Part shown: piece by piece, positions 1 to 64,000 of the stretch
Layout: every line of letters begins with the position of its first letter
Numbering within the stretch: the first letter of the stretch is position 1
Assembly (NCBI RefSeq): GCF_988243305.1
Contig: NZ_OZ547136.1
Length of the DNA stretch: 64,000 nucleotides
Reading direction: 5' to 3' (one strand)
Program-made: the position numbers and the translations under genes
Notes under the pieces: generated by a model
What the model saw: only the letters and a program-made list of their open reading frames with translations
What the model was told of the DNA's origin: nothing
Databases searched by the model: none

Positions 1-61
1 CAATATTGCTCGCCATAATATCCAGGCAGTGTCCCGTGAATAAAACGGAGTAAAAGTGGTA

Positions 62-3674
<3,613 letters not shown>

Positions 3675-3712
3675 TGCTTTGCGGGCCGACGAGAAATGTC
3701 GGCCCGCATTAT

Positions 3713-5956
3713 TCAGGCACTTTCGCGAATGGGTTCGATTTCATTCAGCGTATCAATTAACGGTTGCGGCTTACCAATAAGATAACCCTGCATATAATCG
3801 ATCCCCAAAGAGAGCACCGCCTCGCGGATCTCTTCGTTTTCAACGTACTCTGCCACTACCCGCATTTTCTTCATTCGCGCCAGGTGGCAAATCGACGCCA
3901 CTATCTGATAATCCAGACTATTTGACACAATATTGCGGATAAAACTGCCGTCAATTTTAAGCAGATCGGCATTCACATTTTTAAGCCGCGCATAGCTGGC
4001 GTAGCCGGTGCCGAAATCATCAATCGCAATCTGGCAGCCTAATTCCTGAAGATGCTGCAAGGTGATTTGCGCCTGCTTAACATTGGTCAGAGCATTACTT
4101 TCGGTGACTTCAAAAATAAGTTGCCACGCTTCAATCTGATATTTAGCCAGCAGCTGACTGACTTCAACGGGAAAACGAGCCTGACATACCGAGGTTGGCG
4201 ACAGATTAATGGCAAAACGGTGAGCGGGCATCTTCGCTCTGTTTTCAGCCATAAATTGCAGCGTATGTTCAATGACCCACATGTCGATACTCGACGATAA
4301 ACCAAATTCGTGCGCGACCGGCAAGAAGCTGTCGGGGCTGATCAGTTCATCATTCTCACCTTTCATACGCAGAAGAATTTCATGGTAGACATCGCCACGC
4401 ATACCGGTAATCGGCTGGGCCATCAGGAAAAAATGGTTGTGTTCCAGCGCCTGCTGTAGCCGATTCATCATCGCGACTTTATCTTTCAATTCGCGTTGCA
4501 AATACATTGCCCCGCGACGCTGCATATTTTCCGGGGCGTTGGTCACGATGGAAAGCTCGGCGACCGTATTTAGCTCTCCCAGCAGCAGGTAGATATGATT
4601 CACTGGCGAGCGCACATAGCAGTAACTGACGCCAATCTGCGGTTGCATCGGCATTCCATCCCAAAAGAAACGAAATTGCTTGAGATGGCTATCCAGTGCG
4701 GTAATGCGCTCCTGGTGCGATTCTGTATTCAGTCGCAGCGCGAGATCGTTACCCGAAAGCTGATAAACATCTTCACCCGGTTCCAGCAAGGGTGACAGCC
4801 AGTGAGAAAGTTTTTGCTTGTATTGAATCCGTAGCATGATGCCATAGTTCTTAACCAGCATTTCCATGCCAGGGATGCGTAAATAACAAAGCGCAGACCA
4901 GGGGGCATCACGCAACGCGCGATTCAGGGCGCGAACATTTGGCAGATGAACTACCGGGTCCACATACGCAAGCCGCTGAATGCGTCTGACTACCGCTCTC
5001 TGACGGGTTGCCAGTACAGCCATATAATTGACAATAAAAGAGAATACCAGATAACTGGAGGAGGTTATGGTCAGCTGCGTGGTATAGCCAGGATAAATGG
5101 GAATGTAATTTTGATAGCTGTGGATGCTGATCATCAACACGACCGCCCAGAGCAGCGAAATCAGCTTATAACCATAGCGCATCGCTCCCCACATCATCAG
5201 GGGCAGCAATAATGACAAGGTATAGTTGGTGCTAAAAATTGTGCTTTTTTCATTTAACGGCATGCATAACAGCAGCAGTAAAGCACCTAATGCCAGTAGC
5301 CAGAGTGCGAACTCTTTTTTGGTGACTTTGACATCAACCTGCTGTTTTAATTGCGAATAATAACTACGTAAATAAAACGGATTTCGCACTACACGAATGA
5401 TGAAGTAGCACAGCGGGACACCAATCAGATTGCCCACCAGTAAGGCCTGATAATTGATTAAGGTCCCGAGGTTAAAAGGCATGACGCCGACCAGATTTTC
5501 TCTGCTCGCCAGTAATCCTACAAACGCAGCAAACTGGAAAAGTATCAGAAACAGCGTTGCAGGAAACACAATCTGCCAGAATATACGCTGGGAAATTAAA
5601 CGGGTATCACCATGTGAAACGTTGTTACGCCGGGGAGTAAAGACCCTGTAACCGCCCCAACAGAGAATGATAATGATAATAAAATTAGCCGTTAATGAGA
5701 GCGTTTCGTAAAAACCCAGCTCTGCATATTTGCGGACAAAAATCCCTAAGGCGATCCCTGGCAATGCCGCCCAGCTGAAAAACATCATCATGCTGATCAT
5801 CAGAGCCAGAGGCAGATAAAAGAGAAAAACCTCACCGGAAGAAATATGCGCGAAAGTATTAATGTGGGCGAAAATGGGCAAGATTAAAGAAGGCAGGAAC
5901 AGCGGAAGCCCCCACCATTTATCACGTATTTTTATATAAGTTGCATTCAGTTTCAT
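3713..5956 (-). CDS. pdeF: c-di-GMP phosphodiesterase PdeF (YfgF): MASE1 membrane domain, degenerate GGDEF, EAL
   Basis: 747-aa ORF with a strongly hydrophobic N-terminal half and a C-terminal EAL-type region; position and length match E. coli YfgF. Confidence 0.9.
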   Translation of the reverse strand: MKLNATYIKIRDKWWGLPLFLPSLILPIFAHINTFAHISSGEVFLFYLPLALMISMMMFFSWAALPGIALGIFVRKYAELGFYETLSLTANFIIIIILCWGGYRVFTPRRNNVSHGDTRLISQRIFWQIVFPATLFLILFQFAAFVGLLASRENLVGVMPFNLGTLINYQALLVGNLIGVPLCYFIIRVVRNPFYLRSYYSQLKQQVDVKVTKKEFALWLLALGALLLLLCMPLNEKSTIFSTNYTLSLLLPLMMWGAMRYGYKLISLLWAVVLMISIHSYQNYIPIYPGYTTQLTITSSSYLVFSFIVNYMAVLATRQRAVVRRIQRLAYVDPVVHLPNVRALNRALRDAPWSALCYLRIPGMEMLVKNYGIMLRIQYKQKLSHWLSPLLEPGEDVYQLSGNDLALRLNTESHQERITALDSHLKQFRFFWDGMPMQPQIGVSYCYVRSPVNHIYLLLGELNTVAELSIVTNAPENMQRRGAMYLQRELKDKVAMMNRLQQALEHNHFFLMAQPITGMRGDVYHEILLRMKGENDELISPDSFLPVAHEFGLSSSIDMWVIEHTLQFMAENRAKMPAHRFAINLSPTSVCQARFPVEVSQLLAKYQIEAWQLIFEVTESNALTNVKQAQITLQHLQELGCQIAIDDFGTGYASYARLKNVNADLLKIDGSFIRNIVSNSLDYQIVASICHLARMKKMRVVAEYVENEEIREAVLSLGIDYMQGYLIGKPQPLIDTLNEIEPIRESA

Positions 5957-6307
5957 AGATGCTCAGCAGAATCCCCCACATCCTGAAGGAGGTGTATTCA
6001 GACAGGCATCCCACCTGACTTCGAATGATGATTATTCATCACTATAGAGAGCATTGATTCTAAGTGTCATATGAAAGTTCCAATTGATATATATCAAACA
6101 AAATAACCCTGATTAATGAATTATTACGTTTATCATGTTAATTCATCATTATTACATCATCATTGTAAATAATTAAATTAACTTCCATAACATTAAAATA
6201 TGTATCCACTGACGCTTTTTTACATAACGAAGAATTGACCATTTTGTCCTGTTGTGCCTTAATGTAAGTACCGTCCACTGCGTGGGACATACTTCAAGGA
6301 ACCTTTT

Positions 6308-6499
6308 GTGAGTCAGGCAACCAGTATGCGAAAACGACACCGATTTAACAGTCGCATGACCCGTATCGTACTGCTCATCAGCTTTATCTTCTTCTTTGGC
6401 CGTTTTATCTACTCGTCCGTCGGTGCATGGCAGCACCATCAGAGCAAAAAAGAAGCTCAGCAATCCACACTCTCCGTCGAATCACCGGTACAACGTTAG
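6308..6499 (+). CDS. yfgG: small membrane protein YfgG
   Basis: 63-aa ORF MSQATSMRKRHRFNSRMTRIVLLISFIFFFGRF with a single hydrophobic helix; conserved position between pdeF and yfgH. Confidence 0.8.
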   Translation: MSQATSMRKRHRFNSRMTRIVLLISFIFFFGRFIYSSVGAWQHHQSKKEAQQSTLSVESPVQR

Positions 6500-6809
6500 C
6501 GGTTACCTTCTCCACTTTTACAGAACATAACGGCACCTCGCTGTCGGATGCTTTTGCTCTTTGGGATTATCAAAGCGGCAGATATTCTTTCATCTTAAAT
6601 TTTACGTCTTTGTCCTGACTGATGTTTATCCTGTTTGGCTGCGAAATAAATATAAAATTAACACATATATTTTAATGATGTATTTTTATAAATTATTTCC
6701 CACATGAATTTTAATAAATTTAATCTATTCCTTTATACGCAATACATTTACTTTCCTCTTTTGATGATCTTAAATATCTTATTTTTCGTAATGTGTATAA
6801 CAAGGAATA

Positions 6810-7328
6810 GTGATGAAATTTAAAAAATGTCTTCTGCCTGTGGCAATGTTAGCGTCATTCACTCTGGCAGGATGCCAGTCAAATGCTGATGATCATGCCG
6901 CCGATGTTTATCAAACCGATCAACTGAATACCAAACAAGAAACTAAAACCGTTAATATTATTTCCATTCTTCCCGCAAAAGTTGCCGTAGACAACTCCCA
7001 AAATAAACGAAACGCACAAGCCTTCGGCGCGCTTATTGGTGCAGTCGCTGGCGGTGTTATTGGCCACAACGTCGGGTCTGGCAGCAATTCCGGAACGACG
7101 GCAGGTGCAGTTGGCGGCGGAGCTGTTGGCGCGGCAGCGGGTTCTATGGTGAATGATAAAACCTTAGTGGAAGGTGTTTCTCTAACGTATAAGGAAGGCA
7201 CCAAAGTGTATACCTCCACCCAGGTGGGTAAAGAGTGCCAGTTTACGACAGGTTTAGCCGTTGTTATTACCACGACGTATAACGAAACGCGTATTCAGCC
7301 AAATACCAAATGTCCTGAAAAGAGCTAA
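6810..7328 (+). CDS. yfgH: outer-membrane lipoprotein YfgH (glycine-zipper)
   Basis: 172-aa ORF with a lipoprotein signal and lipobox (LAGC); Gly/Ala-rich glycine-zipper stretch GALIGAVAGGVIGHNVG. Confidence 0.88.
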   Translation: MMKFKKCLLPVAMLASFTLAGCQSNADDHAADVYQTDQLNTKQETKTVNIISILPAKVAVDNSQNKRNAQAFGALIGAVAGGVIGHNVGSGSNSGTTAGAVGGGAVGAAAGSMVNDKTLVEGVSLTYKEGTKVYTSTQVGKECQFTTGLAVVITTTYNETRIQPNTKCPEKS

Positions 7329-7343
7329 TAATCAGGAGGAGTC

Positions 7344-7883
7344 ATGAAGAAAGTTTTTCTTTGCGCCATCTTAGCCTCCTTAAGCTATCCGGCTATCGCC
7401 TCATCATTGCAGGATCAACTCTCTGCTGTCGCAGAAGCGGAACAGCAAGGTAAAAATGAAGAGCAAAGGCAGCATGACGAATGGGTCGCGGAGCGCAACA
7501 GGGAAATCCAGCAAGAGAAGCAACGTCGCGCAAACGCCCAGGCCGCGGCTAATAAAAGAGCGGCAACGGCAGCGGCGAATAAGAAAGCTCGTCAGGATAA
7601 ACTGGACGCCGAAGCCTCTGCGGACAAAAAACGCGATCAAAGTTATGAAGATGAGCTACGCAGCTTAGAGATTCAGAAACAAAAACTGGCACTGGCGAAA
7701 GAAGAAGCCCGCGTTAAGCGAGAAAACGAATTTATCGATCAGGAACTGAAGCACAAAGCTGCGCAAACCGATGTGGTGCAATCTGAAGCTGACGCAAACA
7801 GAAATATGACTGAAGGCGGTCGCGATCTGATGAAAAGCGTGGGCAAAGCAGAAGAGAACAAATCGGACAGCTGGTTTAATTAA
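7344..7883 (+). CDS. yfgI: YfgI, coiled-coil periplasmic protein
   Basis: 179-aa ORF with signal peptide and an Ala/Gln/Lys/Glu-rich low-complexity region; RBS AGGAGG 6 bp upstream; 15 bp downstream of yfgH. Confidence 0.88.
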   Translation: MKKVFLCAILASLSYPAIASSLQDQLSAVAEAEQQGKNEEQRQHDEWVAERNREIQQEKQRRANAQAAANKRAATAAANKKARQDKLDAEASADKKRDQSYEDELRSLEIQKQKLALAKEEARVKRENEFIDQELKHKAAQTDVVQSEADANRNMTEGGRDLMKSVGKAEENKSDSWFN

Positions 7884-7921
7884 TCGATGTAAGTAACTTC
7901 AAGCCTATAATTCTTGAAGAT

Positions 7922-7954
7922 AAAAAACCCTCTGTAGTAACAGAGGGTTTTGTT
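7922..7954 (+). terminator. Rho-independent terminator downstream of yfgI
   Basis: Stem ccctctg(7928-7934)/cagaggg(7941-7947), 6-nt loop, followed by ttttgtt; an A-run precedes the stem, so it could act bidirectionally. Confidence 0.7.
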
Positions 7955-8210
7955 CATTCATAGTGCAGGGATCAAAATCATTCCCACTCAGCTATCAATG
8001 AGAAAATAAAATATAAATAAATCAATGCCTTGAAACAAACCACTTAGCAGATACCACGAAAAATACCATGTCTCAATAATAGAGCTGTCTACAGGCTGTT
8101 CAGACGAACAATATGGCCGCTCTACTCCTAATAGAGTCCTTAGCTCGGTCACATCACTAATTTCAACATAGATGTGAACAAAATGAGGCATCAACGCACC
8201 TATTCAGTTA

Positions 8211-9725
8211 GTGTATTTGATATCGTATGTGGCAACAAAAAATGGAGTTACAATCTTGAAAGTAAGCGAGTTATCTAGCCAAATTGGCCGACTTTACGGC
8301 TTAAACAACATCAACATAATTATGGGCCGAAACGGTGCGGGAAAAAGTCGTTTCCTTCGTGATATCGAACAAACAATCAGCCAGAACAAGCAGCAATTTT
8401 ATGTCCGGTATGTAAGTCCAGAGCGAGCAGGATCGTTCAAGCGTGATGGCACCGTCCTCACAAATATGAGCGACAACCCCGAATGGCTGAGGCACACTCG
8501 GGCAGTTAATCAGGCAAGCAACTTCAAAGCTGCATCGGCTATGCTATTTCGCGAGGCCGAGACGCTTTACTTACGTCGACTTGCCAATACTCCGGAAATT
8601 CGAACTGATCTAACGCGAAACTTTCAGACAGACCGATTAAGTAAAATTAATCAGCTTCTCACTAACATTTCGCTCGAGATGGGTAATGTCGATTATGAGT
8701 TTCGATCACTTGTAGATGGTCAGATTATTGATCCGGCCCAAATCAGTAGCGGTGAATCGGAAGCGGTTGCATTAGCCGCGGAAATCATCTATTTCTTCGA
8801 CACAATAGATCCGGAGAAATTCAACGTACTCCTCCTCGATGAGCCTGATGTACATCTGCACCCCGACCTCCAAGCTAGACTGGGCAAGCTGATAATCAGT
8901 ATGCTCGACGAATTTAGAACACACGCGAACAGTATTGCCATATGCTTATCCACCCATAGTTCCCCGCTCGTCTGTTCTCTTGCCGCCTCCCCATATGTAT
9001 CAATCGGCACGAAGAGCTTTGCAGTGAATGAAATCTCATTGATACCGGCCAGCGATGAACTTCGAAAGATTGCACCATTCTTCGGGCACCCCCTATCGCT
9101 TTCTCTTAGCGAAGACGCTGCATTAATTTTGGAAGGAGAGGACGACGAACGAGTCTGGCAACAAGCGGCCAGAACATCACAGGGTCGAATAAAAATCTTT
9201 CCCGTACTAGCAGGTAGCGTAGATCAACAGAGTCAACTTGAGGATTTTTGCGTAGACCTCCTTAGTACACTCTATGACAATCCAATCGCCTTTTCCCTTC
9301 GTGATGGCGATGGTGTAATCAACGAGTCGCTTGAACATCGCCTACCTCTTAAACGCTATCGCTTACGATGCTACGCTATCGAAAATGTTCTTTTGACTGA
9401 TTCATGCCTTGCAGTAATGAATGTTACATGGGTGGAATTTGTAGACGCAGCCAAAAAATGGGTTGAGGATAATCAAACACACTCCGACATAGCGTTGATT
9501 GCAGAACTAATGGAATCGAACGACCGATTGCGTCACAAGAAGATCAAGAAAATCCGCCAACTCGTCTGTGCTATTGTTGAGTGTAAAAAACCTTGGGAGG
9601 TAGTAGTTGGACAAGCAATCGGGGCATTGACCAGAGAAGACCTTGAAAACTCGAATATGTTGATCGATTTTCTTGGAGGAGAGATGGTCAGCGACGTCAT
9701 CTTCAGGGACGCAATAAACCCATGA
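8211..9725 (+). CDS. ABC-type ATPase (AAA_21/AAA_15-like) fused to a TOPRIM/DUF4435-like domain; OLD/PARIS/Gabija-like candidate defence nuclease
   Basis: 504-aa ORF. Walker A GRNGAGKS (8325-8348), ABC-signature-like ISSGESEAV (about 8742-8768), Walker B/D-loop VLLLDEPDVHLHPD (about 8836-8877), H-loop LSTHS. C-terminal region has ILEGEDDERVW (about 9125-9157), a DxD motif FSLRDGDGV (about 9291-9317) and YAIENVLL (about 9371-9394), consistent with an OLD-type TOPRIM/DUF4435 fold. The likely true start is the TTG at 8256, which has a GGAG Shine-Dalgarno 8 nt upstream; 8211 is an upstream in-frame GTG with no RBS. The locus is AT-rich. Confidence 0.6.
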   Translation: MYLISYVATKNGVTILKVSELSSQIGRLYGLNNINIIMGRNGAGKSRFLRDIEQTISQNKQQFYVRYVSPERAGSFKRDGTVLTNMSDNPEWLRHTRAVNQASNFKAASAMLFREAETLYLRRLANTPEIRTDLTRNFQTDRLSKINQLLTNISLEMGNVDYEFRSLVDGQIIDPAQISSGESEAVALAAEIIYFFDTIDPEKFNVLLLDEPDVHLHPDLQARLGKLIISMLDEFRTHANSIAICLSTHSSPLVCSLAASPYVSIGTKSFAVNEISLIPASDELRKIAPFFGHPLSLSLSEDAALILEGEDDERVWQQAARTSQGRIKIFPVLAGSVDQQSQLEDFCVDLLSTLYDNPIAFSLRDGDGVINESLEHRLPLKRYRLRCYAIENVLLTDSCLAVMNVTWVEFVDAAKKWVEDNQTHSDIALIAELMESNDRLRHKKIKKIRQLVCAIVECKKPWEVVVGQAIGALTREDLENSNMLIDFLGGEMVSDVIFRDAINP

Positions 9726-9740
9726 GAATGACCTGATACT

Positions 9741-10136
9741 ATGACCACGATTGATCCGCCCTCATGGTATCAGTATTTATTTTATAACCCGCCTCTCAAT
9801 ACACCAAGAGATTGCGGTAAAGTGGAGCAGCATGATTACCAGCTTTATCTGGCGATAAATGATATTGAGCATACGAAAACGAAAGCAATGTCATCTAAGA
9901 CCAATAGTATCTGCGAGCAGTTCCATAAAACGATACTGAACGAGTTTTATCAGGTGACGTTCCGCAAAAAGTTATATGATGATCTTGAAGCATTACAATC
10001 GGTTCTTGATGAATGGCGGGTTCACTATAATAATGAGCGAACCCATCAGGGAAAAATGTGCAGTGGCCGAACGCCGATGGAAACGTTACTTGATGGAAAG
10101 CACATCTGGGATGAGAAAAACTTAAGCCAGATGTAA
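9741..10136 (+). pseudogene. truncated DDE (rve/integrase-core) transposase remnant, 3' end only
   Basis: 131-aa ORF whose C-terminal ~85 aa (KTNSICEQFHKTILNEF...YNNERTHQG...GRTPME) match the C-terminal part of integrase-core DDE transposases (IS481/IS3-like), including the catalytic-E region. The N-terminal DD part is absent and the first ~50 aa look unrelated. It begins 16 bp after the ATPase stop. Confidence 0.55.
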
Positions 10137-10229
10137 TCTGACAGATACCTTTATAAATAGCCGGTAATTGTCAGATCAGGTCTGATCTTATACAACTTAA
10201 CTGTGTTATGAGCAATACTGAGGATAGAT

Positions 10230-11000
10230 ATGGAACCAGAGAAATTTGCTGAAACTGCAATAGGATTTACCAAAAGCCCTCTTGGTATCATTGCACTCTT
10301 TATTGTTCTCGTTTATGGATTTGCCTCTTTCGTCGTTGGCTTTGGTAATGGCTTATCAGAGCATATAGCTCCCCTTATTTATTTCATGGTTTTCTTTCCT
10401 GTCATTGTGTTTCTTGGCTTTCTCTGGCTTGTTGCGAAACATCATAATAAGCTTTACGGGCCGTCAGATTTCAAAGATGAAAATAATTTTTTAAGAGCGC
10501 AAATAGCTACAGCAGCATCATTGACCGCCGCCACAGCAAAACAGCCTGAAAATAGTGCAGGGGTCACTGAAAGCCAACTGCGAAAAATCGTCAACGTTGT
10601 ATCCAATGCAAAACGGCAGAGTAAGCATGAAAAATGGCGAAATCGTATTTTATGGGTGGATGATCGACCAGAAAATAATGTTTACGAAAGACAGGCATTT
10701 GAGGCACAGGGAATAGAGTTCGCTTTAGCTCTTTCAACTGACGAAGCCTTAGAATTGTTAAAAACAAATAAGTTTGCAGCTATTATTTCGGATATGGATC
10801 GCAAAGAAGGGGCGCAAGAAGGTTATGTCTTACTAGAAAGATTACGCGCAATGGGAGACAAAACTCCTTTTATGATCTATGCGTCCTCAGATCTACCAGA
10901 GCACAAGAAAATGGCGAGAGAAAGAGGTGCAATTGGCTCCACTAATCGAGCAGAAGAACTCTTTCAAATTGTCATGGGTGCGATTACCAATGGCTCATAA
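10230..11000 (+). CDS. membrane-anchored protein with C-terminal CheY-like receiver (REC)-like domain
   Basis: 256-aa ORF with SD GAGGA upstream. Two predicted TM helices (IIALFIVLVYGFASFVVGF; LIYFMVFFPVIVFLGFLWLV). The C-terminal ~120 aa follow a (beta-alpha)5 pattern with receiver-like acidic positions: ILWVDD at the end of beta1, AIISDMD at the end of beta3, FMIYASS at the end of beta4. The beta5 lysine is not obvious. Confidence 0.45.
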   Translation: MEPEKFAETAIGFTKSPLGIIALFIVLVYGFASFVVGFGNGLSEHIAPLIYFMVFFPVIVFLGFLWLVAKHHNKLYGPSDFKDENNFLRAQIATAASLTAATAKQPENSAGVTESQLRKIVNVVSNAKRQSKHEKWRNRILWVDDRPENNVYERQAFEAQGIEFALALSTDEALELLKTNKFAAIISDMDRKEGAQEGYVLLERLRAMGDKTPFMIYASSDLPEHKKMARERGAIGSTNRAEELFQIVMGAITNGS

Positions 11001-11214
11001 CAAAGCCATTAAATTCGCCCCCTACGGCTACGGTTGCCGGGCGCTCACAACGGCCAGTATCTCATTTGTCGATTTGATCGATCTCATTGTAAGCACTTCC
11101 GGCTAGACTATTTTGGAATACCGCCATTTTGTTGGTAATGGCTTTTATCTTTAGGCCATAGCCGATGTTATAGAGTTACGGCCTTAAAAATAGAAGTCAT
11201 ACACTCAATGAAAA

Positions 11215-11250
11215 ACCAATAAAAAATGCCAGTCAGCAAACTGACTGGCA
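11215..11250 (-). terminator. Rho-independent terminator downstream of guaA
   Basis: Inverted repeat tgccagtcag(11227-11236)/ctgactggca(11241-11250) with loop caaa; on the minus strand it is followed by a U-run (complement of the A-run 11211-11226). Confidence 0.7.
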
Positions 11251-11294
11251 TTAAAGTTAGTTGGAAAGGCTTAATTTACTATTTATAGCCAGTC

Positions 11295-12872
11295 CTACTC
11301 CCACTCAATGGTAGCTGGCGGCTTGCCGCTGATGTCATACACCACGCGGGAAATACCGTTCACTTCATTGATAATGCGGTTGGAAACGCGACCGAGGAAG
11401 TCATACGGCAGGTGCGCCCAGTGTGCGGTCATAAAGTCGATGGTTTCGACAGCACGCAGAGAAACAACCCAGTCATACTTACGACCATCGCCCATTACGC
11501 CAACAGAACGTACTGGCAGGAAGACGGTGAACGCCTGGCTGACTTTGTCGTACAGGTCCGCTTTACGCAGTTCTTCAATGAAGATGGCGTCAGCACGGCG
11601 CAGCAGGTCACAGTACTCTTTCTTCACTTCACCCAGAACACGAACGCCAAGGCCTGGTCCCGGGAACGGGTGACGGTACAGCATGTCGTACGGCAGGCCC
11701 AGCTCCAGACCAATCTTACGCACTTCGTCTTTGAACAGCTCTTTCAGCGGTTCAACCAGGCCCATCTTCATCTCTTTCGGCAGGCCGCCCACGTTGTGGT
11801 GAGATTTGATGACGTGTGCTTTACCGGTTGCAGAAGCAGCAGATTCGATAACGTCAGGGTAGATAGTGCCCTGCGCCAGCCACTTCACGTCTTCCAGTTT
11901 CAGCGCTTCTTCATCGAATACTTCAACGAAAACGCGCCCGATGATTTTACGTTTTGCTTCCGGATCATTTTCGCCAGCCAGCGCTGACAAGAAGCGATCT
12001 TCTGCCGGTACATGAACAATGTTCAGACCAAAGTGATCGCCAAACATATCCAGAACCTGCTCTGCTTCGTTGAGACGCAGCAGGCCGTTGTCGACGAATA
12101 CGCAAGTCAGGTTTTTACCGATAGCGCGGTGCAGCAGCATTGCAGTCACGGAGGAATCCACGCCACCAGAGAGGCCGAGGATCACTTTATCGTCGCCTAC
12201 CTGCTCGCGGATGCGAGCTACGGCGTCGTCGATAATTTTCGCTGGCGTCCACAGGGCTTCACACTGGCAGATATCACGCACAAAACGCTCCAGCATGCGC
12301 ATACCCTGGCGGGTGTGAGTCACTTCCGGATGGAACTGTACACCATAGAAGCGTTTTTCTTCGTTAGCCATAATGGCAAACGGGCAGCTTTCGGTGCTGG
12401 CTACGGTGACGAAGTCGGACGGGATAGCGGTAACTTTATCGCCGTGGCTCATCCAGACATCGAGCAGCGGTTTACCGTCTGCAGTCAGCGCATCTTCGAT
12501 ACCGCGAACCAGTGCGCTGTCGTTTACGACTTCAACCTGCGCGTAGCCAAATTCACGTTCGTTAGAGGCTTCAACGTGACCGCCCAACTGCATTGCCATG
12601 GTCTGCATGCCATAGCAAACGCCGAATACCGGTACGCCTGCTTCAAAGACATACTGCGGCGCACGCGGGCTGTTTTCTTCGGTGGTGCTTTCCGGGCCGC
12701 CGGAAAGAATAATGCCGCTTGGGTTGAAGTCACGAATTTGTGCTTCTGTCACATCCCACGCCCACAGTTCGCAGTAAACACCCAGTTCACGCACGCGGCG
12801 CGCAACCAGTTGAGTGTACTGAGAACCGAAGTCCAGAATGAGGATGCGATGCTTATGAATGTTTTCCGTCAT
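11295..12872 (-). CDS. guaA: GMP synthase (glutamine-hydrolysing)
   Basis: 525-aa ORF. N-terminus [36 protein letters not shown], class-I glutamine amidotransferase plus ATP-pyrophosphatase domain (SGGVDSSV), C-terminal PATIEWE. Confidence 0.97.
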
Positions 12873-12940
12873 TGACGCTTATTCCGAGGCAAGTGAAACA
12901 GATAATATAAATCGCCCGACATGAAGTCGGGCGAAGAGAA

Positions 12941-14407
12941 TCAGGAGCCCAGACGGTAGTTCGGGGACTCTTTAGTAATGGTCACGTCGTGAACGTGGCT
13001 TTCCTGAATGCCCGCACCGCTGATACGTACAAACTCCGCTTTAGTACGCAGTTCGTCGATAGTACCACAGCCGGTCAGGCCCATACAGGAGCGCAGGCCG
13101 CCCATCTGCTGGTGAATGATCTCTTTCAGGCGACCTTTATAGGCCACGCGACCTTCGATACCTTCCGGCACCAGTTTGTCGGCAGCGTTGTCGCTCTGGA
13201 AGTAACGGTCAGAAGAACCTTTGGACATCGCACCCAGAGAGCCCATCCCACGGTAAGATTTGTAAGAACGGCCCTGGTAGAGTTCGATTTCACCCGGAGA
13301 TTCTTCAGTACCCGCCAGCATGGAACCCACCATTACCGCGCTTGCACCTGCGGCGATAGCTTTGGCGATATCGCCTGAGAAACGGATACCACCGTCAGCG
13401 ATAACCGGAATACCGGTGCCTTCCAGGGCTTCTACGGCGTCAGCAACGGCGGTGATCTGCGGAACACCTACGCCAGTCACGATACGAGTCGTACAGATAG
13501 AGCCAGGGCCAATGCCGACTTTAACCGCGCTGCAACCAGCTTCTGCCAGAGCGCGTGCCCCCGCAGCTGTTGCCACGTTGCCGCCGATGATTTGCAGATC
13601 CGGATATTTAGTACGAGTTTCACGGATACGCTGCAGAACGCCTTCAGAGTGACCGTGAGAGGAGTCGATCAGCAGAACGTCAACGCCTGCGGCAACCAGC
13701 GCGTCAACACGCTCTTCGTTACCCGCACCCGCGCCAACCGCTGCACCAACACGCAGACGGCCTTGCTCGTCTTTACAGGCGTTCGGTTTACGTTCTGCTT
13801 TCTGGAAATCTTTCACGGTGATCATGCCGATCAGGTGGAATTCGTCATCAACCACCAGCGCTTTTTCAACGCGTTTTTCGTGCATTTTTGCCAGCACAAC
13901 TTCACGGGCTTCACCTTCACGCACGGTGACCAGACGTTCTTTCGGCGTCATGTAAACGCTAACCGGCTGGCTCAGGTCGGTAACAAAACGTACGTCACGA
14001 CCGGTGATAATACCCACCAGTTCGTTTTCTTCGGTAACGACCGGGTAGCCCGCAAAGCCGTTACGCTCGGTCAGTTCTTTCACTTCGCGCAGCGTCGTGG
14101 TTGGCAGAACAGTCTGCGGGTCAGTCACCACGCCAGATTCGTGTTTTTTCACACGGCGAACTTCTTCCGCCTGGCGTTCAATGGACATATTTTTGTGGAT
14201 AAAGCCGATACCGCCTTCCTGAGCCAGAGCAATAGCCAGGCGCGCTTCCGTTACGGTATCCATTGCTGCGGAAAGCATAGGGATATTCAGACGAATAGTT
14301 TTCGTCAGCTGGGTGCTGAGGTCAGCAGTATTCGGCAGAACGGTAGAATGAGCAGGAACGAGGAGAACGTCGTCAAACGTCAGAGCTTCTTTAGCGATAC
14401 GTAGCAT
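12941..14407 (-). CDS. guaB: IMP dehydrogenase
   Basis: 488 aa from the ATG at 14407 ([18 protein letters not shown]...); the track ORF extends 23 codons further upstream to 14476. Catalytic-cysteine loop [11 protein letters not shown] and CBS domains present. Confidence 0.95.
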
Positions 14408-15945
<1,538 letters not shown>

Positions 15946-16000
15946 GATGCGCCAGCATCGCATCCGGCACTGGCTCCCAGGCCACGCCAGATGCGCCATG
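15946..16000. repeat. REP-like palindromic element(s)
   Basis: gatgcgccagcatcgcatccggc and a second ccagatgcgccatgctgg copy immediately after the xseA stop; resembles E. coli REP units. Confidence 0.45.
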
Positions 16001-16004
16001 CTGG

Positions 16005-19000
16005 TTACTGGAAGCAGGTCACCAGACCCGGTTTATTCATTAGCGTGATACTACAATCCTGTGCTCCAGTGCCTTCGTCCATTCCACACTGTTGAGAGGA
16101 CAAATAAGGAAAACTTGGTGAAGACGGCCATCCCAGTGAATTAAAAACAGTGTGCAACAACTCTAATTCATTGTATGTCGGTGCATTTTCTATGCTGCCA
16201 CACTGCCTTGCAATATCCCATTTACTGGCATCAATGATATGTGCAGAAGCCCAGTTTTCGTAGTTAATAATCGGTGAGGATACGGGATTAGCCCCGGACG
16301 GCAATTCTGTCGTTAACAACGGTCGATGTAGCGATTTACCATTCACCACTACAGTGTCTGCCATATGTCCCCAAAAGTGCGCCGAGGAAACATTCGGGCT
16401 GGTTGGTACCGTAAAAATAGCGTCCAGCGTGTCTGTCGCGGAAGCGTAATTAGCCAGAGTAACCGTCAGTGGCGTTTTATAACCAGGGGTATTATCCTGG
16501 CGGAGCGTAAAACTTGCCGTCCCATCCGCGCCTGTCATGCCACTAATGGTATTACCGCTTTCACTCAGCGTAACAGCCGAACCAGATAACGGCTGAACGA
16601 TGAGATCGTCCATCGCCACCACATCACCATACAACGTCGCCCCAGCGTTACGCGGCGATGCATCGCCACGTTTCAAAGTAAATTCCACATTCGGTACCGT
16701 ATTCCCGGCGCTGTCTTTCACCGTCACGGTAACGGGCATGGCTTCGCCTTTTTTCACTTTCGCCGCCTGAATAGCTGCGTCAAACGCTGTTGAGGTCAGT
16801 GTGACGCTGGAAACCGTTGCGCGCGCAGACACCAGACACGCCTGATAAGCGGCATTACCATTCAATGTCGTTGTGCCATCTTTCATATTGAGCGACTGAT
16901 TTTTACCATCTGTAGTCTTATCCTGCGCCCACCAGTAATAATAAACTGACCAGCCAGTTTCCGTCGTAAGGGTGTTATTGGGATAACGTTGATACAGTGA
17001 CTTCATATCGCTGAGCAACGGTTGCCGGGCTTCCTCACAAGGGCTGAGGCTGGCATTTGCTTTAGTGGTTGACGAAAAATAGGGCCAGTCCTCATTATTG
17101 TTATTGGTTTTATTTACCCCGGAGGTCGATGGCAGCTCCTTCCACAATTTCGGTCGTTCAAAGACGGTTCCATTTGCCGCTGTCACCGTTTCTGGCATAT
17201 GACCCCAGTAGTCGGCATCCTGGGCGTCAGGGCTGGTGACCACGGTAAATATCAGGTCCAGGTTTGACGTGATCTGCGGATCTTGTGCAAGCGAGACCGT
17301 AAACGGCGTTGCCAGGCCGGTGGTGGCGTTTTGCGTAACATTGAACGTCACTGTGCCATCACTGCCGGTAAAACCAAGCCATTTTGCCGTATCCTGAGCA
17401 AAGGAAATACGGGTTGCTGTCGGTGTGACGACATCTACAATAAGATCATCTGCCAACGATGAGGGCCTAATTCCTGAACGACTTTTCGCCTGCGCCCGCT
17501 GAAGCGTCACGCCCTCACCACTCACCAGGTTGCCATTTTGGTCTTTTACTGTCACGACTAACGGGATTGTCTCGCCCTTTTTCGCCGATGCCGAAGGTGT
17601 GCCGCCGTTACTGGCGGTTTTCGTCTCATCAAATGCTACTGAAGTCAGGGTAACGCTTGACGGCTTAGAGTGAGGCTGTGCCAGGCAGAGCATTAGAGCA
17701 ACCGGAGAGAGTGCGGATGATGCTCGTCCCGTGCTTAGGTTAAAGACCTGATAATACCAGGAGCTACCATTGGAGTTAAGTAATTCATAAATCCACCAGT
17801 TTCCTGACGCTATCGGCAACCCCAGATCTTTCGTTAACGCTCCGTTTGGGTGATCGTCATATAACCCCTGCAATTCGCTGAGGCGCGGTTGATATTCCAG
17901 CGAACAATCTGCCGTCGCTTTTTGAGTACTATATATATATGACCATGTCTCATTATTACCGTTTACCGAGCTCCCCGTAGTCGCTTCCGCTGCCAGTAAT
18001 GGGCGCTTGAAGGTCACGCCTGCCGAACTGGTAAACGTTTCCGGCATATGGCCCCAGTATTTCGCTTTTGGCGAATCCGGGCTGGTTATCACCGTGAAAA
18101 TGACATCCAGCGTGACGCTTTTCGAGGTATCGCGCATGAGTTCTGCGCTGAGCGGCGTTGACAGCCCATAACTGCTATTCTGGCTGACCTCAAACGTAGC
18201 TTTACCATCGCTCCCTGTCTTCAGAAGAGCCTGCGTCCCATCCCCATACAAGATTGACGTTACCCCAGTAGGTTCCACAGGTATGATGGTAAGATCATCT
18301 GCAGAGGCATCGTACGCAGCTTTAGCGCGGTTCAGCGCAGTCCCTCGTTTAAGGTTAAAGCTGGCACCTGGCAGTGGATTGCCTGCGCTATCTCGCACCG
18401 TAACCGTCATCGGGATAACCTCTCCCTTCTTCGCTGTTGCGCTGGGCCTGCCATCATTGCTGGCCGTTTTCGTTGCATCCTCCGCCGTTGAGGTCATTTC
18501 AATAGAAGCCGCCTCTGGATGAGGGTTTACCAGGCACAGCATTAATGCCGAGGTGGTTGAAGACGCTCTTCCACTTGATCCATTTAACAGATAAATATAT
18601 TGATCGTACCAGTTACCCGCATATGCCACCATGTCGTAAGCCCACCAGTAGCTATTTACCGGAATACCCAGATCGGTCTTTATCGCACGACTTGGGTGTT
18701 CGTCGTACAATGCCTGTAGTTCGCTTAACAGTGGTTGATAATGTACATCGCACCCGCTTTTATCGATATCCCCCTTTGTTGCCGATCTCAACACGGCCCA
18801 CTCTTCATTGTCTTCTATAAACGACTGGCCCGACGATCTTTCAGCAGAGAGTAAGGGGCGTTTGAAGGCAGTACCAGAACGCGTAGTGAACGTTTCCGCC
18901 ATATGCCCCCAGTAACTTGCCAGGGGGGTATCCGGGCTGGTTATCACGGTAAACATCACGGGTAATTTGTTGGATTCCAGGCTCGACTGATAGGCCTGAG

Positions 19001-22000
19001 CGTACACATTGGTTACCAGGCCTATAGAATCATCCTGCTTTACCGTAAACGTGGCTGTCCCGTCTGCACCTGTCACCGCATAAAGGGAGATTGATGGAGT
19101 ATCCACTCTTGCCGACGTTCCCGCAGCGTTGATTACAGAGATAGTTCTGTTCGACAACTGTACATTCTGGCGATTTGTCGATCCTTCACGTTTGAGAATA
19201 AACGGAACATTTGGTACGACATTTCCCTGCGCATCTTTTGTCACCACGCGAATCACCGCGTCGTCACCTTTTTTCCGTTTTAGTGCGCTGAGGGTTTCGT
19301 CAACTTTGACAAATTGTGTCGCATCGTTCGCTTCAACAATAATGTGGCTGGTCACCGCCACTGGGGTAGCCCGACAACTTAGCAGTCCTATACTGCTTGA
19401 CATGACCTCCGTTCCATCACCCGTTTTTAACGAAACCGCTTTAAAATTAAATGTTTGAGTGTAATAGGCAACAACCGTACTGGAGATATAGGCGCGTGAT
19501 ACAGGCCATCCCGTAACGTCATGTATTGGCACGTAACCTTCATCGGCATACAGTGACTCCAGCTCACTTTCAATCGGGACATATCCTGCACCGCAACCAT
19601 TTACAGATGTGTTGTTCGACTGGTCCGGCGAGAACAGTGACCAGCTCTCTCCATCTTCCTGAAAAGAGCTTCGACTGGTTGTAACGGAAAGCTCATCTTG
19701 CAATAACGGTCTTTTATAAATAAGCCCGCCTGCACCGGTCATCGTTTCGGCCATATGCCCCCAGAATTTTGCTTTAGGGGTATCGGGGCTGGTTATCACC
19801 GTAAAGACTACCGGAAGCATTGATTTTACGTTATTATCTGTATCCAGCATGGCGGTCAGTTCGGTTTTTAAACCCGTGGTATTGTCCTGTTTCAGTGCAA
19901 GTGTTGTCGTACCATCTGCGCCGGTAACGCCATAAATCAGTGCTGTTGTTGAGGAAAAATTACTCTGCGTGTTACCCCAGGCATCCGTCACGATGAGCGC
20001 GCCTGCTGTCACCGTTGTAGACGCATTTGCCCGATTGACGCTAAGGTTACGTTTAAGCGTAAACGCGGTATTTCCCACCGGGTTACCCTGCGAATCTTTA
20101 GTGGTCACGCGAACCACGACTTCTTCCCCTTTTTTCGCTTTGACAACATTATTCGTACTGTCAAATTTTGTGGGGTCCGCAGCCTCAAGAACGATTTGGC
20201 TAGCCTTGACGATCGGCGTCGTCTGGCAGGTAAGCAGTTCTTTTGTGGCCGATGGAATTATCGAACTGGTGCCTGAACTGAGATTGACGGCCTTGAAGTC
20301 ACGCTGTTCCAGACTACTGCTGGCTGTCGTGCTGGTAAGGTAACTTGAGGCGACGGGCCAGCCCTGAACCGTTTTCATCGCATTGCCACGGTTGGCTTCA
20401 TACAATGACTCCAGCCCGGCCTGAGAGGGAACATATTCACTACCACAACCATTAGAGGATGTGCTTGTCGCCTGAGTTTGGGTAAATTGCGCCCAGTCCT
20501 CATTATCTTCTGCAATCGCTGTTCGACCCGACGTACTGGATAACTCTTTCAACAATAATGGGCGTTTAAAGACCGTTCCATCCGCAGCCGTCACCGTTTC
20601 CGGCATATGCCCCCACATTTTCGCTTTATTGCTGTCCGGGCTGGTGACAACGGTAAAAATGGTATCGAGGGTCGCTTTTTTCGTTGTGTCTGAATAGAGC
20701 GCAGCGGTCAGCGACGTTTTTGTGCCATGGGTATCCGGGCGGGTAATAGTGAGAATTTTAGTGCCATCGCTGCCGGTCATCGCGCTGTATGCTGCGGCGG
20801 TATCATTGAGCGAAGTTTCATCCGCCAGGCCACTATTGATCACAACCGGCGCAACCAGCGCATCACCGCTACCGGCAATGTGTTTTTCGTTTGATCGTGT
20901 ATAACCATCGCCACGCTTCAGGGTAAAAGGCATATCACCCAATGGATTGCCCTGAGCATCTTTTACCGTCACCTTCACCTGTAGCGTTTCGCCTTTTTTC
21001 AGCTTCGCCGCATTTGCTGCCGCGTTCCACTGCGCCGGGTCCACCACTTCCAGCGTAATGCTGCTGGCAGGATTGTTAGCCGTCGTCAGGCAACTGACAT
21101 AAACCGCCGTGCTACCGCCAACGGTCCGCGCGCCATCGTTGAGGGCTATGGTGTAGTAATGCGGCACCTGATCCGCGGGCGAACTGCTCCAGTAGGGCTG
21201 ACGCTGCGTTGGCCAACCGTGTACCGTTTGAACGGCGTTACCGCTGTTAGCATCATAGAGCGCGTTAAGCTGGGAACGGCGTGGGAGCATATTGGCACCA
21301 CAGCCACCTTTACTGGTGCTGGAAGTGTTGGCCTGGCTAACGCGCGACCACACTTCGTTATTTTCCGTTAATGTGCCGTCCGGGCTGGACACTTCCGCAG
21401 CCAGCCGGGGTCGGGCAAAGGTTAATGCATCGACGGTAATCGTCTCATCCATATGCCCCCACATCTGCGCGCCAACCGCATCCGGACTGGTGAGCGTAGT
21501 GAAAATCACATTGTAATTAACAGTATTGGGAATATAGGAGTTTACAGGCGCAATATTCAGCGGCGTCGCTAAGCCCACACCTTGCGGTTGCTTAATTTCA
21601 ACAGTAGCAAAACCCTGCGCATCCGTAGTACCTGCATAGACTAAAGACGGTTGCGATGTTCCGTAGAGCGTGCCATTCATCTCGATTGCGCCGCGGGTTG
21701 GATCATCGAAACCCGTGGTCTGCCCCTGACGATTTTTCCCCATATCTTTCGTGATGGTGAACGCGGTATACGGCACGGGCGCATTATTCAAGGCATTAAA
21801 GGTGCGTACCGTCATGGTAATCGTTTCACCCACTTTAGCCTGCGCTCTGCTGCTTGTGGAAACATCATGATCGGTGTTCGCAGCAATCTGGGCGACCATC
21901 TCATTGCCCGAACAAGAAAGGTAGTTTTGCTTAAAGCCGGAATAGGTGTCGATGTTGCCCGTGGCCAGGTTCACCGACGCGTGCGACGTCTCTTCCACCG

Positions 22001-24047
22001 CACTAAGATACGCTTTTTGCAACGTTGGCCAGCCATATTCGGTGCCGATGACATTGGCTGGATGTGCGGCAAACAAACTGTGCAATGAGCTTTGGCTCGG
22101 AATATGACCTAAACCACACTCAGCCTGCATACTGCTATTCTGATCAAACAGCGCCCAGTCTTCGTTATTTTCCCGCACTGCTCCCAGTTCGTTGTCGGTT
22201 TCATCCGCCAGCCGTGGGCGTTTAAAGATATTATTCGCTTCAATAATGCCTAACATATGTCCCCACATCCGCGCTTTGTCGGAATCAGGGCTGGTGATCA
22301 CCGTAAAAATAACGTCTTTCTCATCCGAGGCGGTAAAATCACTGCGCATTTTCGCGGTGATGTGTGTTTTCACCCCCACGCCGCCTGGCTGGGTCAGCGT
22401 CAGAGAGGCCTCTCCGTTAGCATCAGTGATCCCTTCATAGGTATGGGCGTCAACTTTGCGAACGTTACTGCCACCATCAATTTGTACCGGGTGCGTCTCC
22501 CACGCAGCGTCAGTTTGATTCTTACGGTTAACACCGTCATCCAGATGCAGCGAAAAGTAGTAGTAAGCCAGCGGCTGATCGTTGTTCTTGCTATCGGTAA
22601 TCGTCAGGCGTAAAGAAGCCTCTTCCCCCACCTTTACTTTCATCGCTTTTATCGTCGAATCATAACTGCCCGGCGTCAGTACCAGCTTCGGTTCAACATC
22701 GGGCGCTTCTTTATCGACACAGCTCACAATAAACGTCGTATCGTCCGGTTTTTGCGCTTCGCTGCGGTTCGAAACATCCGCCGCATGGTGCTGGCCACTC
22801 ATCCCCGCCAGTGATGACCAGTAGAAATTACCCTGCATCGGCCAACCAGCCACATCCTGCACTGACGTTGGCACCACCGTCGCCAGCGCACCGAACTGAC
22901 GCATTCCGGGCAAAATGTCGCAATGTTTATCCGCGCCGCTCCAGGTAAAGGTGGACCAGGTTTCATTGTGATCGTTAACCGTACCGTTTTCATTATCGAC
23001 TTCCGCCGCCAGTTTTGGTCGACTAAAAGTGTAATCACGGGCCTTCAGCGTATCGGGCATATGACCCCACATTGTAGCCTGCGGGACATCCGGGCTGGTG
23101 AGGACGGTAAAGATCACTGCCGTTTCACTGGCCTGAGCAATACCCGCGAGGCTCGCGACCAACGGCGTTTTTACACCAAGGCCGTTGGCCTGGGTGACCG
23201 TAACCGTGGCAACACCATTCGCATCGGTAGTACCACGATATTCCGTCGCGGTGGTGGTTAATTCGGTCGTGCCCAGTTTTACCGGCGCAGTATTGTTCAC
23301 TACACCCTGGCGGTTTTCAGCATCTTTGCGTTTGATAACAAAAGGAATATTCCCCACAACATTACCGACGCAATCTTTGGTGGTGACCGTTAACGTGATA
23401 CTGCCGCCAACCGTCGTTTTCGCCGCACCGGAGGATTCGTCATAGCCCGCGGCGCTGACGGAAATAAGGTCACCCTGCGCGGGCGCAATCTTCAGCGTCA
23501 CTTTCTGATCGGCGAGCGTCAGAACACTTTCATAGGGATAGCCCGTCGAGGTGAGTAAATATAACAGCGGCATGGTCTGTTGGGGATCAGGCTGCGCCCA
23601 GGCGACCAGCGAACGCCCGGCAAGTCCCTGAGCGCAAAACGAGCGATCTGCGACTGGCTGTGGGTCCAGTAAGGTGTCCGGCGTCGCGGCATCCGCCCAA
23701 ACTAAAGATACTGTCGGTGGCGTTTGGTTTTCCCAACGTGGGGTGGAAATGATATCGCCTTCTCTGTCTTGCGGATTGGTGACGAGCAATTTAGAGACGC
23801 TAATATCCGCGCTGAATTCACTCGGTTTAGCGGTAAACGCTACCTCATGCGTCTTTGCAGGATCCAGAAAGACACTGCCCTGGTAGACGGGTATGCTGGC
23901 ACTGTCGGCGGTGGGCACGGTACCGTTAAATTCGCCGACCGTATCTGAAGAGTCTTGCCATGCAGATTCTGCCCATGACCGCCCAGGCAGCATTGCGCTT
24001 ATCAGCAATGCGCATAACACAAGGATTTTATTCAGGGTCAGGGACAT
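16005..24047 (-). CDS. ratA: RatA-like giant secreted/outer-membrane repeat protein (Big_1-like Ig domains)
   Basis: 2680-aa ORF with signal peptide [26 protein letters not shown]. Nine copies of a ~200-aa module, each with a Big_1-like segment (KKGE..v.VTVKD..GNpv.n..FtLKR) and a conserved IFTVxTSPD....WGHMxET motif. Sits with sinI/sinH between xseA and yfgJ, like the Salmonella CS54 island. Confidence 0.8.
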
Positions 24048-24119
24048 GACAGAAACTCCACCGGTTGTTAAACGGACGCTTGTCGCATCAACATATTTTG
24101 CTTAATCCGGGATTAAGCA

Positions 24120-24157
24120 AAATATGCGGAAACAGCATTCCCTTGCGGGAATGCTGC
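24120..24157 (-). terminator. putative terminator downstream of sinI
   Basis: Hairpin cagcattccc(24133-24142), loop ttgc, gggaatgctg(24147-24156), 11 bp after the sinI stop; moderately U-rich tail on the minus strand. Confidence 0.45.
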
Positions 24158-24167
24158 TGAGTACGCG

Positions 24168-25145
24168 TTATTTGTGTTTGTAAATAATGTGAAGTTTGTA
24201 CCCCTGTACCCCGTCGCCGTTGGTCGGGATGGTAAGAGCTTCTTTACCATCGCGCGCAGGGCCGTTAAGGTTGGTTCTGGCGTCTTCGTTGGTCGCAGGG
24301 ATGACCAGATTGTTATTATCGAAGCTTGAGTTAACGATACCACCCGAGGTGCCGAGCTGTTGGCTACTCCCAGAAAGTACCCAACGGAAATCATAATTGG
24401 CGGTAACGTCAGCATCGGTACCCGCATCAAACTTGCCGTTTTTGTTCTCATCCGAGTACAGTTTGGCCACGTAGGTTTTGCCAAGTTCGATTGGCGTGCT
24501 GCCGTTGATAAGGTTGATACTGGTACCATCAACAAAGATGGCGACTTTCAGGTTCTGGTTAACCACCGGCCCTGGCGCAACGTTGTCGCTGTCGCTTCCG
24601 CCGCCGCTGGCAGTGGAAATGTCATAAAGATGCAGCGCAGTCCCGACGTTTGGCGTACCGGTCTGCGTGGTTGGCGTAATTTCAATACCGATATAACGAC
24701 CACGGTCGTCATCGGTAAGAGTGTAACTGGTCACCTTCGTTGCCAGCTCTTTTGGATCGTTACCCTGAGCGTCCTTGTAGCTCATCCAGCGGATAGTATC
24801 GATAGTTTTCGCGTTATCGCCCAATACCCCAAGATCCACGTCGCCTTCGGTATCACCAATTTCCCAACTTACGGTTAATTTATCACCCGAGTAAAGACGC
24901 TTGTCCGTTTCACTGCCTGTCGGGCGAGCGCCTTTTAGATCAGAAGTCAACGTTACATGGTCGGCATCTGTCGTAGCGCTTCCCCCTTCCGAATAGAGCC
25001 ACGGAATGGTTCCCTGGAAAATATTGGTTTCGCCGCTGTCGACCCAGGCGCTTTCTTCCGCCAGCGCCACAGGTGCCACACAATAACCTGCCAGTGCCAG
25101 CGCCAATGCGATCCGGGTCAGACCGCGTCTTTTATCCTGCTTCAT
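24168..25145 (-). CDS. sinI: SinI-like secreted protein (paralogue of the SinH C-terminal passenger region)
   Basis: 325-aa ORF with signal peptide (LTRIALALALAGYCVAPVALA). C-terminus VIPATNEDARTNLNGPARDG...GDGVQGYKLHIIYKHK parallels the SinH C-terminus VIPATNREAAQTYGAQAGDGLQGYGLRVLYTKK. Confidence 0.75.
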   Translation of the reverse strand: MKQDKRRGLTRIALALALAGYCVAPVALAEESAWVDSGETNIFQGTIPWLYSEGGSATTDADHVTLTSDLKGARPTGSETDKRLYSGDKLTVSWEIGDTEGDVDLGVLGDNAKTIDTIRWMSYKDAQGNDPKELATKVTSYTLTDDDRGRYIGIEITPTTQTGTPNVGTALHLYDISTASGGGSDSDNVAPGPVVNQNLKVAIFVDGTSINLINGSTPIELGKTYVAKLYSDENKNGKFDAGTDADVTANYDFRWVLSGSSQQLGTSGGIVNSSFDNNNLVIPATNEDARTNLNGPARDGKEALTIPTNGDGVQGYKLHIIYKHK

Positions 25146-25199
25146 TGATGCTCTCCTTAATGAACCTTCAGCGACTGGCCGACTGGCCTTACGCCAATC

Positions 25200-27377
25200 T
25201 TATTTTTTGGTATACAGCACGCGTAAACCGTATCCCTGCAAGCCATCTCCCGCTTGTGCGCCATAGGTTTGCGCTGCTTCGCGGTTAGTGGCCGGAATCA
25301 CAATGTCCTCATTGGAAGTGTTCGCCTGTGCACCCACTTCACCATTGATGCTCTTGCCGGTAAATTCCCACTTGTAGTCGTACTGCGCCATCTCTTCGTC
25401 AGTCAGTTTTTCGACCTGCTGGAAGACACCGTCTTTATTGCTGTCACGCCACAAAACAAATCGATAAGTGTTGTTGAGCGGCAGCGGTTCTTTATCTTTA
25501 CCTATCAGGTTGCTGGGTTTAGCTGCCCCCACACGATAGATAAATGCATTTAGCCCACCAATTTCTGCCCCGAGGAAAGTGACATCCACATAGTTACTGT
25601 CGTCGTAGGGCGCAGCTTTTGCTTTCCAGCGATAGGTGCCGGGTAAGGTACTGGAGAGGGTGACAGTGCCCTTTTCTTTATCTTGTTTAGCGATAAAAAC
25701 GCAGGGGTTGTCGGTCGAGCAAGGCTTGTTGGTTAACGTCACTCGTTTGTCCTGCGCGTCGTAAAGCTGCGGCGTGAGGTTATCTTCCGGCAGCGCATCG
25801 CCATTGCGGTCGGTGTTATCGCCAAAGCTGTCGGTTACATCGAGATCCATCACCACACCATCAACGCCATCTGCCTGAGCGCTGGCTTCGTGGCTGTGGT
25901 TGTTCTCTTCCGGCACGTTCGCGATGTTATTAACAATCAACTCTATTTTACGGTCCTGCTGAACGGTGATTTCCACCACGCCAGAGTTCTGTCGGTTGCC
26001 CTTTTCATCTTCCAGTGCCAGACGTACTCGCCAGGTATTGAGTTTTTCTTGTTCGGCTTTGTCAGAGCTGTACTGCCAGGCGGGCAGCACCAGGTTCCAG
26101 TGGTTATTGTTACCCTCTGTCAGGGTATTCTCTTTGATAACCGGCATAACCAACGTGCGGGCAGCATTGTTTTTCGCCTGCCATGACGCAGCGACAATTT
26201 TGTAGTGGTGGTTGATAAGCGCGTTAATGGTCCACTTACATTTTTCCAGCCCGACGGCCGCTTCGGGAGTGTCCTTAATGACGCACTCAGGGTGCTCGTT
26301 GGTGGCATCCGCTTTTAACCACAGGGTGACATCAAGCGGATCTTTTTCTTTGTATTCCAGAACAATAAAGTTATTACGCTCAACAAAATCATGACGACTG
26401 CCCATCAACGAGTGAGCCGCTTTCACTTTATCGCTATCCAATTGATCTTTTAGCGGAACGCCGAACTGATAATTAAGAGTGGCATTAATGCTGACATCGC
26501 TGTTATCTCCGGTCCCCGCTTTATAGTCCGCCCCAACGGTTAGTAATGGCACCGGTTGATAATTCAGTCCAAGTGTTACCGCGTAGGGATCTTTCTCCAA
26601 ATTATCCGTACCAAAAAGGGCGACTTCATCGCCGTAATATTGCTCGAAGACAACTTTGCCCCCCAGTTGCGGATAAGAAGGTAACCAGGCTTCGGCACGA
26701 ATATCCCAGCCGCGCGCAGGGCGTTCTTCATAAAAGCCGAAATCTTCAGAGTCTTTCCAGTCAGAAAGCGGATGATAATAGTTGCCAGAGAATTTTAAAT
26801 AATCAGTCCACGCTTCGCCGCCTAAACCTAAACGGCGATGTCCTCGGGTAAAATCATAATCATAAAATACATTTCCACCCAATAACCATTCATTAAAATT
26901 ATGTCTTACCCCAAGACCAATATTCCCGATTGTACGATCTTCTTTTCGTTGCGCAGAAAATTGACTGAAATAAACAGTGGTTTGATTATCGTACCAGGGA
27001 ACAAAATAATCGATGGAACTGCCATCCAGATCGCCGCCCTGGCCAATGGAGAGGTTCGAACGGACCTTACCGTAGGGAGAGAGAGTGTCTTCAATATAAG
27101 ATTGTGCGGTTGAGATGATTTGACTTTGCAGATAGCTTCTGGCCTGAGATTCCAGCGCCTCAGGGGTCAAGTTTTCAAACCCTTGCGTGGCGGAGTTGAT
27201 GACGTAATCGGCTCCGCGCTCTTTCAGCGATTTACCCTTGTTGGTTTGTTCATCCCGCTGTGCTGCCTGGCTACCTAAATCAGGTAACGATTCGTTTTGC
27301 TTAACATTTATCTCTGGTGCCGCGAAAGCAGCACCAGAGATAAATGTTAGAATAATACAGCGTTTCCATCGCAGCAT
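25200..27377 (-). CDS. sinH: SinH-like intimin/invasin-family inverse autotransporter
   Basis: Track ORF 25200..27407 starts at a TTG. The ATG at 27377 (MLRWKRCIILTFISGAAFAAP, signal peptide) has an AGGGAAAG SD-like sequence upstream. The N-terminal half has the intimin/invasin beta-barrel signature region (GLGVRHNF...NVFYDYDF...GGEAWTDYLKFSGNYYHPLS...LNYQPVPLLTVGADYK), followed by Ig-like passenger domains. Confidence 0.8.
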   Translation of the reverse strand: MLRWKRCIILTFISGAAFAAPEINVKQNESLPDLGSQAAQRDEQTNKGKSLKERGADYVINSATQGFENLTPEALESQARSYLQSQIISTAQSYIEDTLSPYGKVRSNLSIGQGGDLDGSSIDYFVPWYDNQTTVYFSQFSAQRKEDRTIGNIGLGVRHNFNEWLLGGNVFYDYDFTRGHRRLGLGGEAWTDYLKFSGNYYHPLSDWKDSEDFGFYEERPARGWDIRAEAWLPSYPQLGGKVVFEQYYGDEVALFGTDNLEKDPYAVTLGLNYQPVPLLTVGADYKAGTGDNSDVSINATLNYQFGVPLKDQLDSDKVKAAHSLMGSRHDFVERNNFIVLEYKEKDPLDVTLWLKADATNEHPECVIKDTPEAAVGLEKCKWTINALINHHYKIVAASWQAKNNAARTLVMPVIKENTLTEGNNNHWNLVLPAWQYSSDKAEQEKLNTWRVRLALEDEKGNRQNSGVVEITVQQDRKIELIVNNIANVPEENNHSHEASAQADGVDGVVMDLDVTDSFGDNTDRNGDALPEDNLTPQLYDAQDKRVTLTNKPCSTDNPCVFIAKQDKEKGTVTLSSTLPGTYRWKAKAAPYDDSNYVDVTFLGAEIGGLNAFIYRVGAAKPSNLIGKDKEPLPLNNTYRFVLWRDSNKDGVFQQVEKLTDEEMAQYDYKWEFTGKSINGEVGAQANTSNEDIVIPATNREAAQTYGAQAGDGLQGYGLRVLYTKK

Positions 27378-27586
27378 GCACTTTCCCTGTGACAATGATA
27401 CAGTCAAAAATAAGCTTTAATATTGTATCCCTGATTATTCAGAAAGGCATGTCATAAAGAATAAATATATTCTTAATTATTTAAATTAGTGATTTCACTC
27501 AATTACATTAGTTATTCCACTAATAACAGATTGTTTTACCATTCACATATTAAATATAAATGATAAAACAATATATTCACATGATA

Positions 27587-27802
27587 TTAAGCAATAACAA
27601 ATTCAACGCGTTTTTTAGATATTAAACCGTGCCCATGTTGGCAAAAATAGTCCACAGCACCACAAGCTTTTAACACTTGTAACGGCTGATGACACTCAGG
27701 GCAAAGTGCCTGGACGGTAAAGTCTTTGTCGCAAGTTGCACAGTGGGCAGTCTCGCCATTGCGTTCGAGAGGGGTTTTGCAGATTGGACAGTTGAGTGCC
27801 AT
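27587..27802 (-). CDS. yfgJ: zinc-ribbon protein YfgJ
   Basis: 71-aa ORF with two CxxC pairs (CPICKT...CATC and CPECHQ...CQHGH). Confidence 0.85.
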   Translation of the reverse strand: MALNCPICKTPLERNGETAHCATCDKDFTVQALCPECHQPLQVLKACGAVDYFCQHGHGLISKKRVEFVIA

Positions 27803-27864
27803 AAATACTCCTCGCGTGTTATTCGGTTTCCCTCTCCGTGTGGAAAGGGAAACCAGATAAGTGA

Positions 27865-29337
27865 TTACTTACTTTTCTTGATATGCTTCATCAGGCGCTT
27901 ACGCTTGCGCATCTGGGTTGGCGTCAGGGTATTACGCTTGTTCGCATACGGGTTTTCCCCTTCTTTGAACTGAATACGAATCGGCGATCCCATTACGTCC
28001 AGCGATTTGCGGAAGTAGTTCATCAGGTAACGCTTGTAGGAATCAGGCAGGTCTTTCACCTGGTTACCATGAATCACCACAATCGGCGGGTTATAACCAC
28101 CGGCGTGGGCATATTTCAGCTTCACACGACGACCGCGTACCAGCGGCGGTTGGTGATCTTCAACAGCCATCGTCATGATGCGCGTCAGCATAGAGGTCCC
28201 CACACGACGGGTGGAGCTGTCATACGCTTCACGCACTGATTCAAACAAGTTACCAACACCACTGCCGTGCAAGGCAGAGATAAAGTGCACACGAGCAAAA
28301 TCGATAAAGCCCAGACGGAAGTCCAGCGTTTCTTTCACCTGCTCTTTCACTTCCTGGCTCAGGCCATCCCACTTATTCACCACAATGACAAGTGAGCGCC
28401 CACTATTGAGAATAAAGCCCAGCAGGGAGAGATCCTGATCGGAAATACCTTCGCGGGCGTCAATCACCAACATCACCACGTTGGCATCTTCAATGGCCTG
28501 CAACGTTTTGATTACCGAGAATTTCTCTACAGCATCGGTGATTTTGCCACGTTTACGTACGCCAGCGGTGTCAATGAGCACATACTCACGTCCATCGCGT
28601 TCCATTGGAATGTAGATACTGTCACGCGTCGTACCAGGCATGTCATAAACAACAACGCGCTCTTCACCAAGAATACGGTTAGTGAGTGTAGACTTACCTA
28701 CGTTCGGACGACCCACAATCGCCAGTTTGATCGGCAGACTTTGCGGGTCGAAGTCGTCTTCCTCTTCTTCTTCGCCGTTTTCTTCTGCTTCAAATTGCGC
28801 CCAGTATTCGGCGTCTTCGTCGACTTCTTCTTGCGGTGCGAGATCTTCCATCCACGGCAGCAGCACGTGCTCCAGCAGACTTAATACGCCACGACCGTGA
28901 GACGCGGCGATCGGGTAGATTTCCCCTAAACCAAGCGAGTAGAAATCAACCACTGCCTGATCGGGATCCAGACCGTCAGTTTTGTTTGCCACCAGGAAGG
29001 TCGGTTTTTCACGGGAGCGCAGATGTTTAGCAATCGCTTCATCCGCCGGCATCAGGCCCGCGCGCGCATCCACCATAAACAGTACGACGTCCGCTTCTTC
29101 AATCGCCAGCAGCGACTGTTCCGCCATGCGGGTTTCTACACCGTCTTCTGTGCCATCAATCCCGCCGGTATCAATGCAGATAAACTCACGGCCTTCAATT
29201 TCTGCACGACCGTACTTACGGTCACGAGTCAGACCCGGGAAATCCGCAACCAGCGCATCTCGGGTGCGAGTTAGACGGTTAAATAACGTGGATTTTCCTA
29301 CGTTAGGGCGCCCGACAAGCGCGACCACAGGTACCAT
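27865..29337 (-). CDS. der: ribosome-associated GTPase Der (EngA), tandem GTPase domains
   Basis: 490 aa from the ATG at 29337 ([22 protein letters not shown]); the track ORF extends 13 codons further to 29376. Second G domain has [12 protein letters not shown]; acidic linker; KH-like C-terminus. Confidence 0.95.
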
Positions 29338-29454
29338 GTTTAAAGCCTCATTTTTATAAATCATCAGACAACGCACGCTATATTCGTGTCGTTGTTAAAA
29401 ACAGGAAAACGGCCCCTGTCCAGGAGCCGTTTTCAAAGTGAACGACAGAGACGA

Positions 29455-30633
29455 TTAACGTGTAATAGAGTACACGGTTCCGTCTTTTGCCTGGATCAGC
29501 AGTTTGCCGTCAGCGGCAACCGGTTCAGTCTGGAAACCGGAACTATCAACTTTTTGCTGGGCAACGAAACGACCATCTTCGACGTTAATCCAGTGCAGAT
29601 AACCTTCGCTGTCACCTACCACCAGGTTGCCATTATACAGCACCGGAGAAGTCAGCAGGCGATGCAGCAGATCGCTTTGTGTCCACAGCGTAACGCCGCC
29701 ATCAATGGTCAACGCCATTACCCGGTCATTTTGATCGACCAGATAGATGCGATTGCCGTCGACGATGAAATCATTCACCGAACCCAGTTCGCGTTTCCAC
29801 ATAATCTGACCACTGCGCAGATCAAGCGCCGTCAGGTTACCATTATAGGCCAGCGCGAAAACAACGCCGTTAACAACGACGGGAGTCGTGTCAACATCGC
29901 TCAGACGGTCAATTTCGGTAGAACCGGTCGCCTGGGAAATACGCTGCTGCCAAATCATCTGGCCCTGTTCCATCAGCACTGCGCTGACGCGACCATTATC
30001 GCCACCCACGACAGCCGCACCAAAAGCCGTTGCCGGCGCAGACTCGCCACGCAAAGAGAGCGAAGGCATATCGAGGTTAACTGTCCATTTGACAGCGCCG
30101 TCAGCTTCGTTCAGCGCTTGTAACTGACCATTACTGGTGTGGATTAACACCAGACCGTCGCTGACCACCGGGCGAGAAAGAGCTTCACCCGCGACTTTAG
30201 TTTGCCATGCCACAGTACCATCGCTGGTATTCAGCGCGTAAACCTGCGCCTTTTCGCTGCCAATGTAGACATGCCCACCAGACACGGTCACACCGCCAGA
30301 AAGTAATGCAGGCTCTTTAGAGAACCAGCCATCTTTCTCGGCCAGGCTGACAGACCAGATTTCTTTGCCATCATCCGCATTCAGCGCTTTTACTAAACCA
30401 GCGCGGTCCGCTGCATAGACAACGTTGTCCGCCAGTGCCGGATGAAGATTGGAATAGAAGTTGCCAATGCCGCTACCAACGGAAGTGCTCCACGCTGTGG
30501 TCGGCGTAAACTGGTTTTCAACGGTTGGCAATGGGGACATCTTTACCACATCTTCTTCGCTGTTAAACAGCGAACAGCCGCTTAAAAGGGTAACGGAAAG
30601 CAGTCCTGGCAGCAGTAATTTACGCAATTGCAT
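29455..30633 (-). CDS. bamB: outer-membrane protein assembly factor BamB (YfgL), PQQ beta-propeller lipoprotein
   Basis: 392-aa ORF with lipoprotein signal MQLRKLLLPGLLSVTLLSGCS and repeated beta-propeller blades. Confidence 0.95.
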   Translation of the reverse strand: MQLRKLLLPGLLSVTLLSGCSLFNSEEDVVKMSPLPTVENQFTPTTAWSTSVGSGIGNFYSNLHPALADNVVYAADRAGLVKALNADDGKEIWSVSLAEKDGWFSKEPALLSGGVTVSGGHVYIGSEKAQVYALNTSDGTVAWQTKVAGEALSRPVVSDGLVLIHTSNGQLQALNEADGAVKWTVNLDMPSLSLRGESAPATAFGAAVVGGDNGRVSAVLMEQGQMIWQQRISQATGSTEIDRLSDVDTTPVVVNGVVFALAYNGNLTALDLRSGQIMWKRELGSVNDFIVDGNRIYLVDQNDRVMALTIDGGVTLWTQSDLLHRLLTSPVLYNGNLVVGDSEGYLHWINVEDGRFVAQQKVDSSGFQTEPVAADGKLLIQAKDGTVYSITR

Positions 30634-30643
30634 CGGGTCCCTC

Positions 30644-31264
30644 TCAGATGGACAAATTATTAATTTTCATCTGCATCATTTCGCTCAGTGCCGGGGTAAC
30701 ATCGCTTTTCACGCCTGCTTCCCATGCACTACGCGCACCTTGCTTATCACCTTTGCTCAGCAATGCTTCACCACGCAGGTCGGCAACAATGGCAGCCCAC
30801 CCTTCACCTTTGATGGTATCAAGGGTTTTCAGCGCGGCATCAGCCTGCTTGAGCTGAACCTGAACGCGAGCAAGACGCAGATTTATCACGGCTTTGAGAT
30901 TTTCATCGCTCGTGTCTGCCAGCCCCTGTTGTAACTGGGCGGCAGCTTTCTCTAGTTCATTTTTGTCAACAAATTGCTGCGCAAGTTCCAAAGAAGCCAG
31001 CGCACCATAAGTATTTTTATTTTCAGCAGCAAATTTTTCCGCCGCCGGAATGCTATCCGGTTTGCCTTCGCTCACTGCGGTAACCGCATTTTGATAGGCA
31101 AGAGAAGCGGAGCGTGCAGAATCAACCTGATGGCTGTTCCAGTAGCGCCAGCCAATCAGTGCACCAACGCCCAAAATCACCCCAACAGCCAGTGCTTTGC
31201 CATTTTCAGCAAAAAAGCGTTTAACCGCTTCAACCTGGTCGTTTTCGTTCTCGTAAATTTCCAC
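30644..31264 (-). CDS. yfgM: YfgM, inner-membrane TPR-like protein
   Basis: 206-aa ORF, N-terminus MEIYENENDQVEAVKRFFAENGK with a single TM helix; conserved position between hisS and bamB. Confidence 0.9.
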   Translation of the reverse strand: MEIYENENDQVEAVKRFFAENGKALAVGVILGVGALIGWRYWNSHQVDSARSASLAYQNAVTAVSEGKPDSIPAAEKFAAENKNTYGALASLELAQQFVDKNELEKAAAQLQQGLADTSDENLKAVINLRLARVQVQLKQADAALKTLDTIKGEGWAAIVADLRGEALLSKGDKQGARSAWEAGVKSDVTPALSEMMQMKINNLSI

Positions 31265-31281
31265 GCTGTCCTTCTCCTTCC

Positions 31282-32556
31282 TTAACCCAGTAACGTGCGC
31301 AAATGCGCGGCTACGCTATCCTGCGCAACTGCCGTTTGCTCACCAGAGCGCAAATCCTTCACTACTGCTGTGCCGTTAGCCACTTCAGACTCACCCAGCA
31401 CCACAGCAACGCGGGCACCCCATTTATCAGCACGGGCAAACTGTTTCTTAAAGTTGCCGCCGCCGTGGTTGGTCATCAATTTCACGCCCGGTAATTCATC
31501 ACGCAGACGCTCAGCTAATGCCATAGCCGCAGATTGTGTATCAGCACCTGAAGCCACCAGGTATATATCGACAACAGGATCGGCTTTAAATTCCGGATTA
31601 ACGGCCTGTACTAACAATACAAGACGTTCGAGGCCCATCGCAAAACCGACAGCCGGTGTTGCACGACCGCCCAGTTGTTCCACCAGACCGTCATAACGAC
31701 CGCCTGCACACACGGTGCCCTGAGAGCCGAGGCTGTTAGTCACCCACTCGAAAACGGTACGGTTATAGTAATCCAGACCACGCACCAGACGCTGGTTTAC
31801 GGTGTAAGCGATCCCCGCGCTCTCAAGCAGTTTGCACAGACCGGCAAAATGCTCACGAGATTCCTCGTCCAGATAATCGCCTAATGCCGGAGCATCGTTG
31901 AGAAGCGCCTGCACTTCCGGATTTTTTGAATCCAGCACGCGCAGCGGGTTAGTGTACATGCGGCGTTTGCAGTCTTCGTCCAGCTTTTCTTTATGCTGCT
32001 CAAGGAATGCCACCAGCGCATCGCGGTAATTCGCACGAGCTTCCAGCGAACCGATAGAGTTCAGCTCAAGTGTTACGTGCTCGGAAATACCCAGCGCGCG
32101 CCACCAGCGGGCAGTGAGCATAATCAGTTCAGCGTCGATATCCGGACCTTGCAGACCGAAAACTTCGCAGCCCAACTGATGGAACTGACGATAACGTCCT
32201 TTCTGCGGACGCTCGTGACGGAACATCGGCCCGATATACCACAGACGCTGTTCCTGATTGTACAGAAGACCATGCTCGATGCCGGCGCGTACACAGCCCG
32301 CCGTCCCTTCAGGGCGCAGAGTCAGGCTGTCGCCATTGCGATCCTCAAAGGTGTACATCTCTTTTTCAACCACGTCGGTGACTTCACCAATCGCACGTTT
32401 GAATAGCGGGGTCTGCTCTACAATCGGCAAGCGGATTTCACTGTAACCGTAGCTGCCGAGCACGTTTTTCAGTGTGCCTTCAATGCGCTGCCAGATGGCC
32501 GTTTCGCCAGGCAGGTAATCGTTCATGCCGCGAATGGCTTGAATGTTTTTTGCCAC
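31282..32556 (-). CDS. hisS: histidine--tRNA ligase
   Basis: 424-aa ORF, N-terminus [27 protein letters not shown]; class II aaRS motifs. Confidence 0.97.
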
Positions 32557-32666
32557 GTTTATTCTCTTTCTGAATATAAAAATGAACCCTCAACGCTTCC
32601 CTCAATGTTTCGGGAGCCATGCGGGTTCAATCATACACGGGAAGCGAGGCGCTTCCCATCACGTTA

Positions 32667-33785
32667 TTATTTTTCAACCTGCTGAACGTCAATTCGACGC
32701 GCTTCGTCCAGCTGACTGGCTTTCGCACGAATGCGCGCTTCCAGCTGGTCGATCATATCGTTGTTGTCCAGACGGTCTTTGCGCACGCCATCTTCATAGA
32801 GGCCGCTTTTCTTGTTACCGCCGGTGACGCCGAGTGTAGAAACCAGCGCCTCACCTGGGCCATTCACCACACAGCCGATAATCGAAACGTCCATCGGAGT
32901 GATGATATCTTCCAGGCGTTGCTCCAGCGCGTTAACCGTACCGATAACATCAAACTCCTGACGCGAACAGGTTGGACAGGCGATGAAGTTGATCCCGCGC
33001 GAACGGATACGCAGCGATTTCAAAATATCGAAACCGACTTTGATCTCTTCGACCGGATCGGCCGCCAGCGATACGCGCAGCGTGTCGCCGATGCCTTCAG
33101 ACAGCAGCAGACCTAAACCAATGGCGGATTTAACCGCCCCGCTGCGCGCACCACCCGCTTCGGTGATCCCCAGATGCAGCGGCTGATCGATCTGTTTTGC
33201 CAGCAAACGATAAGACTCAACAGCGAGGAAGACGTCTGACGCTTTCACGCTGACTTTGAACTGATCGAAGTTCAGGCGATCGAGATGATCAACATGACGC
33301 ATGGCGGATTCCAGCAACGCCTGCGGCGTCGGTTCGCCATACTTTTCTTGCAGATCTTTTTCCAGCGATCCAGCGTTAACGCCAATACGGATCGGAATGT
33401 TTTTATCGCGCGCACAGTCAACCACCATGCGAATACGCTCTTCATTACCGATATTGCCAGGGTTAATACGCAGACAATCGACGCCGTATTCCGCTACTTT
33501 CAGCGCAATGCGATAGTCGAAATGGATGTCAGCCACCAGCGGCACGTTAACCTGCTGTTTGATGAGTTTGAACGCTTCTGCCGCGTCCATCGTCGGTACT
33601 GAGACACGGACGATATCAGCGCCAACACGTTCCAACGCCTTGATTTGATTGACCGTTGCTTCGACGTCTGTCGTGCGCGTATTGGTCATGGACTGTACGG
33701 CGATGGGAGCACCATCGCCAATCGGCACATTCCCAACGTAAATACGTGTTGATTTTCTACGTTGAATTGGAGCCTGGTTATGCAT
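32667..33785 (-). CDS. ispG: 4-hydroxy-3-methylbut-2-en-1-yl diphosphate synthase (IspG/GcpE)
   Basis: 372-aa [39 protein letters not shown] with the C-terminal Fe-S cysteine cluster (ACPTCSRQ...GCVVNGPGE). Confidence 0.97.
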
Positions 33786-33811
33786 GAAAAATCTCCCGCG
33801 TTACCCGTCTG

Positions 33812-34825
33812 TTACTGCGCCGGTGATTGTTCGGCATTGAGGGTCAGACGCGCAACCTGGTTAGTTCTGATAAAACGACTCAGATCGACAGGTTTCCCTT
33901 GATACTGGATCTGTACTGCGGCTGGCGCACCAATTTTCAGTTTATACGGTGCCTGGCCGGTTAAATTCAAATTACCGTCTTTACGCTGCATCCCGCTAAA
34001 CAGTTTTTTACCGGTAGCATCAGTGACCTCCAGCCAGCAATCGGCAGTAAAGTTCATCACCAGCGCATTCGGATCAGCCGCCGGCGTAGTCACGCCTGCC
34101 TGATCGGTTGGCAACGGCGCAGCACCATCTGGCGTTATTGTTGCCGTTGGTGCCGGGGTCGCAGCAGTATCAACATTTGCCTGTGAAGGCGAAACAACCG
34201 CATTCTGTTGCGGATCAACAGCTGGTGCTGGCGCAGTTACGGCAGGTGTTTGCGTGTTGGTTGCGGTAGTATCCACAGACGCTGGCGGCGTGGACGTTGT
34301 AGCCGGGTCTGTAGTTGTCGACGTATTTAACGGAACACTCTGCCCCTGCTCGCTATTACTGCTCAGTTCCGCCGAAGATTGATCGGCCATAGTGGTGATC
34401 TCTTCCTGCTGAGCTTTGTGGTCTTGCCACCACCAGGCACCGCTCAGGCCGATAACCACAAACAACACCAGCCAGGTGAAGGTCATCAGCCAGCCGTCGC
34501 GTTTTTTGCGGCGTTTACCGAGGGAAAAACTCTGCATCGGCGCAACTTTTGCAGCCCGTAGTGGAGCCTGCTTTTCCAGCCCTGGCAGCAGTTCTTCTTC
34601 TGGAATATGTACCAGACGCGCATAAGAGCGGATATATCCGCGCAGGAATGTTGAAGCAAGATCGGCGGGTGCCTTATCTTCTTCAATGTCGCGTACCGTG
34701 GAAACCTTCAGGCAAAGTCGCTCGGCAACGGCCTGCTGACTAAGTCCTAGTTGTTCGCGAGCATTACGCAGGCGAGCGCCGGTAGTAAGTGCTTCATTTT
34801 GGTCGTGCGTGGCTTCAGTATTCAT
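33812..34825 (-). CDS. rodZ: cytoskeleton protein RodZ (YfgA)
   Basis: 337-aa ORF with N-terminal HTH ([23 protein letters not shown]), a single TM helix and a Pro/Thr/Ala-rich periplasmic linker. Confidence 0.95.
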
Positions 34826-35109
34826 TCGCTGCAGGTACGTTTAAATGAGAATTGAGATGCCGGTGAACCATCATGCTCACCCACACCGCGAAACATCCGT
34901 TAAGTTAACCGTTATCATACAGTATAAGACCGTCTGTGTGCTCGTGACAAAGCCCACATTCACTAAGGCTAACTTACTGTTGCATCGTTACATACTGCCT
35001 TAAAGTCAGCAAAAACGCACCGTTAATATTGACCAGACAATTGCAACTTAATACTTCATTCATAAAAGATTACGCCACGGTACATAAAATAACCGTGGCG
35101 TAATGGCTA

Positions 35110-36264
35110 TCAGACCGCTTTAATGTCGATGGCTTCACCCTGCATCCGTTTACGCAGAGTACGTTTCGTACGGTCGATAACATCGCCCGCCAACTGACCA
35201 CAGGCAGCATCAATGTCATCACCACGAGTTTTACGCACAATAGTGGTGAAACCGTAGCTCATCAGCACTTTTGAGAAACGGTCGATACGGCTGTTCGAAC
35301 TGCGTCCATACGGCGCGCCCGGGAACGGGTTCCACGGGATCAGGTTGATCTTACACGGCGTATCTTTCAGCAGTTCCGCCAGTTGGTGCGCGTGTTCAGT
35401 GCCGTCGTTAACGTGGTCAAGCATCACGTATTCAATAGTGACTCGGCCCTGATTGGCGTTGGATTTCTCCAGATAACGGCGCACCGCAGCAAGGAACGTT
35501 TCGATATTGTACTTTTTGTTGATCGGCACAATTTCGTCACGAATTTCGTCGTTCGGCGCGTGCAGGGAAATTGCCAGTGCAACGTCGATCATATCGCCCA
35601 GTTTATCCAGCGCCGGAACTACACCGGAAGTGGAAAGCGTCACGCGACGTTTAGACAGGCCAAAACCGAAATCATCAAGCATGATTTCCATCGCCGGAAC
35701 GACATTGTTCAGGTTGAGCAGCGGCTCGCCCATGCCCATCATCACTACGTTAGTGATTGGGCGCTGACCGGTGACTTTTGCTGCGCCGACGATTTTCGCT
35801 GCACGCCACACCTGGCCGATAATTTCCGATACCCGCAGGTTGCGGTTAAAGCCCTGCTGGGCGGTGGAACAGAATTTACACTCCAGCGCACACCCCACCT
35901 GCGAAGAGACGCAGAGCGTGGCACGGTCGTCTTCCGGGATATACACCGTTTCAACGCGCTGATCGCCAACGGCGATCGCCCATTTAATGGTGCCGTCAGA
36001 TGAACGCTGTTCTTCAACCACTTCCGGTGCACGGATTTCCGCCACCTCTTTCAGTTTGCCGCGCAACACTTTATTGATGTCGGTCATCTCATCAAAGTTG
36101 TCGCAGCAATAGTGATACATCCACTTCATCACCTGATCGGCGCGGAAGGGTTTTTCACCTAAATCTTTAAAAAACTCCCGCATCTGCTGACGGTTGAGAT
36201 CCAGCAGGTTGATTTTTCCATCTTTCGTGGTGACGTTTTCAGGTGTGACTAATTGTTCAGACAT
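35110..36264 (-). CDS. rlmN: 23S rRNA/tRNA m2A methyltransferase RlmN (radical SAM)
   Basis: 384-aa ORF with radical-SAM cysteine motif ([10 protein letters not shown]). Confidence 0.96.
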
Positions 36265-36310
36265 ATGCTATTCCGGCCTCGTTATTACACGTTATGGCCC
36301 CTGGAGGGTT

Positions 36311-36354
36311 GAAAAAAGAAACGCCCCGGTGAGCGGCTGCTCGTCCGGGGGCGC
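36311..36354 (-). terminator. Rho-independent terminator downstream of ndk
   Basis: GC-rich imperfect hairpin cgccccgg ... ccgggggcg (36322-36353); on the minus strand it is followed by UUUCUUUUUUC (complement of 36311-36321). Confidence 0.65.
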
Positions 36355-36413
36355 TGCATTGTACAAATTCTGGCGCACGGATGCCACGTTTGCACGCGGC
36401 ATTTACGAAATTA

Positions 36414-36845
36414 TTAACGGGTGCGCGGGCACACTTCGCCTTCGCCGAAGAAATAAGCGATTTCGCGAGCGGCAGATTCGACGGAATCAGAACCGTGGGT
36501 ACCATTTTCGGTCAGGCTGTCAGCGTAATCAGCACGCAGAGTACCGGCCAGTGCGTTTGCCGGATTGGTCGCGCCCAGCAGATCGCGGTGACGCTGAACA
36601 GCATTTTCACCTTCCAGCACGGAAACCACGATCGGGCCAGAAGTCATGAATTCAACCAGACCATCAAAGAACGGTTTTCCATCGTGTTCAGCATAAAAGC
36701 CACGAGCCTGTTCAACGGTCAGGTGCAGCATTTTGGTGCCGACAATTTTGAACCCTGCAGCTTCAAAGCGCGCAAAGATACTACCAATCACGTTTTTTGC
36801 TACCGCGTTCGGTTTGATGATGGAAAAAGTACGTTCAATAGCCAT
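36414..36845 (-). CDS. ndk: nucleoside diphosphate kinase
   Basis: 143-aa [42 protein letters not shown], with the active-site His region NAVHGSDS read here as GTHGSDS. Confidence 0.97.
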
Positions 36846-36993
36846 TTTTACCTCTGTAAATTGTTCTGTTGTTGTCTGTACCAGCGTACGAGATGGCGCG
36901 GATTATAATGAGCAACAGAGCCGTTGACTATTGATGAAGGTAACATTTTTTTAAAATAAACCTAGTTTAAGCAACAATCAGGGACAAAACAGA

Positions 36994-39306
36994 CTATTGC
37001 ATGACAAATTTCACTGTCGCGATTTGCCCCACCTCATCCATCACCAGCAATTGATAATCGCCTTTATCCATCAAATGCAGGGTCACGTTGTGCCCGCGTT
37101 CAGTTAACGGTTCGCCATTCAGAAACCACCAGCGTTCACCTGCCCCTCCACTTGATTGCAACGGCAAAGTCGCTTCCGCTGCGCCCGGTAAACGTTTAAT
37201 AATCGCGCCATCGCGAACACCTGTCAGCTGCAGTGGGAGTTGTGCATCGTGACCGTATGGCGGGCAAATTGTCGAGGCCGGTGGTAAGCGCACAGCGCGG
37301 CGTTCTGATGCGGGCAACCAGGGTTCCAGCGGTAGCGGCCAGACATTTATCATTTCTTGTCGCGCCTGAGGGCAATCAGCGGCAACACGTTTACCGTTTT
37401 CATCCAGCCAGATGGGGAAACGAATGCCATTAATGCCTTCCTGCTCCGGCAGTAATAGAGTTGGCGGCTGACTCCCGTCCAGCAGCCAGGTTGCCAGGCG
37501 GCGGCGACAGTTACCGTCACCTTCCGGCAAAGACTGTCCGCCTGGCCAGCAGATAACGCCACGAGTGACTGAGTTCGGGCGCGGGTCTTCCGGCAGATTC
37601 GCACTGCGCGACAGTAAGATATTATTGACCTGATTCAACAATGGTACGGCACTGGCAAAGCCAAACTGACCAACAACGGGCGTGCCGTCCGGTCTGCCAG
37701 TCCAGATCCCAATAACATAGCGAGCGTTAACCCCAATCGCCCAGGCATCACGAAAGCCATAGCTGGTGCCCGTTTTCCATGCCAGTGGGGCAACGCGCGG
37801 CAAGGCACCATCCGGCAAGGGTTGCGCTTCATCAGCCATAATCCGGCGAATGATCCACGCAGCCCCCGACGACATTAAAGGCCGTTCAAGCAGCGGATCG
37901 TCAGGCTGTAAGCGCAATTTACCTGCCTTGCCGTGGCGAGCAAACGCGGTATAGGCCGCCGCCATATCCCCCAGTTTTGCACCAGCGCCGCCGAGAATGA
38001 GCGAAAGATTCGGTGCAGCACCGTTGGGCAAATATAACGGCAATCCAACATTGCGTAACTTTGCAGCAAACCGTTTCGGCCCATAGGCTTCCAGCACCTG
38101 CACAGCTGGTAAATTCAGCGAGCGCACCAGCGCCTCGCTCATGCTGATCGGGCCATGAAAACCGCTATCAAAGTTACCTGGTCGATAATCACCGGTGCGC
38201 CGGGGGACGTCTTGCAGCAGTGATGCCGGGTGGATCAATCCTTCATCCAGCGCCAGACCGTAAACAAACGGTTTGAGCACCGATCCTGGCGATCGGATCG
38301 CATTGACCATATCAACATGACCAAAGCGTGAATCATCGTTGAGATCAACCGAACCCACCCAGCCGCGAACACGCATATCGGTATGATCAACCACGATCAT
38401 CGCCAGTGAGCTGCGCGGTGGTAATCGTCCTTTCCAGTTTTGCGCCAGTTCTTCCAGACGTCGTTGAAGACCGGCATCCAGCGTCGTAACGATTTTGTCG
38501 CTTTTGCTTTTACCGAGCATCATGCGCGAAAACAGCGGTGCCAGTTGCGGCATTTGTCGGGGTGCCAGCCAGATGGGTTCTTCCCTTGACTCTTTTACCT
38601 GCTCACGGGACCACACACCTTGCGCAGCCATCCGTTCGAGCACTTTATTACGCGCGGCTTCGGCACGCTCCGGCCAACGATCCGGGCGAAGACGGCTGGG
38701 CGCTTGCGGTAACACCGCCAGCATTGCCGCCTCGGAATAGCTCAAATTTGCAGGCGACTTCCCGAGATAAGCCCAGCTTGCCGCACCGATCCCCTGTAAC
38801 GTACCGCCAAACGGGGCGCGGTCAAGATACAAGGTCAGAATTTCACGCTTAGACAGATGCCACTCCAGTTGCAACGCGCGCCAGAGCTGGCGAATTTTGC
38901 CGCCAAATGTTTTGGGGTGAGGATCAAGCAAACGAGCAACCTGCATAGTGAGCGTGCTGCCACCGGAAATAACCCTTCCCGAAGTGAGATCTTGCCATGC
39001 TGCGCGCGCCACCGAGAATGGATTCACCCCCGGATGCTTCCAGAACCAGCGATCTTCATAATTGATCAGCGCTTCAAGGTAACGTGGAGAAACATCTTCG
39101 ATTGTTACCGGATAACGCCAGATGCCTTCCGCATCGGCAAAGCGCCAGAGCGGCGTCCCATCCTGCGCCACAACCACTCGTGCGGGATTGACTTCATGCA
39201 GCGGTAGAGGCCAGAGTTTATCTGCTCCCCACGCTGCAAGAAAAAGGAGAAATGGCGCAGCTGCCAGCGTTATCCAGCAGCCGCGTTTGGTTAACAAGCG
39301 AGGCAT
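36994..39306 (-). CDS. pbpC: penicillin-binding protein 1C (peptidoglycan glycosyltransferase)
   Basis: 770-aa ORF with glycosyltransferase and transpeptidase-like domains; directly downstream of yfhM (stop/start adjacent at 39306/39307). Confidence 0.95.
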   Translation of the reverse strand: MPRLLTKRGCWITLAAAPFLLFLAAWGADKLWPLPLHEVNPARVVVAQDGTPLWRFADAEGIWRYPVTIEDVSPRYLEALINYEDRWFWKHPGVNPFSVARAAWQDLTSGRVISGGSTLTMQVARLLDPHPKTFGGKIRQLWRALQLEWHLSKREILTLYLDRAPFGGTLQGIGAASWAYLGKSPANLSYSEAAMLAVLPQAPSRLRPDRWPERAEAARNKVLERMAAQGVWSREQVKESREEPIWLAPRQMPQLAPLFSRMMLGKSKSDKIVTTLDAGLQRRLEELAQNWKGRLPPRSSLAMIVVDHTDMRVRGWVGSVDLNDDSRFGHVDMVNAIRSPGSVLKPFVYGLALDEGLIHPASLLQDVPRRTGDYRPGNFDSGFHGPISMSEALVRSLNLPAVQVLEAYGPKRFAAKLRNVGLPLYLPNGAAPNLSLILGGAGAKLGDMAAAYTAFARHGKAGKLRLQPDDPLLERPLMSSGAAWIIRRIMADEAQPLPDGALPRVAPLAWKTGTSYGFRDAWAIGVNARYVIGIWTGRPDGTPVVGQFGFASAVPLLNQVNNILLSRSANLPEDPRPNSVTRGVICWPGGQSLPEGDGNCRRRLATWLLDGSQPPTLLLPEQEGINGIRFPIWLDENGKRVAADCPQARQEMINVWPLPLEPWLPASERRAVRLPPASTICPPYGHDAQLPLQLTGVRDGAIIKRLPGAAEATLPLQSSGGAGERWWFLNGEPLTERGHNVTLHLMDKGDYQLLVMDEVGQIATVKFVMQ

Positions 39307-42300
39307 TTACGGTCTGACAATCAGCAAATCTTCAGCCGCGCCGGTCGCCCGCCATTGGGGAACATACATTGATTCCACCATCGGTTGCGGTACCTGATAC
39401 GTTCCCGGCGTCACCGCCCGCGCCAGATACACCAGCGTTACCGGTTGGTATTCATCAACGGCAACCGCCGCCACAAAGCGATCATCACGGAACTCAATGT
39501 GCTTAATGCTCGCCTGCTGCATCTGGTTCAGTAAGTTTTGCACTTCGCCACCACTTTGCTCCAGGCTGGCGCTACCGTTCGCCAGATTCTGGTTTTCCAG
39601 TTCCAGACCCGCAGGCAGCAGATCCACGACTAACGCATCCGGCACGCTGTTACTGGCTTTTACCTGCAACCAGACCAGCACCAGATCGCCGCTACGTAAC
39701 GAGTCCAGCGATTTACTCTTACCATCAGTACCAAGAATATGACGCTCGATTTGCAGCACATTGTTCGCCGGTAAAGGTGCGGATTGCGGATAACCGCTGG
39801 CATCCACACGCAGCCATAACGGCTGATCGCCACTGTTGGTCGCCTGCAAGGTGGCAAGTTGATCGCTATTCAGATTGCTGTTTAGCGTTTTCTCGCCTGT
39901 CAGCGGCTCAGCTGAGAAAGAGGTTTGCGCCTGCCATTTACCCGGTAAATCCTGAATCGTACGGGCAGCCAGGAACAACGCGTTGCTTTCCTGGGTCGAT
40001 AGCCAGCGTTCACCAAATGCCTGCTGCGAAAGCGTGTTCAGCAAAGTGTTCTGCTCATCGGGTAGCAGTTTATTTTCTTCCAGCAAGGAGAGCATCAACG
40101 CGTTGTCGCGCAGTGGACTACCGTAATCACCCAGCCATATCCGCTCATCACTATTACGCGGCGTTTTCAGCGCCAACGCAATTGCTTCTTCACCACGCGT
40201 CGCATCACCCATGGTTTTCAGCGCAACGCCAAGTTGCAGCAGCGGTAAACCAGAAGCGGCATCTGCACGATGCTCCCAGATTTCACGCAGCGCACCCAGT
40301 GGAGCTTTTTGCTGACGGGCCAGCACCAGCGCAGCGTAAGACTGTACGGCGAATTTACTGGCTTTGAGATTATCCGCGTACGGGATCGACATCATGCCCG
40401 GATCTTGTAAATAGCGCAGCAGACGCTCATTTCCCCGGTTAATGACGTCTGTCGGCACGCTGTACCCCTGCTCACCTGCGCGGACCAGGAAATCCATCAC
40501 GTAAGCCGTCAGCCAGTACTCTTCGTCACCGTTTTTATCCCACAGCGCAAAGCCGCCGTTATCACGTTGCATTTGCAGCAAACGGGAAACGCCGATATCG
40601 ACCGATGCACGGCGTTTCTCATCACTGTCGCCTTTGATGCCCAACGCCTGCAGTTGGGCTGCGTTGGTATAAAGTGACGGGAACAGGCCGCTGGCGGTTT
40701 GCTCAAGACACCCGTACGGATACGCTTTTAACTCTTTGATATAACGTGCGATGTTCAGCGGTGGTTTGCCGCTCAACAACAATTGCCCTTCCAGCGTAAC
40801 AGGTGAGAAGTTTTGCAATCCATCCGCCGGAATCGCCCATGTCTCACCAGGCTGTAACGCCGTACCGTAATTAACCGTTTGTGCCGGGAACGCCGGACGG
40901 ACGCCGATTTTCCACTGCTTATGCTGATCGGCAACGGTTTCACCCGGTAACGCTAACCCGCTAATGGTGGCCTGAATTTCTCCATCGCCATAACCCGGCA
41001 ATGCTCGCACCGGGATAAACAGCGTAGTACGCACACCTGGCGCTAATTCAACGGCTGCGGGTGAAACGCTGACCAGTTCAAGCAAACCACTGGCGGTCAG
41101 GGCAACGTTCAGTTTTTGCGGTTTATCGGTAAGATTAGTGATATCCAGCGTCAGACGCGAGGTATCGCCACTCGCCATAAAGCGCGGCATGTTCAGTTCA
41201 GCAATCACAGGTGCGGCAACTATCACTTTGCTTTCGTTGCTACCGAAGTCATCTACCGTCCAGGCTTGCGCCATGACGCGCAATTCACCGTTAAAATCGC
41301 CAATCGGCAGTGTAACCGAGCCTTCGCCCTGTTCGTTGAGCGTTACCGGCAGCGCCTGCTGCGCGACAATATTGACGTGATTGACCGGCGGTTTACCACC
41401 ACGTTTCAGCTCATCACCATCGCCACCAAAACGCAGAGCTGCCAGACGCCCCTGACCTTCAATGACCTGACCGTAAATATCGTAAATGTCTGCACCATAG
41501 CGTTTCTGACCAAAGAACGCCTGCCACGGATCGGGGGTAACGTAATCAGTAATATTCAGCACACCGCTATCAACGGCAGACACCAGCACATTCACCTGTT
41601 TTGGCATCTCACCATTTTTATTGCTGGCTTTAATTTTCACGGTTAATGGCTGATTGGGGCGCATTTTGGTGGGGGTTTCCAGCGCCAGATCGAGACGACG
41701 GTTTTCATCGCCAAGCGGCAGATGCAACACCCCAACTGCGCGTTTTGGCGTCGCAGAGCGAGATTTATCGCCAGGACGTACCACCAGCGTACTTAAATAC
41801 AAATCATGACGATTCCAGGTTTTATCGACCGGAATCGTCAGATCCAGCCCTTGAGCCGGAACATCAATCTCTTGCCACCACAGCGGCCCTTCACTGGACT
41901 CGACCATCGCATAACCTTTACCCGCCGTTGGCGCGGCGATATGCAACTTAATGGTGTCGCCAGGGCGATAACTGGCTTTATCCAGTTTCAGCGTGACACG
42001 GTCCGGACGCACTGCGCCGCTCCCGTCGCTGTTGTCCTGCCAGCTATAGCCAGCCCAGAAACGCACACTACTGACCGCTTCATTCGGCGCTTTGACTTCC
42101 AGACGATAAGCGCCCCACTCTACCGGGAAACTGACCTTGCCGGTTTCGTCCGCCTGAAGATCCAGAGTTTGTTCATTTTCGATCAGATCTTTTTGATCAA
42201 ACTGTGACTGCCAGCCTTCATCTTCTGACCAGTTCCAGTAGTAATCGCGGCGTTCGCGAATCAGGCGCACCTGCAAGCCCGACACGGCTTTTTTTACGCC

Positions 42301-44268
42301 TTGCGCATCGCTATAAACGATGTCAAAAGCGGCGTTACTGCCTTCATCAACAATGGGCTGTTTCACCGTGCTGTCAGTGCGATAATCGTAAACCGATTTC
42401 GAGGCGAACTGCGGACGGATCCCCGGCAATGCATCGGCAGGCCAGATAGCCTGCTCAGCGCGGCGCGTCACCGGGCGACCGCCCGATTCCAACAAACTAC
42501 CCTGGAAAATAACCTGTAATGGGGAATGCGTTTCCTTCCACTGGCTTTCTGTAGAAACTTCGCCACGCCCTTTATCATCCAGCGTCAACTGAACTTCATC
42601 CAGCGTGCGGGAAAGATTTTCGGCAGCTATATCGCCGAATTCGAAACCAGGTAAGGCTGACACAGCTTCACGCAGTGGGCGCAGGAAAAGTTGCCCTTGC
42701 AAAGTATTACCATTAGCAGGCGCACCATACAGGTAGTACCCCACCACGGAAAATCTCACTTCATCTTTCGGCGTTAGCGGGGTTTTCTCACCAGTCAGAT
42801 TCAGCGCCATGCGCTCTGGCATAAAATCTTCGACGTGGAAATCCCACATCCGGTACTGGTTATCGCCCGTGTTAGCACGAATATGCCACATACCGGTTGC
42901 CGCATTGCTATCGAGTGGCCAGGTAAAGTGGTAGAGGCCATTCTCCGGCTGACTAACGACGCTCCTGAGTACCTGCCCGTCGGGTTTAATCACGTCTAAC
43001 TTGATGGGTTGATCGGGCAATGCTTTTCCATCTGCATCACGCAATAAACCATTGAGGATGACCGTTTCCCCCGGGCGATAAAGATCGCGCGGGCCAAACA
43101 TGAAAAACTGTTTGCTATAGCCTGGCGCGCCAGCAATGTTAAATTCTGCTAAGTCCAGCGCCGGAAGTTTTAAATCGAGTAGCGTTGTCTGACCGTCTTT
43201 ACGCGCCAGCAGTAATGCCGCGTTTTTATCATTTTCCAGCTGCACATGCCCCTGAGCATCACTGGTTGCCTGAGTCAGAGTCTGCCCTTTCTCATTTAAT
43301 AAAGAGACTTCTATTCCTTGCTGGGCCGCGCCGTTTTCCAGACTTTGGATAAAGATATCCAGACGATTGTGATAACGGTGAGCTGAAACGCCGATATCAC
43401 TTAACGTAAACAGCGTCGCGGGATTACTGTAATCGTAACGTCCAGCCTGATTCATCACAGCCAGATACACGCCTGCCTGCTGAAGCGGTTTGATATCGCC
43501 CAGCGGCAGCAATAATTTTTCACGGGTGTTACGCGCAGGATTGAGATCAAACCGTCCGGTGTAGACCAGATCCGCCATTTGCAGCAGTTTGTCAGACTGC
43601 CAGTTCGCCAGCGAATTGCGGTATTCCCATTGGCTAATGAATGCAGGCAGAGATTCTGGCTTAACACGGAAGAAGTTAACATCGACATTGTTAACGTTGA
43701 GCGCCATTACCGGCAGCCCTTCAATAACTTTACCAGGTAACAACGAGCCACGGCTGGCAAAACCGACGCTGGGTTGGATATCGCGGGTAGTTATAGTTTT
43801 TTCGTAATCTTTACTGAAGGTTGCGTTGTTGAGTGCTTTGACCTCCTTGCCAATAGTGACGATCAAATCACGTTTCGGTTCGAGGTGGCGTAAACGCAAC
43901 TCTTTAAGATTATCTGACAGCTCCCAGGCACCATCCACTTTGCCGCTTTTCTTATCGACGACATGGATAACGCGTGAGAAATCCTGATCCGGGTCGAGAG
44001 GAATGGAGAACGTCAGCACCAGCGTGGCTGCGCCATCAAGTTGAACTTCAGAGAGATCCAGCAATGTCAGCGCCTTACCGGCACTCTGTTGGGCCAGTTT
44101 TTGTCGCTCCGGCGCGGAAAGTTTTGCTGAACTCACGTTTTCTGAAGAGGCCGCTTTAGTAACTTCAGAAGGCGCATCTTTTTTCACCGCTGTTGGCGCG
44201 TTATCGTTGTTGTCGCACCCTGCCAGCGCCAGCATTAGCATGCAGGCGGCTACGCGTAACTTTTTCAT
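39307..44268 (-). CDS. yfhM: alpha-2-macroglobulin family lipoprotein YfhM
   Basis: 1653-aa ORF with lipoprotein signal (MKKLRVAACMLMLALAGCDN) and a thioester-like CLEQ motif (YGCLEQTASGLFP). Confidence 0.95.
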   Translation of the reverse strand: MKKLRVAACMLMLALAGCDNNDNAPTAVKKDAPSEVTKAASSENVSSAKLSAPERQKLAQQSAGKALTLLDLSEVQLDGAATLVLTFSIPLDPDQDFSRVIHVVDKKSGKVDGAWELSDNLKELRLRHLEPKRDLIVTIGKEVKALNNATFSKDYEKTITTRDIQPSVGFASRGSLLPGKVIEGLPVMALNVNNVDVNFFRVKPESLPAFISQWEYRNSLANWQSDKLLQMADLVYTGRFDLNPARNTREKLLLPLGDIKPLQQAGVYLAVMNQAGRYDYSNPATLFTLSDIGVSAHRYHNRLDIFIQSLENGAAQQGIEVSLLNEKGQTLTQATSDAQGHVQLENDKNAALLLARKDGQTTLLDLKLPALDLAEFNIAGAPGYSKQFFMFGPRDLYRPGETVILNGLLRDADGKALPDQPIKLDVIKPDGQVLRSVVSQPENGLYHFTWPLDSNAATGMWHIRANTGDNQYRMWDFHVEDFMPERMALNLTGEKTPLTPKDEVRFSVVGYYLYGAPANGNTLQGQLFLRPLREAVSALPGFEFGDIAAENLSRTLDEVQLTLDDKGRGEVSTESQWKETHSPLQVIFQGSLLESGGRPVTRRAEQAIWPADALPGIRPQFASKSVYDYRTDSTVKQPIVDEGSNAAFDIVYSDAQGVKKAVSGLQVRLIRERRDYYWNWSEDEGWQSQFDQKDLIENEQTLDLQADETGKVSFPVEWGAYRLEVKAPNEAVSSVRFWAGYSWQDNSDGSGAVRPDRVTLKLDKASYRPGDTIKLHIAAPTAGKGYAMVESSEGPLWWQEIDVPAQGLDLTIPVDKTWNRHDLYLSTLVVRPGDKSRSATPKRAVGVLHLPLGDENRRLDLALETPTKMRPNQPLTVKIKASNKNGEMPKQVNVLVSAVDSGVLNITDYVTPDPWQAFFGQKRYGADIYDIYGQVIEGQGRLAALRFGGDGDELKRGGKPPVNHVNIVAQQALPVTLNEQGEGSVTLPIGDFNGELRVMAQAWTVDDFGSNESKVIVAAPVIAELNMPRFMASGDTSRLTLDITNLTDKPQKLNVALTASGLLELVSVSPAAVELAPGVRTTLFIPVRALPGYGDGEIQATISGLALPGETVADQHKQWKIGVRPAFPAQTVNYGTALQPGETWAIPADGLQNFSPVTLEGQLLLSGKPPLNIARYIKELKAYPYGCLEQTASGLFPSLYTNAAQLQALGIKGDSDEKRRASVDIGVSRLLQMQRDNGGFALWDKNGDEEYWLTAYVMDFLVRAGEQGYSVPTDVINRGNERLLRYLQDPGMMSIPYADNLKASKFAVQSYAALVLARQQKAPLGALREIWEHRADAASGLPLLQLGVALKTMGDATRGEEAIALALKTPRNSDERIWLGDYGSPLRDNALMLSLLEENKLLPDEQNTLLNTLSQQAFGERWLSTQESNALFLAARTIQDLPGKWQAQTSFSAEPLTGEKTLNSNLNSDQLATLQATNSGDQPLWLRVDASGYPQSAPLPANNVLQIERHILGTDGKSKSLDSLRSGDLVLVWLQVKASNSVPDALVVDLLPAGLELENQNLANGSASLEQSGGEVQNLLNQMQQASIKHIEFRDDRFVAAVAVDEYQPVTLVYLARAVTPGTYQVPQPMVESMYVPQWRATGAAEDLLIVRP

Positions 44269-44474
44269 TTTTCATCCCTGCCACAATGGCCCGTTAGCAA
44301 CGTCGAATAATTATTATGCGTGAGAATTTACGTTATGTAATTCAGTATCACGCCCATACAATCCGAATTTTAGTGAGAATTGTGGCTCAGACAGCCAAAT
44401 CAGCCTCTTTTGCTTGTCGCCTTTCACTAAACATCCGACAATTTAGCCTAACCCCGGCAAAAATGGAGATGCCT

Positions 44475-45320
44475 ATGTCCACGACATGGTTTGTAGGAGC
44501 CGACTGGCTCGCCGAACATATTGATGACCCGGAAATTCAGATTATCGATGCCCGCATGGCGTCGCCTGGACAGGAAGATCGTAACGTTGCTCAGGAGTAT
44601 CTGAATGGACATATTCCCGGCGCAGTGTTTTTTGATATCGAAGCGCTTTCTGATCACACTTCCCCGCTTCCGCACATGCTGCCGCGCCCGGAAACGTTCG
44701 CCGTGGCGATGCGTGAATTAGGCGTTAACCAGGACAAGCACCTGATTGTCTATGACGAAGGTAATCTTTTCTCAGCCCCACGAGCATGGTGGATGCTGCG
44801 CACCTTTGGTGTAGAGAAAGTGTCGATTCTGGGTGGTGGACTTGCAGGCTGGCAGCGCGATGATCTGCTGTTAGAAGAAGGTGCAGTAGAGCTGCCGGAA
44901 GGAGAGTTTAACGCCACGTTTAATCCTGAAGCCGTGGTGAAAGTCACCGATGTGTTATTGGCAAGCCATGAAAATACGGCGCAAATTATTGATGCCCGCC
45001 CGGCTGCACGTTTTAACGCAGAAGTTGATGAACCTCGCCCAGGTTTACGTCGCGGACATATTCCCGGTGCATTGAACGTTCCGTGGACGGAACTGGTGCG
45101 CGAAGGCGAACTAAAAACGACCGATGAACTGGATGCTATATTTTTTGGTCGCGGCGTCAGCTATGACAAACCGATTATCGTCAGCTGCGGCTCTGGTGTA
45201 ACGGCAGCCGTGGTTTTGTTGGCACTCGCGACACTTGATGTGCCAAACGTGAAACTGTACGACGGCGCATGGAGTGAATGGGGCGCACGAGCAGATTTAC
45301 CGGTTGAGCCAGTGAAATAA
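44475..45320 (+). CDS. sseA: 3-mercaptopyruvate sulfurtransferase (tandem rhodanese)
   Basis: 281 aa from the ATG at 44475 (MSTTWFVGADWLAEHIDDPEIQIID), GGAG SD 7 nt upstream; the track ORF 44316.. is an upstream in-frame extension. Active-site Cys in CGSGVTAAVV. Confidence 0.95.
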   Translation: MSTTWFVGADWLAEHIDDPEIQIIDARMASPGQEDRNVAQEYLNGHIPGAVFFDIEALSDHTSPLPHMLPRPETFAVAMRELGVNQDKHLIVYDEGNLFSAPRAWWMLRTFGVEKVSILGGGLAGWQRDDLLLEEGAVELPEGEFNATFNPEAVVKVTDVLLASHENTAQIIDARPAARFNAEVDEPRPGLRRGHIPGALNVPWTELVREGELKTTDELDAIFFGRGVSYDKPIIVSCGSGVTAAVVLLALATLDVPNVKLYDGAWSEWGARADLPVEPVK

Positions 45321-45336
45321 GCTTTATACAGGCAAT

Positions 45337-45366
45337 AAAAAACCGCCGAATTTGGCGGTTTTTTAT
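45337..45366 (+). terminator. Rho-independent terminator downstream of sseA (possibly bidirectional)
   Basis: aaaaaaccgcc gaattt ggcggtttttt: GC stem ccgcc/ggcgg flanked by an A-run and a T-run. Confidence 0.8.
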
Positions 45367-45399
45367 TGCTGGTCTGGTTCGCGGCCTTTCCAGCAGGTT

Positions 45400-45790
45400 G
45401 TATTACCGTAGTAATGCAAGCGCGTCTCAGCGGACACAATACTCGCCAGTAACTCTCTTTTTGTCAAGCGAAAGAGAGTAATCATTGTTTATTTAGCGTA
45501 TTATCGACACCGGCCCTTTCCGCCGTCTCGCAAGCGGGCGCTGGCTCAAGGAAAGGATGTTCCGCGACCGTTAGGGCAAGCGCGTCTCAGCGCTTGCTAT
45601 CGCAGCAATATCGCCAGTGGTGCTGTCGTGATGCGGTCTTCGCATGGACCGCACAATGAAGATACGGTGCTTTTGTATCGTACTTATTGTTTCTGGTGCG
45701 CTGTTAACCGAGGTAAATAATAACCGGAGTCTCTCCGGCAACAATTTATTGGTGGTTAACAACCTTCAGAACAGCAGGTAAGCCCGAATG
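45400..45790. ncRNA. ryfA: possible ryfA-type small RNA locus in the sseA-sseB intergenic region
   Basis: 492-bp non-coding gap between convergent sseA and sseB with a duplicated motif caagcgcgtctcagcg (45416 and 45577). From memory the ryfA sRNA maps between sseA and sseB; boundaries and strand cannot be fixed from sequence alone. Confidence 0.25.
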
Positions 45791-45812
45791 CCGCCCTTTG
45801 GGGCTGCATATT

Positions 45813-46589
45813 TTAGATTATCCGGTTCTGTTTAAAGTCACGCAAAAAACCACCCCAGCGACGTTCATAGAATGGCACAATATGTTCGGTAATAAAGTGG
45901 CTAATTCCTTTTTCCCCTTTTTTCACCTGACAAATATCGATGGGTTCATCGCCAGGTAATGTATCGGTCGCTACACTTCCCGCCGCCTGAATAATTTCTT
46001 CGATATCACCATCGGCTTCAATGCCAATAAGTAAATTAGGCTGTGCCTCTTCGTTCTCTTTAATTGAACAAATAAAAGCACGCTTCACCGGCTTAATAGT
46101 TTTAAATAAGGTGGTGAGTGAATCAATCATTTGTGCTGGTGGCTCTGCGACTTCCGATAATATCAGCGACTCACCGCCCTCCAGTACTTCCTGGCTGCTC
46201 AGCGGATTTCCTTCTTCACCAATCAACAAACTGATTTCACGCGGCATAAATTCTTTACCGGTCGGCAGTTTGGCATTAAGGAAGAGCGTTTCGCCAAGGG
46301 TCATCTCAAACAATGTGCGAACGGGCATTACGACAAATGCCTGTTCGTCTTCAACCGCCTGTTGAAGTGCTTCTAACGAGGTGAAAAAAGGAATGACGCT
46401 GGTGCCGTCTTCTTTTTCCCAGTGCTGTAAATCAAGTGCACTATCTTCAACCACAGCCTCGCCCTGCGCCGCCGTACCAGGCACCCAGACGGTGGATCCC
46501 AGTAGAGTACGGAAAAAGGCCGGGCGGTGCGCCGGTTCGGTTGCTGCTTTTTCCAGCAGATCTTCAAGTTCGTTTTTTGTTTCGGACAT
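45813..46589 (-). CDS. sseB: SseB, enhanced serine sensitivity protein
   Basis: 258 aa from the ATG at 46589 (MSETKNELEDLLEKAATEPAHRPAFFRTLL); the track ORF starts 3 codons upstream. Confidence 0.9.
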   Translation of the reverse strand: MSETKNELEDLLEKAATEPAHRPAFFRTLLGSTVWVPGTAAQGEAVVEDSALDLQHWEKEDGTSVIPFFTSLEALQQAVEDEQAFVVMPVRTLFEMTLGETLFLNAKLPTGKEFMPREISLLIGEEGNPLSSQEVLEGGESLILSEVAEPPAQMIDSLTTLFKTIKPVKRAFICSIKENEEAQPNLLIGIEADGDIEEIIQAAGSVATDTLPGDEPIDICQVKKGEKGISHFITEHIVPFYERRWGGFLRDFKQNRII

Positions 46590-46614
46590 AAGAACCACAA
46601 TTCATTCAACGTTC

Positions 46615-46700
46615 GGGGCACAAGTGCCTGATGCGCTACGCTTATCAGGCCTACAAGGGAATCTCAATCTATTGGATTTTCGCAATTTTGTAGGCCAAAT
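46615..46700. repeat. REP/BIME element
   Basis: gcctgatgcgctacgcttatcaggcctacaa (classic REP palindrome) followed by a second partial REP (ttgtaggccaaataagacg) between sseB and pepB. Confidence 0.7.
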
Positions 46701-46707
46701 AAGACGT

Positions 46708-47991
46708 TTACGCCGTTAACAGATTAGCAATCGTGCGCACACCAAGTCCCGTAGCACCCGCAGACCACTGTTCAACCGGCGCTTTACGGTAAGTCGCCGA
46801 GCAGTCGATATGCAGCCAGCCTTGCTGATAGTTCTCAACAAAGTGCGACAGGAAGCCCGCCGCCGTGCTCGCGCCTGCCGGGTACGCCGCGCTTCCGGTA
46901 TTGTTCAGTTCGGCAAAGTTAGACGGCAGCTGGCTGCGGTGGAACTCCGCCAGCGGCAGACGCCAGAACGGTTCATTCTCCTGCGCGGCACTCGCCAGCA
47001 AGCGACCGGCAAGCGCATCGTCAAAACTGAACAGCGCGTGATAATCATTACCCAGCGCAGTTTTCGCCGCCCCGGTGAGGGTCGCCGCATCAATGATCAG
47101 TTCCGGTTTCTGCGCACTGGCATCAATCAGGCCATCGGCCAGCACCAAACGCCCTTCCGCATCAGTGTTCATCACTTCAACTTTTTTACCGTTGCGATAG
47201 GTAATAATATCGCCCAGTTTGAACGCGTTGCCGCTGATCAGGTTATCCGCACAGCAGAGGAACAGCTTCACGCGCTTGTTCAGTCCGCGCGTAATGGCAA
47301 ACGCCAGCGCCCCGGTAACCGTTGCCGCGCCGCCCATGTCCGACTTCATCGAGTCCATAAATGCGGTCTGTTTGATACTGTAGCCGCCGGAATCAAAGGT
47401 GATACCTTTACCTACCAGGCACGCGTACACTGGCGCTTCTTTATCGCCAGTCGGGTTGTAATCCAGCGCCAGCAATACCGGAGAACGTTCTGAACCGCGT
47501 CCGACCGTGTGCAGCCCCATATAACCTTGATCACGCAGATCTTCGCCTTTGGTGATCCGGTAAGTCACACGATCGCCCGCGACATTGCTGATCAGATCAA
47601 CAGCACGCTGTGCCAGTTGCGATGGCCCCAGTTCTTCCGCCGGTGCGTTGATGGTGTCACGCACCCAGTCGATGATCATCAGGCGGTTATCCAGTTCCTG
47701 CCGTTGGGCATCGTCCAGATCCGGCCACTCCACTTTACGTGTGCCTTTCGGGGCTTTGTAACCTTGCCAGAATGCCCAGCAGCGATCCGCATCCCAGCCT
47801 TCACCGCTTAACTGAACATGTTTGATGCCCAGACCGTCAATCTTGCGCGCCGCACGCTGGATCAGCCCCAGATCGTCTGCCCCGTTCAAATGCAGGGTAA
47901 TGCCATCATTATTAATGCTGTAAGTCGCTTTTTCTCCCCAGCGCGCGTCGGCAGGTTGGGTAGAGAGGGTAATTTTCATCGCTTCTGTCAT
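46708..47991 (-). CDS. pepB: peptidase B (M17 leucyl aminopeptidase family)
   Basis: 427-aa ORF with M17 catalytic region ([14 protein letters not shown]). Confidence 0.96.
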
Positions 47992-48049
47992 TTTAGTTAT
48001 CCTTATTCGTTTAACAGCAAAACGGGCTACCCCCAGGCAGCCCGTTCAT

Positions 48050-48250
48050 TTATTCGGCTTCGTCCAGCCAGACTAACAAAATCGCTTCGAGGATTTTCTC
48101 GTTGGATGCCTGCGGGTCGTCGTCGAAATCTTCCAGATCGCAAATCCACTGATGCATATCGGTGAATCGAACCGTTTTCGGATCAAGATCGGGATACGCA
48201 TCGTACAGTGCTTCGCCAATTTCGCGGCTATCGGTCCACTTAAGTCCCAT
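48050..48250 (-). CDS. iscX: Fe-S assembly protein IscX (YfhJ)
   Basis: 66-aa acidic [39 protein letters not shown] at the distal end of the isc cluster. Confidence 0.93.
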
Positions 48251-48261
48251 ACTAACCTCTG

Positions 48262-48597
48262 TTAATGCTCACGCGCATGGTTGATAGTGTAACGCGGGAT
48301 TTCGACCACTAAATCTTCGTCGGTAACGCGCGCCTGGCAGCTTAAACGGCTTTCCGGCTCCAGTCCCCAGGCTTTGTCCAGCATGTCGTCTTCCTGCTCT
48401 GAGCTTTCCGGCAGCGAGTCAAAACCTTCGCGAACGATGCAGTGGCAGGTGGTGCAAGCACAGGATTTTTCACAGGCGTGTTCAATCTCGATACCGTTAC
48501 GCAGCGCAACGTCGAGAATGGTTTCACCACTATTCGCTTCCAGAACAGCGCCATCAGGGCAGAGATCCTGATGAGGCAAAATAACAATCTTTGGCAT
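48262..48597 (-). CDS. fdx: [2Fe-2S] ferredoxin
   Basis: 111-aa ORF with adrenodoxin-type cysteine ligands ([12 protein letters not shown]). Confidence 0.95.
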
Positions 48598-48598
48598 A

Positions 48599-50449
48599 TT
48601 AAACCTCGTCCACGGAATGGCCTTTCAGCGCACGACGAACCGACTGGTCCATGCGGCGAGCGGCGAAATCCTGGGTTTGTTTGTCTACGTTTTTAATCGC
48701 TTGTTCGATAGCGTCAACATCATCGCCCTGCGCCACTTCACTCAGGTGAGCGGCAGCATCGTCAATGACCTGACGCTCTGCGGTGCTTAACAGCGCGGCA
48801 TCAGCAGCCAGCGCGCCGTGCAGACTTTCCAGCACACGCGCCGCTTCTACTTTTTGTTCTGCCAGCATACGGGCTTTTACGTCCTGCTCGGCATAGCTCA
48901 TTGAGTCTTTGATCATCGAAGCGATTTCGCTATCGGTCAGACCATAAGACGGTTTGACCTGAATAGACGCCTCAACGCCGGTGGATTTCTCCATCGCCGT
49001 CACGCTCAAAAGACCGTCGGCATCGACCTGGAACGTTACGCGAATATGCGCGCCGCCAGCCGGTAGCGCCGGGATACCACGCAGTGCAAAACGCGCCAGC
49101 GAGCGGCAGTCCTGCACCAGTTCACGTTCACCCTGCATCACATGGATAGACATTGCCGTCTGACCATCTTTAAAGGTGGTGAAATCCTGGGCGCGGGCCA
49201 CCGGAATCGTGGTATTACGCGGGATCACTTTCTCCACCAGGCCGCCCATGGTCTCGAGGCCCAGCGACAGTGGGATCACATCAAGCAGCAGCATTTCGCT
49301 GTCCGGCTTGTTACCCACCAGAATATCCGCCTGAATCGCCGCGCCAATAGCGACGACTTTATCCGGGTCGATAGAAGTCAGCGGTGGACGACCGAAAAAT
49401 TCGCCCACCCGTTCACGCACCAGCGGCACGCGGGTAGAACCGCCAACCATCACCACTTCCAGCACTTCATCAGCTTCTACACCCGCGTCTTTCAGCGCGC
49501 GACGACAAGCCAGTAAGGTTCGTTTTACCAGTGGCGCGATCAGTTCATTGAATTGTTCACGGCTGATTTCGCCCTGCCAGCCCGCAACGTTAACGGTCAC
49601 GGAGTCCGCATCGCTCAGCGCGATTTTGGCTGCAATGGCGGCATCCAGCAGTTCACGCTGAACGCGGTTATCGCTACGATCAGGAATGCCCGCCTGCTCG
49701 CGAATATAATCCGCCAGCAGATGGTCGAAATCATCGCCGCCGAGCGCGGAATCACCGCCGGTCGCCAGCACTTCAAACACGCCGCGACTTAAGCGCAGAA
49801 TGGAAATATCAAACGTCCCGCCGCCGAGGTCATAAACAGCGATCACGCCTTCCTGACCGGAATCCAGCCCGTAGGCGATAGCCGCAGCGGTCGGTTCGTT
49901 AAGTAAGCGCAGAACATGCAACCCCGCCAGACGCGCCGCGTCTTTGGTGCCCTGACGCTGGGCATCGTCAAAGTACGCCGGAACGGTGATAACGACACCA
50001 TCCAGCTCGCCTGCCAGGGCTTCAGTTGCCCGCGCCGCCAGTGCTTTGAGGATGTCCGCAGAAACGCGCACCGGGTTCAGCAGCCCCGCCGCCGTTTCAA
50101 TCATCGGCAGGCCGTTTTCGCTGGCCTGGAATTGATAAGGCAGATGCGGATAGCGTTGCTGGATATCAGCCAGCGAGCGCCCCATCAGGCGTTTAACAGA
50201 ACTAATGGTGTTGGCGGTGTCAAGCGCTGCGTTAGTACGTGCGTCATAACCCACCGAATGCCCTTGCTGTTGATAGTGAACAACAGACGGCAGCAGGTGA
50301 CGGCCTTCATGGTCGGCTAACGTTTCGGCCTGACCGCTGCGCACTGTCGCCACCAGCGAGTTGGTTGTGCCTAGGTCAATACCGGCCGCCAGACGACGCT
50401 GATGCGGCGCAGCACTCAAACCAGGTTCACTAATTTGTAATAAGGCCAT
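48599..50449 (-). CDS. hscA: Fe-S cluster assembly chaperone HscA (Hsp70 family)
   Basis: 616 aa from the ATG at 50449 ([10 protein letters not shown]...[12 protein letters not shown]); the track ORF extends 18 codons upstream to 50503, across the hscB stop. Confidence 0.95.
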
Positions 50450-50465
50450 GTTTAGCTTCCAGAAA

Positions 50466-50981
50466 TTAAAAATCGAGCAGTTTTTCTTCGAGTTGTTCGG
50501 CACTGCTTCGCAGTTTATCGAGAAAACGCAGCTTACGCACGGTATCCGCCGCCGCGTCCCACGTCTCGTTGTCTAACTGTTCAACCATCAACTGATGGCG
50601 GGTATCAAACATCTTTTTCACACGTTTGATAAAGCTTTCCAGCCGCGCTTCATCTTTCGCCTGTTCGATCTCGTCCAGTTCTTCGCGCAGCTCCAGCTGT
50701 TCCATCAGGAACGCGGTATCGCGCACAGTATGCTGCTCGCTGGCGAGATCAAAACCGTGCAAAGAAAGCAAATATTCCGCGCGCATTAACGGATGACGCA
50801 GCGTTTGCCAGGCCTGGTTAATGGTTGCAGATTGCTGTACGGCGGCGAGTTGTTCCGCCTGGCTTCCGCTGGCGAATTTATCAGGATGATACTGACGTTG
50901 TAGATCCTGAAAACGCAGGCTCAGCGCCTGGGTATCGAGTTGATAACGGGCAGGCAAGCCAAAGAGGGTGAAGTAATCCAT
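50466..50981 (-). CDS. hscB: co-chaperone HscB (J-domain)
   Basis: 171-aa [39 protein letters not shown] containing the HPD motif. Confidence 0.95.
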
Positions 50982-51076
50982 AACATTCTCAGGGCTGCGA
51001 TCCGCCGCGATAACGGCGAATCAGGTAAAACAAACCCCACGCGCAGGCGACCACGGTGGGGTTATCGGTATGCGCA

Positions 51077-51400
51077 TCAAACGTGGAAGCTTTCGCCGCA
51101 ACCACACTCATCTTTAACGTTCGGGTTGGTGAATTTAAACCCTTCGTTCAGGCCTTCTTTTACGAAGTCCAGCTGCGTACCGTCCAGAAATTGCAGGCTT
51201 TTGCCATCGACCACGACTTTCACGCCTTTGTCTTCAAACACGATGTCTTCCGGCGTCGGTTCGTCAACAAATTCCAGTACATAAGCCATACCTGAACATC
51301 CGGAGGTTCTCACGCCCAGACGCAGGCCAAACCCTTTGCCACGGTTAGCCAGAAAGGTATTTACTCGCGCTGCTGCACTGTCGCTCAGTGTAATCGACAT
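51077..51400 (-). CDS. iscA: Fe-S cluster insertion protein IscA
   Basis: 107 aa from the ATG at 51400 ([13 protein letters not shown]...), C-terminal CGCGESF; the track ORF starts 2 codons upstream. Confidence 0.95.
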
Positions 51401-51416
51401 AACCAAACCTCAACTC

Positions 51417-51803
51417 TTATTTTGCTTCACGTTTGCTTTTATAGTCCGCAATGGCGGCTTTGATCGCGTCTTCTGCCAGAATAGAACAGTGAATTTTCAC
51501 TGGCGGCAGTTCAAGTTCTTCAGCAATATCGGTGTTTTTGATCGCCTGCGCTTCGTCGAGAGACTTCCCTTTCACCCATTCGGTGACCAGGGAGCTGGAA
51601 GCGATAGCAGAACCGCAGCCGTAAGTTTTAAAACGCGCGTCTTCAATGATACCTTCATCGTTGACTTTAATCTGCAACTTCATCACATCGCCACATGCCG
51701 GTGCACCCACCATGCCGCTGCCGACGTTCTCGTCGTTGTTGTCAAAGGAACCCACGTTACGCGGATTCTCGTAATGGTCGATAACTTTTTCGCTGTAAGC
51801 CAT
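51417..51803 (-). CDS. iscU: Fe-S cluster scaffold protein IscU
   Basis: 128-aa ORF MAYSEKVIDHYENPRNVGSF...GAPACGDVMKLQIKV. Confidence 0.97.
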   Translation of the reverse strand: MAYSEKVIDHYENPRNVGSFDNNDENVGSGMVGAPACGDVMKLQIKVNDEGIIEDARFKTYGCGSAIASSSLVTEWVKGKSLDEAQAIKNTDIAEELELPPVKIHCSILAEDAIKAAIADYKSKREAK

Positions 51804-51830
51804 TATAAATTCTCCTGATTCCGATACCGA

Positions 51831-53045
51831 TTAATGATGAGCCCATTCGATGCTGTTCAGATCCACGCCCTGCTTGTACATTTCCCACAGCGGAGAAAGG
51901 TCACGCAGACGACCGATGGATTTACGAACTAACTCGATGGTGTAGTCGATCTCTTCTTCAGTAGTAAAACGACCTAAAGAGAAACGGATAGAGCTATGTG
52001 CCAGCTCGTCGTTCAGCCCCAGCGCGCGCAGCACGTAGGACGGTTCGAGGCTTGCCGACGTACAGGCGGAGCCGGAAGAAACCGCGAGGTCTTTCAGCGC
52101 CATAATCAGCGACTCACCTTCAACGTAGTTGAAGCTGACGTTGAGAATGTTCGGCGCACCGTGTTCCAGGTCACCGTTCAGGTAAACTTCTTCGATATCT
52201 TTGATGCCGTTCCACAGACGGTTACGCAGGCCGCGCAGACGTTCCATCTCGGTCGCCATCTCTTCTTTTGCGATGCGATAGGCTTCGCCCATACCGACGA
52301 TCTGGTGAACAGGCAGAGTGCCGGAACGCATACCGCGCTCGTGACCGCCGCCGTGCATTTGCGCTTCGATGCGTACGCGCGGTTTACGACGCACATATAG
52401 CGCACCGATACCTTTCGGGCCATAGATTTTGTGACCGGAGAAAGACATCAGGTCAACTTTCAACTGGCTCAGGTCGATAGGCAGTTTGCCCACGCTCTGG
52501 GTTGCATCAACGTGATAGATAATGCCACGAGCACGGCACATTTCGCCGATAGCCGCGATATCCTGCACCACGCCGATTTCGTTATTCACGTGCATGATAG
52601 AAACGAGGATGGTGTCGTCACGCATCGCTGCTTCAAGTTCTTTCAGGTCGATAATACCGTTACGCTGCGGTGCCAGGTAGGTGACTTCGAAACCTTCGCG
52701 CTCCAGCTGACGGCAGGTATCCAGTACCGCTTTGTGTTCGGTTTTACTGGTGATGATGTGCTTGCCTTTTTTCTGATAAAAGTTGGCTGCACCTTTGATC
52801 GCCAGGTTGTCAGATTCGGTTGCACCAGAGGTAAAGACGATTTCACGCGGGTCAGCGCCGACCAGATCGGCAATCTGATTACGGGCGATATCAACCGCTT
52901 CTTCAGCCTGCCAGCCGAAACGGTGAGAACGGGAGGCCGGGTTACCAAAGGTTCCGTCCATCGTCATAAACTGCATCATTTTCTCGGCAACACGCGGGTC
53001 CACCGGCGTGGTTGCGGAGTAGTCGAGATAAATCGGTAATTTCAT
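51831..53045 (-). CDS. iscS: cysteine desulfurase IscS
   Basis: 404 aa from the ATG at 53045 ([19 protein letters not shown]); PLP-lysine region [12 protein letters not shown] and active-site SSGSACTS. The track ORF has an 8-codon upstream extension. Confidence 0.96.
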
Positions 53046-53156
53046 TGCTCTATAAACTCCGTACATCACTCAATGCAAGGAACCAGGCTACCGGCTGGAT
53101 GTACGACCGTGTTTACGGAGTGTTAAACACTCCGGCCTGATTCTGAATACTTTTTA

Positions 53157-53645
53157 TTAAGCGCGTAACTTAACGTCGATCGCGTCTTGTGTGCGGGGGC
53201 GTGGCGCGTCGTGAGCATGCTGACGACCAGACACATCCAGCACTTCCTGGTTATTAACCAGTTCGCCTAAAGTAATGTTGTTGAGAAAACCGGTGAGACG
53301 GTCGCTCAAATCACGCCACAGCGCGTGGGTCAGGCATTTATCGCCGCCCTGGCAGCCGCCTTTACCCTGACAACGGGTGGCATCTACAGATTCGTCAACG
53401 GCGCTAATCACTTCGCCAACGGCGATGCTGCTGGCATCTTTGCCTAACAGATAACCACCGCCTGGTCCACGTACGCTGGAAACCAGACCATTTTTACGCA
53501 GACGGGAAAACAGTTGTTCCAGATAAGAAAGGGAAATTCCCTGACGTTCGGAAATATCAGCCAACGGTACCGGGCCCGCTTCAGAGTTGAGCGCAACGTC
53601 AAGCATTGCGGTCACGGCATAGCGCCCTTTAGATGTCAGTCTCAT
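53157..53645 (-). CDS. iscR: Fe-S cluster regulator IscR (Rrf2 family)
   Basis: 162-aa [49 protein letters not shown], with the expected cluster-ligating cysteines. Confidence 0.96.
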
Positions 53646-53790
53646 GTCTTACTTCACCTCAAACTCGCCCCTGCCCGGGGTTTTTTATTGTAAAAGTGGG
53701 GGTATTGCATAGCAGGGTCAAGTCTGACATTCCCGAGTAAATTGGTCAACTATTTACTTGACTGATTTAGTCGGGTATTTAACCTTCAGT
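53646..53790 (-). promoter_or_regulatory. isc operon promoter/operator region upstream of iscR
   Basis: Non-coding region immediately 5' of iscR on the minus strand; the isc promoter and autoregulatory IscR sites are expected here from established knowledge. Individual sites were not resolved by eye. Confidence 0.4.
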
Positions 53791-53814
53791 GCCATTTTTT
53801 TATCGTGGCGTTTG

Positions 53815-53910
<96 letters not shown>

Positions 53911-53914
53911 ACTA

Positions 53915-54655
53915 TTATTCGGCCTTGTTACCTTTATTCTGCTGCTCTATAGAAGCCAGAATCCCGCGCAGGATATTCAATTCCTGGCTTTCCGGGCGCG
54001 CACGGGTAAACAGACGGCGCAATTTATTCATCACCTGCCCCGGATGGTTTTCACGAATAAAACCGGTTGCCAGCAGCGTTTGTTCCAGATGACCATAAAA
54101 ACGCTCCAGATCATCGACCAGCGGATACGGCGTCTCTTCATGCTCGACCTGCTCACCATTTTCCTGAGTTGCCAGCCAGGCCATGCGCACTTCATAGGCA
54201 ATAACCTGAACCGCCATCGCCAGATTCAGCGAACTGTATTCCGGGTTAGCGGCAATCGCGACATGATAATGGCATTTCTGCAACTCTTCATTGGTCAAGC
54301 CGACGCGCTCGCGACCAAAAACCAGCGCCACCGGGGTATTTGCCGCTTCAGCGACGCTTTTCAGACCGCATTCGCGCGGGTCGAGCATCGGCCACGGCAG
54401 CGTGCGGGAGCGTGCGCTGGTACCCACCACCAGGCTACAACCGGCTAACGCTTCGTCGAGCGTATCGACGATTTGAGCATTACCAATCACATCGCTGGCC
54501 CCTGCTGCCAGGGCAATCGCCTGGGAGTCAGGTTTCACCAGTGGATTAACCAGCCACAGATTGGTTAATCCCATTGTTTTCATGGCACGGGCAACAGAAC
54601 CCATATTGCCGGTGTGTGACGTCTCCACCAGCACAATTCGAATATTTTGCAGCAT
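53915..54655 (-). CDS. trmJ: tRNA (cytidine/uridine-2'-O)-methyltransferase TrmJ (SpoU family)
   Basis: 246-aa [39 protein letters not shown]. Confidence 0.95.
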
Positions 54656-54773
54656 TGTCTTTCTTCGTCTAAAGATTATTCGCGCATCTTATCATAAAAC
54701 GAAGACAGATGCCGATCTCGCTGCTATACTCTGCGCCGTTTTCCCGTTCTTTAACATCCAGTGAGAGAGACCG

Positions 54774-55577
54774 ATGCATCCGATGCTGAACATCGCCGTG
54801 CGCGCAGCGCGCAAGGCGGGTAATTTAATTGCCAAAAACTATGAAACCCCGGACGCTGTAGAAGCGAGCCAGAAAGGCAGTAACGACTTCGTGACCAACG
54901 TAGATAAAGCTGCCGAAGCGGTGATTATCGACACGATTCGTAAATCTTACCCACAGCACACCATCATCACCGAAGAAAGCGGTGAACTTGAAGGTACTGA
55001 TCAGGATGTTCAATGGGTTATCGATCCACTGGATGGCACTACCAACTTTATCAAACGTCTGCCGCACTTCGCGGTATCTATCGCCGTTCGTATCAAAGGC
55101 CGCACTGAAGTTGCTGTGGTTTACGATCCTATGCGTAACGAACTGTTCACCGCCACTCGCGGTCAGGGCGCACAGCTGAACGGCTACCGTCTGCGCGGCA
55201 GCACCGCTCGCGATCTCGACGGTACTATTCTGGCGACCGGCTTCCCGTTCAAAGCAAAACAGTACGCCACCACCTACATCAACATCGTCGGCAAACTGTT
55301 CAACGAATGCGCTGACTTCCGTCGTACCGGTTCTGCGGCGCTGGATCTGGCTTACGTTGCTGCGGGTCGCGTTGACGGTTTCTTTGAAATCGGTCTGCGT
55401 CCGTGGGATTTCGCCGCAGGCGAGCTGCTGGTTCGTGAAGCGGGCGGCATCGTCAGCGACTTCACCGGTGGTCATAACTACATGCTGACCGGTAACATCG
55501 TTGCTGGTAACCCGCGCGTTGTTAAAGCCATGCTGGCGAATATGCGTGACGAGTTAAGCGACGCCCTGAAGCGTTAA
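54774..55577 (+). CDS. suhB: inositol monophosphatase SuhB
   Basis: 267-aa ORF MHPMLNIAVRAARKAGNLIAKNYE with the IMPase motif WVIDPLDGT. Confidence 0.96.
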   Translation: MHPMLNIAVRAARKAGNLIAKNYETPDAVEASQKGSNDFVTNVDKAAEAVIIDTIRKSYPQHTIITEESGELEGTDQDVQWVIDPLDGTTNFIKRLPHFAVSIAVRIKGRTEVAVVYDPMRNELFTATRGQGAQLNGYRLRGSTARDLDGTILATGFPFKAKQYATTYINIVGKLFNECADFRRTGSAALDLAYVAAGRVDGFFEIGLRPWDFAAGELLVREAGGIVSDFTGGHNYMLTGNIVAGNPRVVKAMLANMRDELSDALKR

Positions 55578-55721
55578 TGACTCTGGCGGGTGATGTCACT
55601 CACCCGCCCTCGCCTTTCAGGCGCTATTCCGAAATACTTCCTCACCGCTTTACTTTCTTTCGCCACTCTCCCACCATCTTTCCCCGATTAATGGATGATA
55701 AAGAAGTCGCAAGGAAAGGTT

Positions 55722-56576
55722 ATGGCGCTGCCAGTGAACAAACGCGTTCTCAAAATTCTGTTTATTCTCTTTGTTGTTGCCTTCTGCATTTATTTAATAC
55801 CGCGCATCGCCATCAATTTTTTCTATTACCCTGACGACAAAATCTACGGTCCCGAACCCTGGTCGGCGGAATCCGTCGAATTTACGGCTAAGGACGGTAC
55901 TCATCTGCAAGGCTGGTTTATCCCTTCTTCGACGGGCCCTGCTGATAACGCCATTGCCACCATTATTCATGCTCACGGCAATGCCGGAAATATGTCCGCC
56001 CACTGGCCGCTGGTCAGTTGGTTACCCGAACGTAATTTCAATGTTTTTATGTTTGATTATCGTGGATTCGGTAAATCAAAAGGAAAACCTTCTCAGGCAG
56101 GGTTATTAGACGATACGCAAAGCGCCATCAATGTGGTGCGCCATCGCAGTGATGTAAACCCACAACGGCTGGTGCTGTTCGGGCAGAGTATTGGCGGGGC
56201 GAATATTCTTGATGTTATTGGTCAGGGTGATCGTGAAGGCATACGTGCGGTGATCCTCGACTCCACATTTGCCTCTTATGCGACCATCGCCAACCAGATG
56301 ATTCCCGGCAGTGGCTACTTACTTGATGAGAGTTACAGCGGCGAAAATTACATCGCCAGCGTCAGCCCGATCCCGCTTTTACTGATTCACGGTAAAGCTG
56401 ATCACGTTATCCCATGGCAGCACAGCGAAAAGTTGTATAGCCTGGCAAAAGAGCCAAAACGGTTGATCCTAATCCCGGATGGCGAACACATTGATGCTTT
56501 TTCCGATCGTCACGGCGATGTTTATCGCGAACAGATGGTGGATTTTATCCTTAGCGCGTTGAATCCGCAGAACTAA
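55722..56576 (+). CDS. yfhR: alpha/beta-hydrolase family protein YfhR
   Basis: The track ORF starts at 55695. The ATG at 55722 (MALPVNKRVLKILFILFVVAFCIYLI, signal/TM) is the more likely start. GQSIGG serine-hydrolase motif. Confidence 0.85.
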   Translation: MALPVNKRVLKILFILFVVAFCIYLIPRIAINFFYYPDDKIYGPEPWSAESVEFTAKDGTHLQGWFIPSSTGPADNAIATIIHAHGNAGNMSAHWPLVSWLPERNFNVFMFDYRGFGKSKGKPSQAGLLDDTQSAINVVRHRSDVNPQRLVLFGQSIGGANILDVIGQGDREGIRAVILDSTFASYATIANQMIPGSGYLLDESYSGENYIASVSPIPLLLIHGKADHVIPWQHSEKLYSLAKEPKRLILIPDGEHIDAFSDRHGDVYREQMVDFILSALNPQN

Positions 56577-56766
56577 CCCATGATCGCTAGCACGATAATC
56601 ATTCACAAAACTACCTTAAGACATGCTAATCCACTGGTCAGAACAGTTTAAGATGAGAAAAATTCTGTGACGCTTGCCAACATTTCTGATGATTAGCATT
56701 CCCTTCGCCATTTCCCTGAGCAAACTTTAGCTATTCTTATCAATTATGCTTATGGGAGATCTACAG

Positions 56767-58047
56767 ATGATGCCTACGCTTGCTCCACCATCTGTCCTTT
56801 CGGCTCCCCAGCGCCGCTGCCAGATCTTGCTGACACTCTTTCAGCCGGGGTTGACCGCCACCACGGCAACTTTCAGCGAGCTTAATGGTGTGGATGATGA
56901 TATTGCCAGTCTTGATATCAGCGAAACAGGACGGGAGATCCTGCGCTATCATCAACTCACACTGACTACTGGTTATGACGGTAGCTACCGGGTTGAAGGT
57001 ACAGAGCTTAACCAACGTTTGTGTTTATTTCACTGGCTACGACGTGGTTTCCGTCTGTGTCCGTCATTTATTACCAGCCATTTCACCCCCGCCCTGAAGA
57101 GTGAACTGAAGCGGCGCGGAATTGCGCGTAACTTTTACGACGATACCAATCTACAAGCGTTAGTGAATCTCTGCTCCCGACGGCTGCAAAAACGCTTTGA
57201 AACGCGCGATATTCATTTCCTGTGTCTGTATCTGCAATATTGTTTGCTGCAACACCACGCTGGAATTACGCCTCAGTTTAATCCGCTCCAACGTCGCTGG
57301 GCGGAATCCTGCCTTGAATTTCAGGTAGCGCAGGAAATTGGACGCCACTGGCAGCGTCGGGCGCTCCAGCCTGTACCGCCTGATGAGCCACTGTTTATGG
57401 CATTACTTTTTTCCATGTTGCGGGTTCCCGATCCACTGCGGGATGCGCATCAGCGGGACAGACAACTGCGTAAGTCTATCAAACGTCTGGTAAACCATTT
57501 TCGTGAGCTGGGAAATGTTCGTTTTTATGATGAACAGGGGTTATGCGATCAGCTTTATACCCACCTCGCCCAGGCGTTAAATCGCAGTTTGTTTGCCATC
57601 GGTATTGATAACACCCTGCCGGAAGAGTTCGCCCGCCTGTATCCACGCCTGGTGCGCACCACCCGCGCGGCGCTGGCCGGATTTGAAAGTGAATACGGCG
57701 TCCATCTTTCTGATGAGGAAAGCGGTCTGGTCGCGGTGATTTTTGGTGCCTGGCTAATGCAGGAAAACGACCTGCATGAGAAACAGATTATTCTACTGAC
57801 CGGGAATGATAGCGAGCGAGAAGCGCAGATTGAGCAGCAGCTACGCGAACTAACGTTACTGCCGCTCAACATTAAACATATGTCGGTAAAGGTATTTTTG
57901 CAGACAGGCGCTCCGCGCGGCGCGGCACTGATTATTGCGCCTTATACCATGCCGTTACCGCTCTTTTCACCACCGCTGATCTATACGGACCTGACGCTGA
58001 CAACACATCAACAGGAGCAGATCCGCAAAATGCTCGAATCAGCATGA
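56767..58047 (+). CDS. csiE: stationary-phase inducible protein CsiE (PRD-like domains)
   Basis: 426 aa from the ATG at 56767 (MMPTLAPPSVLSAPQRRCQILLTLF); the track ORF begins 7 codons upstream. Confidence 0.9.
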   Translation: MMPTLAPPSVLSAPQRRCQILLTLFQPGLTATTATFSELNGVDDDIASLDISETGREILRYHQLTLTTGYDGSYRVEGTELNQRLCLFHWLRRGFRLCPSFITSHFTPALKSELKRRGIARNFYDDTNLQALVNLCSRRLQKRFETRDIHFLCLYLQYCLLQHHAGITPQFNPLQRRWAESCLEFQVAQEIGRHWQRRALQPVPPDEPLFMALLFSMLRVPDPLRDAHQRDRQLRKSIKRLVNHFRELGNVRFYDEQGLCDQLYTHLAQALNRSLFAIGIDNTLPEEFARLYPRLVRTTRAALAGFESEYGVHLSDEESGLVAVIFGAWLMQENDLHEKQIILLTGNDSEREAQIEQQLRELTLLPLNIKHMSVKVFLQTGAPRGAALIIAPYTMPLPLFSPPLIYTDLTLTTHQQEQIRKMLESA

Positions 58048-59178
58048 GGGAACAACTTTCGGGCGCAAAAACATTGCCGGAAGCGCCACCAGCGCCATCA
58101 CCCAGAACACGCCGTGACCCAGATATTGATACAGGAAACCGGCGAAAACGGTCATGATCGCGATACTGCCGCCCATCGCGACGGCAGAGTAAACCGCCTG
58201 TAAACGGATGACTTCGCTACCCTGGCGAGCGGCAATATAGCGCATGGCGGCCAGGTGGCAGACCGTGAAGGTGCCGCAATGCAGAATTTGCACCACTATC
58301 AACCACGGCAACGCCGTCGTTGCTCCCATAATGCCCCAGCGCACTACGCCGCAAATCGCCGAGATCAACAGCATATCGCGTGCACTACAACGGCGGAAAA
58401 GTTTATTACTCAGCGCAAAGATAATGACTTCCGCCACGACGCCCAGCGACCACAAATAGCCCACCGCCGAAGCCGAGTAGCCAGCGGCCTGCCAGTAAAT
58501 GGCGCTAAAACCGTAATAGGCCGCATGCGCCCCCTGCAATAAACAAACGCAGGCCAGAAAGCGCCAGTTCTGGCGAACCAACGCCAACCACGCAGACCAA
58601 CCGGTGCTCTCCTGCTGGCGGCTTGCCCCTTGTGGCTGAATCGTCGGACGGATGAGAAAGCCGAGCAGCATGGATGCCACGCCCAACGTCAACAGCGCGA
58701 GGATCACCCGATAATCAAACATACTGACCAGTTTGCCCGTCAGCGCCGAGCCAATGACAAACGCCACCGAGCCCCACAATCGCACTTTGCCGTAATCAAG
58801 CGGGAACTGCTTTTGCCACGTATTCGCCAGTGCATCGGTCAACGGTACCAGCGGTGAGAAAAAGAGGTTAAAGCCAATCATCACCAGCATCAGCCACGCT
58901 ACGTGCGCCCCCGCCCAGAAGGCGACAGCAAAGAGAAGTGTCAGCAGTGCCAGCACGCGCAAGGCGGAAATCAGGCGAGAAGGATCGCTGACGCGGGGCG
59001 CGATGAGCAAACTCCCGAGAAAACGGGCAACCAGACCTGCCCCCAATAACAGGCCGATGGTTTCTGGCGTTAAGCCAATCCCCTTAAGCCAGACGCTCCA
59101 GAAAGGTAGAAAAATGCCGTAACTAAAAAAGTATGTGAAATAGCCGAGCGCCAACCAGCGCGTGGATTGCAAAACCAT
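58039..59178 (-). CDS. hcaT: MFS transporter HcaT (putative 3-phenylpropionate transporter)
   Basis: 379-aa polytopic membrane ORF MVLQSTRWLALGYFTYFFSYGIFLPFWSVWLKG; its 3' end overlaps the csiE 3' end by 9 bp. Confidence 0.93.
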   Translation of the reverse strand: MVLQSTRWLALGYFTYFFSYGIFLPFWSVWLKGIGLTPETIGLLLGAGLVARFLGSLLIAPRVSDPSRLISALRVLALLTLLFAVAFWAGAHVAWLMLVMIGFNLFFSPLVPLTDALANTWQKQFPLDYGKVRLWGSVAFVIGSALTGKLVSMFDYRVILALLTLGVASMLLGFLIRPTIQPQGASRQQESTGWSAWLALVRQNWRFLACVCLLQGAHAAYYGFSAIYWQAAGYSASAVGYLWSLGVVAEVIIFALSNKLFRRCSARDMLLISAICGVVRWGIMGATTALPWLIVVQILHCGTFTVCHLAAMRYIAARQGSEVIRLQAVYSAVAMGGSIAIMTVFAGFLYQYLGHGVFWVMALVALPAMFLRPKVVPSC

Positions 59179-59337
59179 GAGTCCCTCCCGTCAGGAGGCG
59201 TTAGTCTGGAGTTAATCGAATGTTGGTGCAAGTTGAAAAATAAGAATATTCGAGCCTGCTTCCCGATGTCTGTAACGCCAGTTCACAAGCACTCAAAAAC
59301 TGCGATCCGCGACGCATGTTGCAAAAATAATGCGTAA

Positions 59338-60228
59338 TTATGCCGTTACGCTTGCCAAACGTTCCTGCACAATGACGATGAAATCGCGTAATGCCGGCTT
59401 CATCTCCCCTTTCTTCCACGCCATCAGTAAAGCAATGGAAGGCACATTTCCGGCAATGGGTCGAAATACCACCTGGCCGGTATTAAAATTATTCATATAA
59501 CCGGGTATCAAAGTGACGCCCAGCCCCATCCCCACCAGATTCATGGTCACCAGAATATTCGTTGCCACCTGGACGATATTTGGCTGGCTGTTTTCTTGCG
59601 CAAACCACGCTTTAACGATCGGCGCAAGCGAACCGGAATACGCTGGATCAGTACTGACGAAATTCACGCCATCCAGTTGCGCGGCAGTGATCTCTTTTTC
59701 ATGTGCTAAAGGGTGATCAACCGGTAACACCACCACTAATGGTTCGTCAAAAAGCTCCAGATAATCAATCTCCGGGCTATAAACAGGATGGCGCATTAAG
59801 CCGACGTCGAGTTCACCACGGCGAATTTTTTCTTCCTGTTCCGTGGTGATTAAACTCACCAGCTCAATTAAGGTGTCTGGCTGTCTGAGACGAAACATCG
59901 GTAATACTTTTGGCAGTAAATTCACTTCCGCCGATGGCACAAAGCCAATGGTTAATTGTCTGTCTTCCTGAACAATTTTCCGCGCCCGTAATTTGGCATT
60001 TTCCGCTTGTTCGAGGATTGCCAGCGCGTCCTGGAGAAAACATTCTCCCGCCGCCGTCAACGCGACTTTGCGCTTATCCCTCACCAGCAACGGAACACCG
60101 ATACAGTTTTCAAGATCGCGGATCTGGCTGCTTAACGAAGGCTGTGAGGTATGCAGTTTTTCCGCCGCACGGGTAAAGTTCAGTGCCTGCGCCACTGCGA
60201 CGAAATAGCGTAAATGTCGTAGTTCCAT
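59338..60228 (-). CDS. hcaR: LysR-type transcriptional activator HcaR
   Basis: 296 aa from the ATG at 60228 (MELRHLRYFVAVAQALNFTRAAEKLHTSQPSLSSQIRDLE, HTH); the track ORF extends 31 codons upstream. Confidence 0.93.
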   Translation of the reverse strand: MELRHLRYFVAVAQALNFTRAAEKLHTSQPSLSSQIRDLENCIGVPLLVRDKRKVALTAAGECFLQDALAILEQAENAKLRARKIVQEDRQLTIGFVPSAEVNLLPKVLPMFRLRQPDTLIELVSLITTEQEEKIRRGELDVGLMRHPVYSPEIDYLELFDEPLVVVLPVDHPLAHEKEITAAQLDGVNFVSTDPAYSGSLAPIVKAWFAQENSQPNIVQVATNILVTMNLVGMGLGVTLIPGYMNNFNTGQVVFRPIAGNVPSIALLMAWKKGEMKPALRDFIVIVQERLASVTA

Positions 60229-62239
<2,011 letters not shown>

Positions 62240-62240
<1 letters not shown>

Positions 62241-62560
62241 TGAATCGAATTTATGCGTGTCCCGTTGCGGATGTGCCGGAGGGTGAGGCTCTCCGGATCG
62301 ATACCTCGCCCGTCATCGCCTTGTTCAACGTGGGCGGCGAGTTTTATGCCATTAACGATCGTTGCAGCCATGGTAATGCGTCGATGTCAGAAGGGTATCT
62401 GGAAGATGACGCCACGGTGGAGTGCCCGCTGCACGCCGCCAGTTTTTGCCTGAAAACGGGGAAAGCATTATGCCTGCCCGCCACCGATCCGCTAACCACT
62501 TATCCAGTACACGTTGAAGGTGGTGACATCTTCATCGACTTACCGGAGGCGCAGCCATGA
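62240..62560 (+). CDS. hcaC: 3-phenylpropionate dioxygenase ferredoxin component (Rieske)
   Basis: 106-aa ORF with CSHG...CPLH Rieske ligands; start overlaps the hcaF stop. Confidence 0.95.
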
Positions 62561-63369
62561 GCGATCTGCATAACGAGTCCATCTTTATTACCGGCGGCGG
62601 ATCGGGATTAGGCCTGGCGCTGGTCGAGCGATTTATCGAAGAAGGCGCGCAGGTTGCCACACTGGAACTGTCGGCGGCAAAAGTCGCCAGTCTGCGTCAG
62701 CGATTTGGCGAACATATTCTGGCGGTGGAAGGTAACGTGACCTGCTATGCCGATTATCAACGCGCGGTCGATCAGATCCTGACTCGTTCTGGCAAGCTGG
62801 ATTGTTTTATCGGCAATGCGGGCATCTGGGATCACAATGCCTCACTGGTTAATACTCCCGCAGAGACGCTCGAAACCGGCTTCCACGAGCTGTTTAACGT
62901 CAACGTACTCGGTTACCTGCTGGGCGCAAAAGCCTGCGCTCCGGCGTTAATCGCCAGTGAAGGCAGCATGATTTTCACACTGTCAAATGCCGCCTGGTAT
63001 CCCGGCGGCGGTGGCCCGCTGTACACCGCCAGTAAACATGCCGCAACCGGACTTATTCGCCAACTGGCTTATGAACTGGCACCGAAAGTGCGGGTGAATG
63101 GCGTCGGCCCGTGTGGTATGGCCAGCGACCTGCGCGGCCCACAGGCGCTCGGGCAAAGTGAAACCTCGATAATGCAGTCTCTGACGCCGGAGAAAATTGC
63201 CGCCATTTTACCGCTGCAATTTTTCCCGCAACCGGCGGATTTTACGGGTCCGTATGTGATGTTGGCATCGCGGCGCAATAATCGCGCATTAAGCGGTGTG
63301 ATGATCAACGCTGATGCGGGTTTAGCGATTCGCGGCATTCGCCACGTAGCGGCTGGGCTGGATCTTTAA
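62557..63369 (+). CDS. hcaB: cis-dihydrodiol dehydrogenase (SDR family)
   Basis: 270-aa ORF with NAD-binding motif TGGGSGLG; start overlaps the hcaC stop (ATGA). Confidence 0.95.

Positions 63370-64000
<631 letters not shown>

Follow-up and report, generated by a model that had tools for sequence, protein, structure and literature searches.

The window, a 64,000-nucleotide stretch of contig NZ_OZ547136.1 (assembly GCF_988243305.1), contains three co-oriented minus-strand genes between the core genes xseA (exodeoxyribonuclease VII large subunit; 14569..15945, plus strand) and yfgJ (a 71-aa zinc-ribbon protein; 27587..27802, minus strand), as placed by the open reading frame listing and RefSeq; the core GTPase gene der (27865..29337, minus strand, from RefSeq) lies beyond yfgJ. 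The three genes, none of which has an internal stop codon, are sinH (25200..27377, 725 aa), sinI (24168..25145, 325 aa) and a ratA-like gene (16005..24047, 2680 aa). The block that they form is bounded by the ratA-like stop codon at 16005 and by the base preceding the yfgJ stop codon at 27586, and it therefore takes in a 209-bp AT-rich stretch upstream of sinH (27378..27586, minus strand) that presumably holds the promoter and 5' untranslated region. The 59-bp spacer between the ratA-like gene and xseA contains no further open reading frame. Identically named genes are annotated by RefSeq in an E. coli chromosome that is 99.7% identical, and the three genes are 99.5-100% identical to those of an independent genome; the nearest genome comes from a porcine isolate of type O169:H41 and not from an ExPEC strain.

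With a probability of roughly 0.88, what lies here is the E. coli sinH-sinI-ratA adhesin locus, a three-gene CS54 core that is intact and occupies its canonical position between xseA and yfgJ, and nothing contradicts that identity. The locus is an already described, ordinary RefSeq-annotated cluster and is not novel, having been treated in several publications (Kingsley 2003; Heinz 2016; Goh 2019; Shea 2022; Xing 2023), in which 'ila' has been used for the cluster and iatB for sinH (Shea 2022; Goh 2019, PMC6714894). A preliminary description of this DNA had assigned the three co-oriented genes of the xseA-yfgJ interval to the SinH, SinI and RatA families and had regarded the locus as known. 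The gene arrangement agrees with the open reading frame listing and RefSeq, the family assignments with curated NCBIfam models (whose cut-offs were exceeded, so that the matches are not to unrelated proteins) and Pfam, and the lack of novelty with the published accounts of E. coli ila/iatB and Salmonella CS54.

SinH scores 1483 bits against the NCBIfam equivalog model NF033423 (cut-off 999), its residues 1-725 aligning with model positions 1-730. The sinH open reading frame spans 25200..27407 from a TTG codon, but the start was placed at the ATG at 27377 on the strength of RefSeq and signal-peptide logic. The N-terminus, MLRWKRCIILTFISGAAFA|AP as read from the sequence, comprises a signal peptide (residues 1-19, AFA|AP), and is followed by the barrel (Pfam IAT_beta, residues 63-336, E 9.4e-108) and, C-terminal to it, by a passenger of ~385 residues (~340-725). 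SinH is a type Ve inverse autotransporter; by what is established for type Ve secretion and published on orthologues, BAM inserts it into the outer membrane, and SinH exports its own passenger to the cell surface. The IAT_beta barrel is common to SinH and the intimin/invasin proteins, and the NCBIfam intimin model aligns to SinH residues 90-396, but the score of 253 bits is far under the cut-off of 1400, SinH shows none of the LysM, Big_1 or C-type lectin domains in a Pfam search, and there is no Tir/LEE context. At the surface, orthologues of SinH mediate adhesion, invasion and biofilm formation (PMC9937491, PMC6714894, PMC12525524), and SinH has been described as a surface-localised protective antigen that is enriched in phylogroups B2/D/F/G (PMC9937491; Xing et al. 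2023, on SinH as a vaccine antigen).

SinI matches NCBIfam model NF040711 with 337 bits (cut-off 165) and has neither a beta-barrel, as judged by the lack of an IAT_beta match, nor an anchor. Its signal peptide (residues 1-29, ALA|EE) is followed at ~33-190 by an A9-like Ig module that runs into a widely repeated Ig-like region. A GGGSDSD linker leads on to the C-terminal domain (198-325), which is homologous to the C-terminus of SinH (hhalign 99.4%, E 1.8e-21). SinI had been described beforehand as a small secreted paralogue; this stands for the C-terminal ~120 residues that hhalign relates to SinH, and not beyond those. Similarity was also found between SinI and the N-terminus of the RatA-like protein (hhalign 89.8%, E 1.7e-6). 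SinI thus carries one module from each of its neighbours, a C-terminal one from SinH and an N-terminal Ig-like one from RatA. The motif shared by SinI and the RatA N-terminus was considered as a dedicated secretion signal and was ruled out, being strand A of the common Ig-like module. SinI was also rejected as a member of the ZirU family (NF040485), the match being weak (32 bits, below the cut-off of 100).

The 2680-aa protein matches the NCBIfam model PRK15316, 'RatA-like protein', with 5385 bits (cut-off 3870). It has a signal peptide (residues 1-26, SWA|ES), an N-terminal domain at ~27-210 and nine tandem units of BIg21 + InvE_AD (DUF823/DUF824) detected by Pfam, which bear out the earlier characterisation of the protein as a RatA-like repeat protein; a beta-barrel and an anchor are both absent. 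In the DNA, the nine repeat copies are spaced at 804-855 nt and are 61-76% identical. Scores against the models for Salmonella RatA (PRK15315, 2128 bits, cut-off 3700) and Salmonella RatB (PRK15314, 2247 bits, cut-off 4079) were too low for either assignment. The protein belongs to the E. coli RatA-like family (PRK15316) and is, by equivalog cut-off, a family relative and not an orthologue of RatA or RatB.

The S. enterica locus that was compared reads der-yfgJ-sinH-sinI-ratA-ratB, and the genes from der to ratA have this order and orientation in the window too. Salmonella CS54 as a whole reads xseA-shdA-ratB-ratA-sinI-sinH-yfgJ (Kingsley et al. 2003), its xseA side following from the gene numbering STM2512-2517 (PMC3591323). 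Common to CS54 and the window are the chromosomal site, the der-yfgJ-sinH-sinI-ratA order and orientation, the BIg21 + InvE_AD repeats and, between sinI and ratA, the terminator hairpin and the palindrome that are described below; however, the window lacks shdA and the second Rat gene (ratB), and its single Rat protein of 2680 aa is longer than either RatA (1865 aa) or RatB (2435 aa) of Salmonella. The organisation noted in the preliminary description as CS54-like is thus that of the sinH-proximal three-gene core and not the full five-gene content; the three-gene core is also found in some Salmonella serovars (PMC3680342). The comparison with Salmonella proteins that the same description had proposed gave identities of 72.5% for SinH over its full length, 45% for SinI, and, for the RatA-like protein, 41% to RatA and 49% to the N-terminal half of RatB.

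The E. coli ila cluster of CFT073 (Shea et al. 2022) has the same genes in the same order at the same xseA-yfgJ site as the window, and the RefSeq product names are identical. This cluster (sinH, sinI, ratA) derives from CS54, and its deletion attenuates urinary tract infection (PMC12928451, PMC12525524); E. coli IatB and the gene downstream of it represent the same system (Goh et al. 2019, PMC6714894). Strain EcN, of phylogroup B2, is 97.5% identical to the window in SinH and 96.9% in SinI, but just 85% in the RatA-like protein, and a second allele class, sampled in strain g1-11, is 89%, 67% and 66% identical, respectively.

The block is missing from K-12 J53 and O157:H7, in which xseA overlaps yfgJ by 4 bp, and sinH is present at a coverage of at least 80% in 1740 of 5426 complete E. 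coli genomes (32%); the interval therefore differs from that of K-12, and the block is accessory, as had been thought. The segment that K-12 lacks starts near 15938, within the final ~10 codons of xseA, and stops at 27586, so that the C-terminus of XseA and the N-terminal half of YfgJ differ between locus-positive and locus-negative strains. The 3' end of xseA in the window is a locus-associated allele, with nucleotide identity to other E. coli falling from ~97% at the 5' end of the gene to 62-87% at the 3' end on the locus side. The yfgJ gene is also a locus-associated allele, whose product is 66% identical to that of K-12, 76% to that of Salmonella and 96-99% to those of locus-positive E. 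coli. Der is 100% identical in amino acid sequence to its K-12 counterpart, and xseA and yfgJ are both much more diverged than guaB or der. The cassette occupies the same xseA-yfgJ site in Escherichia, Salmonella, Citrobacter, Pseudocitrobacter and Superficieibacter, and the sinH-sinI-ratA order is kept in every genus examined despite protein divergence of 40-70%.

The literature usually describes such a block as a horizontally acquired pathogenicity island, inserted in this lineage between xseA and yfgJ. The clean junctions of the K-12 and O157 sites, the patchy distribution among genomes, the divergence of the adjoining xseA and yfgJ and the closer similarity of the window's YfgJ to Salmonella than to K-12 are all consistent with that description, as is the finding that Pseudocitrobacter SinH is nearer than expected (84%, with Der at 93%, versus 75% and 96% for Citrobacter MGH106), a hint of allele exchange between genera by homologous recombination. 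Recent insertion is nevertheless unlikely, considering that the hallmarks of a mobile island were not found: there is no tRNA gene in the window, no direct repeats flank the block, and neither an integrase nor any other mobility gene is present among the open reading frames and annotations. The GC content of ~0.50-0.55 over most of the block resembles that of the flanks, the exception being the AT-rich 5' end of sinH, and the stop codon of K-12 xseA is supplied by the 3' end of yfgJ, as expected of a deletion. Because the cassette occupies exactly the same site in five genera, it looks ancestral and lost by deletion in K-12-type strains, not recently inserted, and a single ancestral presence followed by losses and allele replacement is the more parsimonious account. 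Synteny suggests that the site held the locus ancestrally, that the locus is hypervariable and that it was lost by clean deletion in K-12/O157-type lineages.

Three hairpins or palindromes accompany the genes, all read on the minus strand. Directly 3' of the sinI stop codon (24130..24156) is an intrinsic-terminator-like hairpin with a GC-rich stem of 10-12 bp, a GCAA loop and then TTT(T)CC; among 12 loci from five genera, 100% of the alignment cells are paired, six of the ten pairs covary, and none of 500 shuffles reached its score. This conserved terminator-like hairpin separates sinH-sinI, which are 54 nt apart, from ratA, so that expression of sinH need not entail that of ratA, and it agrees with the co-transcription of sinH and sinI reported by Shea 2022, as relayed in PMC12525524. 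The spacer between sinI and ratA also contains a perfect 17-bp palindrome (24092..24126), CATATTTTGCTTAATCC-C-GGATTAAGCAAAATATG, whose core, TTTGCTTA/TAAGCAAA, does not vary across genera, and neither does the GTTGA that follows it. In the alignment, 96% of cells are paired and five pairs have changed on both sides. The palindrome is a candidate for an RNA element or for an operator located upstream of ratA.

A near-perfect 22-bp RNA hairpin is formed by the signal-peptide codons of sinH (27302..27349; +29..+76 of the mRNA) and is kept in all Escherichia alleles examined, whereas the 5' coding region of Salmonella sinH lacks it. Its free energy is about -37 kcal/mol (z = -5.6 for the 143-nt context), 88% of cells are paired versus 34-48% in slid controls, eight pairs have changed on both sides, and 0 of 500 shuffles did as well; G.U pairs are tolerated, and compensatory substitutions even alter amino acids. 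No matching Rfam family was found. The hairpin, covarying and undescribed, is a tentative candidate, and a somewhat doubtful one, for an RNA element that would act in cis to gate SinH production after transcription; it could be a site of RNase III cleavage, or cause a translational or targeting pause. If this were so, the 22-bp hairpin, the terminator and the palindrome before ratA would together constitute a dedicated regulatory architecture for this adhesin locus.

A hairpin this stable, so near the start of the sinH mRNA, could instead limit expression, and the AT-rich upstream region (GC 0.43-0.44) has no match to the sigma-70 consensus, both of which would suit a remnant that is silent or decaying and no longer functions in this strain. 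Such decay is very improbable, given that all three open reading frames are intact, one of them 8 kb long, that they are nearly identical to those of an independent genome, that the hairpins are maintained by compensatory change, and that phenotypes have been published for mutants in the orthologous locus (PMC12525524, PMC12928451).

In the ZirTSU system of Salmonella, a gene for an IAT-barrel protein is followed by genes for barrel-less proteins that bear signal peptides and have Ig-like modules in common with the IAT passenger (PMC4943183, PMC2270342), and secretion of ZirS depends on ZirT (PMC2270342). The window has the same combination of an IAT-barrel protein and barrel-less partners with signal peptides and shared Ig-like modules, its putative cargo including the protein of 2680 aa. 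By analogy with ZirTSU, SinH and the SinI and Rat-like proteins have been proposed to be a translocator and its substrates (PMC4943183; PMC6714894), and SinH would accordingly be a type Ve translocator or docking platform that is reusable and serves SinI and the RatA-like protein, as hypothesised by Heinz 2016. SinH would function either in the manner of ZirT, as a translocator, or as a docking platform that engages the shared Ig-like modules and on which a multiprotein adhesin is assembled. It is plausible, at slightly below even odds, that SinI and the RatA-like protein depend on SinH to reach the surface or to remain there; the weakness of the SinI match to ZirU counts against the export step. 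Unlike ZirTSU, the sinH-sinI-ratA locus is not known to be regulated by zinc.

It is also possible, if on balance doubtful, that SinH is a self-sufficient inverse-autotransporter adhesin and that SinI and the RatA-like protein are merely co-located with it, functioning independently in the periplasm or after release by another route. IatB, the E. coli orthologue of SinH, gives biofilm without the downstream gene (PMC6714894), and a table in PMC3680342, citing Kingsley 2003, lists no virulence role for Salmonella ratA and sivI mutants, whereas sivH and ratB did have one. The conserved terminator, too, parts ratA from sinH-sinI, and the barrel holds its own passenger linker, so that there is no obvious passage for a protein of 2680 aa, an occupied-barrel conundrum noted by Heinz 2016 (PMC4943183). 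Export or docking through SinH, on the other hand, accords with the three-gene order retained by all genera examined in spite of their divergence, with the precedent of the related ZirT, which exports ZirS (PMC2270342), and with two features of the proteins themselves: neither SinI nor the RatA-like protein has an outer-membrane targeting device of its own, and SinI holds modules from both neighbours.

Three intact, co-oriented open reading frames on the minus strand occupy the interval between xseA (14569..15945, plus strand), which stands together with guaA and guaB on one flank, and yfgJ (27587..27802, minus strand), which is followed by der, bamB, yfgM and hisS on the other. These are sinH (25200..27407 from a TTG; the RefSeq start, ATG at 27377, gives 725 aa), sinI (24168..25145, 325 aa) and a ratA-like gene (16005..24047, 2680 aa). 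Over 14.9 kb (14500-29400) the sequence matches the chromosome of E. coli O169:H41 Res13-Lact-PER13-34 at 99.7% identity, and RefSeq annotates the same three genes there as 'intimin-like inverse autotransporter SinH', 'SinI family autotransporter-associated protein' and 'adhesion domain-containing protein', respectively. All three products score above NCBIfam cut-offs: SinH in the equivalog NF033423 (1483 bits; cut-off 999), SinI in NF040711 (SinI family; 337 bits, cut-off 165), and the 2680-aa protein in PRK15316 (RatA-like protein; 5385 bits, cut-off 3870), this last protein falling below the NCBIfam cut-offs of the Salmonella equivalogs RatA (2128 versus 3700 bits) and RatB (2247 versus 4079 bits). 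The preliminary description, which assigned the three genes to these families and regarded the locus as not novel, is thus confirmed in its observations and supported in its interpretation: the locus is already known, described and annotated. The finding chiefly types the strain as one whose adhesin locus, associated with colonisation and virulence, is intact; the SinH component of this locus is a present-day ExPEC vaccine candidate.

The block is accessory, as had been proposed: it is missing from K-12 J53 and O157:H7, in which xseA and yfgJ are convergent and overlap by 4 bp. Comparison with these genomes places the junction in the final ~10 codons of xseA, the stop codon of which is supplied in K-12 by the TTAA of the yfgJ 3' end. 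Of 5426 complete E. coli genomes, 1740 have sinH at a coverage of at least 80%, and their alleles range from 82 to 100% in identity. A search for hallmarks of a mobile island turned up neither a tRNA nor an integrase nor direct repeats at the flanks, and the GC content of the locus is similar to that of its flanks, except for the AT-rich 5' end of sinH.

The Salmonella counterpart was reached through a SinI homologue (P0082) and the contig that encodes it, a genome scan with a SinH peptide pattern having yielded no Salmonella. The S. enterica contigs have the gene order rodZ-ispG-hisS-yfgM-bamB-der-yfgJ-sinH-sinI-ratA-ratB (products of 730, 319, 1865 and 2435 aa for the last four), sharing der-yfgJ-sinH-sinI-ratA with the window and upholding the CS54-like organisation that had been proposed for it. 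Identity to the window proteins is 72.5% over the full length of SinH, 45% for SinI and 41% for RatA, while RatB is 49% identical to the RatA-like protein over its first ~1350 residues. The published order of CS54 is xseA (STM2512), shdA, ratB, ratA, sinI, sinH (STM2517), with shdA and ratB variable among serovars and ratA-sinI-sinH common (PMC3591323; PMC3680342). The window therefore carries the three-gene core of CS54 but neither ratB nor shdA; the E. coli 'ila' cluster has been described in the same terms (PMC12928451; PMC12525524).

In a scan that sampled one genome per species, the arrangement xseA...ratA-sinI-sinH-yfgJ was also found in E. coli-like genomes, E. whittamii, E. albertii and other Escherichia, and in Pseudocitrobacter, Superficieibacter and Citrobacter. 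Since the arrangement is shared across genera, parsimony favours one ancestral locus followed by losses over repeated insertion at the same site; the locus, which is hypervariable, is probably ancestral. Within this set, identity declines along the operon, from 69-89% for SinH to 39-70% for SinI and 40-67% for the Rat protein, which ranges in length from 1852 to 2716 aa. Deep allele classes exist within E. coli proper: the window allele is 97.5% (SinH), 96.9% (SinI) and only 85% (RatA-like) identical to that of strain EcN (B2), and 89%, 67% and 66% identical, respectively, to that of strain g1-11. The divergence extends into the flanks: compared with other E. coli, xseA drops from ~97% nucleotide identity at its 5' end to 62-87% at the 3' end beside the locus, and YfgJ of the window shares 66% identity with its K-12 counterpart and 76% with that of Salmonella. 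These diverged alleles suggest either linked ancient haplotypes or recombination imports that end inside the flanking genes. The deep classes, in which E. coli alleles share only ~66% identity in SinI and the RatA-like protein and divergence reaches into xseA and yfgJ, bear on vaccine coverage as well as on the understanding of selection on surface adhesins.

Some of the loci compared are atypical. In E. coli EH01-18-04-A (L032; NZ_CP063515, 15230-21308), sinH lacks part of its 5' end and directly borders genes of IncI1-plasmid type (dqlB, hok/gef, finQ, trbA, trbB), which indicates that plasmid DNA was integrated or rearranged on the side of the locus that faces yfgJ. Sequences of sinH, sinI and ratA that are 94-99% identical to the window, in short contigs of metagenome-assembled genomes labelled 'Collinsella sp.' (L009, L025) and in a 426-bp contig labelled 'Rhizobium wenxiniae' (L021), almost certainly stem from E. 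coli DNA contaminating the assemblies.

Sec-type signal peptides could be read off the sequences of all three proteins (SinH AFA|AP, SinI ALA|EE, RatA-like SWA|ES). Pfam detects a single IAT_beta barrel in SinH (residues 63-336, E 9.4e-108) with no further significant domain, no significant match in SinI, and nine consecutive BIg21+InvE_AD pairs in the RatA-like protein behind an N-terminal region of ~210 residues; the nine corresponding DNA repeat units are spaced 804-855 nt apart and are only 61-76% identical to each other. Neither SinI nor the RatA-like protein has a barrel or an anchor. The C-terminal domain of SinI (198-325) is homologous to the C-terminus of SinH (608-725; hhalign 99.4%, E 1.8e-21), and its N-terminal region (33-113) aligns to the N-terminus of the RatA-like protein (29-108; 89.8%, E 1.7e-6); SinI therefore bears one module from each neighbour. 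An AlphaFold2 model of SinI (mean pLDDT 63) is confident in the C-terminal domain alone, and matched nothing in the PDB at E < 0.01 by Foldseek, generic beta-sandwiches being the only hits; a profile search against the PDB sequences produced no match. Immediately after the signal peptide, SinI, RatA and RatB have a common motif, [ST]xx[IF][QN]GxxP, that is likewise encoded by partner ORFs at distant IAT loci of Thorsellia and Aeromonas. Its interpretation as a TPS-like secretion signal was rejected after a search of 1.84 billion representatives, in which the motif turned out to form strand A of an A9-like Ig module with a wide distribution; giant repeat proteins contain this module 4-27 times, and the adjoining region of SinI many times as well. 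By sequence comparison the motif belongs to a shared Ig module, and no dedicated signal is claimed. The signal peptide of SinI (residues 14-29) is unusually conserved, with L14, A15, L16, A19, G20, Y21, C22, P25 and A29 invariant in a set of 15 sequences whose overall identity to the window SinI is only 41-71%; the invariant cysteine sits outside a canonical lipobox.

By analogy with type Ve secretion and with published orthologues, the SinH barrel would be inserted by BAM and its passenger displayed on the cell surface, where orthologues act as adhesin, invasin, biofilm factor and protective antigen (PMC6714894; PMC9937491; PMC12525524; PMC4943183). SinI and the RatA-like protein may in turn rely on SinH for export or docking, a proposal to which we assign a probability of roughly 0.4-0.5. 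It is based on the invariant gene trio, the shared modules, and the precedent of the Salmonella IAT-like translocator ZirT and its co-encoded exoproteins ZirS and ZirU (PMC4943183; PMC2270342). SinI resembles ZirU weakly, however, and independence of both proteins from SinH would agree with the activity of IatB, the E. coli SinH orthologue, without the downstream gene (PMC6714894), with the pore-occupancy problem of the barrel (PMC4943183), and with the terminator-like hairpin that precedes ratA. The sharing of modules among SinH, SinI and RatA offers a testable route to whether inverse autotransporters can serve co-encoded partners.

The regulatory anatomy of the locus, consisting of two hairpins in the sinI-ratA spacer and one within sinH, is the new part of this analysis, and the role assigned to it is putative. 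Directly 3' of sinI, TTT(T)CC follows a GC-rich, terminator-like hairpin (24130-24156) that is 100% paired in 12 loci of five genera including Salmonella, with 6 of 10 pairs covarying. Adjoining it, positions 24092-24126 form a perfect 17-bp palindrome with an invariant core (TTTGCTTA/TAAGCAAA), covarying base pairs and then an invariant GTTGA; the tandem arrangement (24092-24156) is kept in the same 12 loci. The terminator-like character of the hairpin after sinI fits the co-transcription of sinH and sinI reported by Shea et al. 2022, as cited in PMC12525524. A promoter and terminator scan gave no more sites than in shuffled sequence, and missed this hairpin because its T-run is short. In Escherichia sp. 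E1V33 (L008) the spacer is 290 nt long versus the usual ~110-120 nt, with a strongly self-pairing insert of REP-like content placed within a duplicated terminator hairpin.

The third hairpin, of 22 nearly perfect base pairs (27302-27349, minus strand; mRNA +29..+76), lies in sinH codons 10-25, which encode the signal-peptide core, and has a free energy of about -37 kcal/mol (z = -5.6 in its 143-nt context). All Escherichia alleles examined have it, whereas Pseudocitrobacter and Citrobacter have a shorter version and Salmonella has none. With the structure taken from one of the aligned sequences, which are related, 88% of cells are paired versus 34-48% in slid controls, both sides are changed in 8 pairs, and the score is reached by 0 of 500 shuffles. 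Compensatory changes alter amino acids (E. albertii ACGCTTAT/ATAAGCGT versus window ACATTTAT/ATAAATGT), and the tolerance of G.U pairs points to RNA rather than DNA. No Rfam family matches the hairpins of the locus at gathering and E-value thresholds. The conserved RNA hairpins are concrete handles for the study of its regulation.

Elsewhere in the window, the known sRNAs ryfA (45510-45814, plus strand) and sroE (32576-32667, minus strand) and the iscRS stability element (53047-53156, minus strand) are in their expected core-genome places. Across the 25-kb core segment 31000-55999, no more than 2 of the 5426 complete E. coli genomes reach an identity of at least 99% (best 99.2%); thus, the source strain belongs to a sparsely sampled lineage. 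Window 1-14500 is covered to at least 80% by only 21 of the 5426 genomes. Between yfgI and guaA (~8256-11000) lies a second accessory block, much rarer and of low GC content (0.41). It encodes an AAA/ABC-type ATPase of 489 aa that weakly resembles defence ATPases (PDC-M01A, 62 bits; AriA, PtuA and GajA-like), along with a fragment of an integrase core and a receiver-domain protein of 256 aa.

Follow-up and report, generated by a model that had tools for sequence, protein, structure and literature searches.

A palindrome between sinI and ratA of Escherichia coli, read as the DNA image of a conserved RNA hairpin in a putative two-hairpin processing and stability module

The perfect palindrome located between sinI and ratA in the window (the whole 64-kb stretch of DNA that was analysed) is best read as the DNA image of an RNA hairpin, predicted to form in the sinH-sinI-ratA transcript, which is read from the minus strand. 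The hairpin is the second of a pair lying in the intercistronic gap, and the structure is conserved by compensatory changes across genera, as a conserved cis-acting structured RNA. From the comparison of orthologous gaps we favour, with moderate confidence, the view that both hairpins form an intercistronic processing and stability module that would decide the fate of the ratA segment of the message. The original prediction had pointed to a boundary element able to uncouple ratA from sinH-sinI, an idea that we judge to be correct in general, although the element would act as RNA and not through the terminator or the operator that had been put forward.

The window is E. coli DNA, as 938 of 5426 complete E. 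coli genomes have a match of 95-100% identity to a 701-bp query around the palindrome, and the RefSeq labels under the match are 'SinI family autotransporter-associated protein' and 'adhesion domain-containing protein'. The gene order in a genome with identical DNA is guaBA, xseA, the giant adhesin, sinI, sinH, a zinc-ribbon gene and der. The gene names sinI and ratA, which had been proposed together with a gap of 120 bp, were confirmed by NCBIfam, by the RefSeq annotation of identical E. coli DNA (which supports both the sinI and the adhesin calls) and by the coordinates of the gap, 24048-24167. All three genes of the island, sinH, sinI and the ratA-like gene, lie on the minus strand in the list of open reading frames, so that the gap is a spacer between cistrons and is transcribed from right to left. 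In order of transcription, the genes and the leader of the last one are:

25200-27407, minus strand: sinH, intimin-like inverse autotransporter, first gene of the cluster (ORF list; NCBIfam NF033423, 1483 bits)
24168-25145, minus strand: sinI, SinI-family autotransporter-associated protein, 325 aa (NCBIfam NF040711 partner_SinI, 337 bits, cutoff 165)
24048-24087, minus strand: ratA leader, variable and poorly structured (sequence reading and ortholog alignment)
16005-24047, minus strand: ratA-like giant adhesin, 2680 aa, the downstream cistron (ORF list; NCBIfam NF011844 'RatA-like protein')

The real start of sinH possibly lies a few codons inside the listed ORF. The NF011844 alignment covers residues 1-700 of the ratA-like protein, and BIg21/InvE_AD repeats are present in its orthologs. 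The stop codon of sinI is a TAA at 24170-24168, and the Shine-Dalgarno sequence of ratA, GGAG, is found at 24059-24056, 8 nt upstream of the ATG; apart from this sequence the leader is barely alignable between orthologs, with identities of 47-58%. A consensus scan for promoters and terminators called neither of them anywhere in the gap, and the single promoter-like site near it falls within the start of ratA and is irrelevant. Since ratA has a Shine-Dalgarno sequence of its own and no detectable promoter, its message would have to come from read-through transcripts. The cluster is associated with virulence and colonisation in extraintestinal E. coli and Salmonella, and one of its products, SinH, is a vaccine candidate. 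The genes sinH and sinI are reportedly co-transcribed (Shea 2022, cited by PMC12525524), and RatA-like proteins have been proposed as co-encoded substrates of the same inverse-autotransporter operon (PMC4943183) that would leave the cell through SinH. Usable entries for sinH, sinI or ratA were found neither in supplements of Salmonella transcriptome studies (PMC6333337, PMC4643027, PMC5001712) nor in those of the RNase E cleavage map (PMC5222698).

The predicted sense-strand fold of the gap is dominated by both hairpins, and a 146-nt region folds at -52 kcal/mol versus -31.3 ± 3.5 kcal/mol for its shuffles (z = -5.9). The elements of the gap are listed below:

24133-24156, minus strand: hairpin 1, with a GC-rich 10-bp stem (inverted repeat 24133-24142 / 24147-24156)
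24130-24132, minus strand: U-rich linker UUU between the helices (alignments A1 and A2)
24088-24130, minus strand: hairpin 2 in its full extent, 43 nt (RNAalifold consensus and ViennaRNA)
24092-24126, both strands: palindrome in its true extent, arms 24092-24108 / 24110-24126, 100% complementary (inverted-repeat search)
24114-24121, minus strand: core, 5' arm, sense UUUGCUUA, nearly invariant (columns of A1 and A2)
24097-24104, minus strand: core, 3' arm, sense UAAGCAAA, nearly invariant (columns of A1 and A2)

The palindrome had been described at 24095-24123 with near-perfect arms of 14 bp. The letters were exactly as quoted, but the arms are in fact 17 nt long and perfect, and a single unpaired base, 24109, occupies the centre. 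If perfect inverted repeats of 13 nt or more are considered whose arms are separated by 12 nt at most, it is the only one in the 64-kb window, and 100 dinucleotide-preserving shuffles gave no palindrome match. Hairpin 1 starts 8 nt past the sinI stop codon and consists, on the sense strand, of a 5' arm at 24156-24147 (CAGCAUUCCC), a GCAA loop at 24146-24143 and a 3' arm at 24142-24133, with UUU directly 3' of it and a stability of about -17.4 kcal/mol. In the conserved module hairpin 1 has 3-5 U after it, and hairpin 2 begins beyond 2-3 unpaired U. Its base is built by the pairs U24130-A24088, C24129-G24089 and G24127·U24091, with a mismatch between C24128 and U24090, and is continued by the 17-bp palindrome stem, so that the helix measures about 20 bp and ends in an apical loop of 3 nt; for this hairpin ViennaRNA calculates -20.3 kcal/mol and the fold ((.(((((((((((((((((...))))))))))))))))).)). 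The last U of the linker, 24130, is at the same time the first basal pair of hairpin 2, its partner in the RNAalifold consensus being the A of a conserved GUUGA. The stem is A-U rich, as G-C pairs occupy 5 of the 17 palindrome positions (4 of the 16 able to pair), and the paired arms of the core contain an invariant G-C/C-G step with three A-U pairs at either side.

Conservation of the pair was analysed in two alignments. Fifteen loci were reached through the SinI protein, 14 of them being the rows of alignment A1 and the remaining one being locus L021. They comprise three E. coli sinI types, the E2348/69 type, E. albertii and Escherichia sp., and outside Escherichia S. enterica, S. bongori, Citrobacter, Kluyvera, Superficieibacter, Leminorella and three Pseudocitrobacter, with identities of the SinI protein to that of the window down to 42-48%. 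Both hairpins were found in the same order in the 15 loci, and the layout of the gap was the same in every one: stop codon, 8-20 nt, GC-rich hairpin, UUU(U), long hairpin and GUUGA, followed by a variable A-rich leader, the Shine-Dalgarno sequence and ATG. Directly 3' of the palindrome stem the orthologs read GUUGA(A/G/U). Alignment A2 contains 23 distinct versions, 9 of which were fetched with a pattern requiring the core; both hairpins are kept in all of them, and the length of hairpin 2 stays between 42 and 45 nt throughout. The module is syntenic across at least eight enterobacterial genera, with compensatory changes.

The sequences are related by descent and shuffle statistics accordingly overstate their independence, with which proviso 94.5% of the cells are paired in A1 (14 sequences) versus 84.8% in shuffles, none of 500 reaching the observed value, and the covariation score of A2 is 0.355 versus 0.173 in shuffles (again 0 of 500). 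When the partners were slid, the paired cells fell to 39-49% in A1 and, from 95.8%, to 37-49% in A2, and the A2 score to 0.04-0.11. Changes on both sides were seen in 12 of 26 pairs in A1 and in 13 of 29 in A2. Both helices contribute to the latter figure: hairpin 1, with 97.8% of its cells paired in A2, shows both-side changes in 6 of its 10 pairs, and hairpin 2, with 94.7%, in 7 pairs. The arms of hairpin 1 illustrate the effect, since they are CAGCAUUCCC/GGGAAUGCUG in E. coli versus AUACCACUCCCC/GGGGAGUGGUAU in S. enterica and the pairing is kept. RNAalifold independently gives both helices and extends the base of hairpin 2 through pairing between two conserved strings, UCCGC in the linker and GUUGA; this basal pairing explains why both are conserved, and in two lineages UCAGC closes the C/U mismatch. 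The core behaves differently from the covarying pairs around it. The protein-retrieved set contains three single, uncompensated core substitutions, one or two per core arm, and in the nine pattern-retrieved versions the invariance exists by construction, because the pattern required the core.

The question of whether a symmetric DNA site or an RNA structure is conserved can be addressed by comparing the strands, as a G·U pair on one strand is an A·C mismatch on the other. On the sinI-sense strand of A2, pairing beyond the core is maintained by G·U, with 73 such cells versus 5 A·C cells. Hairpin 2 has a mean of -20.4 kcal/mol on the sense strand versus -14.9 kcal/mol on the antisense strand, the sense fold being the more stable one in 21 of 23 versions, and a covariance model built on A2 gives 73-93 bits in sense versus 21-37 bits in antisense. 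The asymmetry of G·U and A·C, together with the stabler sense fold, shows that a structure of the sense-strand RNA, and not a symmetric DNA site, has been selected. The DNA of most genera is no palindrome at all, and the perfect symmetry is a peculiarity of one E. coli lineage; the case provides an example of a 'perfect DNA palindrome' of one species that comparison reveals as an RNA hairpin.

The original prediction had also suggested a motif search for the palindrome elsewhere, and no copies were found beyond this locus in the window or in 946 E. coli genomes. These genomes, out of 5426 complete ones, carry one locus each that matches a 49-nt query centred on the palindrome, the apparent 'two places' per genome arising because both strands of a palindrome are matched. 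The match is identical in 767 genomes, differs by one base in 171 and is divergent in 8; the two one-base variants inspected carry their change, G to A, in the outermost pair of the 17-bp stem. In E. coli genomes the element was never on plasmids, BLAST of the module against phage DNA gave no match, and against a plasmid collection it gave only two, both in 4.9-Mb entries that are in fact chromosomes under a wrong label. With the covariance model each locus yields a single copy, the window likewise one, and the ratA-ratB junction of Salmonella none. Scanning metagenome contigs for the pattern gave 32 stretches, of which 28 were sinI-ratA junctions and 4 unrelated AT-rich DNA, compared with about 6 chance matches by a hand estimate from the length of the pattern and the size of the collection. 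The two-hairpin module is specific to the sinI-ratA junction and old within the operon. In Rfam (release 15) the best matches of the window gap were miRNA precursor models, with 15-18 bits against thresholds of 49-95, as a long hairpin would produce, and nothing in 10 kb of the Salmonella locus exceeded a threshold. The literature search returned mentions of the co-transcription of sinH and sinI and of the operon and substrate hypothesis only, the gap element being described nowhere. The structured RNA motif, which is well supported, has no Rfam family and no description in the literature searched, and is an addition to the enterobacterial catalogue.

The hairpin next to the palindrome had been named as the putative sinI terminator. 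The 10-bp GC-rich hairpin is real, but the terminator scan calls none. The criterion applied was a G+C-rich stem-loop with 5 or more U among the 8 nt after it, and hairpin 1 is not called because only 3 U are found in the next 8 nt in the window; the orthologs mostly have 4 (range 2-5), and in the E2348/69-type locus the hairpin is followed by UUACCAGC, a poor U-tract. Hairpin 1 is thus a candidate for a weak, leaky intrinsic terminator or a 3'-end stabiliser, and the UUU linker is possibly a site for a single-strand endonuclease. In the mechanism that we propose, hairpin 1 would end part of the transcription and/or block 3' exonucleases, which would favour the sinH-sinI message, while hairpin 2 would be present only on read-through transcripts and would decide their fate. 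It would most likely do so as a double-strand processing site of the RNase III type, freeing the ratA segment. Alternatively, a cut at the U-linker, by RNase E, would turn hairpin 2 into a 5'-terminal helix shielding the ratA segment, and the sinHI message would retain hairpin 1 as its 3' cap. By either route the ratio of RatA to SinH/SinI would be set after transcription start, and the prediction follows that ratA is expressed only from read-through transcripts, with a level fixed at that later stage. A module of RNA at the sinI/ratA boundary would be a concrete and mutable handle on the stoichiometry of SinH, SinI and RatA.

The reading as a processing and stability module draws on the constant helix of about two turns, its untranslated position inside the transcript, the GC step in the A-U core and the presence of a hairpin 2-3 U upstream. 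Double-stranded RNA of about 22 bp fits into RNase III, the in vivo sites of the enzyme are enriched in within-transcript intergenic regions, and the two pairs between its staggered cuts are preferentially G-C/C-G (PMC6212723). RNase E prefers single-stranded sites in which a U stands two nucleotides downstream (PMC5222698). Hairpin 2 agrees with the length of an RNase III substrate, having 20 stacked positions with one C/U mismatch and a constant size of 42-45 nt. Its GC step flanked by A-U pairs is compatible with the cut pattern of the enzyme, the fit being qualitative only, but the part above the step, only about 6 bp and the loop, offers little length to one side of an RNase III dimer. 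Published maps of RNase III sites are for K-12, a strain that lacks the sinH-sinI-ratA locus. Structure alone leaves the near-invariance of the 8-bp core unexplained, and a protein, a small RNA or a constraint at the DNA level may be involved.

Several other explanations of the palindrome have to be weighed against the processing and stability module. A second, bidirectional intrinsic terminator, as originally proposed, would mean that the palindrome hairpin stops transcription from either side, and a stable hairpin (-20 kcal/mol) beside another one at a gene end invites that reading. Typical terminator stems are GC-rich and measure 5-10 bp, whereas the stem of hairpin 2, with its 17-20 bp and its A-U richness, is far from a short G+C-rich one; it is followed by GUUGAUGCG on the sense strand and by CGGAAACAG on the antisense strand, so a U-tract is absent both ways, and the consensus scan was negative. 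In 21 of 23 orthologs the antisense fold is the weaker one, there is nothing to terminate from the opposite side because both neighbouring genes are on the same strand, and ratA needs read-through. A terminator formed by the palindrome is thus highly improbable. Enterobacterial palindromic intergenic DNA is often a dispersed repeat, and one lineage has a REP-containing insertion in the same gap, which could suggest that the element is what is left of a dispersed repeat or a mobile element (REP/BIME, ERIC, MITE) and has no function at this place. That possibility is effectively refuted by copy number and synteny: the element occupies a single locus in the 946 E. coli genomes and never another, has no phage or true plasmid copies, and is syntenic across eight genera with compensatory evolution. 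A processive antiterminator of the put type, in which the nascent two-hairpin RNA would bind RNA polymerase and make it resist pausing and Rho or intrinsic termination across the 8-kb ratA, might be suspected from the two adjacent hairpins, about 70 nt in total, directly upstream of an unusually long gene. The put RNA of HK022 also consists of two adjacent hairpins of about 70 nt and acts in cis in processive antitermination, and its architecture superficially resembles that of our element. However, only the two-hairpin outline is shared; the module has no sequence similarity to put or to any phage DNA, put has no U run following it, hairpin 1 resembles a terminator and not an anti-terminator, and ratA, with 48-56% GC, is not AT-rich. 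We regard an antiterminator as very unlikely.

The remaining alternatives start from the core, and the operator for ratA put forward in the original prediction is one of them. It is retained as a rival because it would explain a near-invariant core while the pairs at either side covary, something that RNA structure alone does not account for. A dimeric protein bound to the half-sites TTTGCTTA-N9-TAAGCAAA would block or modulate RNA polymerase on its way from sinI to ratA, and the 8-bp half-sites are indeed the most conserved part, symmetric in most versions and spaced by 9 bp in 18 of 23. Four of the 23 versions nevertheless have a spacing of 8 bp and one has 11 bp; covariation in the flanks and the spacer preserves the pairing, something that no operator requires; the great majority of non-Watson-Crick pairs are G·U on one strand; and no promoter-like site is conserved or present between the repeat and the Shine-Dalgarno sequence of ratA, a stretch barely alignable in orthologs. 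Further sites in the window occur at chance level (2 matches versus 3.1 expected). To our knowledge, none of the motifs of E. coli regulators (SlyA, RcsB, PurR/LacI family, NsrR, MerR-type spacers and others) fits the core. An operator or roadblock is therefore disfavoured and, in our estimate, unlikely. A role of the conserved TTGA as a -35 element was also considered and dropped, as the leader is too short and contains no conserved -10.

Recognition of the core could instead take place on the RNA. A specific site for an RNA-binding protein or a small RNA controlling translation or decay of ratA, with processing by RNase III or RNase E not being the primary event, would be in keeping with a near-invariant core and a constant helix length amid covarying pairs, and with the confinement of the element to one operon junction. 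On the other hand, the hairpin excludes the Shine-Dalgarno sequence and start codon of ratA, which lie 30-45 variable nt downstream, the sequence of the loop is not conserved and lacks a GGA of the CsrA type, and there is no candidate factor. Such a site remains a minority option to which we give some weight. A CsrA site in particular was dropped, since GGA is not conserved in the loop, and so was an RNA thermometer, since the Shine-Dalgarno sequence is not sequestered. Somewhat less probable, and rather doubtful, is a dedicated sequence-specific RNA switch, in which a factor, either a protein or RNA polymerase as with put, would read the UUUGCUUA/UAAGCAAA core and gate RatA separately from SinH/SinI; if true, it would represent a new class of cis-regulatory RNA belonging to inverse-autotransporter 'two-partner' operons.

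In our reading the element belongs to the operon-internal RNA hairpins that partition expression, and several known systems resemble the proposed processing and stability module. The rplL-rpoB region of the rplKAJL-rpoBC operon of E. coli contains a partial terminator and an RNase III processing hairpin, and both cleavage and attenuation have been experimentally shown there. It shares with the sinI-ratA gap an untranslated intra-operon position, a leaky terminator (in our case putative) with a long hairpin, very large downstream genes and a step-down of downstream expression set at the gap, which for sinI-ratA is proposed. There is no sequence relationship between them, cleavage and attenuation at sinI-ratA are predicted from sequence, and the gap is only 120 nt with helices 2-3 nt apart. 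In rpsO-pnp, the pnp leader with its RNase III hairpin comes after the rpsO terminator, so that a terminator-like hairpin likewise precedes a long helix, and the stability of the downstream message depends on cleavage of this helix. In contrast, pnp has a promoter between the elements and none is detectable in the sinI-ratA gap; the pnp hairpin is longer and irregular compared with hairpin 2, and no autoregulatory protein is known for sinI-ratA.

Hairpins of the ompA 5' UTR type, located 0-3 nt from the 5' end, protect against 5'-end-dependent RNase E. A cut in the UUU linker would place hairpin 2 in the same 5'-terminal position, although the ompA element stands at the primary transcription start and a 5' end at hairpin 2 is hypothetical. 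Intercistronic 3' stabilisers, such as REP in malE-malF and the hairpin after papA in pap operons, block 3' exonucleases after the upstream cistron and lead to differential expression within an operon, a function that would fit hairpin 1. REP sequences form a multi-copy family, whereas the sinI-ratA element is a single-locus, fixed pair with a sequence-constrained second helix. One natural variant carries the REP-containing insertion, of about 170 bp, between both hairpins, so that their tight juxtaposition is not indispensable.

The divergent sinH-sinI-ratA cluster of an E. coli O127:H6 E2348/69 derivative (L021:1469-1583) retains both RNA hairpins of the sinI-ratA gap, that is, the GC-rich hairpin 1 and hairpin 2, whose stem is formed by the palindrome. 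The U run 3' of hairpin 1 is replaced there by UUACCAGC, and hairpin 1 cannot play the role of a classical terminator in the E2348/69-type lineage. In the 49-nt region centred on the palindrome, a one-base difference was found in 171 E. coli genomes. The two such variants that were read, from E. coli NU14 and E. coli N50 (L019 and L020), carry the identical change, sense G to A at the equivalent of window position 24092, so that C-G gives way to C/A at the outer end of the 17-bp stem; on the reading of these two among the 171, the change is a common polymorphism that makes the perfect palindrome slightly shorter.

A larger alteration is found in the metagenome contig ERZ827168.75 (L049:1590-1800), of the Escherichia sinI type, in which about 170 bp are inserted between hairpin 1 and hairpin 2. 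Within the inserted segment lie two palindromic units resembling REP/PU, namely GCCTGATGTGCTTCGCTTATCAGGCCTAC and GTAGGTCGGATAAGGCGTTAACGCCGCATCCGGCA, and the ends of the segment show a duplication of about 13 nt, GCAAGGGAATGGT. The presence of these units together with the terminal duplication suggests a BIME-type insertion having the hairpin as its target.

The remainder of the cluster in the window contains the following elements:

within 15895-15975, minus strand, REP-like hairpin GCCGGATGCG...CGCATCTTATGG, just 3' of the ratA stop codon (16005-16007)
within 15895-15975, minus strand, small stem ACGCG/CGCGT followed by a T run, after the REP-like hairpin
25146-25199, minus strand, sinH-sinI spacer of 54 nt with a small GGCC-AGUC-GGCC hairpin

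The hairpin, stem and T run at 15895-15975 lie in the short gap separating ratA from the convergent xseA, and probably constitute an end-of-operon terminator or stabiliser. The sinH-sinI spacer holds a strong Shine-Dalgarno sequence, AAGGAGAG, and no counterpart of the two-hairpin module. GC content is 43-46% across 26000-28000 (the 5' part of sinH and the upstream region) and 50-56% in ratA; if the island were silenced by H-NS-type proteins, their target would likely be the former region, of lower GC, and not ratA.

The 3.1-kb contig JAIJJM010000381.1 is labelled as a metagenome-assembled genome of Collinsella sp. (Actinobacteria). It shares 99% identity with the sinI-ratA region of E. coli, palindrome included, and almost certainly comes from E. 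coli and was binned wrongly. The locus is also present in two PLSDB records of 4.9 Mb each (NZ_CP141089.1 and NZ_CP134663.1), evidently chromosomes filed as plasmids. In the metagenome contig OOBI01011254.1 (L039:1-1530) the two-hairpin module is intact, is followed by sequence lacking the ratA Shine-Dalgarno, start codon and signal peptide, and then runs into an ORF for a Bacteroidetes SusC-like TonB-dependent receptor; the probable cause is chimeric assembly, either alone or after a deletion. The core palindrome AAATTTGCTTAGTGTACACTAAGCAAATTT occurs as well in AT-rich DNA of a metagenome contig of about 32% GC from an unrelated organism (L050:1851-1954), and is taken as a chance likeness to the sinI-ratA core. 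With TTGACA immediately downstream, it has there the appearance of a promoter-overlapping operator.

Follow-up and report, generated by a model that had tools for sequence, protein, structure and literature searches.

The 325-aa protein encoded between sinH and ratA is a two-part mosaic, in which an N-terminal Ig-like domain of RatA/ZirU-like type is followed by a C-terminal domain like the tip of SinH, and it links both of its neighbours since the N-terminal half relates to RatA and the C-terminal domain to SinH. The open reading frame first pointed out in an earlier note is real, contains every string quoted there, and is the known E. coli gene sinI. Its product scores 337.2 bits against the NCBIfam model NF040711 partner_SinI over aa 7-322, a whole-protein score above the curated cut-off of 165, and the E. 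coli 042 counterpart is named "SinI family autotransporter-associated protein" in RefSeq. The core of the observation, that the C-terminus of SinI resembles SinH, is already known, the similarity being described in Heinz 2016 (PMC4943183), which cites Kingsley 2003. The short motif that SinI shares with RatA, and the inheritance of this motif with sinI as a block, appear to be unreported so far.

The sinH-sinI-ratA island of E. coli, flanked by xseA on one side and yfgJ/der on the other, has sinI in the middle. In the window (the whole stretch of 64,000 nucleotides analysed here), sinI lies directly downstream of sinH across a gap of 54 nt. E. coli 042 has the genes in the same order, and the order of the 3 genes is kept in roughly 20 loci with sufficiently long flanks, from Escherichia, Citrobacter, Pseudocitrobacter, Superficieibacter, Leminorella, and one further Enterobacteriaceae genome. 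The third gene is a mini-RatA in Buttiauxella and Lelliottia. The sinI type of the window is present in 938 of 5,426 complete E. coli genomes, or roughly one in six. According to one review, sinH and sinI are co-transcribed. The spacer between sinI and ratA holds 2 hairpins, GCATTCCC-GCAA-GGGAATGC and TATTTTGCTTAATCC-CGG-ATTAAGCAAAATA, and a scan for consensus terminators flagged neither of them. Coordinates of all features are collected in Table 1.

Table 1. Features of the sinH-sinI-ratA locus, in positions of the window.
Feature	Position	Strand	Description
sinI CDS	24168..25145	minus	325 aa + stop, ATG start; ORF list and translation
SinI signal peptide	25059..25145	minus	aa 1-29, MKQDKRRGLTRIALALALAGYCVAPVALA, predicted cleavage ALA|EE
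SinI mature N-terminal motif	24996..25058	minus	aa 30-50, EESAWVDSGETNIFQGTIPWL
SinI A9/SCAB-type Ig-like domain core	24612..24920	minus	aa ~76-178; assigned from profile similarity
SinI Gly/Asp/Ser-rich linker	24558..24611	minus	aa 179-196, ASGGGSDSDNVAPGPVVN
SinI C-terminal domain	24171..24557	minus	aa 197-325, paralogue of the SinH distal domain
sinI-ratA spacer	24048..24167	minus	two hairpins, read from the sequence
sinH	25200..27407	minus	longest ORF, TTG start at 27407, 735 aa
SinH C-terminal (third, distal) Ig-like domain	25203..25559	minus	aa 617-735 of the 735-aa ORF; hhalign vs SinI family
ratA-like gene	16005..24047	minus	2680 aa, no barrel
RatA mature N-terminal motif	23913..23969	minus	aa 27-45; pair, orthologue and motif comparisons with SinI
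RatA N-terminal domain	23448..23969	minus	aa 27-200, probably homologous to the SinI N-half

The transporter of this locus is SinH, for which the start codon used in RefSeq-style annotation (ATG at 27377) gives a product of 725 aa. It scores 1483 bits against NCBIfam inverse_SinH and matches Pfam IAT_beta at aa 73-346 (E 7e-108), and its barrel, the only part with such matches, resembles those of invasin and intimin (invasin structure 4e1t, E 1.4e-73; structure 4e1s, E 7.5e-65). On the other side of sinI, RatA matches the NCBIfam model PRK15316 RatA-like with 5385 bits and carries 9 repeats, seen as 9 matches each to Pfam BIg21 and InvE_AD. SinI itself lacks a barrel; it carries a Sec-type signal peptide and has two domains of the beta-sandwich kind. 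A Pfam search of SinI found neither IAT_beta nor any other barrel family, and SinI falls outside the inverse autotransporters (type Ve). As read from the sequence, the leader has a basic n-region, a hydrophobic core, and an A-x-A site; it is unusually well conserved across the family and disordered in the AlphaFold2 (AF2) model, with pLDDT below 50. We also considered a bacterial lipoprotein, and the lipobox [LVI][ASTVI][GAS]C is absent: the sequence reads L-A-G-Y-C, with Tyr at -1 before C22, and the signal peptidase I site, A-x-A, comes 7 residues further on.

The AF2 model of SinI (pLDDT 85.7, pTM 0.73) contains 2 confident beta-sandwich domains and is that of a soluble protein. Between the domains pLDDT falls to 66 in the linker, in which GGG and GPV are invariant in the family. 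The C-terminal domain is modelled as a beta-sandwich with one helix (pLDDT 89-97) and contains a D-x-N-x-N-G-x-x-D loop at aa 232-240. Fold matches were to generic Ig/FN3 domains and also to PDE12 and SCAB1, and a Foldseek search of the model against the PDB returned generic two-Ig matches, none of them at E<=1e-3. Neither sequence nor profile searches found a solved structure for SinI or for the SinH passenger.

[quoted passage not shown] BLASTP aligns SinI 218-325 with SinH 641-735 at 36% identity and 50% positives (E 4e-13), and in the pairwise comparison against shuffled sequences that the earlier note had called for, the Smith-Waterman score of 147 was far above all 500 controls (mean 41.8, sd 6.0, max 70; z = 17.6). 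Profile-profile alignment with hhalign, built from 19 orthologue sets, extends this to SinI 197-325 against SinH 617-735 (probability 99.5%, E 4.4e-23), and the NCBIfam SinI model matches SinH 629-732 (E 4e-21). The alignable C-terminal block claimed for the two proteins is thus sound. The central regions that were said to align in addition, KLYSDENKNGKFDAG in SinI (228-242) and VLWRDSNKDGVFQQ in SinH (651-664), sit inside this same HSP, and no second similarity between SinI and the SinH passenger was found, either by hhalign or in the comparison of SinI 30-200 with SinH 361-735 (z -0.7 against shuffles). Only the last ~120-130 residues are common to the 2 proteins. No Pfam family covers this domain, and none of the solved structures is close to it. 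The SinH and SinI copies form separate old clades with 36-39% identity between them, which rules against concerted evolution in the core clade; the Buttiauxella/Lelliottia clade is ambiguous in this respect. Distant metagenomic systems show the same arrangement, in that a co-encoded small protein ends in a domain matching the final domain of the inverse autotransporter.

The N-terminal half of SinI (aa 30-178) is, to judge from profile matches, an A9/SCAB-type, ZirU-like Ig domain unrelated to SinH. SinI 69-210 matches the ZirU family model NF040485 (ZirU_fam) with E 1.3e-7, and since this amounts to 32 bits where the cut-off is 100, SinI lies outside that family and shares only the domain type. 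Its match to Pfam IG_AIR9 (PF23197) reaches 18.7 bits against a cut-off of 27.5, as a single divergent copy. Profile positions ~90-175 of SinI match up to 27 tandem copies per protein in giant bacterial surface proteins, which themselves score IG_AIR9 at E 1e-45 to 1e-153. Whereas these giant A9 (AIR9)/SCAB-Ig proteins carry their copies in tandem, SinI has one divergent copy fused to an N-terminal peptide and a family-specific C-terminal domain.

The match to RatA also falls in the N-terminal half of SinI and not in its SinH-like domain. That the N-terminus of SinI echoes that of RatA was a weak signal in the pair from which it was noticed (BLASTP E 0.016, signal peptides included), and it holds up across orthologues. 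In the window pair, SinI 29-60 against RatA 1-200 gave z 5.7 with none of 1000 shuffles reaching the observed score, which 1 of 500 shuffles reached when full RatA was used. When scored without gaps in ~20 loci of different species, the 23-residue motif reaches 24-73, as compared with -15 +/- 10 for shuffled motifs. The hhalign comparison of the 2 N-termini gives E 2.7e-6 with the signal peptides and E 8.9e-5 for the mature parts only, over 175 collinear columns. An HMM of SinI-type N-domains was marginal against RatA (E 0.001-0.1), although its match was correctly placed every time and outscored every reversed decoy. Searching for homologues with RatA 1-215 yielded nothing but fragments. Taken at the level of sequence, the shared motif probably begins an N-terminal domain common to SinI and RatA, and RatA aa 27-200 is probably homologous to the N-terminal half of SinI; a fold search did not confirm an A9-like nature for the RatA domain.

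The motif, W-x5-9-[ST]-x2-3-[IFVL]-[QNEKS]-G-[TS]-x-P, stands right after the signal peptide in nearly all SinI and RatA orthologues from ~20 species. Residues W34, T40, G45, P48, and W49 of SinI are invariant in 23 SinI proteins, and two of these residues, G45 and P48, stay unchanged in a set of 40 proteins that reaches down to 25% identity. A six-frame translation of the window yields the strict form of the pattern at just two sites, the N-termini of SinI and RatA. Among 614 ORFs of related loci there are 39 occurrences, every one of them within a SinI or RatA orthologue at residues 29-53; these counts measure specificity only, because the pattern was derived from these sequences. Third-codon identity in the residues shared by the SinI and RatA motifs is ~36%, which rules out recent gene conversion as the source of the likeness: the motif has been kept at the protein level while synonymous sites were randomised. 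In the AF2 model of RatA, residues 21-39 have pLDDT below 50 and confidence begins at residue 40, so the first half of the RatA motif is conserved and not confidently folded, as would be expected of a binding peptide.

The variant of the motif agrees between SinI and RatA across lineages. The window SinI has AEESAW...IFQGT where Salmonella SinI has NLKSGQWQ...TIQGT, and the RatA of the window matches the window variant. Mature SinI and the leader-plus-motif of RatA pass between strains as one cassette, so that the motif is inherited with sinI as a block. This lineage match rests on essentially one or two evolutionary events, and physical linkage could also explain it, because the 3' end of sinI is 120 bp from the 5' end of ratA.

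We lean towards the view, by analogy with a characterised system, that SinI is exported by Sec and acts as a ZirS/ZirU-like partner of SinH, on which it depends and with which it associates. SinI would cross the inner membrane by Sec, would require SinH for reaching the cell surface or being held there, and would join the SinH tip and RatA in a multi-protein Ig-type adhesin, with the N-terminal peptide of SinI and RatA as the best candidate for the element recognised by a common partner. The suggestion in the earlier note that the 3 proteins may act together at the surface agrees with the ZirT-type secretion that Heinz 2016 (PMC4943183) proposed for SinH with SinI and the Rat proteins, with the ZirT-ZirS/ZirU precedent, and with the strict synteny. 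The Salmonella ZirT system has a like gene layout, with barrel-less partners that carry signal peptides and resemble the transporter's Ig domains (Heinz 2016, PMC4943183), and the SinI of the Salmonella CS54 island belongs to the same family as ours: it is barrel-less, lies downstream of sinH and upstream of ratA, and resembles the SinH Ig region, although it is only ~45-47% identical to the window SinI. ZirT-dependent secretion of ZirS was shown experimentally (Gal-Mor 2008), whereas for SinH and SinI secretion is an analogy and a published hypothesis, and the searchable literature yielded no experiment on SinI leaving the periplasm, binding SinH, or binding RatA. The conserved gene order, the recurrence of the tip-domain match in distant metagenomic systems, the match to ZirU_fam as a link to an experimentally secreted family, and the variant-matched, block-inherited peptide common to SinI and RatA all speak for this partnership. 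Against it, IatB, the E. coli SinH, does not need the downstream gene to mediate biofilm formation (Goh 2019), and SinH domain 3 does not co-vary with the SinI type; in one E. albertii locus (L016), domain 3 of one lineage is found with the SinI of another. The lineage match of the motif can also be explained by linkage, the RatA N-domain is not confirmed as A9-like by fold, and the motif may simply be a structural part of the SinI domain, because it is modelled there with fair confidence (pLDDT 76-91).

The ~20-residue peptide could even serve as an address label for two-partner systems built on an inverse autotransporter, being recognised by SinH or by SinI and RatA in each other for export or tethering. 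We put this forward as a tentative proposal, possible and rather less probable than the partnership itself. Both barrel-less neighbours carry the peptide, it is retained at the protein level, and its variants are matched and exchanged in one cassette. The model would be classical two-partner secretion (TpsB/TpsA, FhaC/FHA), which likewise separates an outer-membrane transporter from its exoprotein and in which the conserved mature N-terminal element of TpsA is the proposed analogue of the SinI/RatA peptide. The systems differ in that TpsB is an Omp85/POTRA transporter while SinH has an intimin/invasin-type barrel, and neither the TPS domain nor the NPNL/NPNGI motifs of TpsA are present in SinI (no Pfam match; read from the sequence). 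Intimin and invasin share with SinH a homologous barrel and an Ig-like passenger, and they have no co-encoded copy of the tip domain.

An unlikely alternative is that SinI is a secreted decoy or competitor, a soluble copy of the SinH receptor-binding domain that occupies the host ligand and so tunes adhesion, or that absorbs antibodies against the tip. The domain that SinI duplicates is treated by others as a receptor-binding domain and protective antigen, and ZirTS acts as a modulator and not a simple adhesin (Gal-Mor 2008). Between lineages, the locus diverges most strongly in SinH domain 3, SinI, and the RatA N-domain, a pattern that exposed parts under immune selection would be expected to show. 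However, the 2 C-terminal domains are only 36-39% identical, so that one can hardly count on a common ligand or common epitopes, and a decoy leaves the conserved N-terminal half of SinI and the motif shared with RatA unexplained.

We hold it to be just as improbable that SinI is a periplasmic assembly factor whose Ig-like domains chaperone the SinH passenger, RatA, or both before export. Ig-fold proteins are often periplasmic chaperones (Heinz 2016, PMC4943183), and having one SinI domain for each neighbour would suit templating or strand complementation. Yet the related ZirS was found outside the cell (Gal-Mor 2008), ZirU is reported to be secreted too (Prehna 2012, as cited in Heinz 2016, PMC4943183), and IatB works in the biofilm assay when the downstream gene is lacking (Goh 2019). 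SinI also evolves fast, with ~45% identity between lineages where SinH keeps 87%, a pace more in keeping with an exposed protein than with a chaperone of the housekeeping kind.

As to origin, it was suggested that SinI is a stand-alone member of a paralogue family derived from one Ig-like passenger domain, from which the SinH C-terminus, SinI, and the RatA N-terminus would all be modules. The barrel-less nature of SinI and the paralogy of its C-terminal domain stand; a single source does not, and we consider it very improbable. The parts are all predicted beta-sandwich domains, and the SinH/SinI paralogy is solid. The N-terminal half of SinI is nevertheless unlike any part of the SinH passenger, the halves of SinI show no internal repeat when compared with each other (z -0.1), RatA matches the N-terminal half only, and that half is of the A9/SCAB/ZirU class, whose members occur in tandem in unrelated giant proteins. 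The idea that sinI arose by partial duplication of the sinH 3' end and is now decaying, without a function of its own, can draw on the decay that the locus shows in some strains (a frameshift in sinH, stop codons in ratA, a deletion that fuses sinH and sinI) and is effectively refuted by the conservation of SinI, with an intact ORF and the same architecture in all species examined, 15 columns invariant across 40 proteins down to 25% identity, C-terminal domains in separate old clades, and a dN/dS of 0.05-0.30, because of which sinI is taken to be functional.

How barrel-less partners leave the cell via or with an inverse autotransporter has been called a "Gordian knot" (Heinz 2016, PMC4943183), and the N-terminal peptide of SinI and RatA offers a small, specific, and mutable target for this question, which concerns SinI, the Rat proteins, and ZirS/ZirU. 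Others are studying SinH as a vaccine antigen for ExPEC, and its protective fragment, SinH-3, is precisely the domain of which SinI has a second version. A second, separately encoded domain of the SinH-3 type could be a partner, a competitor, or an antibody sink.

SinI ends in a domain that is a paralogue of the SinH tip. The earlier note had pointed to a shared C-terminal block, and the ORF and every peptide string it quoted are present in the sequence. SinI 218-325 aligns with SinH 641-735 at 36% identity (BLASTP, E 4e-13), and the local alignment score of 147 compares with a mean of 41.8 over 500 shuffles (sd 6.0, maximum 70; z 17.6). With profiles from 19 orthologue sets, hhalign pairs SinI 197-325 with SinH 617-735, the distal Ig-like domain 3 (99.5% probability, E 4.4e-23), and the curated NCBIfam models of SinI and SinH each match the other protein, in both directions. 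The shared block is therefore genuine, with firm statistics behind it. A separate match claimed for the central regions falls inside this same C-terminal block, and the remainder of the SinH passenger shows no likeness to SinI (z -0.7 against shuffles; no second hhalign match). Among the best 150 profile-search matches, the SinI-type C-domain is confined to proteins of the SinH and SinI types. Pfam has no family for it, and a weak DUF5057 match occurs in both SinI and SinH. Within the core clade, SinH and SinI C-domains fall in separate clades, so the duplication is old, and in distant systems, too, the inverse autotransporter and one or two small proteins encoded with it have matching last domains. 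Both paralogues carry a D-x-N-x-[ND]-G-x-x-[DQ] loop (D-x-N-x-N-G-x-x-D in SinI) which, from its sequence and the weak DUF5057 match, looks like a calcium site. In one database protein (P0161) a SinH passenger is fused straight to a C-domain of the SinI type.

The proposed echo between the SinI and RatA N-termini is marginal in the window's own pair but is borne out across orthologues. With signal peptides included, the two window N-termini align at E 0.016 (BLASTP); for the mature SinI peptide, z is 5.7 over RatA residues 1-200, and its score against whole RatA is reached by 1 of 500 shuffles. In both families, the first ~20 residues past the predicted signal-peptide cleavage carry the same motif, [NA]-L-K-[SG]-G-x-W-Q-x4-5-[ST]-T-[GD]-x-I-[QN]-G-T-x-P in most lineages and A/E-x-S/A-A-W-...-T-x-E/I-F-[QN]-G-T-x-P in the window's lineage, and ungapped motif scores between the SinI and RatA of the same locus run from 24 to 73 (shuffles -15 +/- 10). 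In the six-frame translation of the window the strict pattern matched at two places only, the SinI and the RatA N-terminus, and only SinI or RatA N-termini among 614 ORFs of related loci, which speaks to specificity and not to discovery because the pattern was derived from these same sequences. Only 15 columns are invariant when 40 SinI-family proteins as little as 25% identical are compared, G45 and P48 among them, and very distant members retain T-x-T/G-x-I-x-G-x-x-P directly after the leader. At residues common to both motifs the synonymous sites are randomised (~36% identity), which rules out recent gene conversion as the source of the likeness and argues that it is kept by selection on the peptide.

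To judge from the profiles, the resemblance probably reaches beyond the motif: mature SinI 30-215 and RatA 26-225 are collinear over 175 columns (E 8.9e-5, probability 60%), with D-T/R-E-G-D, a Trp strand and T-x-T-G-x-P-N as landmarks. The two families are bridged by a 360-420-aa "mini-RatA" encoded in Buttiauxella, Lelliottia and one metagenomic locus. The RatA N-domain matches the third protein of one such locus (L022) at z 20, that protein matches the Lelliottia SinI N-domain at z 6.8, and mini-RatA N-domains match SinI N-domains at z 15-24. An HMM of the SinI-type N-domain finds RatA N-termini at a marginal E of 0.001-0.1, always in register and above all decoys, and homology of the SinI and RatA N-domains is likely but not proven. 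Besides the common motif and N-domain, mini-RatA has a C-type-lectin-like end (WYDAKxWCENQGYRLP) and a Big_2-like domain.

An AlphaFold2 model of SinI from a 40-sequence alignment (pLDDT 85.7, pTM 0.73) has a disordered leader (1-29) and two beta-sandwich domains, with a Gly/Asp/Ser-rich linker of lower confidence at ~181-190; in Foldseek it matched only generic tandem-Ig proteins. SinI and 11 of 40 family members have sub-threshold matches to Pfam IG_AIR9 and SCAB-Ig, and NCBIfam ZirU_fam matches SinI aa 69-210 (E 1.3e-7). A SinI profile search of 1.84 billion representative proteins returned 461 at E<=0.001, many of them large proteins in which profile positions ~90-175 align to up to 27 tandem copies, and those checked have strong IG_AIR9/SCAB-Ig and ZirU_fam matches. 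On this evidence SinI is a mosaic of leader, common N-peptide, A9/ZirU-like Ig domain (the part with the likely, unproven relationship to the RatA N-terminus), linker and SinH-tip-like domain. The signal peptide, with its K/R-rich start, ALALALAGY and A-x-A, is among the family's best-conserved parts, even in members 25-29% identical overall, and across the sinH-sinI junction, alleles that diverge elsewhere still have 98% DNA identity; translational coupling or a particular demand of targeting may lie behind this conservation. One "SinI" representative (P0125) has an odd composition, Ile, Val, Met and Cys often standing in place of the Thr, Ala, Ser and Arg of its relatives, which points to an artefact of sequencing or translation; it was excluded from alignments.

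Taking one genome per species, we found 23 orthologue loci, in Escherichia, Citrobacter, Pseudocitrobacter, Superficieibacter, Leminorella, Lelliottia, Buttiauxella and one further Enterobacteriaceae genome, and the order sinH-sinI-ratA holds in every locus with enough flank. A dN/dS of 0.05-0.30 places sinI under purifying selection, the N-domain being least constrained. The reading of sinI as an inert remnant can be excluded. Between lineages within Escherichia, the SinH barrel and domains 1-2 are 86-98% identical, SinH domain 3 ~74%, SinI 33-48% and the RatA N-domain ~59%. Aligned DNA of E. coli L003 and E. albertii L016 shows 98% identity as far as sinI codon ~18, drops to 25-60% over what remains of sinI, the spacer, and the leader and motif of RatA, and returns to 95-98% from just after the motif. 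Because the divergence is confined to that block, mature SinI travels together with the leader and motif of RatA as a single cassette. Motif variants of SinI and RatA match within each cassette, and linkage alone could explain this, as only one or two events and adjacent genes are involved; across the lineages compared, the type of SinH domain 3 does not track that of SinI. Between the window and strain 536 (L028), the barrel and domains 1-2 of sinH have a dS of ~0.45-0.48, against 0.06-0.19 from domain 3 through ratA, a mosaic that, on sequence grounds, indicates recombination inside sinH.

The window is, by its sequence, E. coli chromosome: the 3.5 kb around sinI are 99.4-100% identical to many complete genomes, strain 042 among them, and the minus strand reads guaA, guaB, xseA; ratA-like; sinI; sinH; a zinc-ribbon gene, der and bamB, which the literature treats as the E. 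coli equivalent of a portion of the Salmonella CS54 island. The longest sinH ORF opens with TTG at 27407 (735 aa), and RefSeq and the literature start at an ATG 10 codons downstream, at 27377 (725 aa), so published SinH residue numbers are 10 lower than ours. The window-type sinI is present in 938 of 5,426 complete E. coli genomes, including UPEC 536, mostly at 95-99% identity, and a second type, with protein identity of only ~45%, in 47; in ~800 further genomes a 3.5-kb sinH-sinI query matched only in part, at 80-90% identity. The locus also decays, by an internal stop in ratA, a sinH frameshift or a deletion fusing truncated sinH to truncated sinI (L029, E. coli MB53; L030, O145:H28 RM12581; L031, GDSC2227PM). 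L002 (JAIJJM010000381.1), a contig of 3.1 kb assigned to a Collinsella MAG, holds sinI and the 5' end of ratA, 99% identical to the window, and is almost certainly mis-binned Enterobacteriaceae sequence. The 120-nt sinI-ratA spacer holds two hairpins, one GC-rich and followed by a weak T tract, the other long and AT-rich, which may form a partial terminator setting ratA expression below that of sinH-sinI; a consensus terminator scan called neither.

Features of the sinH-sinI-ratA locus and related loci (window positions unless a locus is named)
Feature	Position	Strand	Remarks
RatA-like	16005-24047	-	"adhesion domain-containing protein", 2680 aa
sinI-ratA spacer	24048-24167		120 nt
SinI	24168-25145	-	"SinI family autotransporter-associated protein", 325 aa
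SinI loop	24450-24476		SinI aa 232-240
SinI signal peptide	25059-25145		SinI aa 1-29
sinH	25200-27407	-	
SinH loop	25422-25448		SinH aa 654-662
Variable cassette	L003:10295-11602 vs L016		sharp bounds; = window ~23915-25100
Mini-RatA	L020:1758-2864, L022:11429-12691, L023:11304-12470, L027:3082-4164		replaces giant RatA; P0237

The sequences establish what SinI is and how it is built, its paralogy, a conserved gene order and purifying selection. Beyond that, analogy with the Salmonella ZirT-ZirS/ZirU system suggests that SinI would be a Sec-exported partner of SinH, that its display would depend on SinH and that it would sit with the SinH tip and RatA, with the common SinI/RatA N-peptide as a candidate recognition element. 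Prehna and colleagues are said to have found in 2012 that ZirS and ZirU bind each other directly and also the ZirT extracellular domain. Gal-Mor et al. 2008 (PMC2270342) demonstrated that ZirS secretion is Sec- and ZirT-dependent and remarked that a TPS domain is absent, and Heinz et al. 2016 (PMC4943183) describe ZirS and ZirU as related to ZirT in the way that SinI is to SinH and as secreted through it, hypothesising that SinI- and Rat-like proteins are substrates carried across by SinH-type proteins. The same Zir analogy was drawn for E. coli IatB (= SinH) by Goh et al. 2019 (PMC6714894), in whose work IatB formed biofilm without the downstream gene, and a 2025 review gives sinH and sinI as co-transcribed. 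Xing et al. 2023 (PMC9937491) modelled SinH as a barrel with three Ig-like domains. As a protective antigen they used domain 3 (residues 602-724), which they term the "receptor-binding domain" and of which the SinI C-domain is the paralogue. That SinI is instead a soluble decoy of this tip is unlikely, and we give a periplasmic chaperone an equally small chance. A single origin for the SinH C-terminus, SinI and the RatA N-terminus, as the earlier note proposed, is less probable still: that interpretation is right in part, as the SinH/SinI paralogy in it stands, but SinI is a mosaic.

The core of the SinI/SinH observation was already known, from the literature of 2003 and again of 2016 and from the family's curated name: Heinz et al. 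2016 (PMC4943183) note that SinI has no barrel and resembles the SinH Ig domains, a likeness credited in their text to Kingsley et al. 2003, and they call the Rat-like N-terminal region "highly divergent", mentioning no common motif. What our analysis adds is the mosaic description of SinI, the conserved SinI/RatA N-peptide and its block inheritance with sinI, which are modest, testable leads on how inverse autotransporters handle co-encoded barrel-less proteins.

Follow-up and report, generated by a model that had tools for sequence, protein, structure and literature searches.

The 492-bp gap between sseA and sseB (45321 to 45812 of the window, the whole 64,000-nucleotide stretch of DNA that was analyzed) very probably holds a single intact enterobacterial timPR (ryfA/ryfB) module. 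In this type I toxin-antitoxin-like locus, timP is read from the plus strand and TimR would be read from the minus strand; we put the probability of this reading at about 0.9. The layout has the architecture of type I systems, with a small hydrophobic toxin ORF accompanied by an antisense RNA gene that acts on the toxin mRNA (antitoxicity predicted). A short sequence that occurs twice in the gap appears to be the TimR/timP base-pairing site, with copy 1 forming part of timR (minus strand) and copy 2 part of SL2 in the timP leader. Checking the locus against timPR therefore assigns the duplicated motif a probable function, which the initial annotation had left unstated, that of an antisense seed and its target, and allows the timR gene, which is unannotated by RefSeq and Rfam, to be located from the repeat alone. 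The timPR locus is already known and published, and we regard this copy as a real but ordinary feature with little significance beyond correct annotation. The publication history of the locus runs from ryfA (2001) and ryfB (2017) to timP/timR (2020) and the RNA switch (2024 to 2026).

The sseA-sseB gap encodes timP

The last base of sseA is 45320, and the stop codon of sseB lies at 45813 to 45815 on the minus strand (ORF list and transferred RefSeq gene models; Table 1), in agreement with the 492-bp non-coding spacing that the initial annotation had given for these convergent genes. Its strong sseA terminator was also recovered, as an inverted repeat at 45332 to 45369 that folds well on either strand (−27.3 kcal/mol on the plus strand, −25.6 kcal/mol on the minus strand). 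Because A and T tracts lie on both sides of the stem and both strands fold, this terminator is bidirectional; it serves sseA on the plus strand and would also serve timR on the opposite strand. A sigma-70 and terminator consensus scan of 45250 to 45900 missed the sseA terminator because its T run was absorbed into the stem.

Table 1. Positions of genes, RNA elements and signals in the sseA-sseB region of the window
Feature	Position	Strand	Remarks
sseA (3-mercaptopyruvate sulfurtransferase) CDS	44475..45320	+	Upstream flank; ORF from ATG 44475, starts MSTTW; 846 nt, equal to RefSeq sseA length
Bidirectional intrinsic terminator	45332..45369	both	19-nt inverted repeat, 95% complementarity; A-tract and T-tract flank GC stem
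Inferred timR (ryfB-type) antisense sRNA gene	45335..45432	-	~100 nt; 5' end ~45431-45433, 3' end in terminator U-tract
Repeat copy 1	45416..45432	-	Predicted to encode TimR 5' seed CGCUGAGACGCGCUUGC; covaries with copy 2 across lineages
Putative timR promoter	45439..45467	-	-35 TTGACA (45467 to 45462), 17-nt spacer, -10 GAGTAT (45444 to 45439); read from sequence
Putative timP -10 TATTAT	45499..45504	+	Followed by GC-rich discriminator; read from sequence; conserved in K-12-type and AST215 loci
timP mRNA (ryfA RNA)	45510..45814	+	Rfam RF00126; ~305 nt
SL1	45516..45555	+	Rfam structure line; pseudoknot site 1 CGCUGGC 45539-45545
Site 2 GACCGU	45566..45571	+	Complementary to SL4 5' arm (site 4, GCGGUC, 45633-45638)
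SL2	45575..45598	+	Hairpin, −17.3 kcal/mol; holds repeat copy 2 45576-45592 (putative TimR target)
SL3	45599..45632	+	Pseudoknot site 3 GCCAGUG 45613-45619; window-private A at 45604
SL4 (GCGGUC...GACCGC)	45633..45652	+	Rfam structure; sequesters Shine-Dalgarno GGA 45646-45648 in 3' arm
timP CDS	45656..45781	+	41 aa: MKIRCFCIVLIVSGALLTEVNNNRSLSGNNLLVVNNLQNSR
timP intrinsic terminator	45788..45814	+	Overlaps sseB stop codon; Rfam non-canonical-pair mark; window-private T at 45805
sseB CDS	45813..46589	-	Downstream convergent flank; RefSeq start MSETKN; 777 nt, equal to RefSeq length

The initial annotation had proposed a ryfA-type sRNA locus in this gap, to be checked by an Rfam search for ryfA and by a search for a short ORF and its antisense RNA. 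The Rfam ryfA family (RF00126) matched 45510 to 45814 on the plus strand at 302.8 bits, far over the gathering score of 80 (E = 3.3 × 10−83), and did so over its full length (model positions 1 to 296 of 296), placing ryfA between sseA and sseB on the strand of sseA. At the equivalent sseA-sseB position of other E. coli genomes, RefSeq annotates a 41-codon timP. The search for a short ORF found one of the TimP family at 45656 to 45781, with an inferred timR on the minus strand. The proposal was thus upheld, and the timP/timR pair that it had placed in Salmonella only is present here; that restriction falls away, since timP is annotated in E. coli too.

The ORF matched the NCBIfam model NF040796 (toxic_TimP) at 84.2 bits (cutoff 45), with residues 1 to 39 aligned to profile positions 1 to 39 of 40. 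Its history was followed in 19 full-length homologues, which comprised E. coli alleles, E. whittamii, Citrobacter, Superficieibacter, Erwinia, Rahnella and Yersinia. Because the ORF begins with ATG and stays intact at 38 to 41 aa in all 19, from Escherichia to Yersinia, with indels of only 3 or 6 nt, its evolution is that of a protein-coding sequence; conservation extends to the N-terminal signal-like segment. Toxicity on overexpression and Sec-dependent membrane localization have been reported only for Salmonella TimP (PMC7667032), and toxicity of the protein encoded here is presumed. Two minus-strand ORFs, at 45363 to 45485 (40 aa) and 45571 to 45762 (63 aa), were considered as coding candidates and dismissed, with no NCBIfam match for either.

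The timP leader retains the elements of the translational switch

All of the timPR RNA elements are present in the window. Upstream of the mRNA, the putative timP -10 lies 5 to 6 nt before the start of the Rfam ryfA match; it was uncalled by the scanner, and no good timP -35 element was recognizable in the sequence. The four-stem-loop leader maps onto the window with one A.C mismatch, in SL3. In Salmonella, SL2 is the experimentally mapped binding site of TimR, the SL1-SL3 pseudoknot is essential, and the roles of this pseudoknot and of the SL4 that sequesters the Shine-Dalgarno sequence (SD) have been described (PMC11228461); a long-range switch between site 2 and site 4 frees the SD (PMC13000454). 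Here, SL2 contains CGCGT, one of the versions of the "variable region" described by Fris et al. (PMC5333039), and repeat copy 2 spans its 5' arm, its loop and 3 nt of its 3' arm. The Shine-Dalgarno GGA lies eight bases before the ATG at 45656.

We then quantified pairing across the 19 homologues. The nested Rfam structure pairs in 96.7% of cells, compared to 38 to 49% in slid registers. The 7-bp SL1-SL3 pseudoknot pairs in every cell (133/133) and covaries, with compensatory changes at 3 of its 7 pairs, and the helix of the timP terminator (helix 14) shows 4 compensatory pairs. All 7 pairs of SL4 are invariant. The hexamers of sites 2 and 4 can form six pairs (−8.2 kcal/mol), and these columns are also invariant, so that covariation is silent on this contact.

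A 17-nt direct repeat marks the putative pairing site

The initial annotation had reported a 16-nt motif present twice, 161 bp apart. The duplication is real, but its dimensions needed correction: the exact direct repeat is 17 nt long (GCAAGCGCGTCTCAGCG, 45416 to 45432 and 45576 to 45592), with copies 160 nt apart from start to start and 143 nt in between. The 16-mer occurs exactly twice in the 64-kb window (45417 and 45577), compared to 0.06 occurrences expected by chance, a count reached in 0 of 100 shuffles. Gapped homology extends beyond the 17-mer (45404 to 45450 versus 45571 to 45619) and reaches the putative timR promoter (CAATACTCGCCAGT versus CAATATCGCCAGT; 0 of 1,000 shuffles). On the two sides, the homology runs into the timR -10 region and the SL3 loop, respectively. 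This suggests an origin of timR through duplication of part of the timP leader.

Read from the minus strand, copy 1 yields the predicted TimR seed CGCUGAGACGCGCUUGC, which is complementary at 17 of 17 positions to the timP leader at 45576 to 45592 (duplex energy of −35.1 kcal/mol). This complementary stretch is followed on the minus strand by an intrinsic terminator (hairpin from 45369 to 45332 with a U-tract; −25.6 kcal/mol). The same order, a complementary upstream sequence and then a terminator, was reported for all species examined in the study that described TimR as the product of a divergent, non-overlapping gene upstream of timP, an RNA that pairs through its 5' end with the timP 5'UTR (PMC7667032).

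Other properties of the minus strand are consistent with a timR gene. We placed its 5' end from the -35/-10 spacing seen in the sequence, which puts it at the first base of copy 1 read backwards. The candidate RNA folds into a free 5' seed, an internal hairpin and the terminator hairpin. Its predicted size (~100 nt) agrees with that of the RyfB transcripts of Shigella, which are likewise ~100 nt and divergent, and are complementary to RyfA across the variable region in versions that include CGCGT (PMC5333039). TimR has been detected by Northern blot in UPEC CFT073 and APEC CH138 (PMC13188913), and Northern or RNA-seq evidence for a ~100-nt transcript extends to Salmonella and S. dysenteriae as well as these two strains (PMC7667032, PMC5333039, PMC13188913). 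The timR transcription start and promoter, and expression of TimR in this strain, are predicted.

The sigma-70 consensus scan of 45250 to 45900 called no promoter on either strand; that of timR went uncalled because its proposed -10, GAGTAT, matches the consensus at only 3 of 6 positions. The -35 TTGACA is conserved in other alleles, and the promoter positions given here rest on sequence reading and conservation rather than on the scanner. Rfam 15 holds no TimR family, leaving the timR side without an independent model match, and a permissive Rfam scan of that side returned sub-threshold matches only (AgrB at 29.8 versus 40 bits, RNAI, IS128 and others). These matches were rejected as driven by the terminator hairpin.

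Energies of long duplexes did not discriminate. RNAduplex gave −76 kcal/mol for the full 101-nt TimR candidate against the full timP RNA, compared to −60 ± 4.7 kcal/mol for shuffled TimR (minimum −75). Because such long unrestricted duplexes are uninformative, we used the exact seed duplex and comparative pair counts instead. A second TimR-timP contact, between CGGCCTTTCC at 45384 and CGGCCCTTTCC at 45511, was considered and discarded as not significant (85 of 1,000 shuffles). By eye, the timR-side block of this pair looked constant in the upstream segments that were read, while the timP side varies within its own SL1 stem.

The two repeat copies change together across lineages

A pattern scan of genome contigs returned at least 120 loci, most of them arising by chance in GC-rich genomes, since the search pattern was a GC hairpin; at least 15 were real homologues, and no Salmonella or Klebsiella locus was among the matches listed. 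We then compared the 435 nt upstream of timP with the first 150 nt of the mRNA for the longest exact direct repeat that they share. This repeat fell at leader positions 66 to 73 in 15 of 22 loci, where it was 10 to 17 nt long with a spacing of 146 to 162 nt; control inverted and downstream repeats in the same 15 loci reached only 6 to 10 nt. The sequence of the repeat differs by lineage. Within E. coli alone we found a CGCGT type (window), a TGTTT type (K-12) and a CACCC type (O157), in each of which the timP and timR sides have changed together. The E. coli versions of the variable region had already been catalogued by Fris et al. (PMC5333039).

The two repeat copies covary. Across 16 distinct concatenated timP-SL2/TimR-5' pairs (20 positions, 320 cells), 96.3% of cells pair, compared to 28 to 47% in slid registers; since the intermolecular register was picked for best complementarity, the paired percentage is somewhat inflated. 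Compensatory double changes occur at 10 of the 20 positions, and 58 cells are doubly changed, compared to 17.2 ± 3.9 in shuffles. An artefact of register choice appears unlikely because position and spacing are constant and because of the slid-register control.

These counts bear on whether the repeat is merely a neutral relic of a partial tandem duplication of the leader, with no functional antisense RNA being made. Homology that continues past the 17-mer into the putative timR promoter is what such an origin predicts. However, a relic should decay independently on each side, whereas the copies change together in at least 9 sequence versions across genera while their flanks diverge. In addition, the minus-strand copy is followed by a terminator, and ~100-nt transcripts of divergent orientation have been documented for Shigella, Salmonella, UPEC and APEC (PMC5333039, PMC7667032, PMC13188913). 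We therefore consider a neutral relic extremely improbable, and retain a seed and its target as the interpretation of the repeat.

A proposed mechanism, and the non-coding role of RyfA

In the model that we propose, the plus strand would produce a ~305-nt timP mRNA in which the structured leader (SL1 to SL4) precedes the 41-codon ORF for the small inner-membrane protein TimP, and the minus strand would produce a ~100-nt TimR that starts at ~45432 and ends at the shared sseA terminator. Copy 1, transcribed backwards, would become the TimR 5' end, a perfect 17-nt complement of copy 2 in SL2. Because the two genes do not overlap, TimR would recognize the timP mRNA only by virtue of the direct repeat carried in the DNA. 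As in Salmonella, translation of timP would require both the SL1-SL3 pseudoknot and a site 2-site 4 contact that releases the SD from SL4 (PMC11228461, PMC13000454). Pairing of TimR would open SL2 and destabilize the pseudoknot, and initiation of timP translation would be blocked, an order of events also taken from the Salmonella work.

The toxin reading would extend to the window by analogy: it is experimentally established only for Salmonella, a limit we draw because the ryfA phenotypes of UPEC and APEC are ORF-independent and timR deletion is of little effect there. E. coli RyfA might instead be mainly a non-coding regulator that acts in stress, fimbriae and virulence; TimR would then serve as a partner or sponge for it, and control of the TimP toxin would be secondary or irrelevant. 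In UPEC, ryfA-deletion phenotypes are complemented by alleles in which the TimP ORF is destroyed (PMC8205139); in APEC, ryfA deletion attenuates, while timR or double deletion is near wild type (PMC13188913); and in Shigella, overproduction of RyfA1 removes ompC mRNA, and no peptide was detected (PMC5333039). Yet the ORF is conserved as coding (intact in 19 homologues, with multiple-of-3 indels and the N-terminal signal-like segment kept) and passes the NCBIfam TimP model, and the leader retains SL4, the pseudoknot and the site 2-4 complementarity, which have no obvious purpose in a purely non-coding RNA. A mainly non-coding RyfA thus seems unlikely to us, although it deserves to be kept in mind. 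The two roles are compatible rather than mutually exclusive, and a timPR module remains our preferred reading of the locus.

The short gap is the common layout, with two private substitutions

The initial annotation had noted that the gap appears shorter than in K-12, and alignment confirmed this: the K-12-type locus has a gap of 817 bp, compared to 492 bp here, a difference of 325 bp. The extra K-12 DNA comprises a second timR-like copy adjoining sseA, the first ~20 nt of a timP transcript, AT-rich DNA and a second terminator. However, the suggestion that the window carries a strain-specific variant or partial deletion was not supported, as all elements of the module are present and the single-module layout predominates among complete E. 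coli genomes. A 161-bp probe from the K-12 insert was found in 1,862 of 5,426 complete E. coli genomes (34%), and about half of the complete genomes match the whole 651 bp taken from the window at an identity of at least 95%. The partial-deletion reading was therefore rejected: nothing is missing here, and it is the K-12 type that has the insert. In K-12, the timR copy next to timP is of the CGCGT type and is mismatched to its own TGTTT-type SL2, while the cognate copy lies 481 nt upstream. K-12 is thus a rearranged form rather than the reference layout, which matters to anyone studying TimR regulation in that strain.

None of the 5,426 complete E. coli genomes carries either of two bases of the window allele, A at 45604 and T at 45805. 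A45604 creates the A.C mismatch in SL3 (−8.3 kcal/mol, compared to −13.5 kcal/mol with G), at the pair 97-120 that is GC in 18 homologous sequences and otherwise in 1. T45805 creates a C.U mismatch in the timP terminator (−12.9 kcal/mol, compared to −19.1 kcal/mol with G). In a Salmonella screen, changes that disrupt stems in SL3 and the terminator caused loss of function (PMC13000454). The window allele may thus be less active through its two private stem-weakening substitutions.

A stronger version of this idea is that the module is decaying or hypomorphic, with the short gap or the private substitutions partly inactivating timPR here. Both substitutions are private among 5,426 genomes and each breaks a base pair, similar stem-breaking changes cause loss of function in Salmonella (PMC13000454), and other species show real collapse of the locus. 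Nevertheless, the locus has lost nothing: both repeat copies, both promoter regions, SL1 to SL4, the sites of the pseudoknot, the ORF and the terminators remain, and most genomes have the short layout. A pair of private changes over 305 nt also lies within the divergence of the strain from its nearest complete genomes (98.0% identity over the gap region and 99.5% in pepB; pepB, at 46708 to 47991, is 99.5% identical to the best of 5,425 complete E. coli genomes, which identifies the window as E. coli). About half of the positions are paired, so two changes in stems are statistically unremarkable, and the stems still fold. Partial inactivation accordingly strikes us as improbable, and an intact module as the better description.

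C. amalonaticus, Y. aleksiciae and Y. similis have cleanly lost the ~160 nt that separate the repeat copies, the junction falling inside the repeat. The lost segment contains both promoters and SL1. Recombination between the repeat copies is the likely cause of these losses.

More speculatively, the CGCGT, TGTTT and CACCC versions of seed and target, which are mutually incompatible, could form a specificity code against cross-talk between modules that share a genome or have recombined, with the window allele as a natural hypomorph on its way to repeat-mediated collapse as in those Citrobacter and Yersinia genomes. We hold this combined proposal to be doubtful; if it were true, the direct repeat that enables timPR would at the same time predispose it to deletion. 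Small leads on the decay of such modules come from the private substitutions in SL3 and the terminator and from the repeat-mediated deletions in other species.

Comparison with known systems

In general design, the locus resembles tisB/istR-1, shoB/ohsC, zorO/orzO and dinQ/agrB, which also combine a small membrane toxin with a trans-encoded divergent antisense RNA. In these systems, as here, a short repeat in the toxin leader gives limited complementarity, and the RBS is structurally sequestered. They have no sequence relationship to timPR, the AgrB score of 29.8 bits (versus 40) resting on the terminator hairpin. Unlike them, timP mRNA requires no nucleolytic processing, and the switch that activates it is purely structural (PMC11228461).

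Closer relatives share the locus itself. The ryfA1/ryfB1 and ryfA2/ryfB2 pairs of Shigella dysenteriae occupy the same sseA-sseB locus (PMC5333039), where the RyfB RNAs are divergent transcripts of ~100 nt with complementarity to RyfA across a five-nucleotide variable region. S. dysenteriae carries two tandem modules, whereas the window carries one, whose CGCGT version is listed among the "ryfA1-like" versions in the Shigella paper (PMC5333039). That paper treated RyfA as a non-coding sRNA and tied its versions to pathotype. The flanking genes and the body of the timP mRNA are shared with E. coli K-12 ryfA, whose TimP is identical at 38 of 41 residues. Unlike the window, however, K-12 has the 817-bp gap and a TGTTT-type SL2, for which the cognate timR-like copy is found 481 nt upstream. 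K-12 also carries a truncated 5' stub of timP accompanied by AT-rich DNA, and its proximal timR copy is non-cognate and of the CGCGT type.

The timP/timR pair of Salmonella enterica (PMC7667032, PMC11228461, PMC13000454) belongs to the same RNA family (RF00126) and encodes a homologous small protein (NF040796). TimP is 38 aa long in Salmonella, compared to 41 aa in E. coli according to RefSeq, or 45 aa if read from an upstream in-frame ATG at 45644. In contrast to Salmonella, the window has no STM2534-like gene between sseA and the module, so timR would end at the sseA terminator; the seed sequence also differs, and toxicity and repression in the window are predicted by analogy. As predicted for the window, timR of Salmonella is divergent and non-overlapping, and the 5' end of its RNA pairs with SL2, a site over 60 nt upstream of the RBS. 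The elements of the Salmonella switch, namely, the SD within SL4, the SL1-SL3 pseudoknot and the site 2-4 complementarity, are all present in the window.

Possible origin and apparent loss of the timR-timP module

Homology between the antisense gene timR and the leader of timP extends beyond the 17-nt direct repeat, with window positions 45437-45450 on the timR side (CAATACTCGCCAGT) homologous to window positions 45607-45619 in the leader (CAATATCGCCAGT; 0 of 1000 shuffles). Because this homology runs past the 17-mer, the loop of leader stem-loop SL3 is homologous to the putative timR -10 region, which suggests that timR originated as a partial duplication of the timP leader. A 10-bp hairpin occupies the DNA between the putative promoters of the divergent genes timR and timP, and its loop contains the proposed timR -35 element, TTGACA.

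The DNA between the repeat copies (∼160 nt) was precisely absent from three loci in other species, with the junction falling within the repeat in each case. The missing segment comprises the timR promoter, the timP promoter, and SL1, leaving a fusion of the timR body to timP that has no promoter. These losses look like recurrent deletion of the module mediated by the repeat. Some E. coli genomes also carried a rearranged locus: in strain P276M (L008), ryfA is truncated and sseB is frameshifted, and in strain F2_81 (L006), sseB is interrupted and an additional timR copy of the CGCGT type lies downstream.

Coordinates of features in the window and in comparison loci
Feature	Location	Strand	Remarks
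10-bp hairpin ACTCTCTTT...AAAGAGAGT	window 45452-45479		between timR and timP promoters
sroE	window 32576-32667	-	Rfam, 116.6 bits, above gathering score
iscRS (iscR stability element)	window 53047-53156	-	Rfam, 131.7 bits, above gathering score
timR-like copies, K-12-type example	L001 (NZ_CP026358.1) 436-530 and 762-856 vs 927-1020		
∼160-nt loss	L085:7900-8190		C. amalonaticus
∼160-nt loss	L121:5280-5560		Y. aleksiciae
∼160-nt loss	L076:4400-4680		Y. similis

The iscRS and sroE matches are both expected in this region of the E. coli chromosome.

Alleles and layouts of the locus in E. coli

The timP mRNA of the window carries two private substitutions, neither of which occurred in any of the 5,426 complete genomes of E. 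coli. In the stem of SL3, A at 45604 creates an A.C mismatch, which shifts the predicted folding energy from -13.5 to -8.3 kcal/mol; in the stem of the timP terminator, T at 45805 creates a C.U mismatch, with a shift from -19.1 to -12.9 kcal/mol. This timP may be a hypomorphic allele, or else the changes may be ordinary polymorphism.

K-12-type genomes (1862 of 5426) contain two timR-like copies. The copy adjoining timP has a CGCGT-type seed, mismatched to the TGTTT-type SL2 of K-12; that SL2 is matched by the distal copy, 481 nt upstream, with a second terminator, an AT-rich stretch, and a truncated 5' stub of timP in between. In a variant longer by 267 bp (L004, strain VE-F10), the seed of the distal timR-like copy (436-530) is a further version, CTGCAAGTGTATCTCGTCTAC, that matches neither the window type nor that of K-12.

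For the timP start codon, RefSeq and cross-genus alignment favor the 41-amino-acid form. A second in-frame ATG lies 12 nt 5' of the annotated start, within the SL4 loop (window 45644-45655), and would yield a 45-amino-acid version, as predicted for uropathogenic E. coli (UPEC) CFT073 (PMC8205139).

Follow-up and report, generated by a model that had tools for sequence, protein, structure and literature searches.

The shared 3' end of csiE and hcaT

The stretch of DNA analysed here (64,000 nucleotides, hereafter the window) contains the genes csiE and hcaT in tail-to-tail orientation, with coding sequences that run into each other at their 3' ends:

56767-58047, + strand: csiE coding sequence, 426 aa, a stationary-phase-inducible PRD-domain protein; stop codon TGA at 58045-58047
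59178-58039, - strand: hcaT coding sequence, 379 aa, an MFS transporter; stop codon TGA, the reverse complement of 58039-58041
58039-58047, both strands: tail-to-tail overlap of csiE and hcaT, 9 bp, TCAGCATGA

Direct reading of the window, together with the list of its open reading frames, showed that the + frame ends ...ATG CTC GAA TCA GCA TGA and the - frame ...CCC TCA TGC TGA; TCAGCATGA is read as Ser-Ala-stop on the + strand and as Ser-Cys-stop on the - strand. Within the overlap the two genes share their codon boundaries, each TGA faces a TCA serine codon of its partner and, as expected of convergent overlaps of coding sequences, both stop codons lie within the opposite reading frame. Of the 426 residues of CsiE, 1-425 are covered by the NCBIfam family NF008597 (777 bits), and residues 1-379 of HcaT by TIGR00902, the 3-phenylpropionate MFS transporter family (707.6 bits); HcaT also matches NF008346 with 624.5 bits. 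The Pfam domains found are PRD in CsiE and MFS in HcaT. As the stop codons are set by the reading frames, the overlap is independent of annotation choices. The preliminary description of this DNA had claimed that the two genes share their last 9 bp, and the sequence, the reading frame list and the RefSeq coordinates all place the overlap at 58039-58047.

That description had suggested a comparison with other E. coli genomes and had considered that a sequencing or annotation difference shifting either stop codon could remove the overlap. We found the csiE-hcaT locus in 5424 out of 5426 complete E. coli genomes, once in each, and a 61-bp segment with the junction at its centre was identical in 5054 of the 5424. 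MG1655 has the same 9-bp overlap, with csiE at 2665435..2666715 and hcaT at 2666707..2667846 (NC_000913.3), and all seven RefSeq records inspected, including those of ETEC1738, a K-12 derivative, WL297 (the most divergent E. coli match), MG1655 and two genomes with variant junctions, are annotated alike by PGAP/RefSeq, so a shift of the feared kind was not found among them. ETEC1738 and the window are 99.8% identical over 601 bases across the junction. Among the aligned Escherichia sequences the overlap is invariant except in L005, a divergent "E. coli" lineage with a csiE 88% identical, where a 3-bp TAA insertion abolishes the overlap and the genes abut.

This insertion is the one observation that could be cited for regarding the overlap as strain-specific or as an artefact of annotation or sequencing. 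Against such a reading stand stop positions that do not depend on gene calling, family profiles that both proteins match to their last residues, the identity of the junction across the complete genomes and the uniform RefSeq annotation; it is refuted, and we assign it practically no probability. The variability of the junction within Escherichia falls at the 13.5th percentile of 60-bp windows and matches that of the generally conserved hcaT side. The junction is thus not unusually conserved, and this test showed no extra sequence constraint on it.

Termination at and beyond the junction

From the lack of space between the genes, the preliminary description had concluded that there is no room for independent terminators and that either transcriptional interference or a shared bidirectional termination signal is implied. 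Bidirectional intrinsic terminators between convergent genes were reportedly described by Ju, Li and Liu in 2019, a study cited in PMC7815308. At the csiE/hcaT junction, no shared or bidirectional terminator was found by pattern scan, folding, RNAalifold or Rfam. The pattern scan gave nothing downstream of the csiE stop or of the hcaT stop, and its single match near the junction, where 0.3 are expected per 300 bp, lies ahead of a stop codon:

58066-58093, - strand: weak terminator-like match with a 5-bp stem and an 8-nt loop, followed by AATGTTTTTG; within hcaT, ahead of its stop

We rejected this element as the terminator of hcaT and consider it a chance match; an hcaT mRNA ending there would lack its stop codon. 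The scan proved insensitive, missing the evident hairpins at our control junctions (no match at ppx/pdeF and matches outside the hairpin at the other two), and since its negative result is therefore weak alone, we relied on the z-scores of RNA folds instead. RNA segments of 120-146 nt spanning or following each stop codon folded about as well as their dinucleotide shuffles, with z-scores of -0.38, -0.69, +0.79 and -0.36. In one and the same test, the csiE/hcaT junction had a z-score of -0.71, whereas three other convergent junctions of the window, used as positive controls and each with a strong intergenic hairpin, scored -3.79 (ppx/pdeF, window 3655-3735), -2.95 (xseA/large adhesin, window 15930-16020, REP-like in look) and -1.97 (timP/sseB, window 45765-45835). 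Nor did RNAalifold recover a conserved structure across 19 species (-0.58 kcal/mol downstream of csiE and -3.59 kcal/mol downstream of hcaT). Rfam at a permissive threshold gave no genuine match at the junction and one chance snoRNA match, and an inverted-repeat search found short GC palindromes inside coding sequences only and none at the junction. With no intergenic space and no strong hairpin at the junction, the csiE and hcaT transcripts must overlap.

Published Term-seq data locate the end of one of them. Adams et al. 2021 (PMC7815308, Supplementary file 1) list a csiE 3' end at MG1655 2666762 (+), with an average of 1664 reads and only in the sheet for LB at OD600 2.0, classed as "primary" for csiE and "antisense" to hcaT. 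The sequence listed with each end covers -50 to +10 around it, a convention that we checked against the thrL row and the definition of "primary" in the paper. Placed on the annotation of NC_000913.3, this position is 47 nt beyond the stop codon of csiE and 56 nt into the hcaT coding sequence, and it corresponds to position 58094 of the window. The same tables, covering three growth conditions, list no 3' end for hcaT. The statement of the preliminary description that there is no room for independent terminators holds for the intergenic space, which is absent, but not for transcript ends, which can lie within the opposing coding sequence, as that of csiE does. The following features surround the mapped end:

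58048-58094, + strand: csiE 3' UTR, antisense to the last hcaT codons, defined by the K-12 Term-seq end
58058-58095, + strand: a pair of small neighbouring hairpins, UUC.GGCG...UGCC.GAA and GCGC-CACCA-GCGC, which stop at the mapped 3' end

The end falls at the 3' edge of the GCGC-CACCA-GCGC hairpin and is followed by CCAUCACCCAGAACACGCC, with no U-tract. The hairpin has a folding energy of -4.7 kcal/mol alone and of -11.8 kcal/mol with its neighbour, the pair is no better than shuffled sequence (z -0.2 to -0.6), and it was not recovered by RNAalifold as a conserved structure across species.

The position of the end bears on the idea that a bidirectional intrinsic terminator, placed within coding sequence near the junction, stops both transcripts. 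Position 58094 abuts the same small GC-rich hairpin that the simple scan reported with a T-run on the - strand (58093-58066), and an A-tract, CAAAAACA, lies on its upstream side. However, the + strand hairpin is followed by CCAUCACCC and not by a U-tract, so an A-tract upstream combined with a U-tract downstream is not seen, and the sole T-run near the junction, at 58075-58066 on the - strand, precedes the hcaT stop codon, where termination would yield a non-stop mRNA. The stem of 4-5 bp does not stand out from shuffled sequence, and a stable GC-rich stem-loop is missing from the junction. Term-seq lists an end on the + strand alone, with none for hcaT in any of the three growth conditions, and thus no pair of 3' ends flanks the hairpin. 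The lack of conservation across the 19 species and the far stronger hairpins at genuine convergent junctions in the window point the same way. The csiE-hcaT pair resembles the bidirectional intrinsic terminators found between convergent genes (Wang et al. 2022, bioRxiv 10.1101/2022.10.23.513370) in being convergent with very little space between the genes, but it lacks their GC-rich stem-loop flanked by A- and U-tracts, its structure does not rise above the shuffled background and its mapped 3' end is on one strand only. The shared signal suggested in the preliminary description is largely refuted, and we hold it to be very improbable.

We considered Rho-dependent termination as the source of the csiE end. 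Composition profiles of the read-through strands pointed to three candidate regions:

58095-58177, + strand: candidate Rho-loading region, C-rich and G-poor, C/G about 1.3-1.4, directly after the csiE 3' end
58282-58372, + strand: second candidate Rho site, with the greatest excess of C over G on the strand read through from csiE, C/G 2.1-2.2
57674-57790, - strand: candidate hcaT Rho region, where C first exceeds G on the strand read through from hcaT, C/G up to 1.9

Untranslated RNA that is rich in C and poor in G, as expected of Rho terminators, thus follows the csiE stop codon in the composition profile. The tract at 58282-58372 lies +235 to +325 from the csiE stop and reaches about the 97th-99th percentile of the window. 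Past the hcaT stop, the first approximately 140 nt are G-rich (C/G 0.43-0.67), and C-rich sequence is not reached until about +250. Dar & Sorek 2018 (PMC6061677) describe Rho-dependent transcripts that end just past stem-loops without U-tracts, with rut sites directly downstream. The csiE end resembles such ends, trimmed back to a protective stem-loop, in its position at the edge of a stem-loop without a U-tract, in the C-rich sequence directly after it and in downstream RNA that is untranslated and antisense; it differs in that its stem-loop is weak and that its Rho dependence is inferred here. Given the weak hairpin without a U-tract and the C-rich sequence behind it, our analysis suggests Rho-type termination followed by trimming for csiE. 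The trimming step has to be assumed because +47 is too near the stop codon for Rho both to load after the stop and to terminate there. A similar end within csiE is probable for the hcaT transcript. In the bicyclomycin data that Adams et al. collected at OD 0.5, neither csiE nor hcaT is listed, and the csiE end was not detected at that early stage, nor in Term-seq at LB OD 0.4 (PMC7815308).

Evolution of the junction and its neighbourhood

Convergent overlaps of coding sequences are a well-described class. E. coli has been reported to contain 58 (Lillo & Krakauer 2007, PMC2174442) or 75 (Huvet & Stumpf 2014, PMC4161906) of them. The former authors noted that the terminators of such genes must sit inside the coding sequence of the neighbour and predicted intrinsic terminators in only 20% of the genes concerned (PMC2174442). 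To follow the csiE-hcaT junction beyond E. coli, we scanned for CsiE in one genome per GTDB species and located both stop codons at each of the resulting 36 loci:

9-bp overlap, 10 loci: Escherichia including E. albertii and E. whittamii, Citrobacter amalonaticus/sedlakii, Pseudenterobacter, Intestinirhabdus
6-bp overlap, 5 loci: Salmonella arizonae/diarizonae (TCATGA) and some Citrobacter (TCATAG)
4-bp overlap, 8 loci: Kosakonia, Leclercia, Pseudescherichia, Silvania, Cedecea colo and others
14-bp overlap, 7 loci: Buttiauxella
0 bp, genes abutting, 2 loci: Enterobacter soli and the divergent "E. coli" lineage with the TAA insertion
Spacer of 38, 89 or 186 bp, 3 loci: L023, L024 and L033
No hcaT nearby, 1 locus: L029

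The junction measures 0-14 bp in 32 of the 36 enterobacterial species, and spacers occur only where palindromic repeats of REP or ERIC type, recognised by eye, have been inserted (3 of 36). The inserted repeats span 4237-4274 in L023, 4237-4325 in L024 and 4152-4337 in L033, and the last of them contains AAGTAAGTGACTGGGGTGA. REP-like insertions split the junction in Cedecea sulfonylureivorans and Dryocola, and an ERIC-like insertion does so in Buttiauxella sp. A111. These split junctions are natural variants with an inserted terminator or spacer that can be used for comparison.

The conserved protein cores end in ...IRKMLE (CsiE) and ...LRPKV (HcaT), only about 15 bp apart, and the overlap always falls within the variable tail residues past the cores (tails of 0-2 and 2-9 residues, respectively). 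By our own estimate, each frame has a chance of only approximately 21% of reaching a stop within five codons; with the cores this close, the overlap is what random placement of stop codons would give. Both its length (0, 4, 6, 9 or 14 bp) and the positions of the stops shift among relatives, as they do in overlaps arising by stop-codon drift (PMC2174442, PMC4161906). The csiE-hcaT pair shares further properties with these: each stop falls within the opposing gene, the overlap is a short one confined to dispensable C-terminal codons, its length varies among relatives when the overlapping forms are compared (4, 6, 9 or 14 bp), and no intrinsic terminator is predicted, as in about 80% of such E. 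coli genes. It is 9 bp long and in phase, compared with the modal 4-bp form (CTAA/TTAA/CTAG/TTAG), which is present at the same junction in several other genera. Judged from these alignments, the pattern fits neutral drift of stop codons at a junction that would never have had a spacer, and not a conserved cis-element. The spacer-free junction itself is kept in at least 12 genera, which could reflect selection rather than neutrality.

The surroundings of hcaT vary more widely. Its orthologue lies tail to tail with csiE in at least 12 genera (window 58039-60321 compared with loci L004-L039), whereas hcaR and hcaE adjoin it only in E. coli and in one other Escherichia lineage (L007) among the loci compared. 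In Salmonella arizonae hcaT is directly followed by glyA, and in E. albertii by a DoxX/YphA-like gene. Since the pairing is found in many genera without an adjoining hca cluster, it looks older than the hca adjacency, and the cluster may have been gained by insertion in the lineage of E. coli or, alternatively, lost in the others. The label "3-phenylpropionate transporter" of HcaT may derive mainly from the neighbouring genes in E. coli.

Strain-level variation was also seen at two other places in the window. Between yfgI and guaA there is a strain-variable island (window 7990-11293) with an AAA_15/AAA_21 ATPase gene at 8211-9725 that has weak PADLOC matches to the PDC-M01A, AriA, PtuA and GajA types, an rve_3 integrase fragment at 9741-10136 and a receiver-domain reading frame at 10230-11000. 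ETEC1738 carries two DUF262 genes in the same slot, a pattern suggestive of a small defence-gene hotspot. In ETEC1738, about 680 bp with timP and a fragment of sseB are also duplicated in tandem; the window has a single copy (45333-45896).

Overlapping transcripts and their possible regulatory weight

The csiE-hcaT pair is named among the 165 convergent excludons of MG1655 reported by ExcludonFinder (Sanmartin et al. 2025, NAR, PMC12288877), a list restricted to excludons detected in half or more of 58 RNA-seq samples of that strain. As adjacent genes on opposite strands with overlapping transcripts, the two genes have the configuration by which excludons are recognised (ExcludonFinder Table 1 and the Term-seq literature), and they resemble the other listed pairs in the overlapping 3' ends of their convergent transcripts. 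The defining outcome of excludons is mutually exclusive expression with RNase III processing, whereas the assignment of csiE-hcaT reflects transcript overlap, and this overlap is forced by that of the coding sequences. With the overlap present in the reference annotation, the pair in the excludon catalogue and the csiE 3' end in the Term-seq table, the finding is already on record, and the overlap is an ordinary, catalogued member of a well-described class.

Selection might nevertheless keep the junction free of a terminator for a regulatory purpose, so that transcription of csiE in stationary phase and transcription of hcaT oppose each other through head-on collisions of polymerases, RNase III cleavage of the 3'-overlapping duplex, or both. 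Consistent with this, the pair is among the 165 excludons, Term-seq indicates a transcript overlap of 56 nt or more (PMC7815308), the convergent adjacency with a junction of 0-14 bp is kept in 32 of the 36 species and occurs also in genera without the adjoining hca cluster, and excludon pairs in general show higher synteny, according to the authors of ExcludonFinder (PMC12288877). The excludon call is automatic, however, for overlapping coding sequences once both are transcribed and is silent on regulation, and the length and sequence of the overlap change freely between genera. Moreover, hcaT is a validated and stably expressed reference gene for RT-qPCR, and the low read count of the csiE 3' end (1664) implies few collisions. 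Capture of double-stranded RNA with p19 in K-12 (Huang et al. 2020) revealed an RNase III-type cluster over the first approximately 665 nt of csiE (window 56770-57433), with no hcaT entry among the entries listed; among these, the cluster is confined to that part of csiE, more than 600 nt from the junction. Antisense start sites within csiE, at about 56890, 57268 and 57467 of the window, feed the cluster and are unrelated to the hcaT junction.

The stable expression of hcaT, the lack of a dsRNA cluster at the junction among the listed entries and the low signal of the csiE end argue against strong interference between the genes, the other consequence named in the preliminary description. Both genes are weakly transcribed and the zone they share measures tens to a few hundred nucleotides, so that polymerases would be expected to collide head-on only rarely. 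We accordingly regard a functional excludon as unlikely. A more specific variant would have the junction persist throughout the history of this enterobacterial clade because antisense read-through couples the PRD-domain protein CsiE to HcaT, making the pair a conserved antisense-regulated module; if that were true, the real partner of hcaT would be csiE and not the hca genes, but we give this idea only a slim chance.

We consider it quite probable that the locus as a whole is explained as an ordinary short overlap of two unrelated convergent genes, without a terminator, with factor-dependent transcript ends and with little regulation. The CsiE and HcaT frames would run through a few dispensable tail codons until each meets a stop; in Escherichia the stops lie 9 bp past each other. 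With no intrinsic or bidirectional terminator at the junction, each RNA polymerase would continue into the opposing gene in antisense direction. For csiE, the most likely sequel would be Rho termination of the untranslated RNA somewhat downstream and 3'-to-5' trimming back to the hairpin, and the hcaT transcript would probably end in the same manner within csiE. The overlap of sense and antisense transcripts by at least 56 nt would then be a by-product of the tight junction, with at most a small regulatory effect.

The overlap carries little weight as a discovery and has some practical value. Because the genes overlap, a misplaced primer for the Keio csiE deletion truncates hcaT (LI-Detector, PMC9431181). 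As hcaT is a popular qPCR reference, it is also relevant that assays of its 3' end that are not strand-specific can pick up read-through from csiE in stationary phase. The pair can be used as a natural test case for how E. coli transcripts end within an opposing gene, and it illustrates the long persistence of a convergent junction that has no intergenic terminator.
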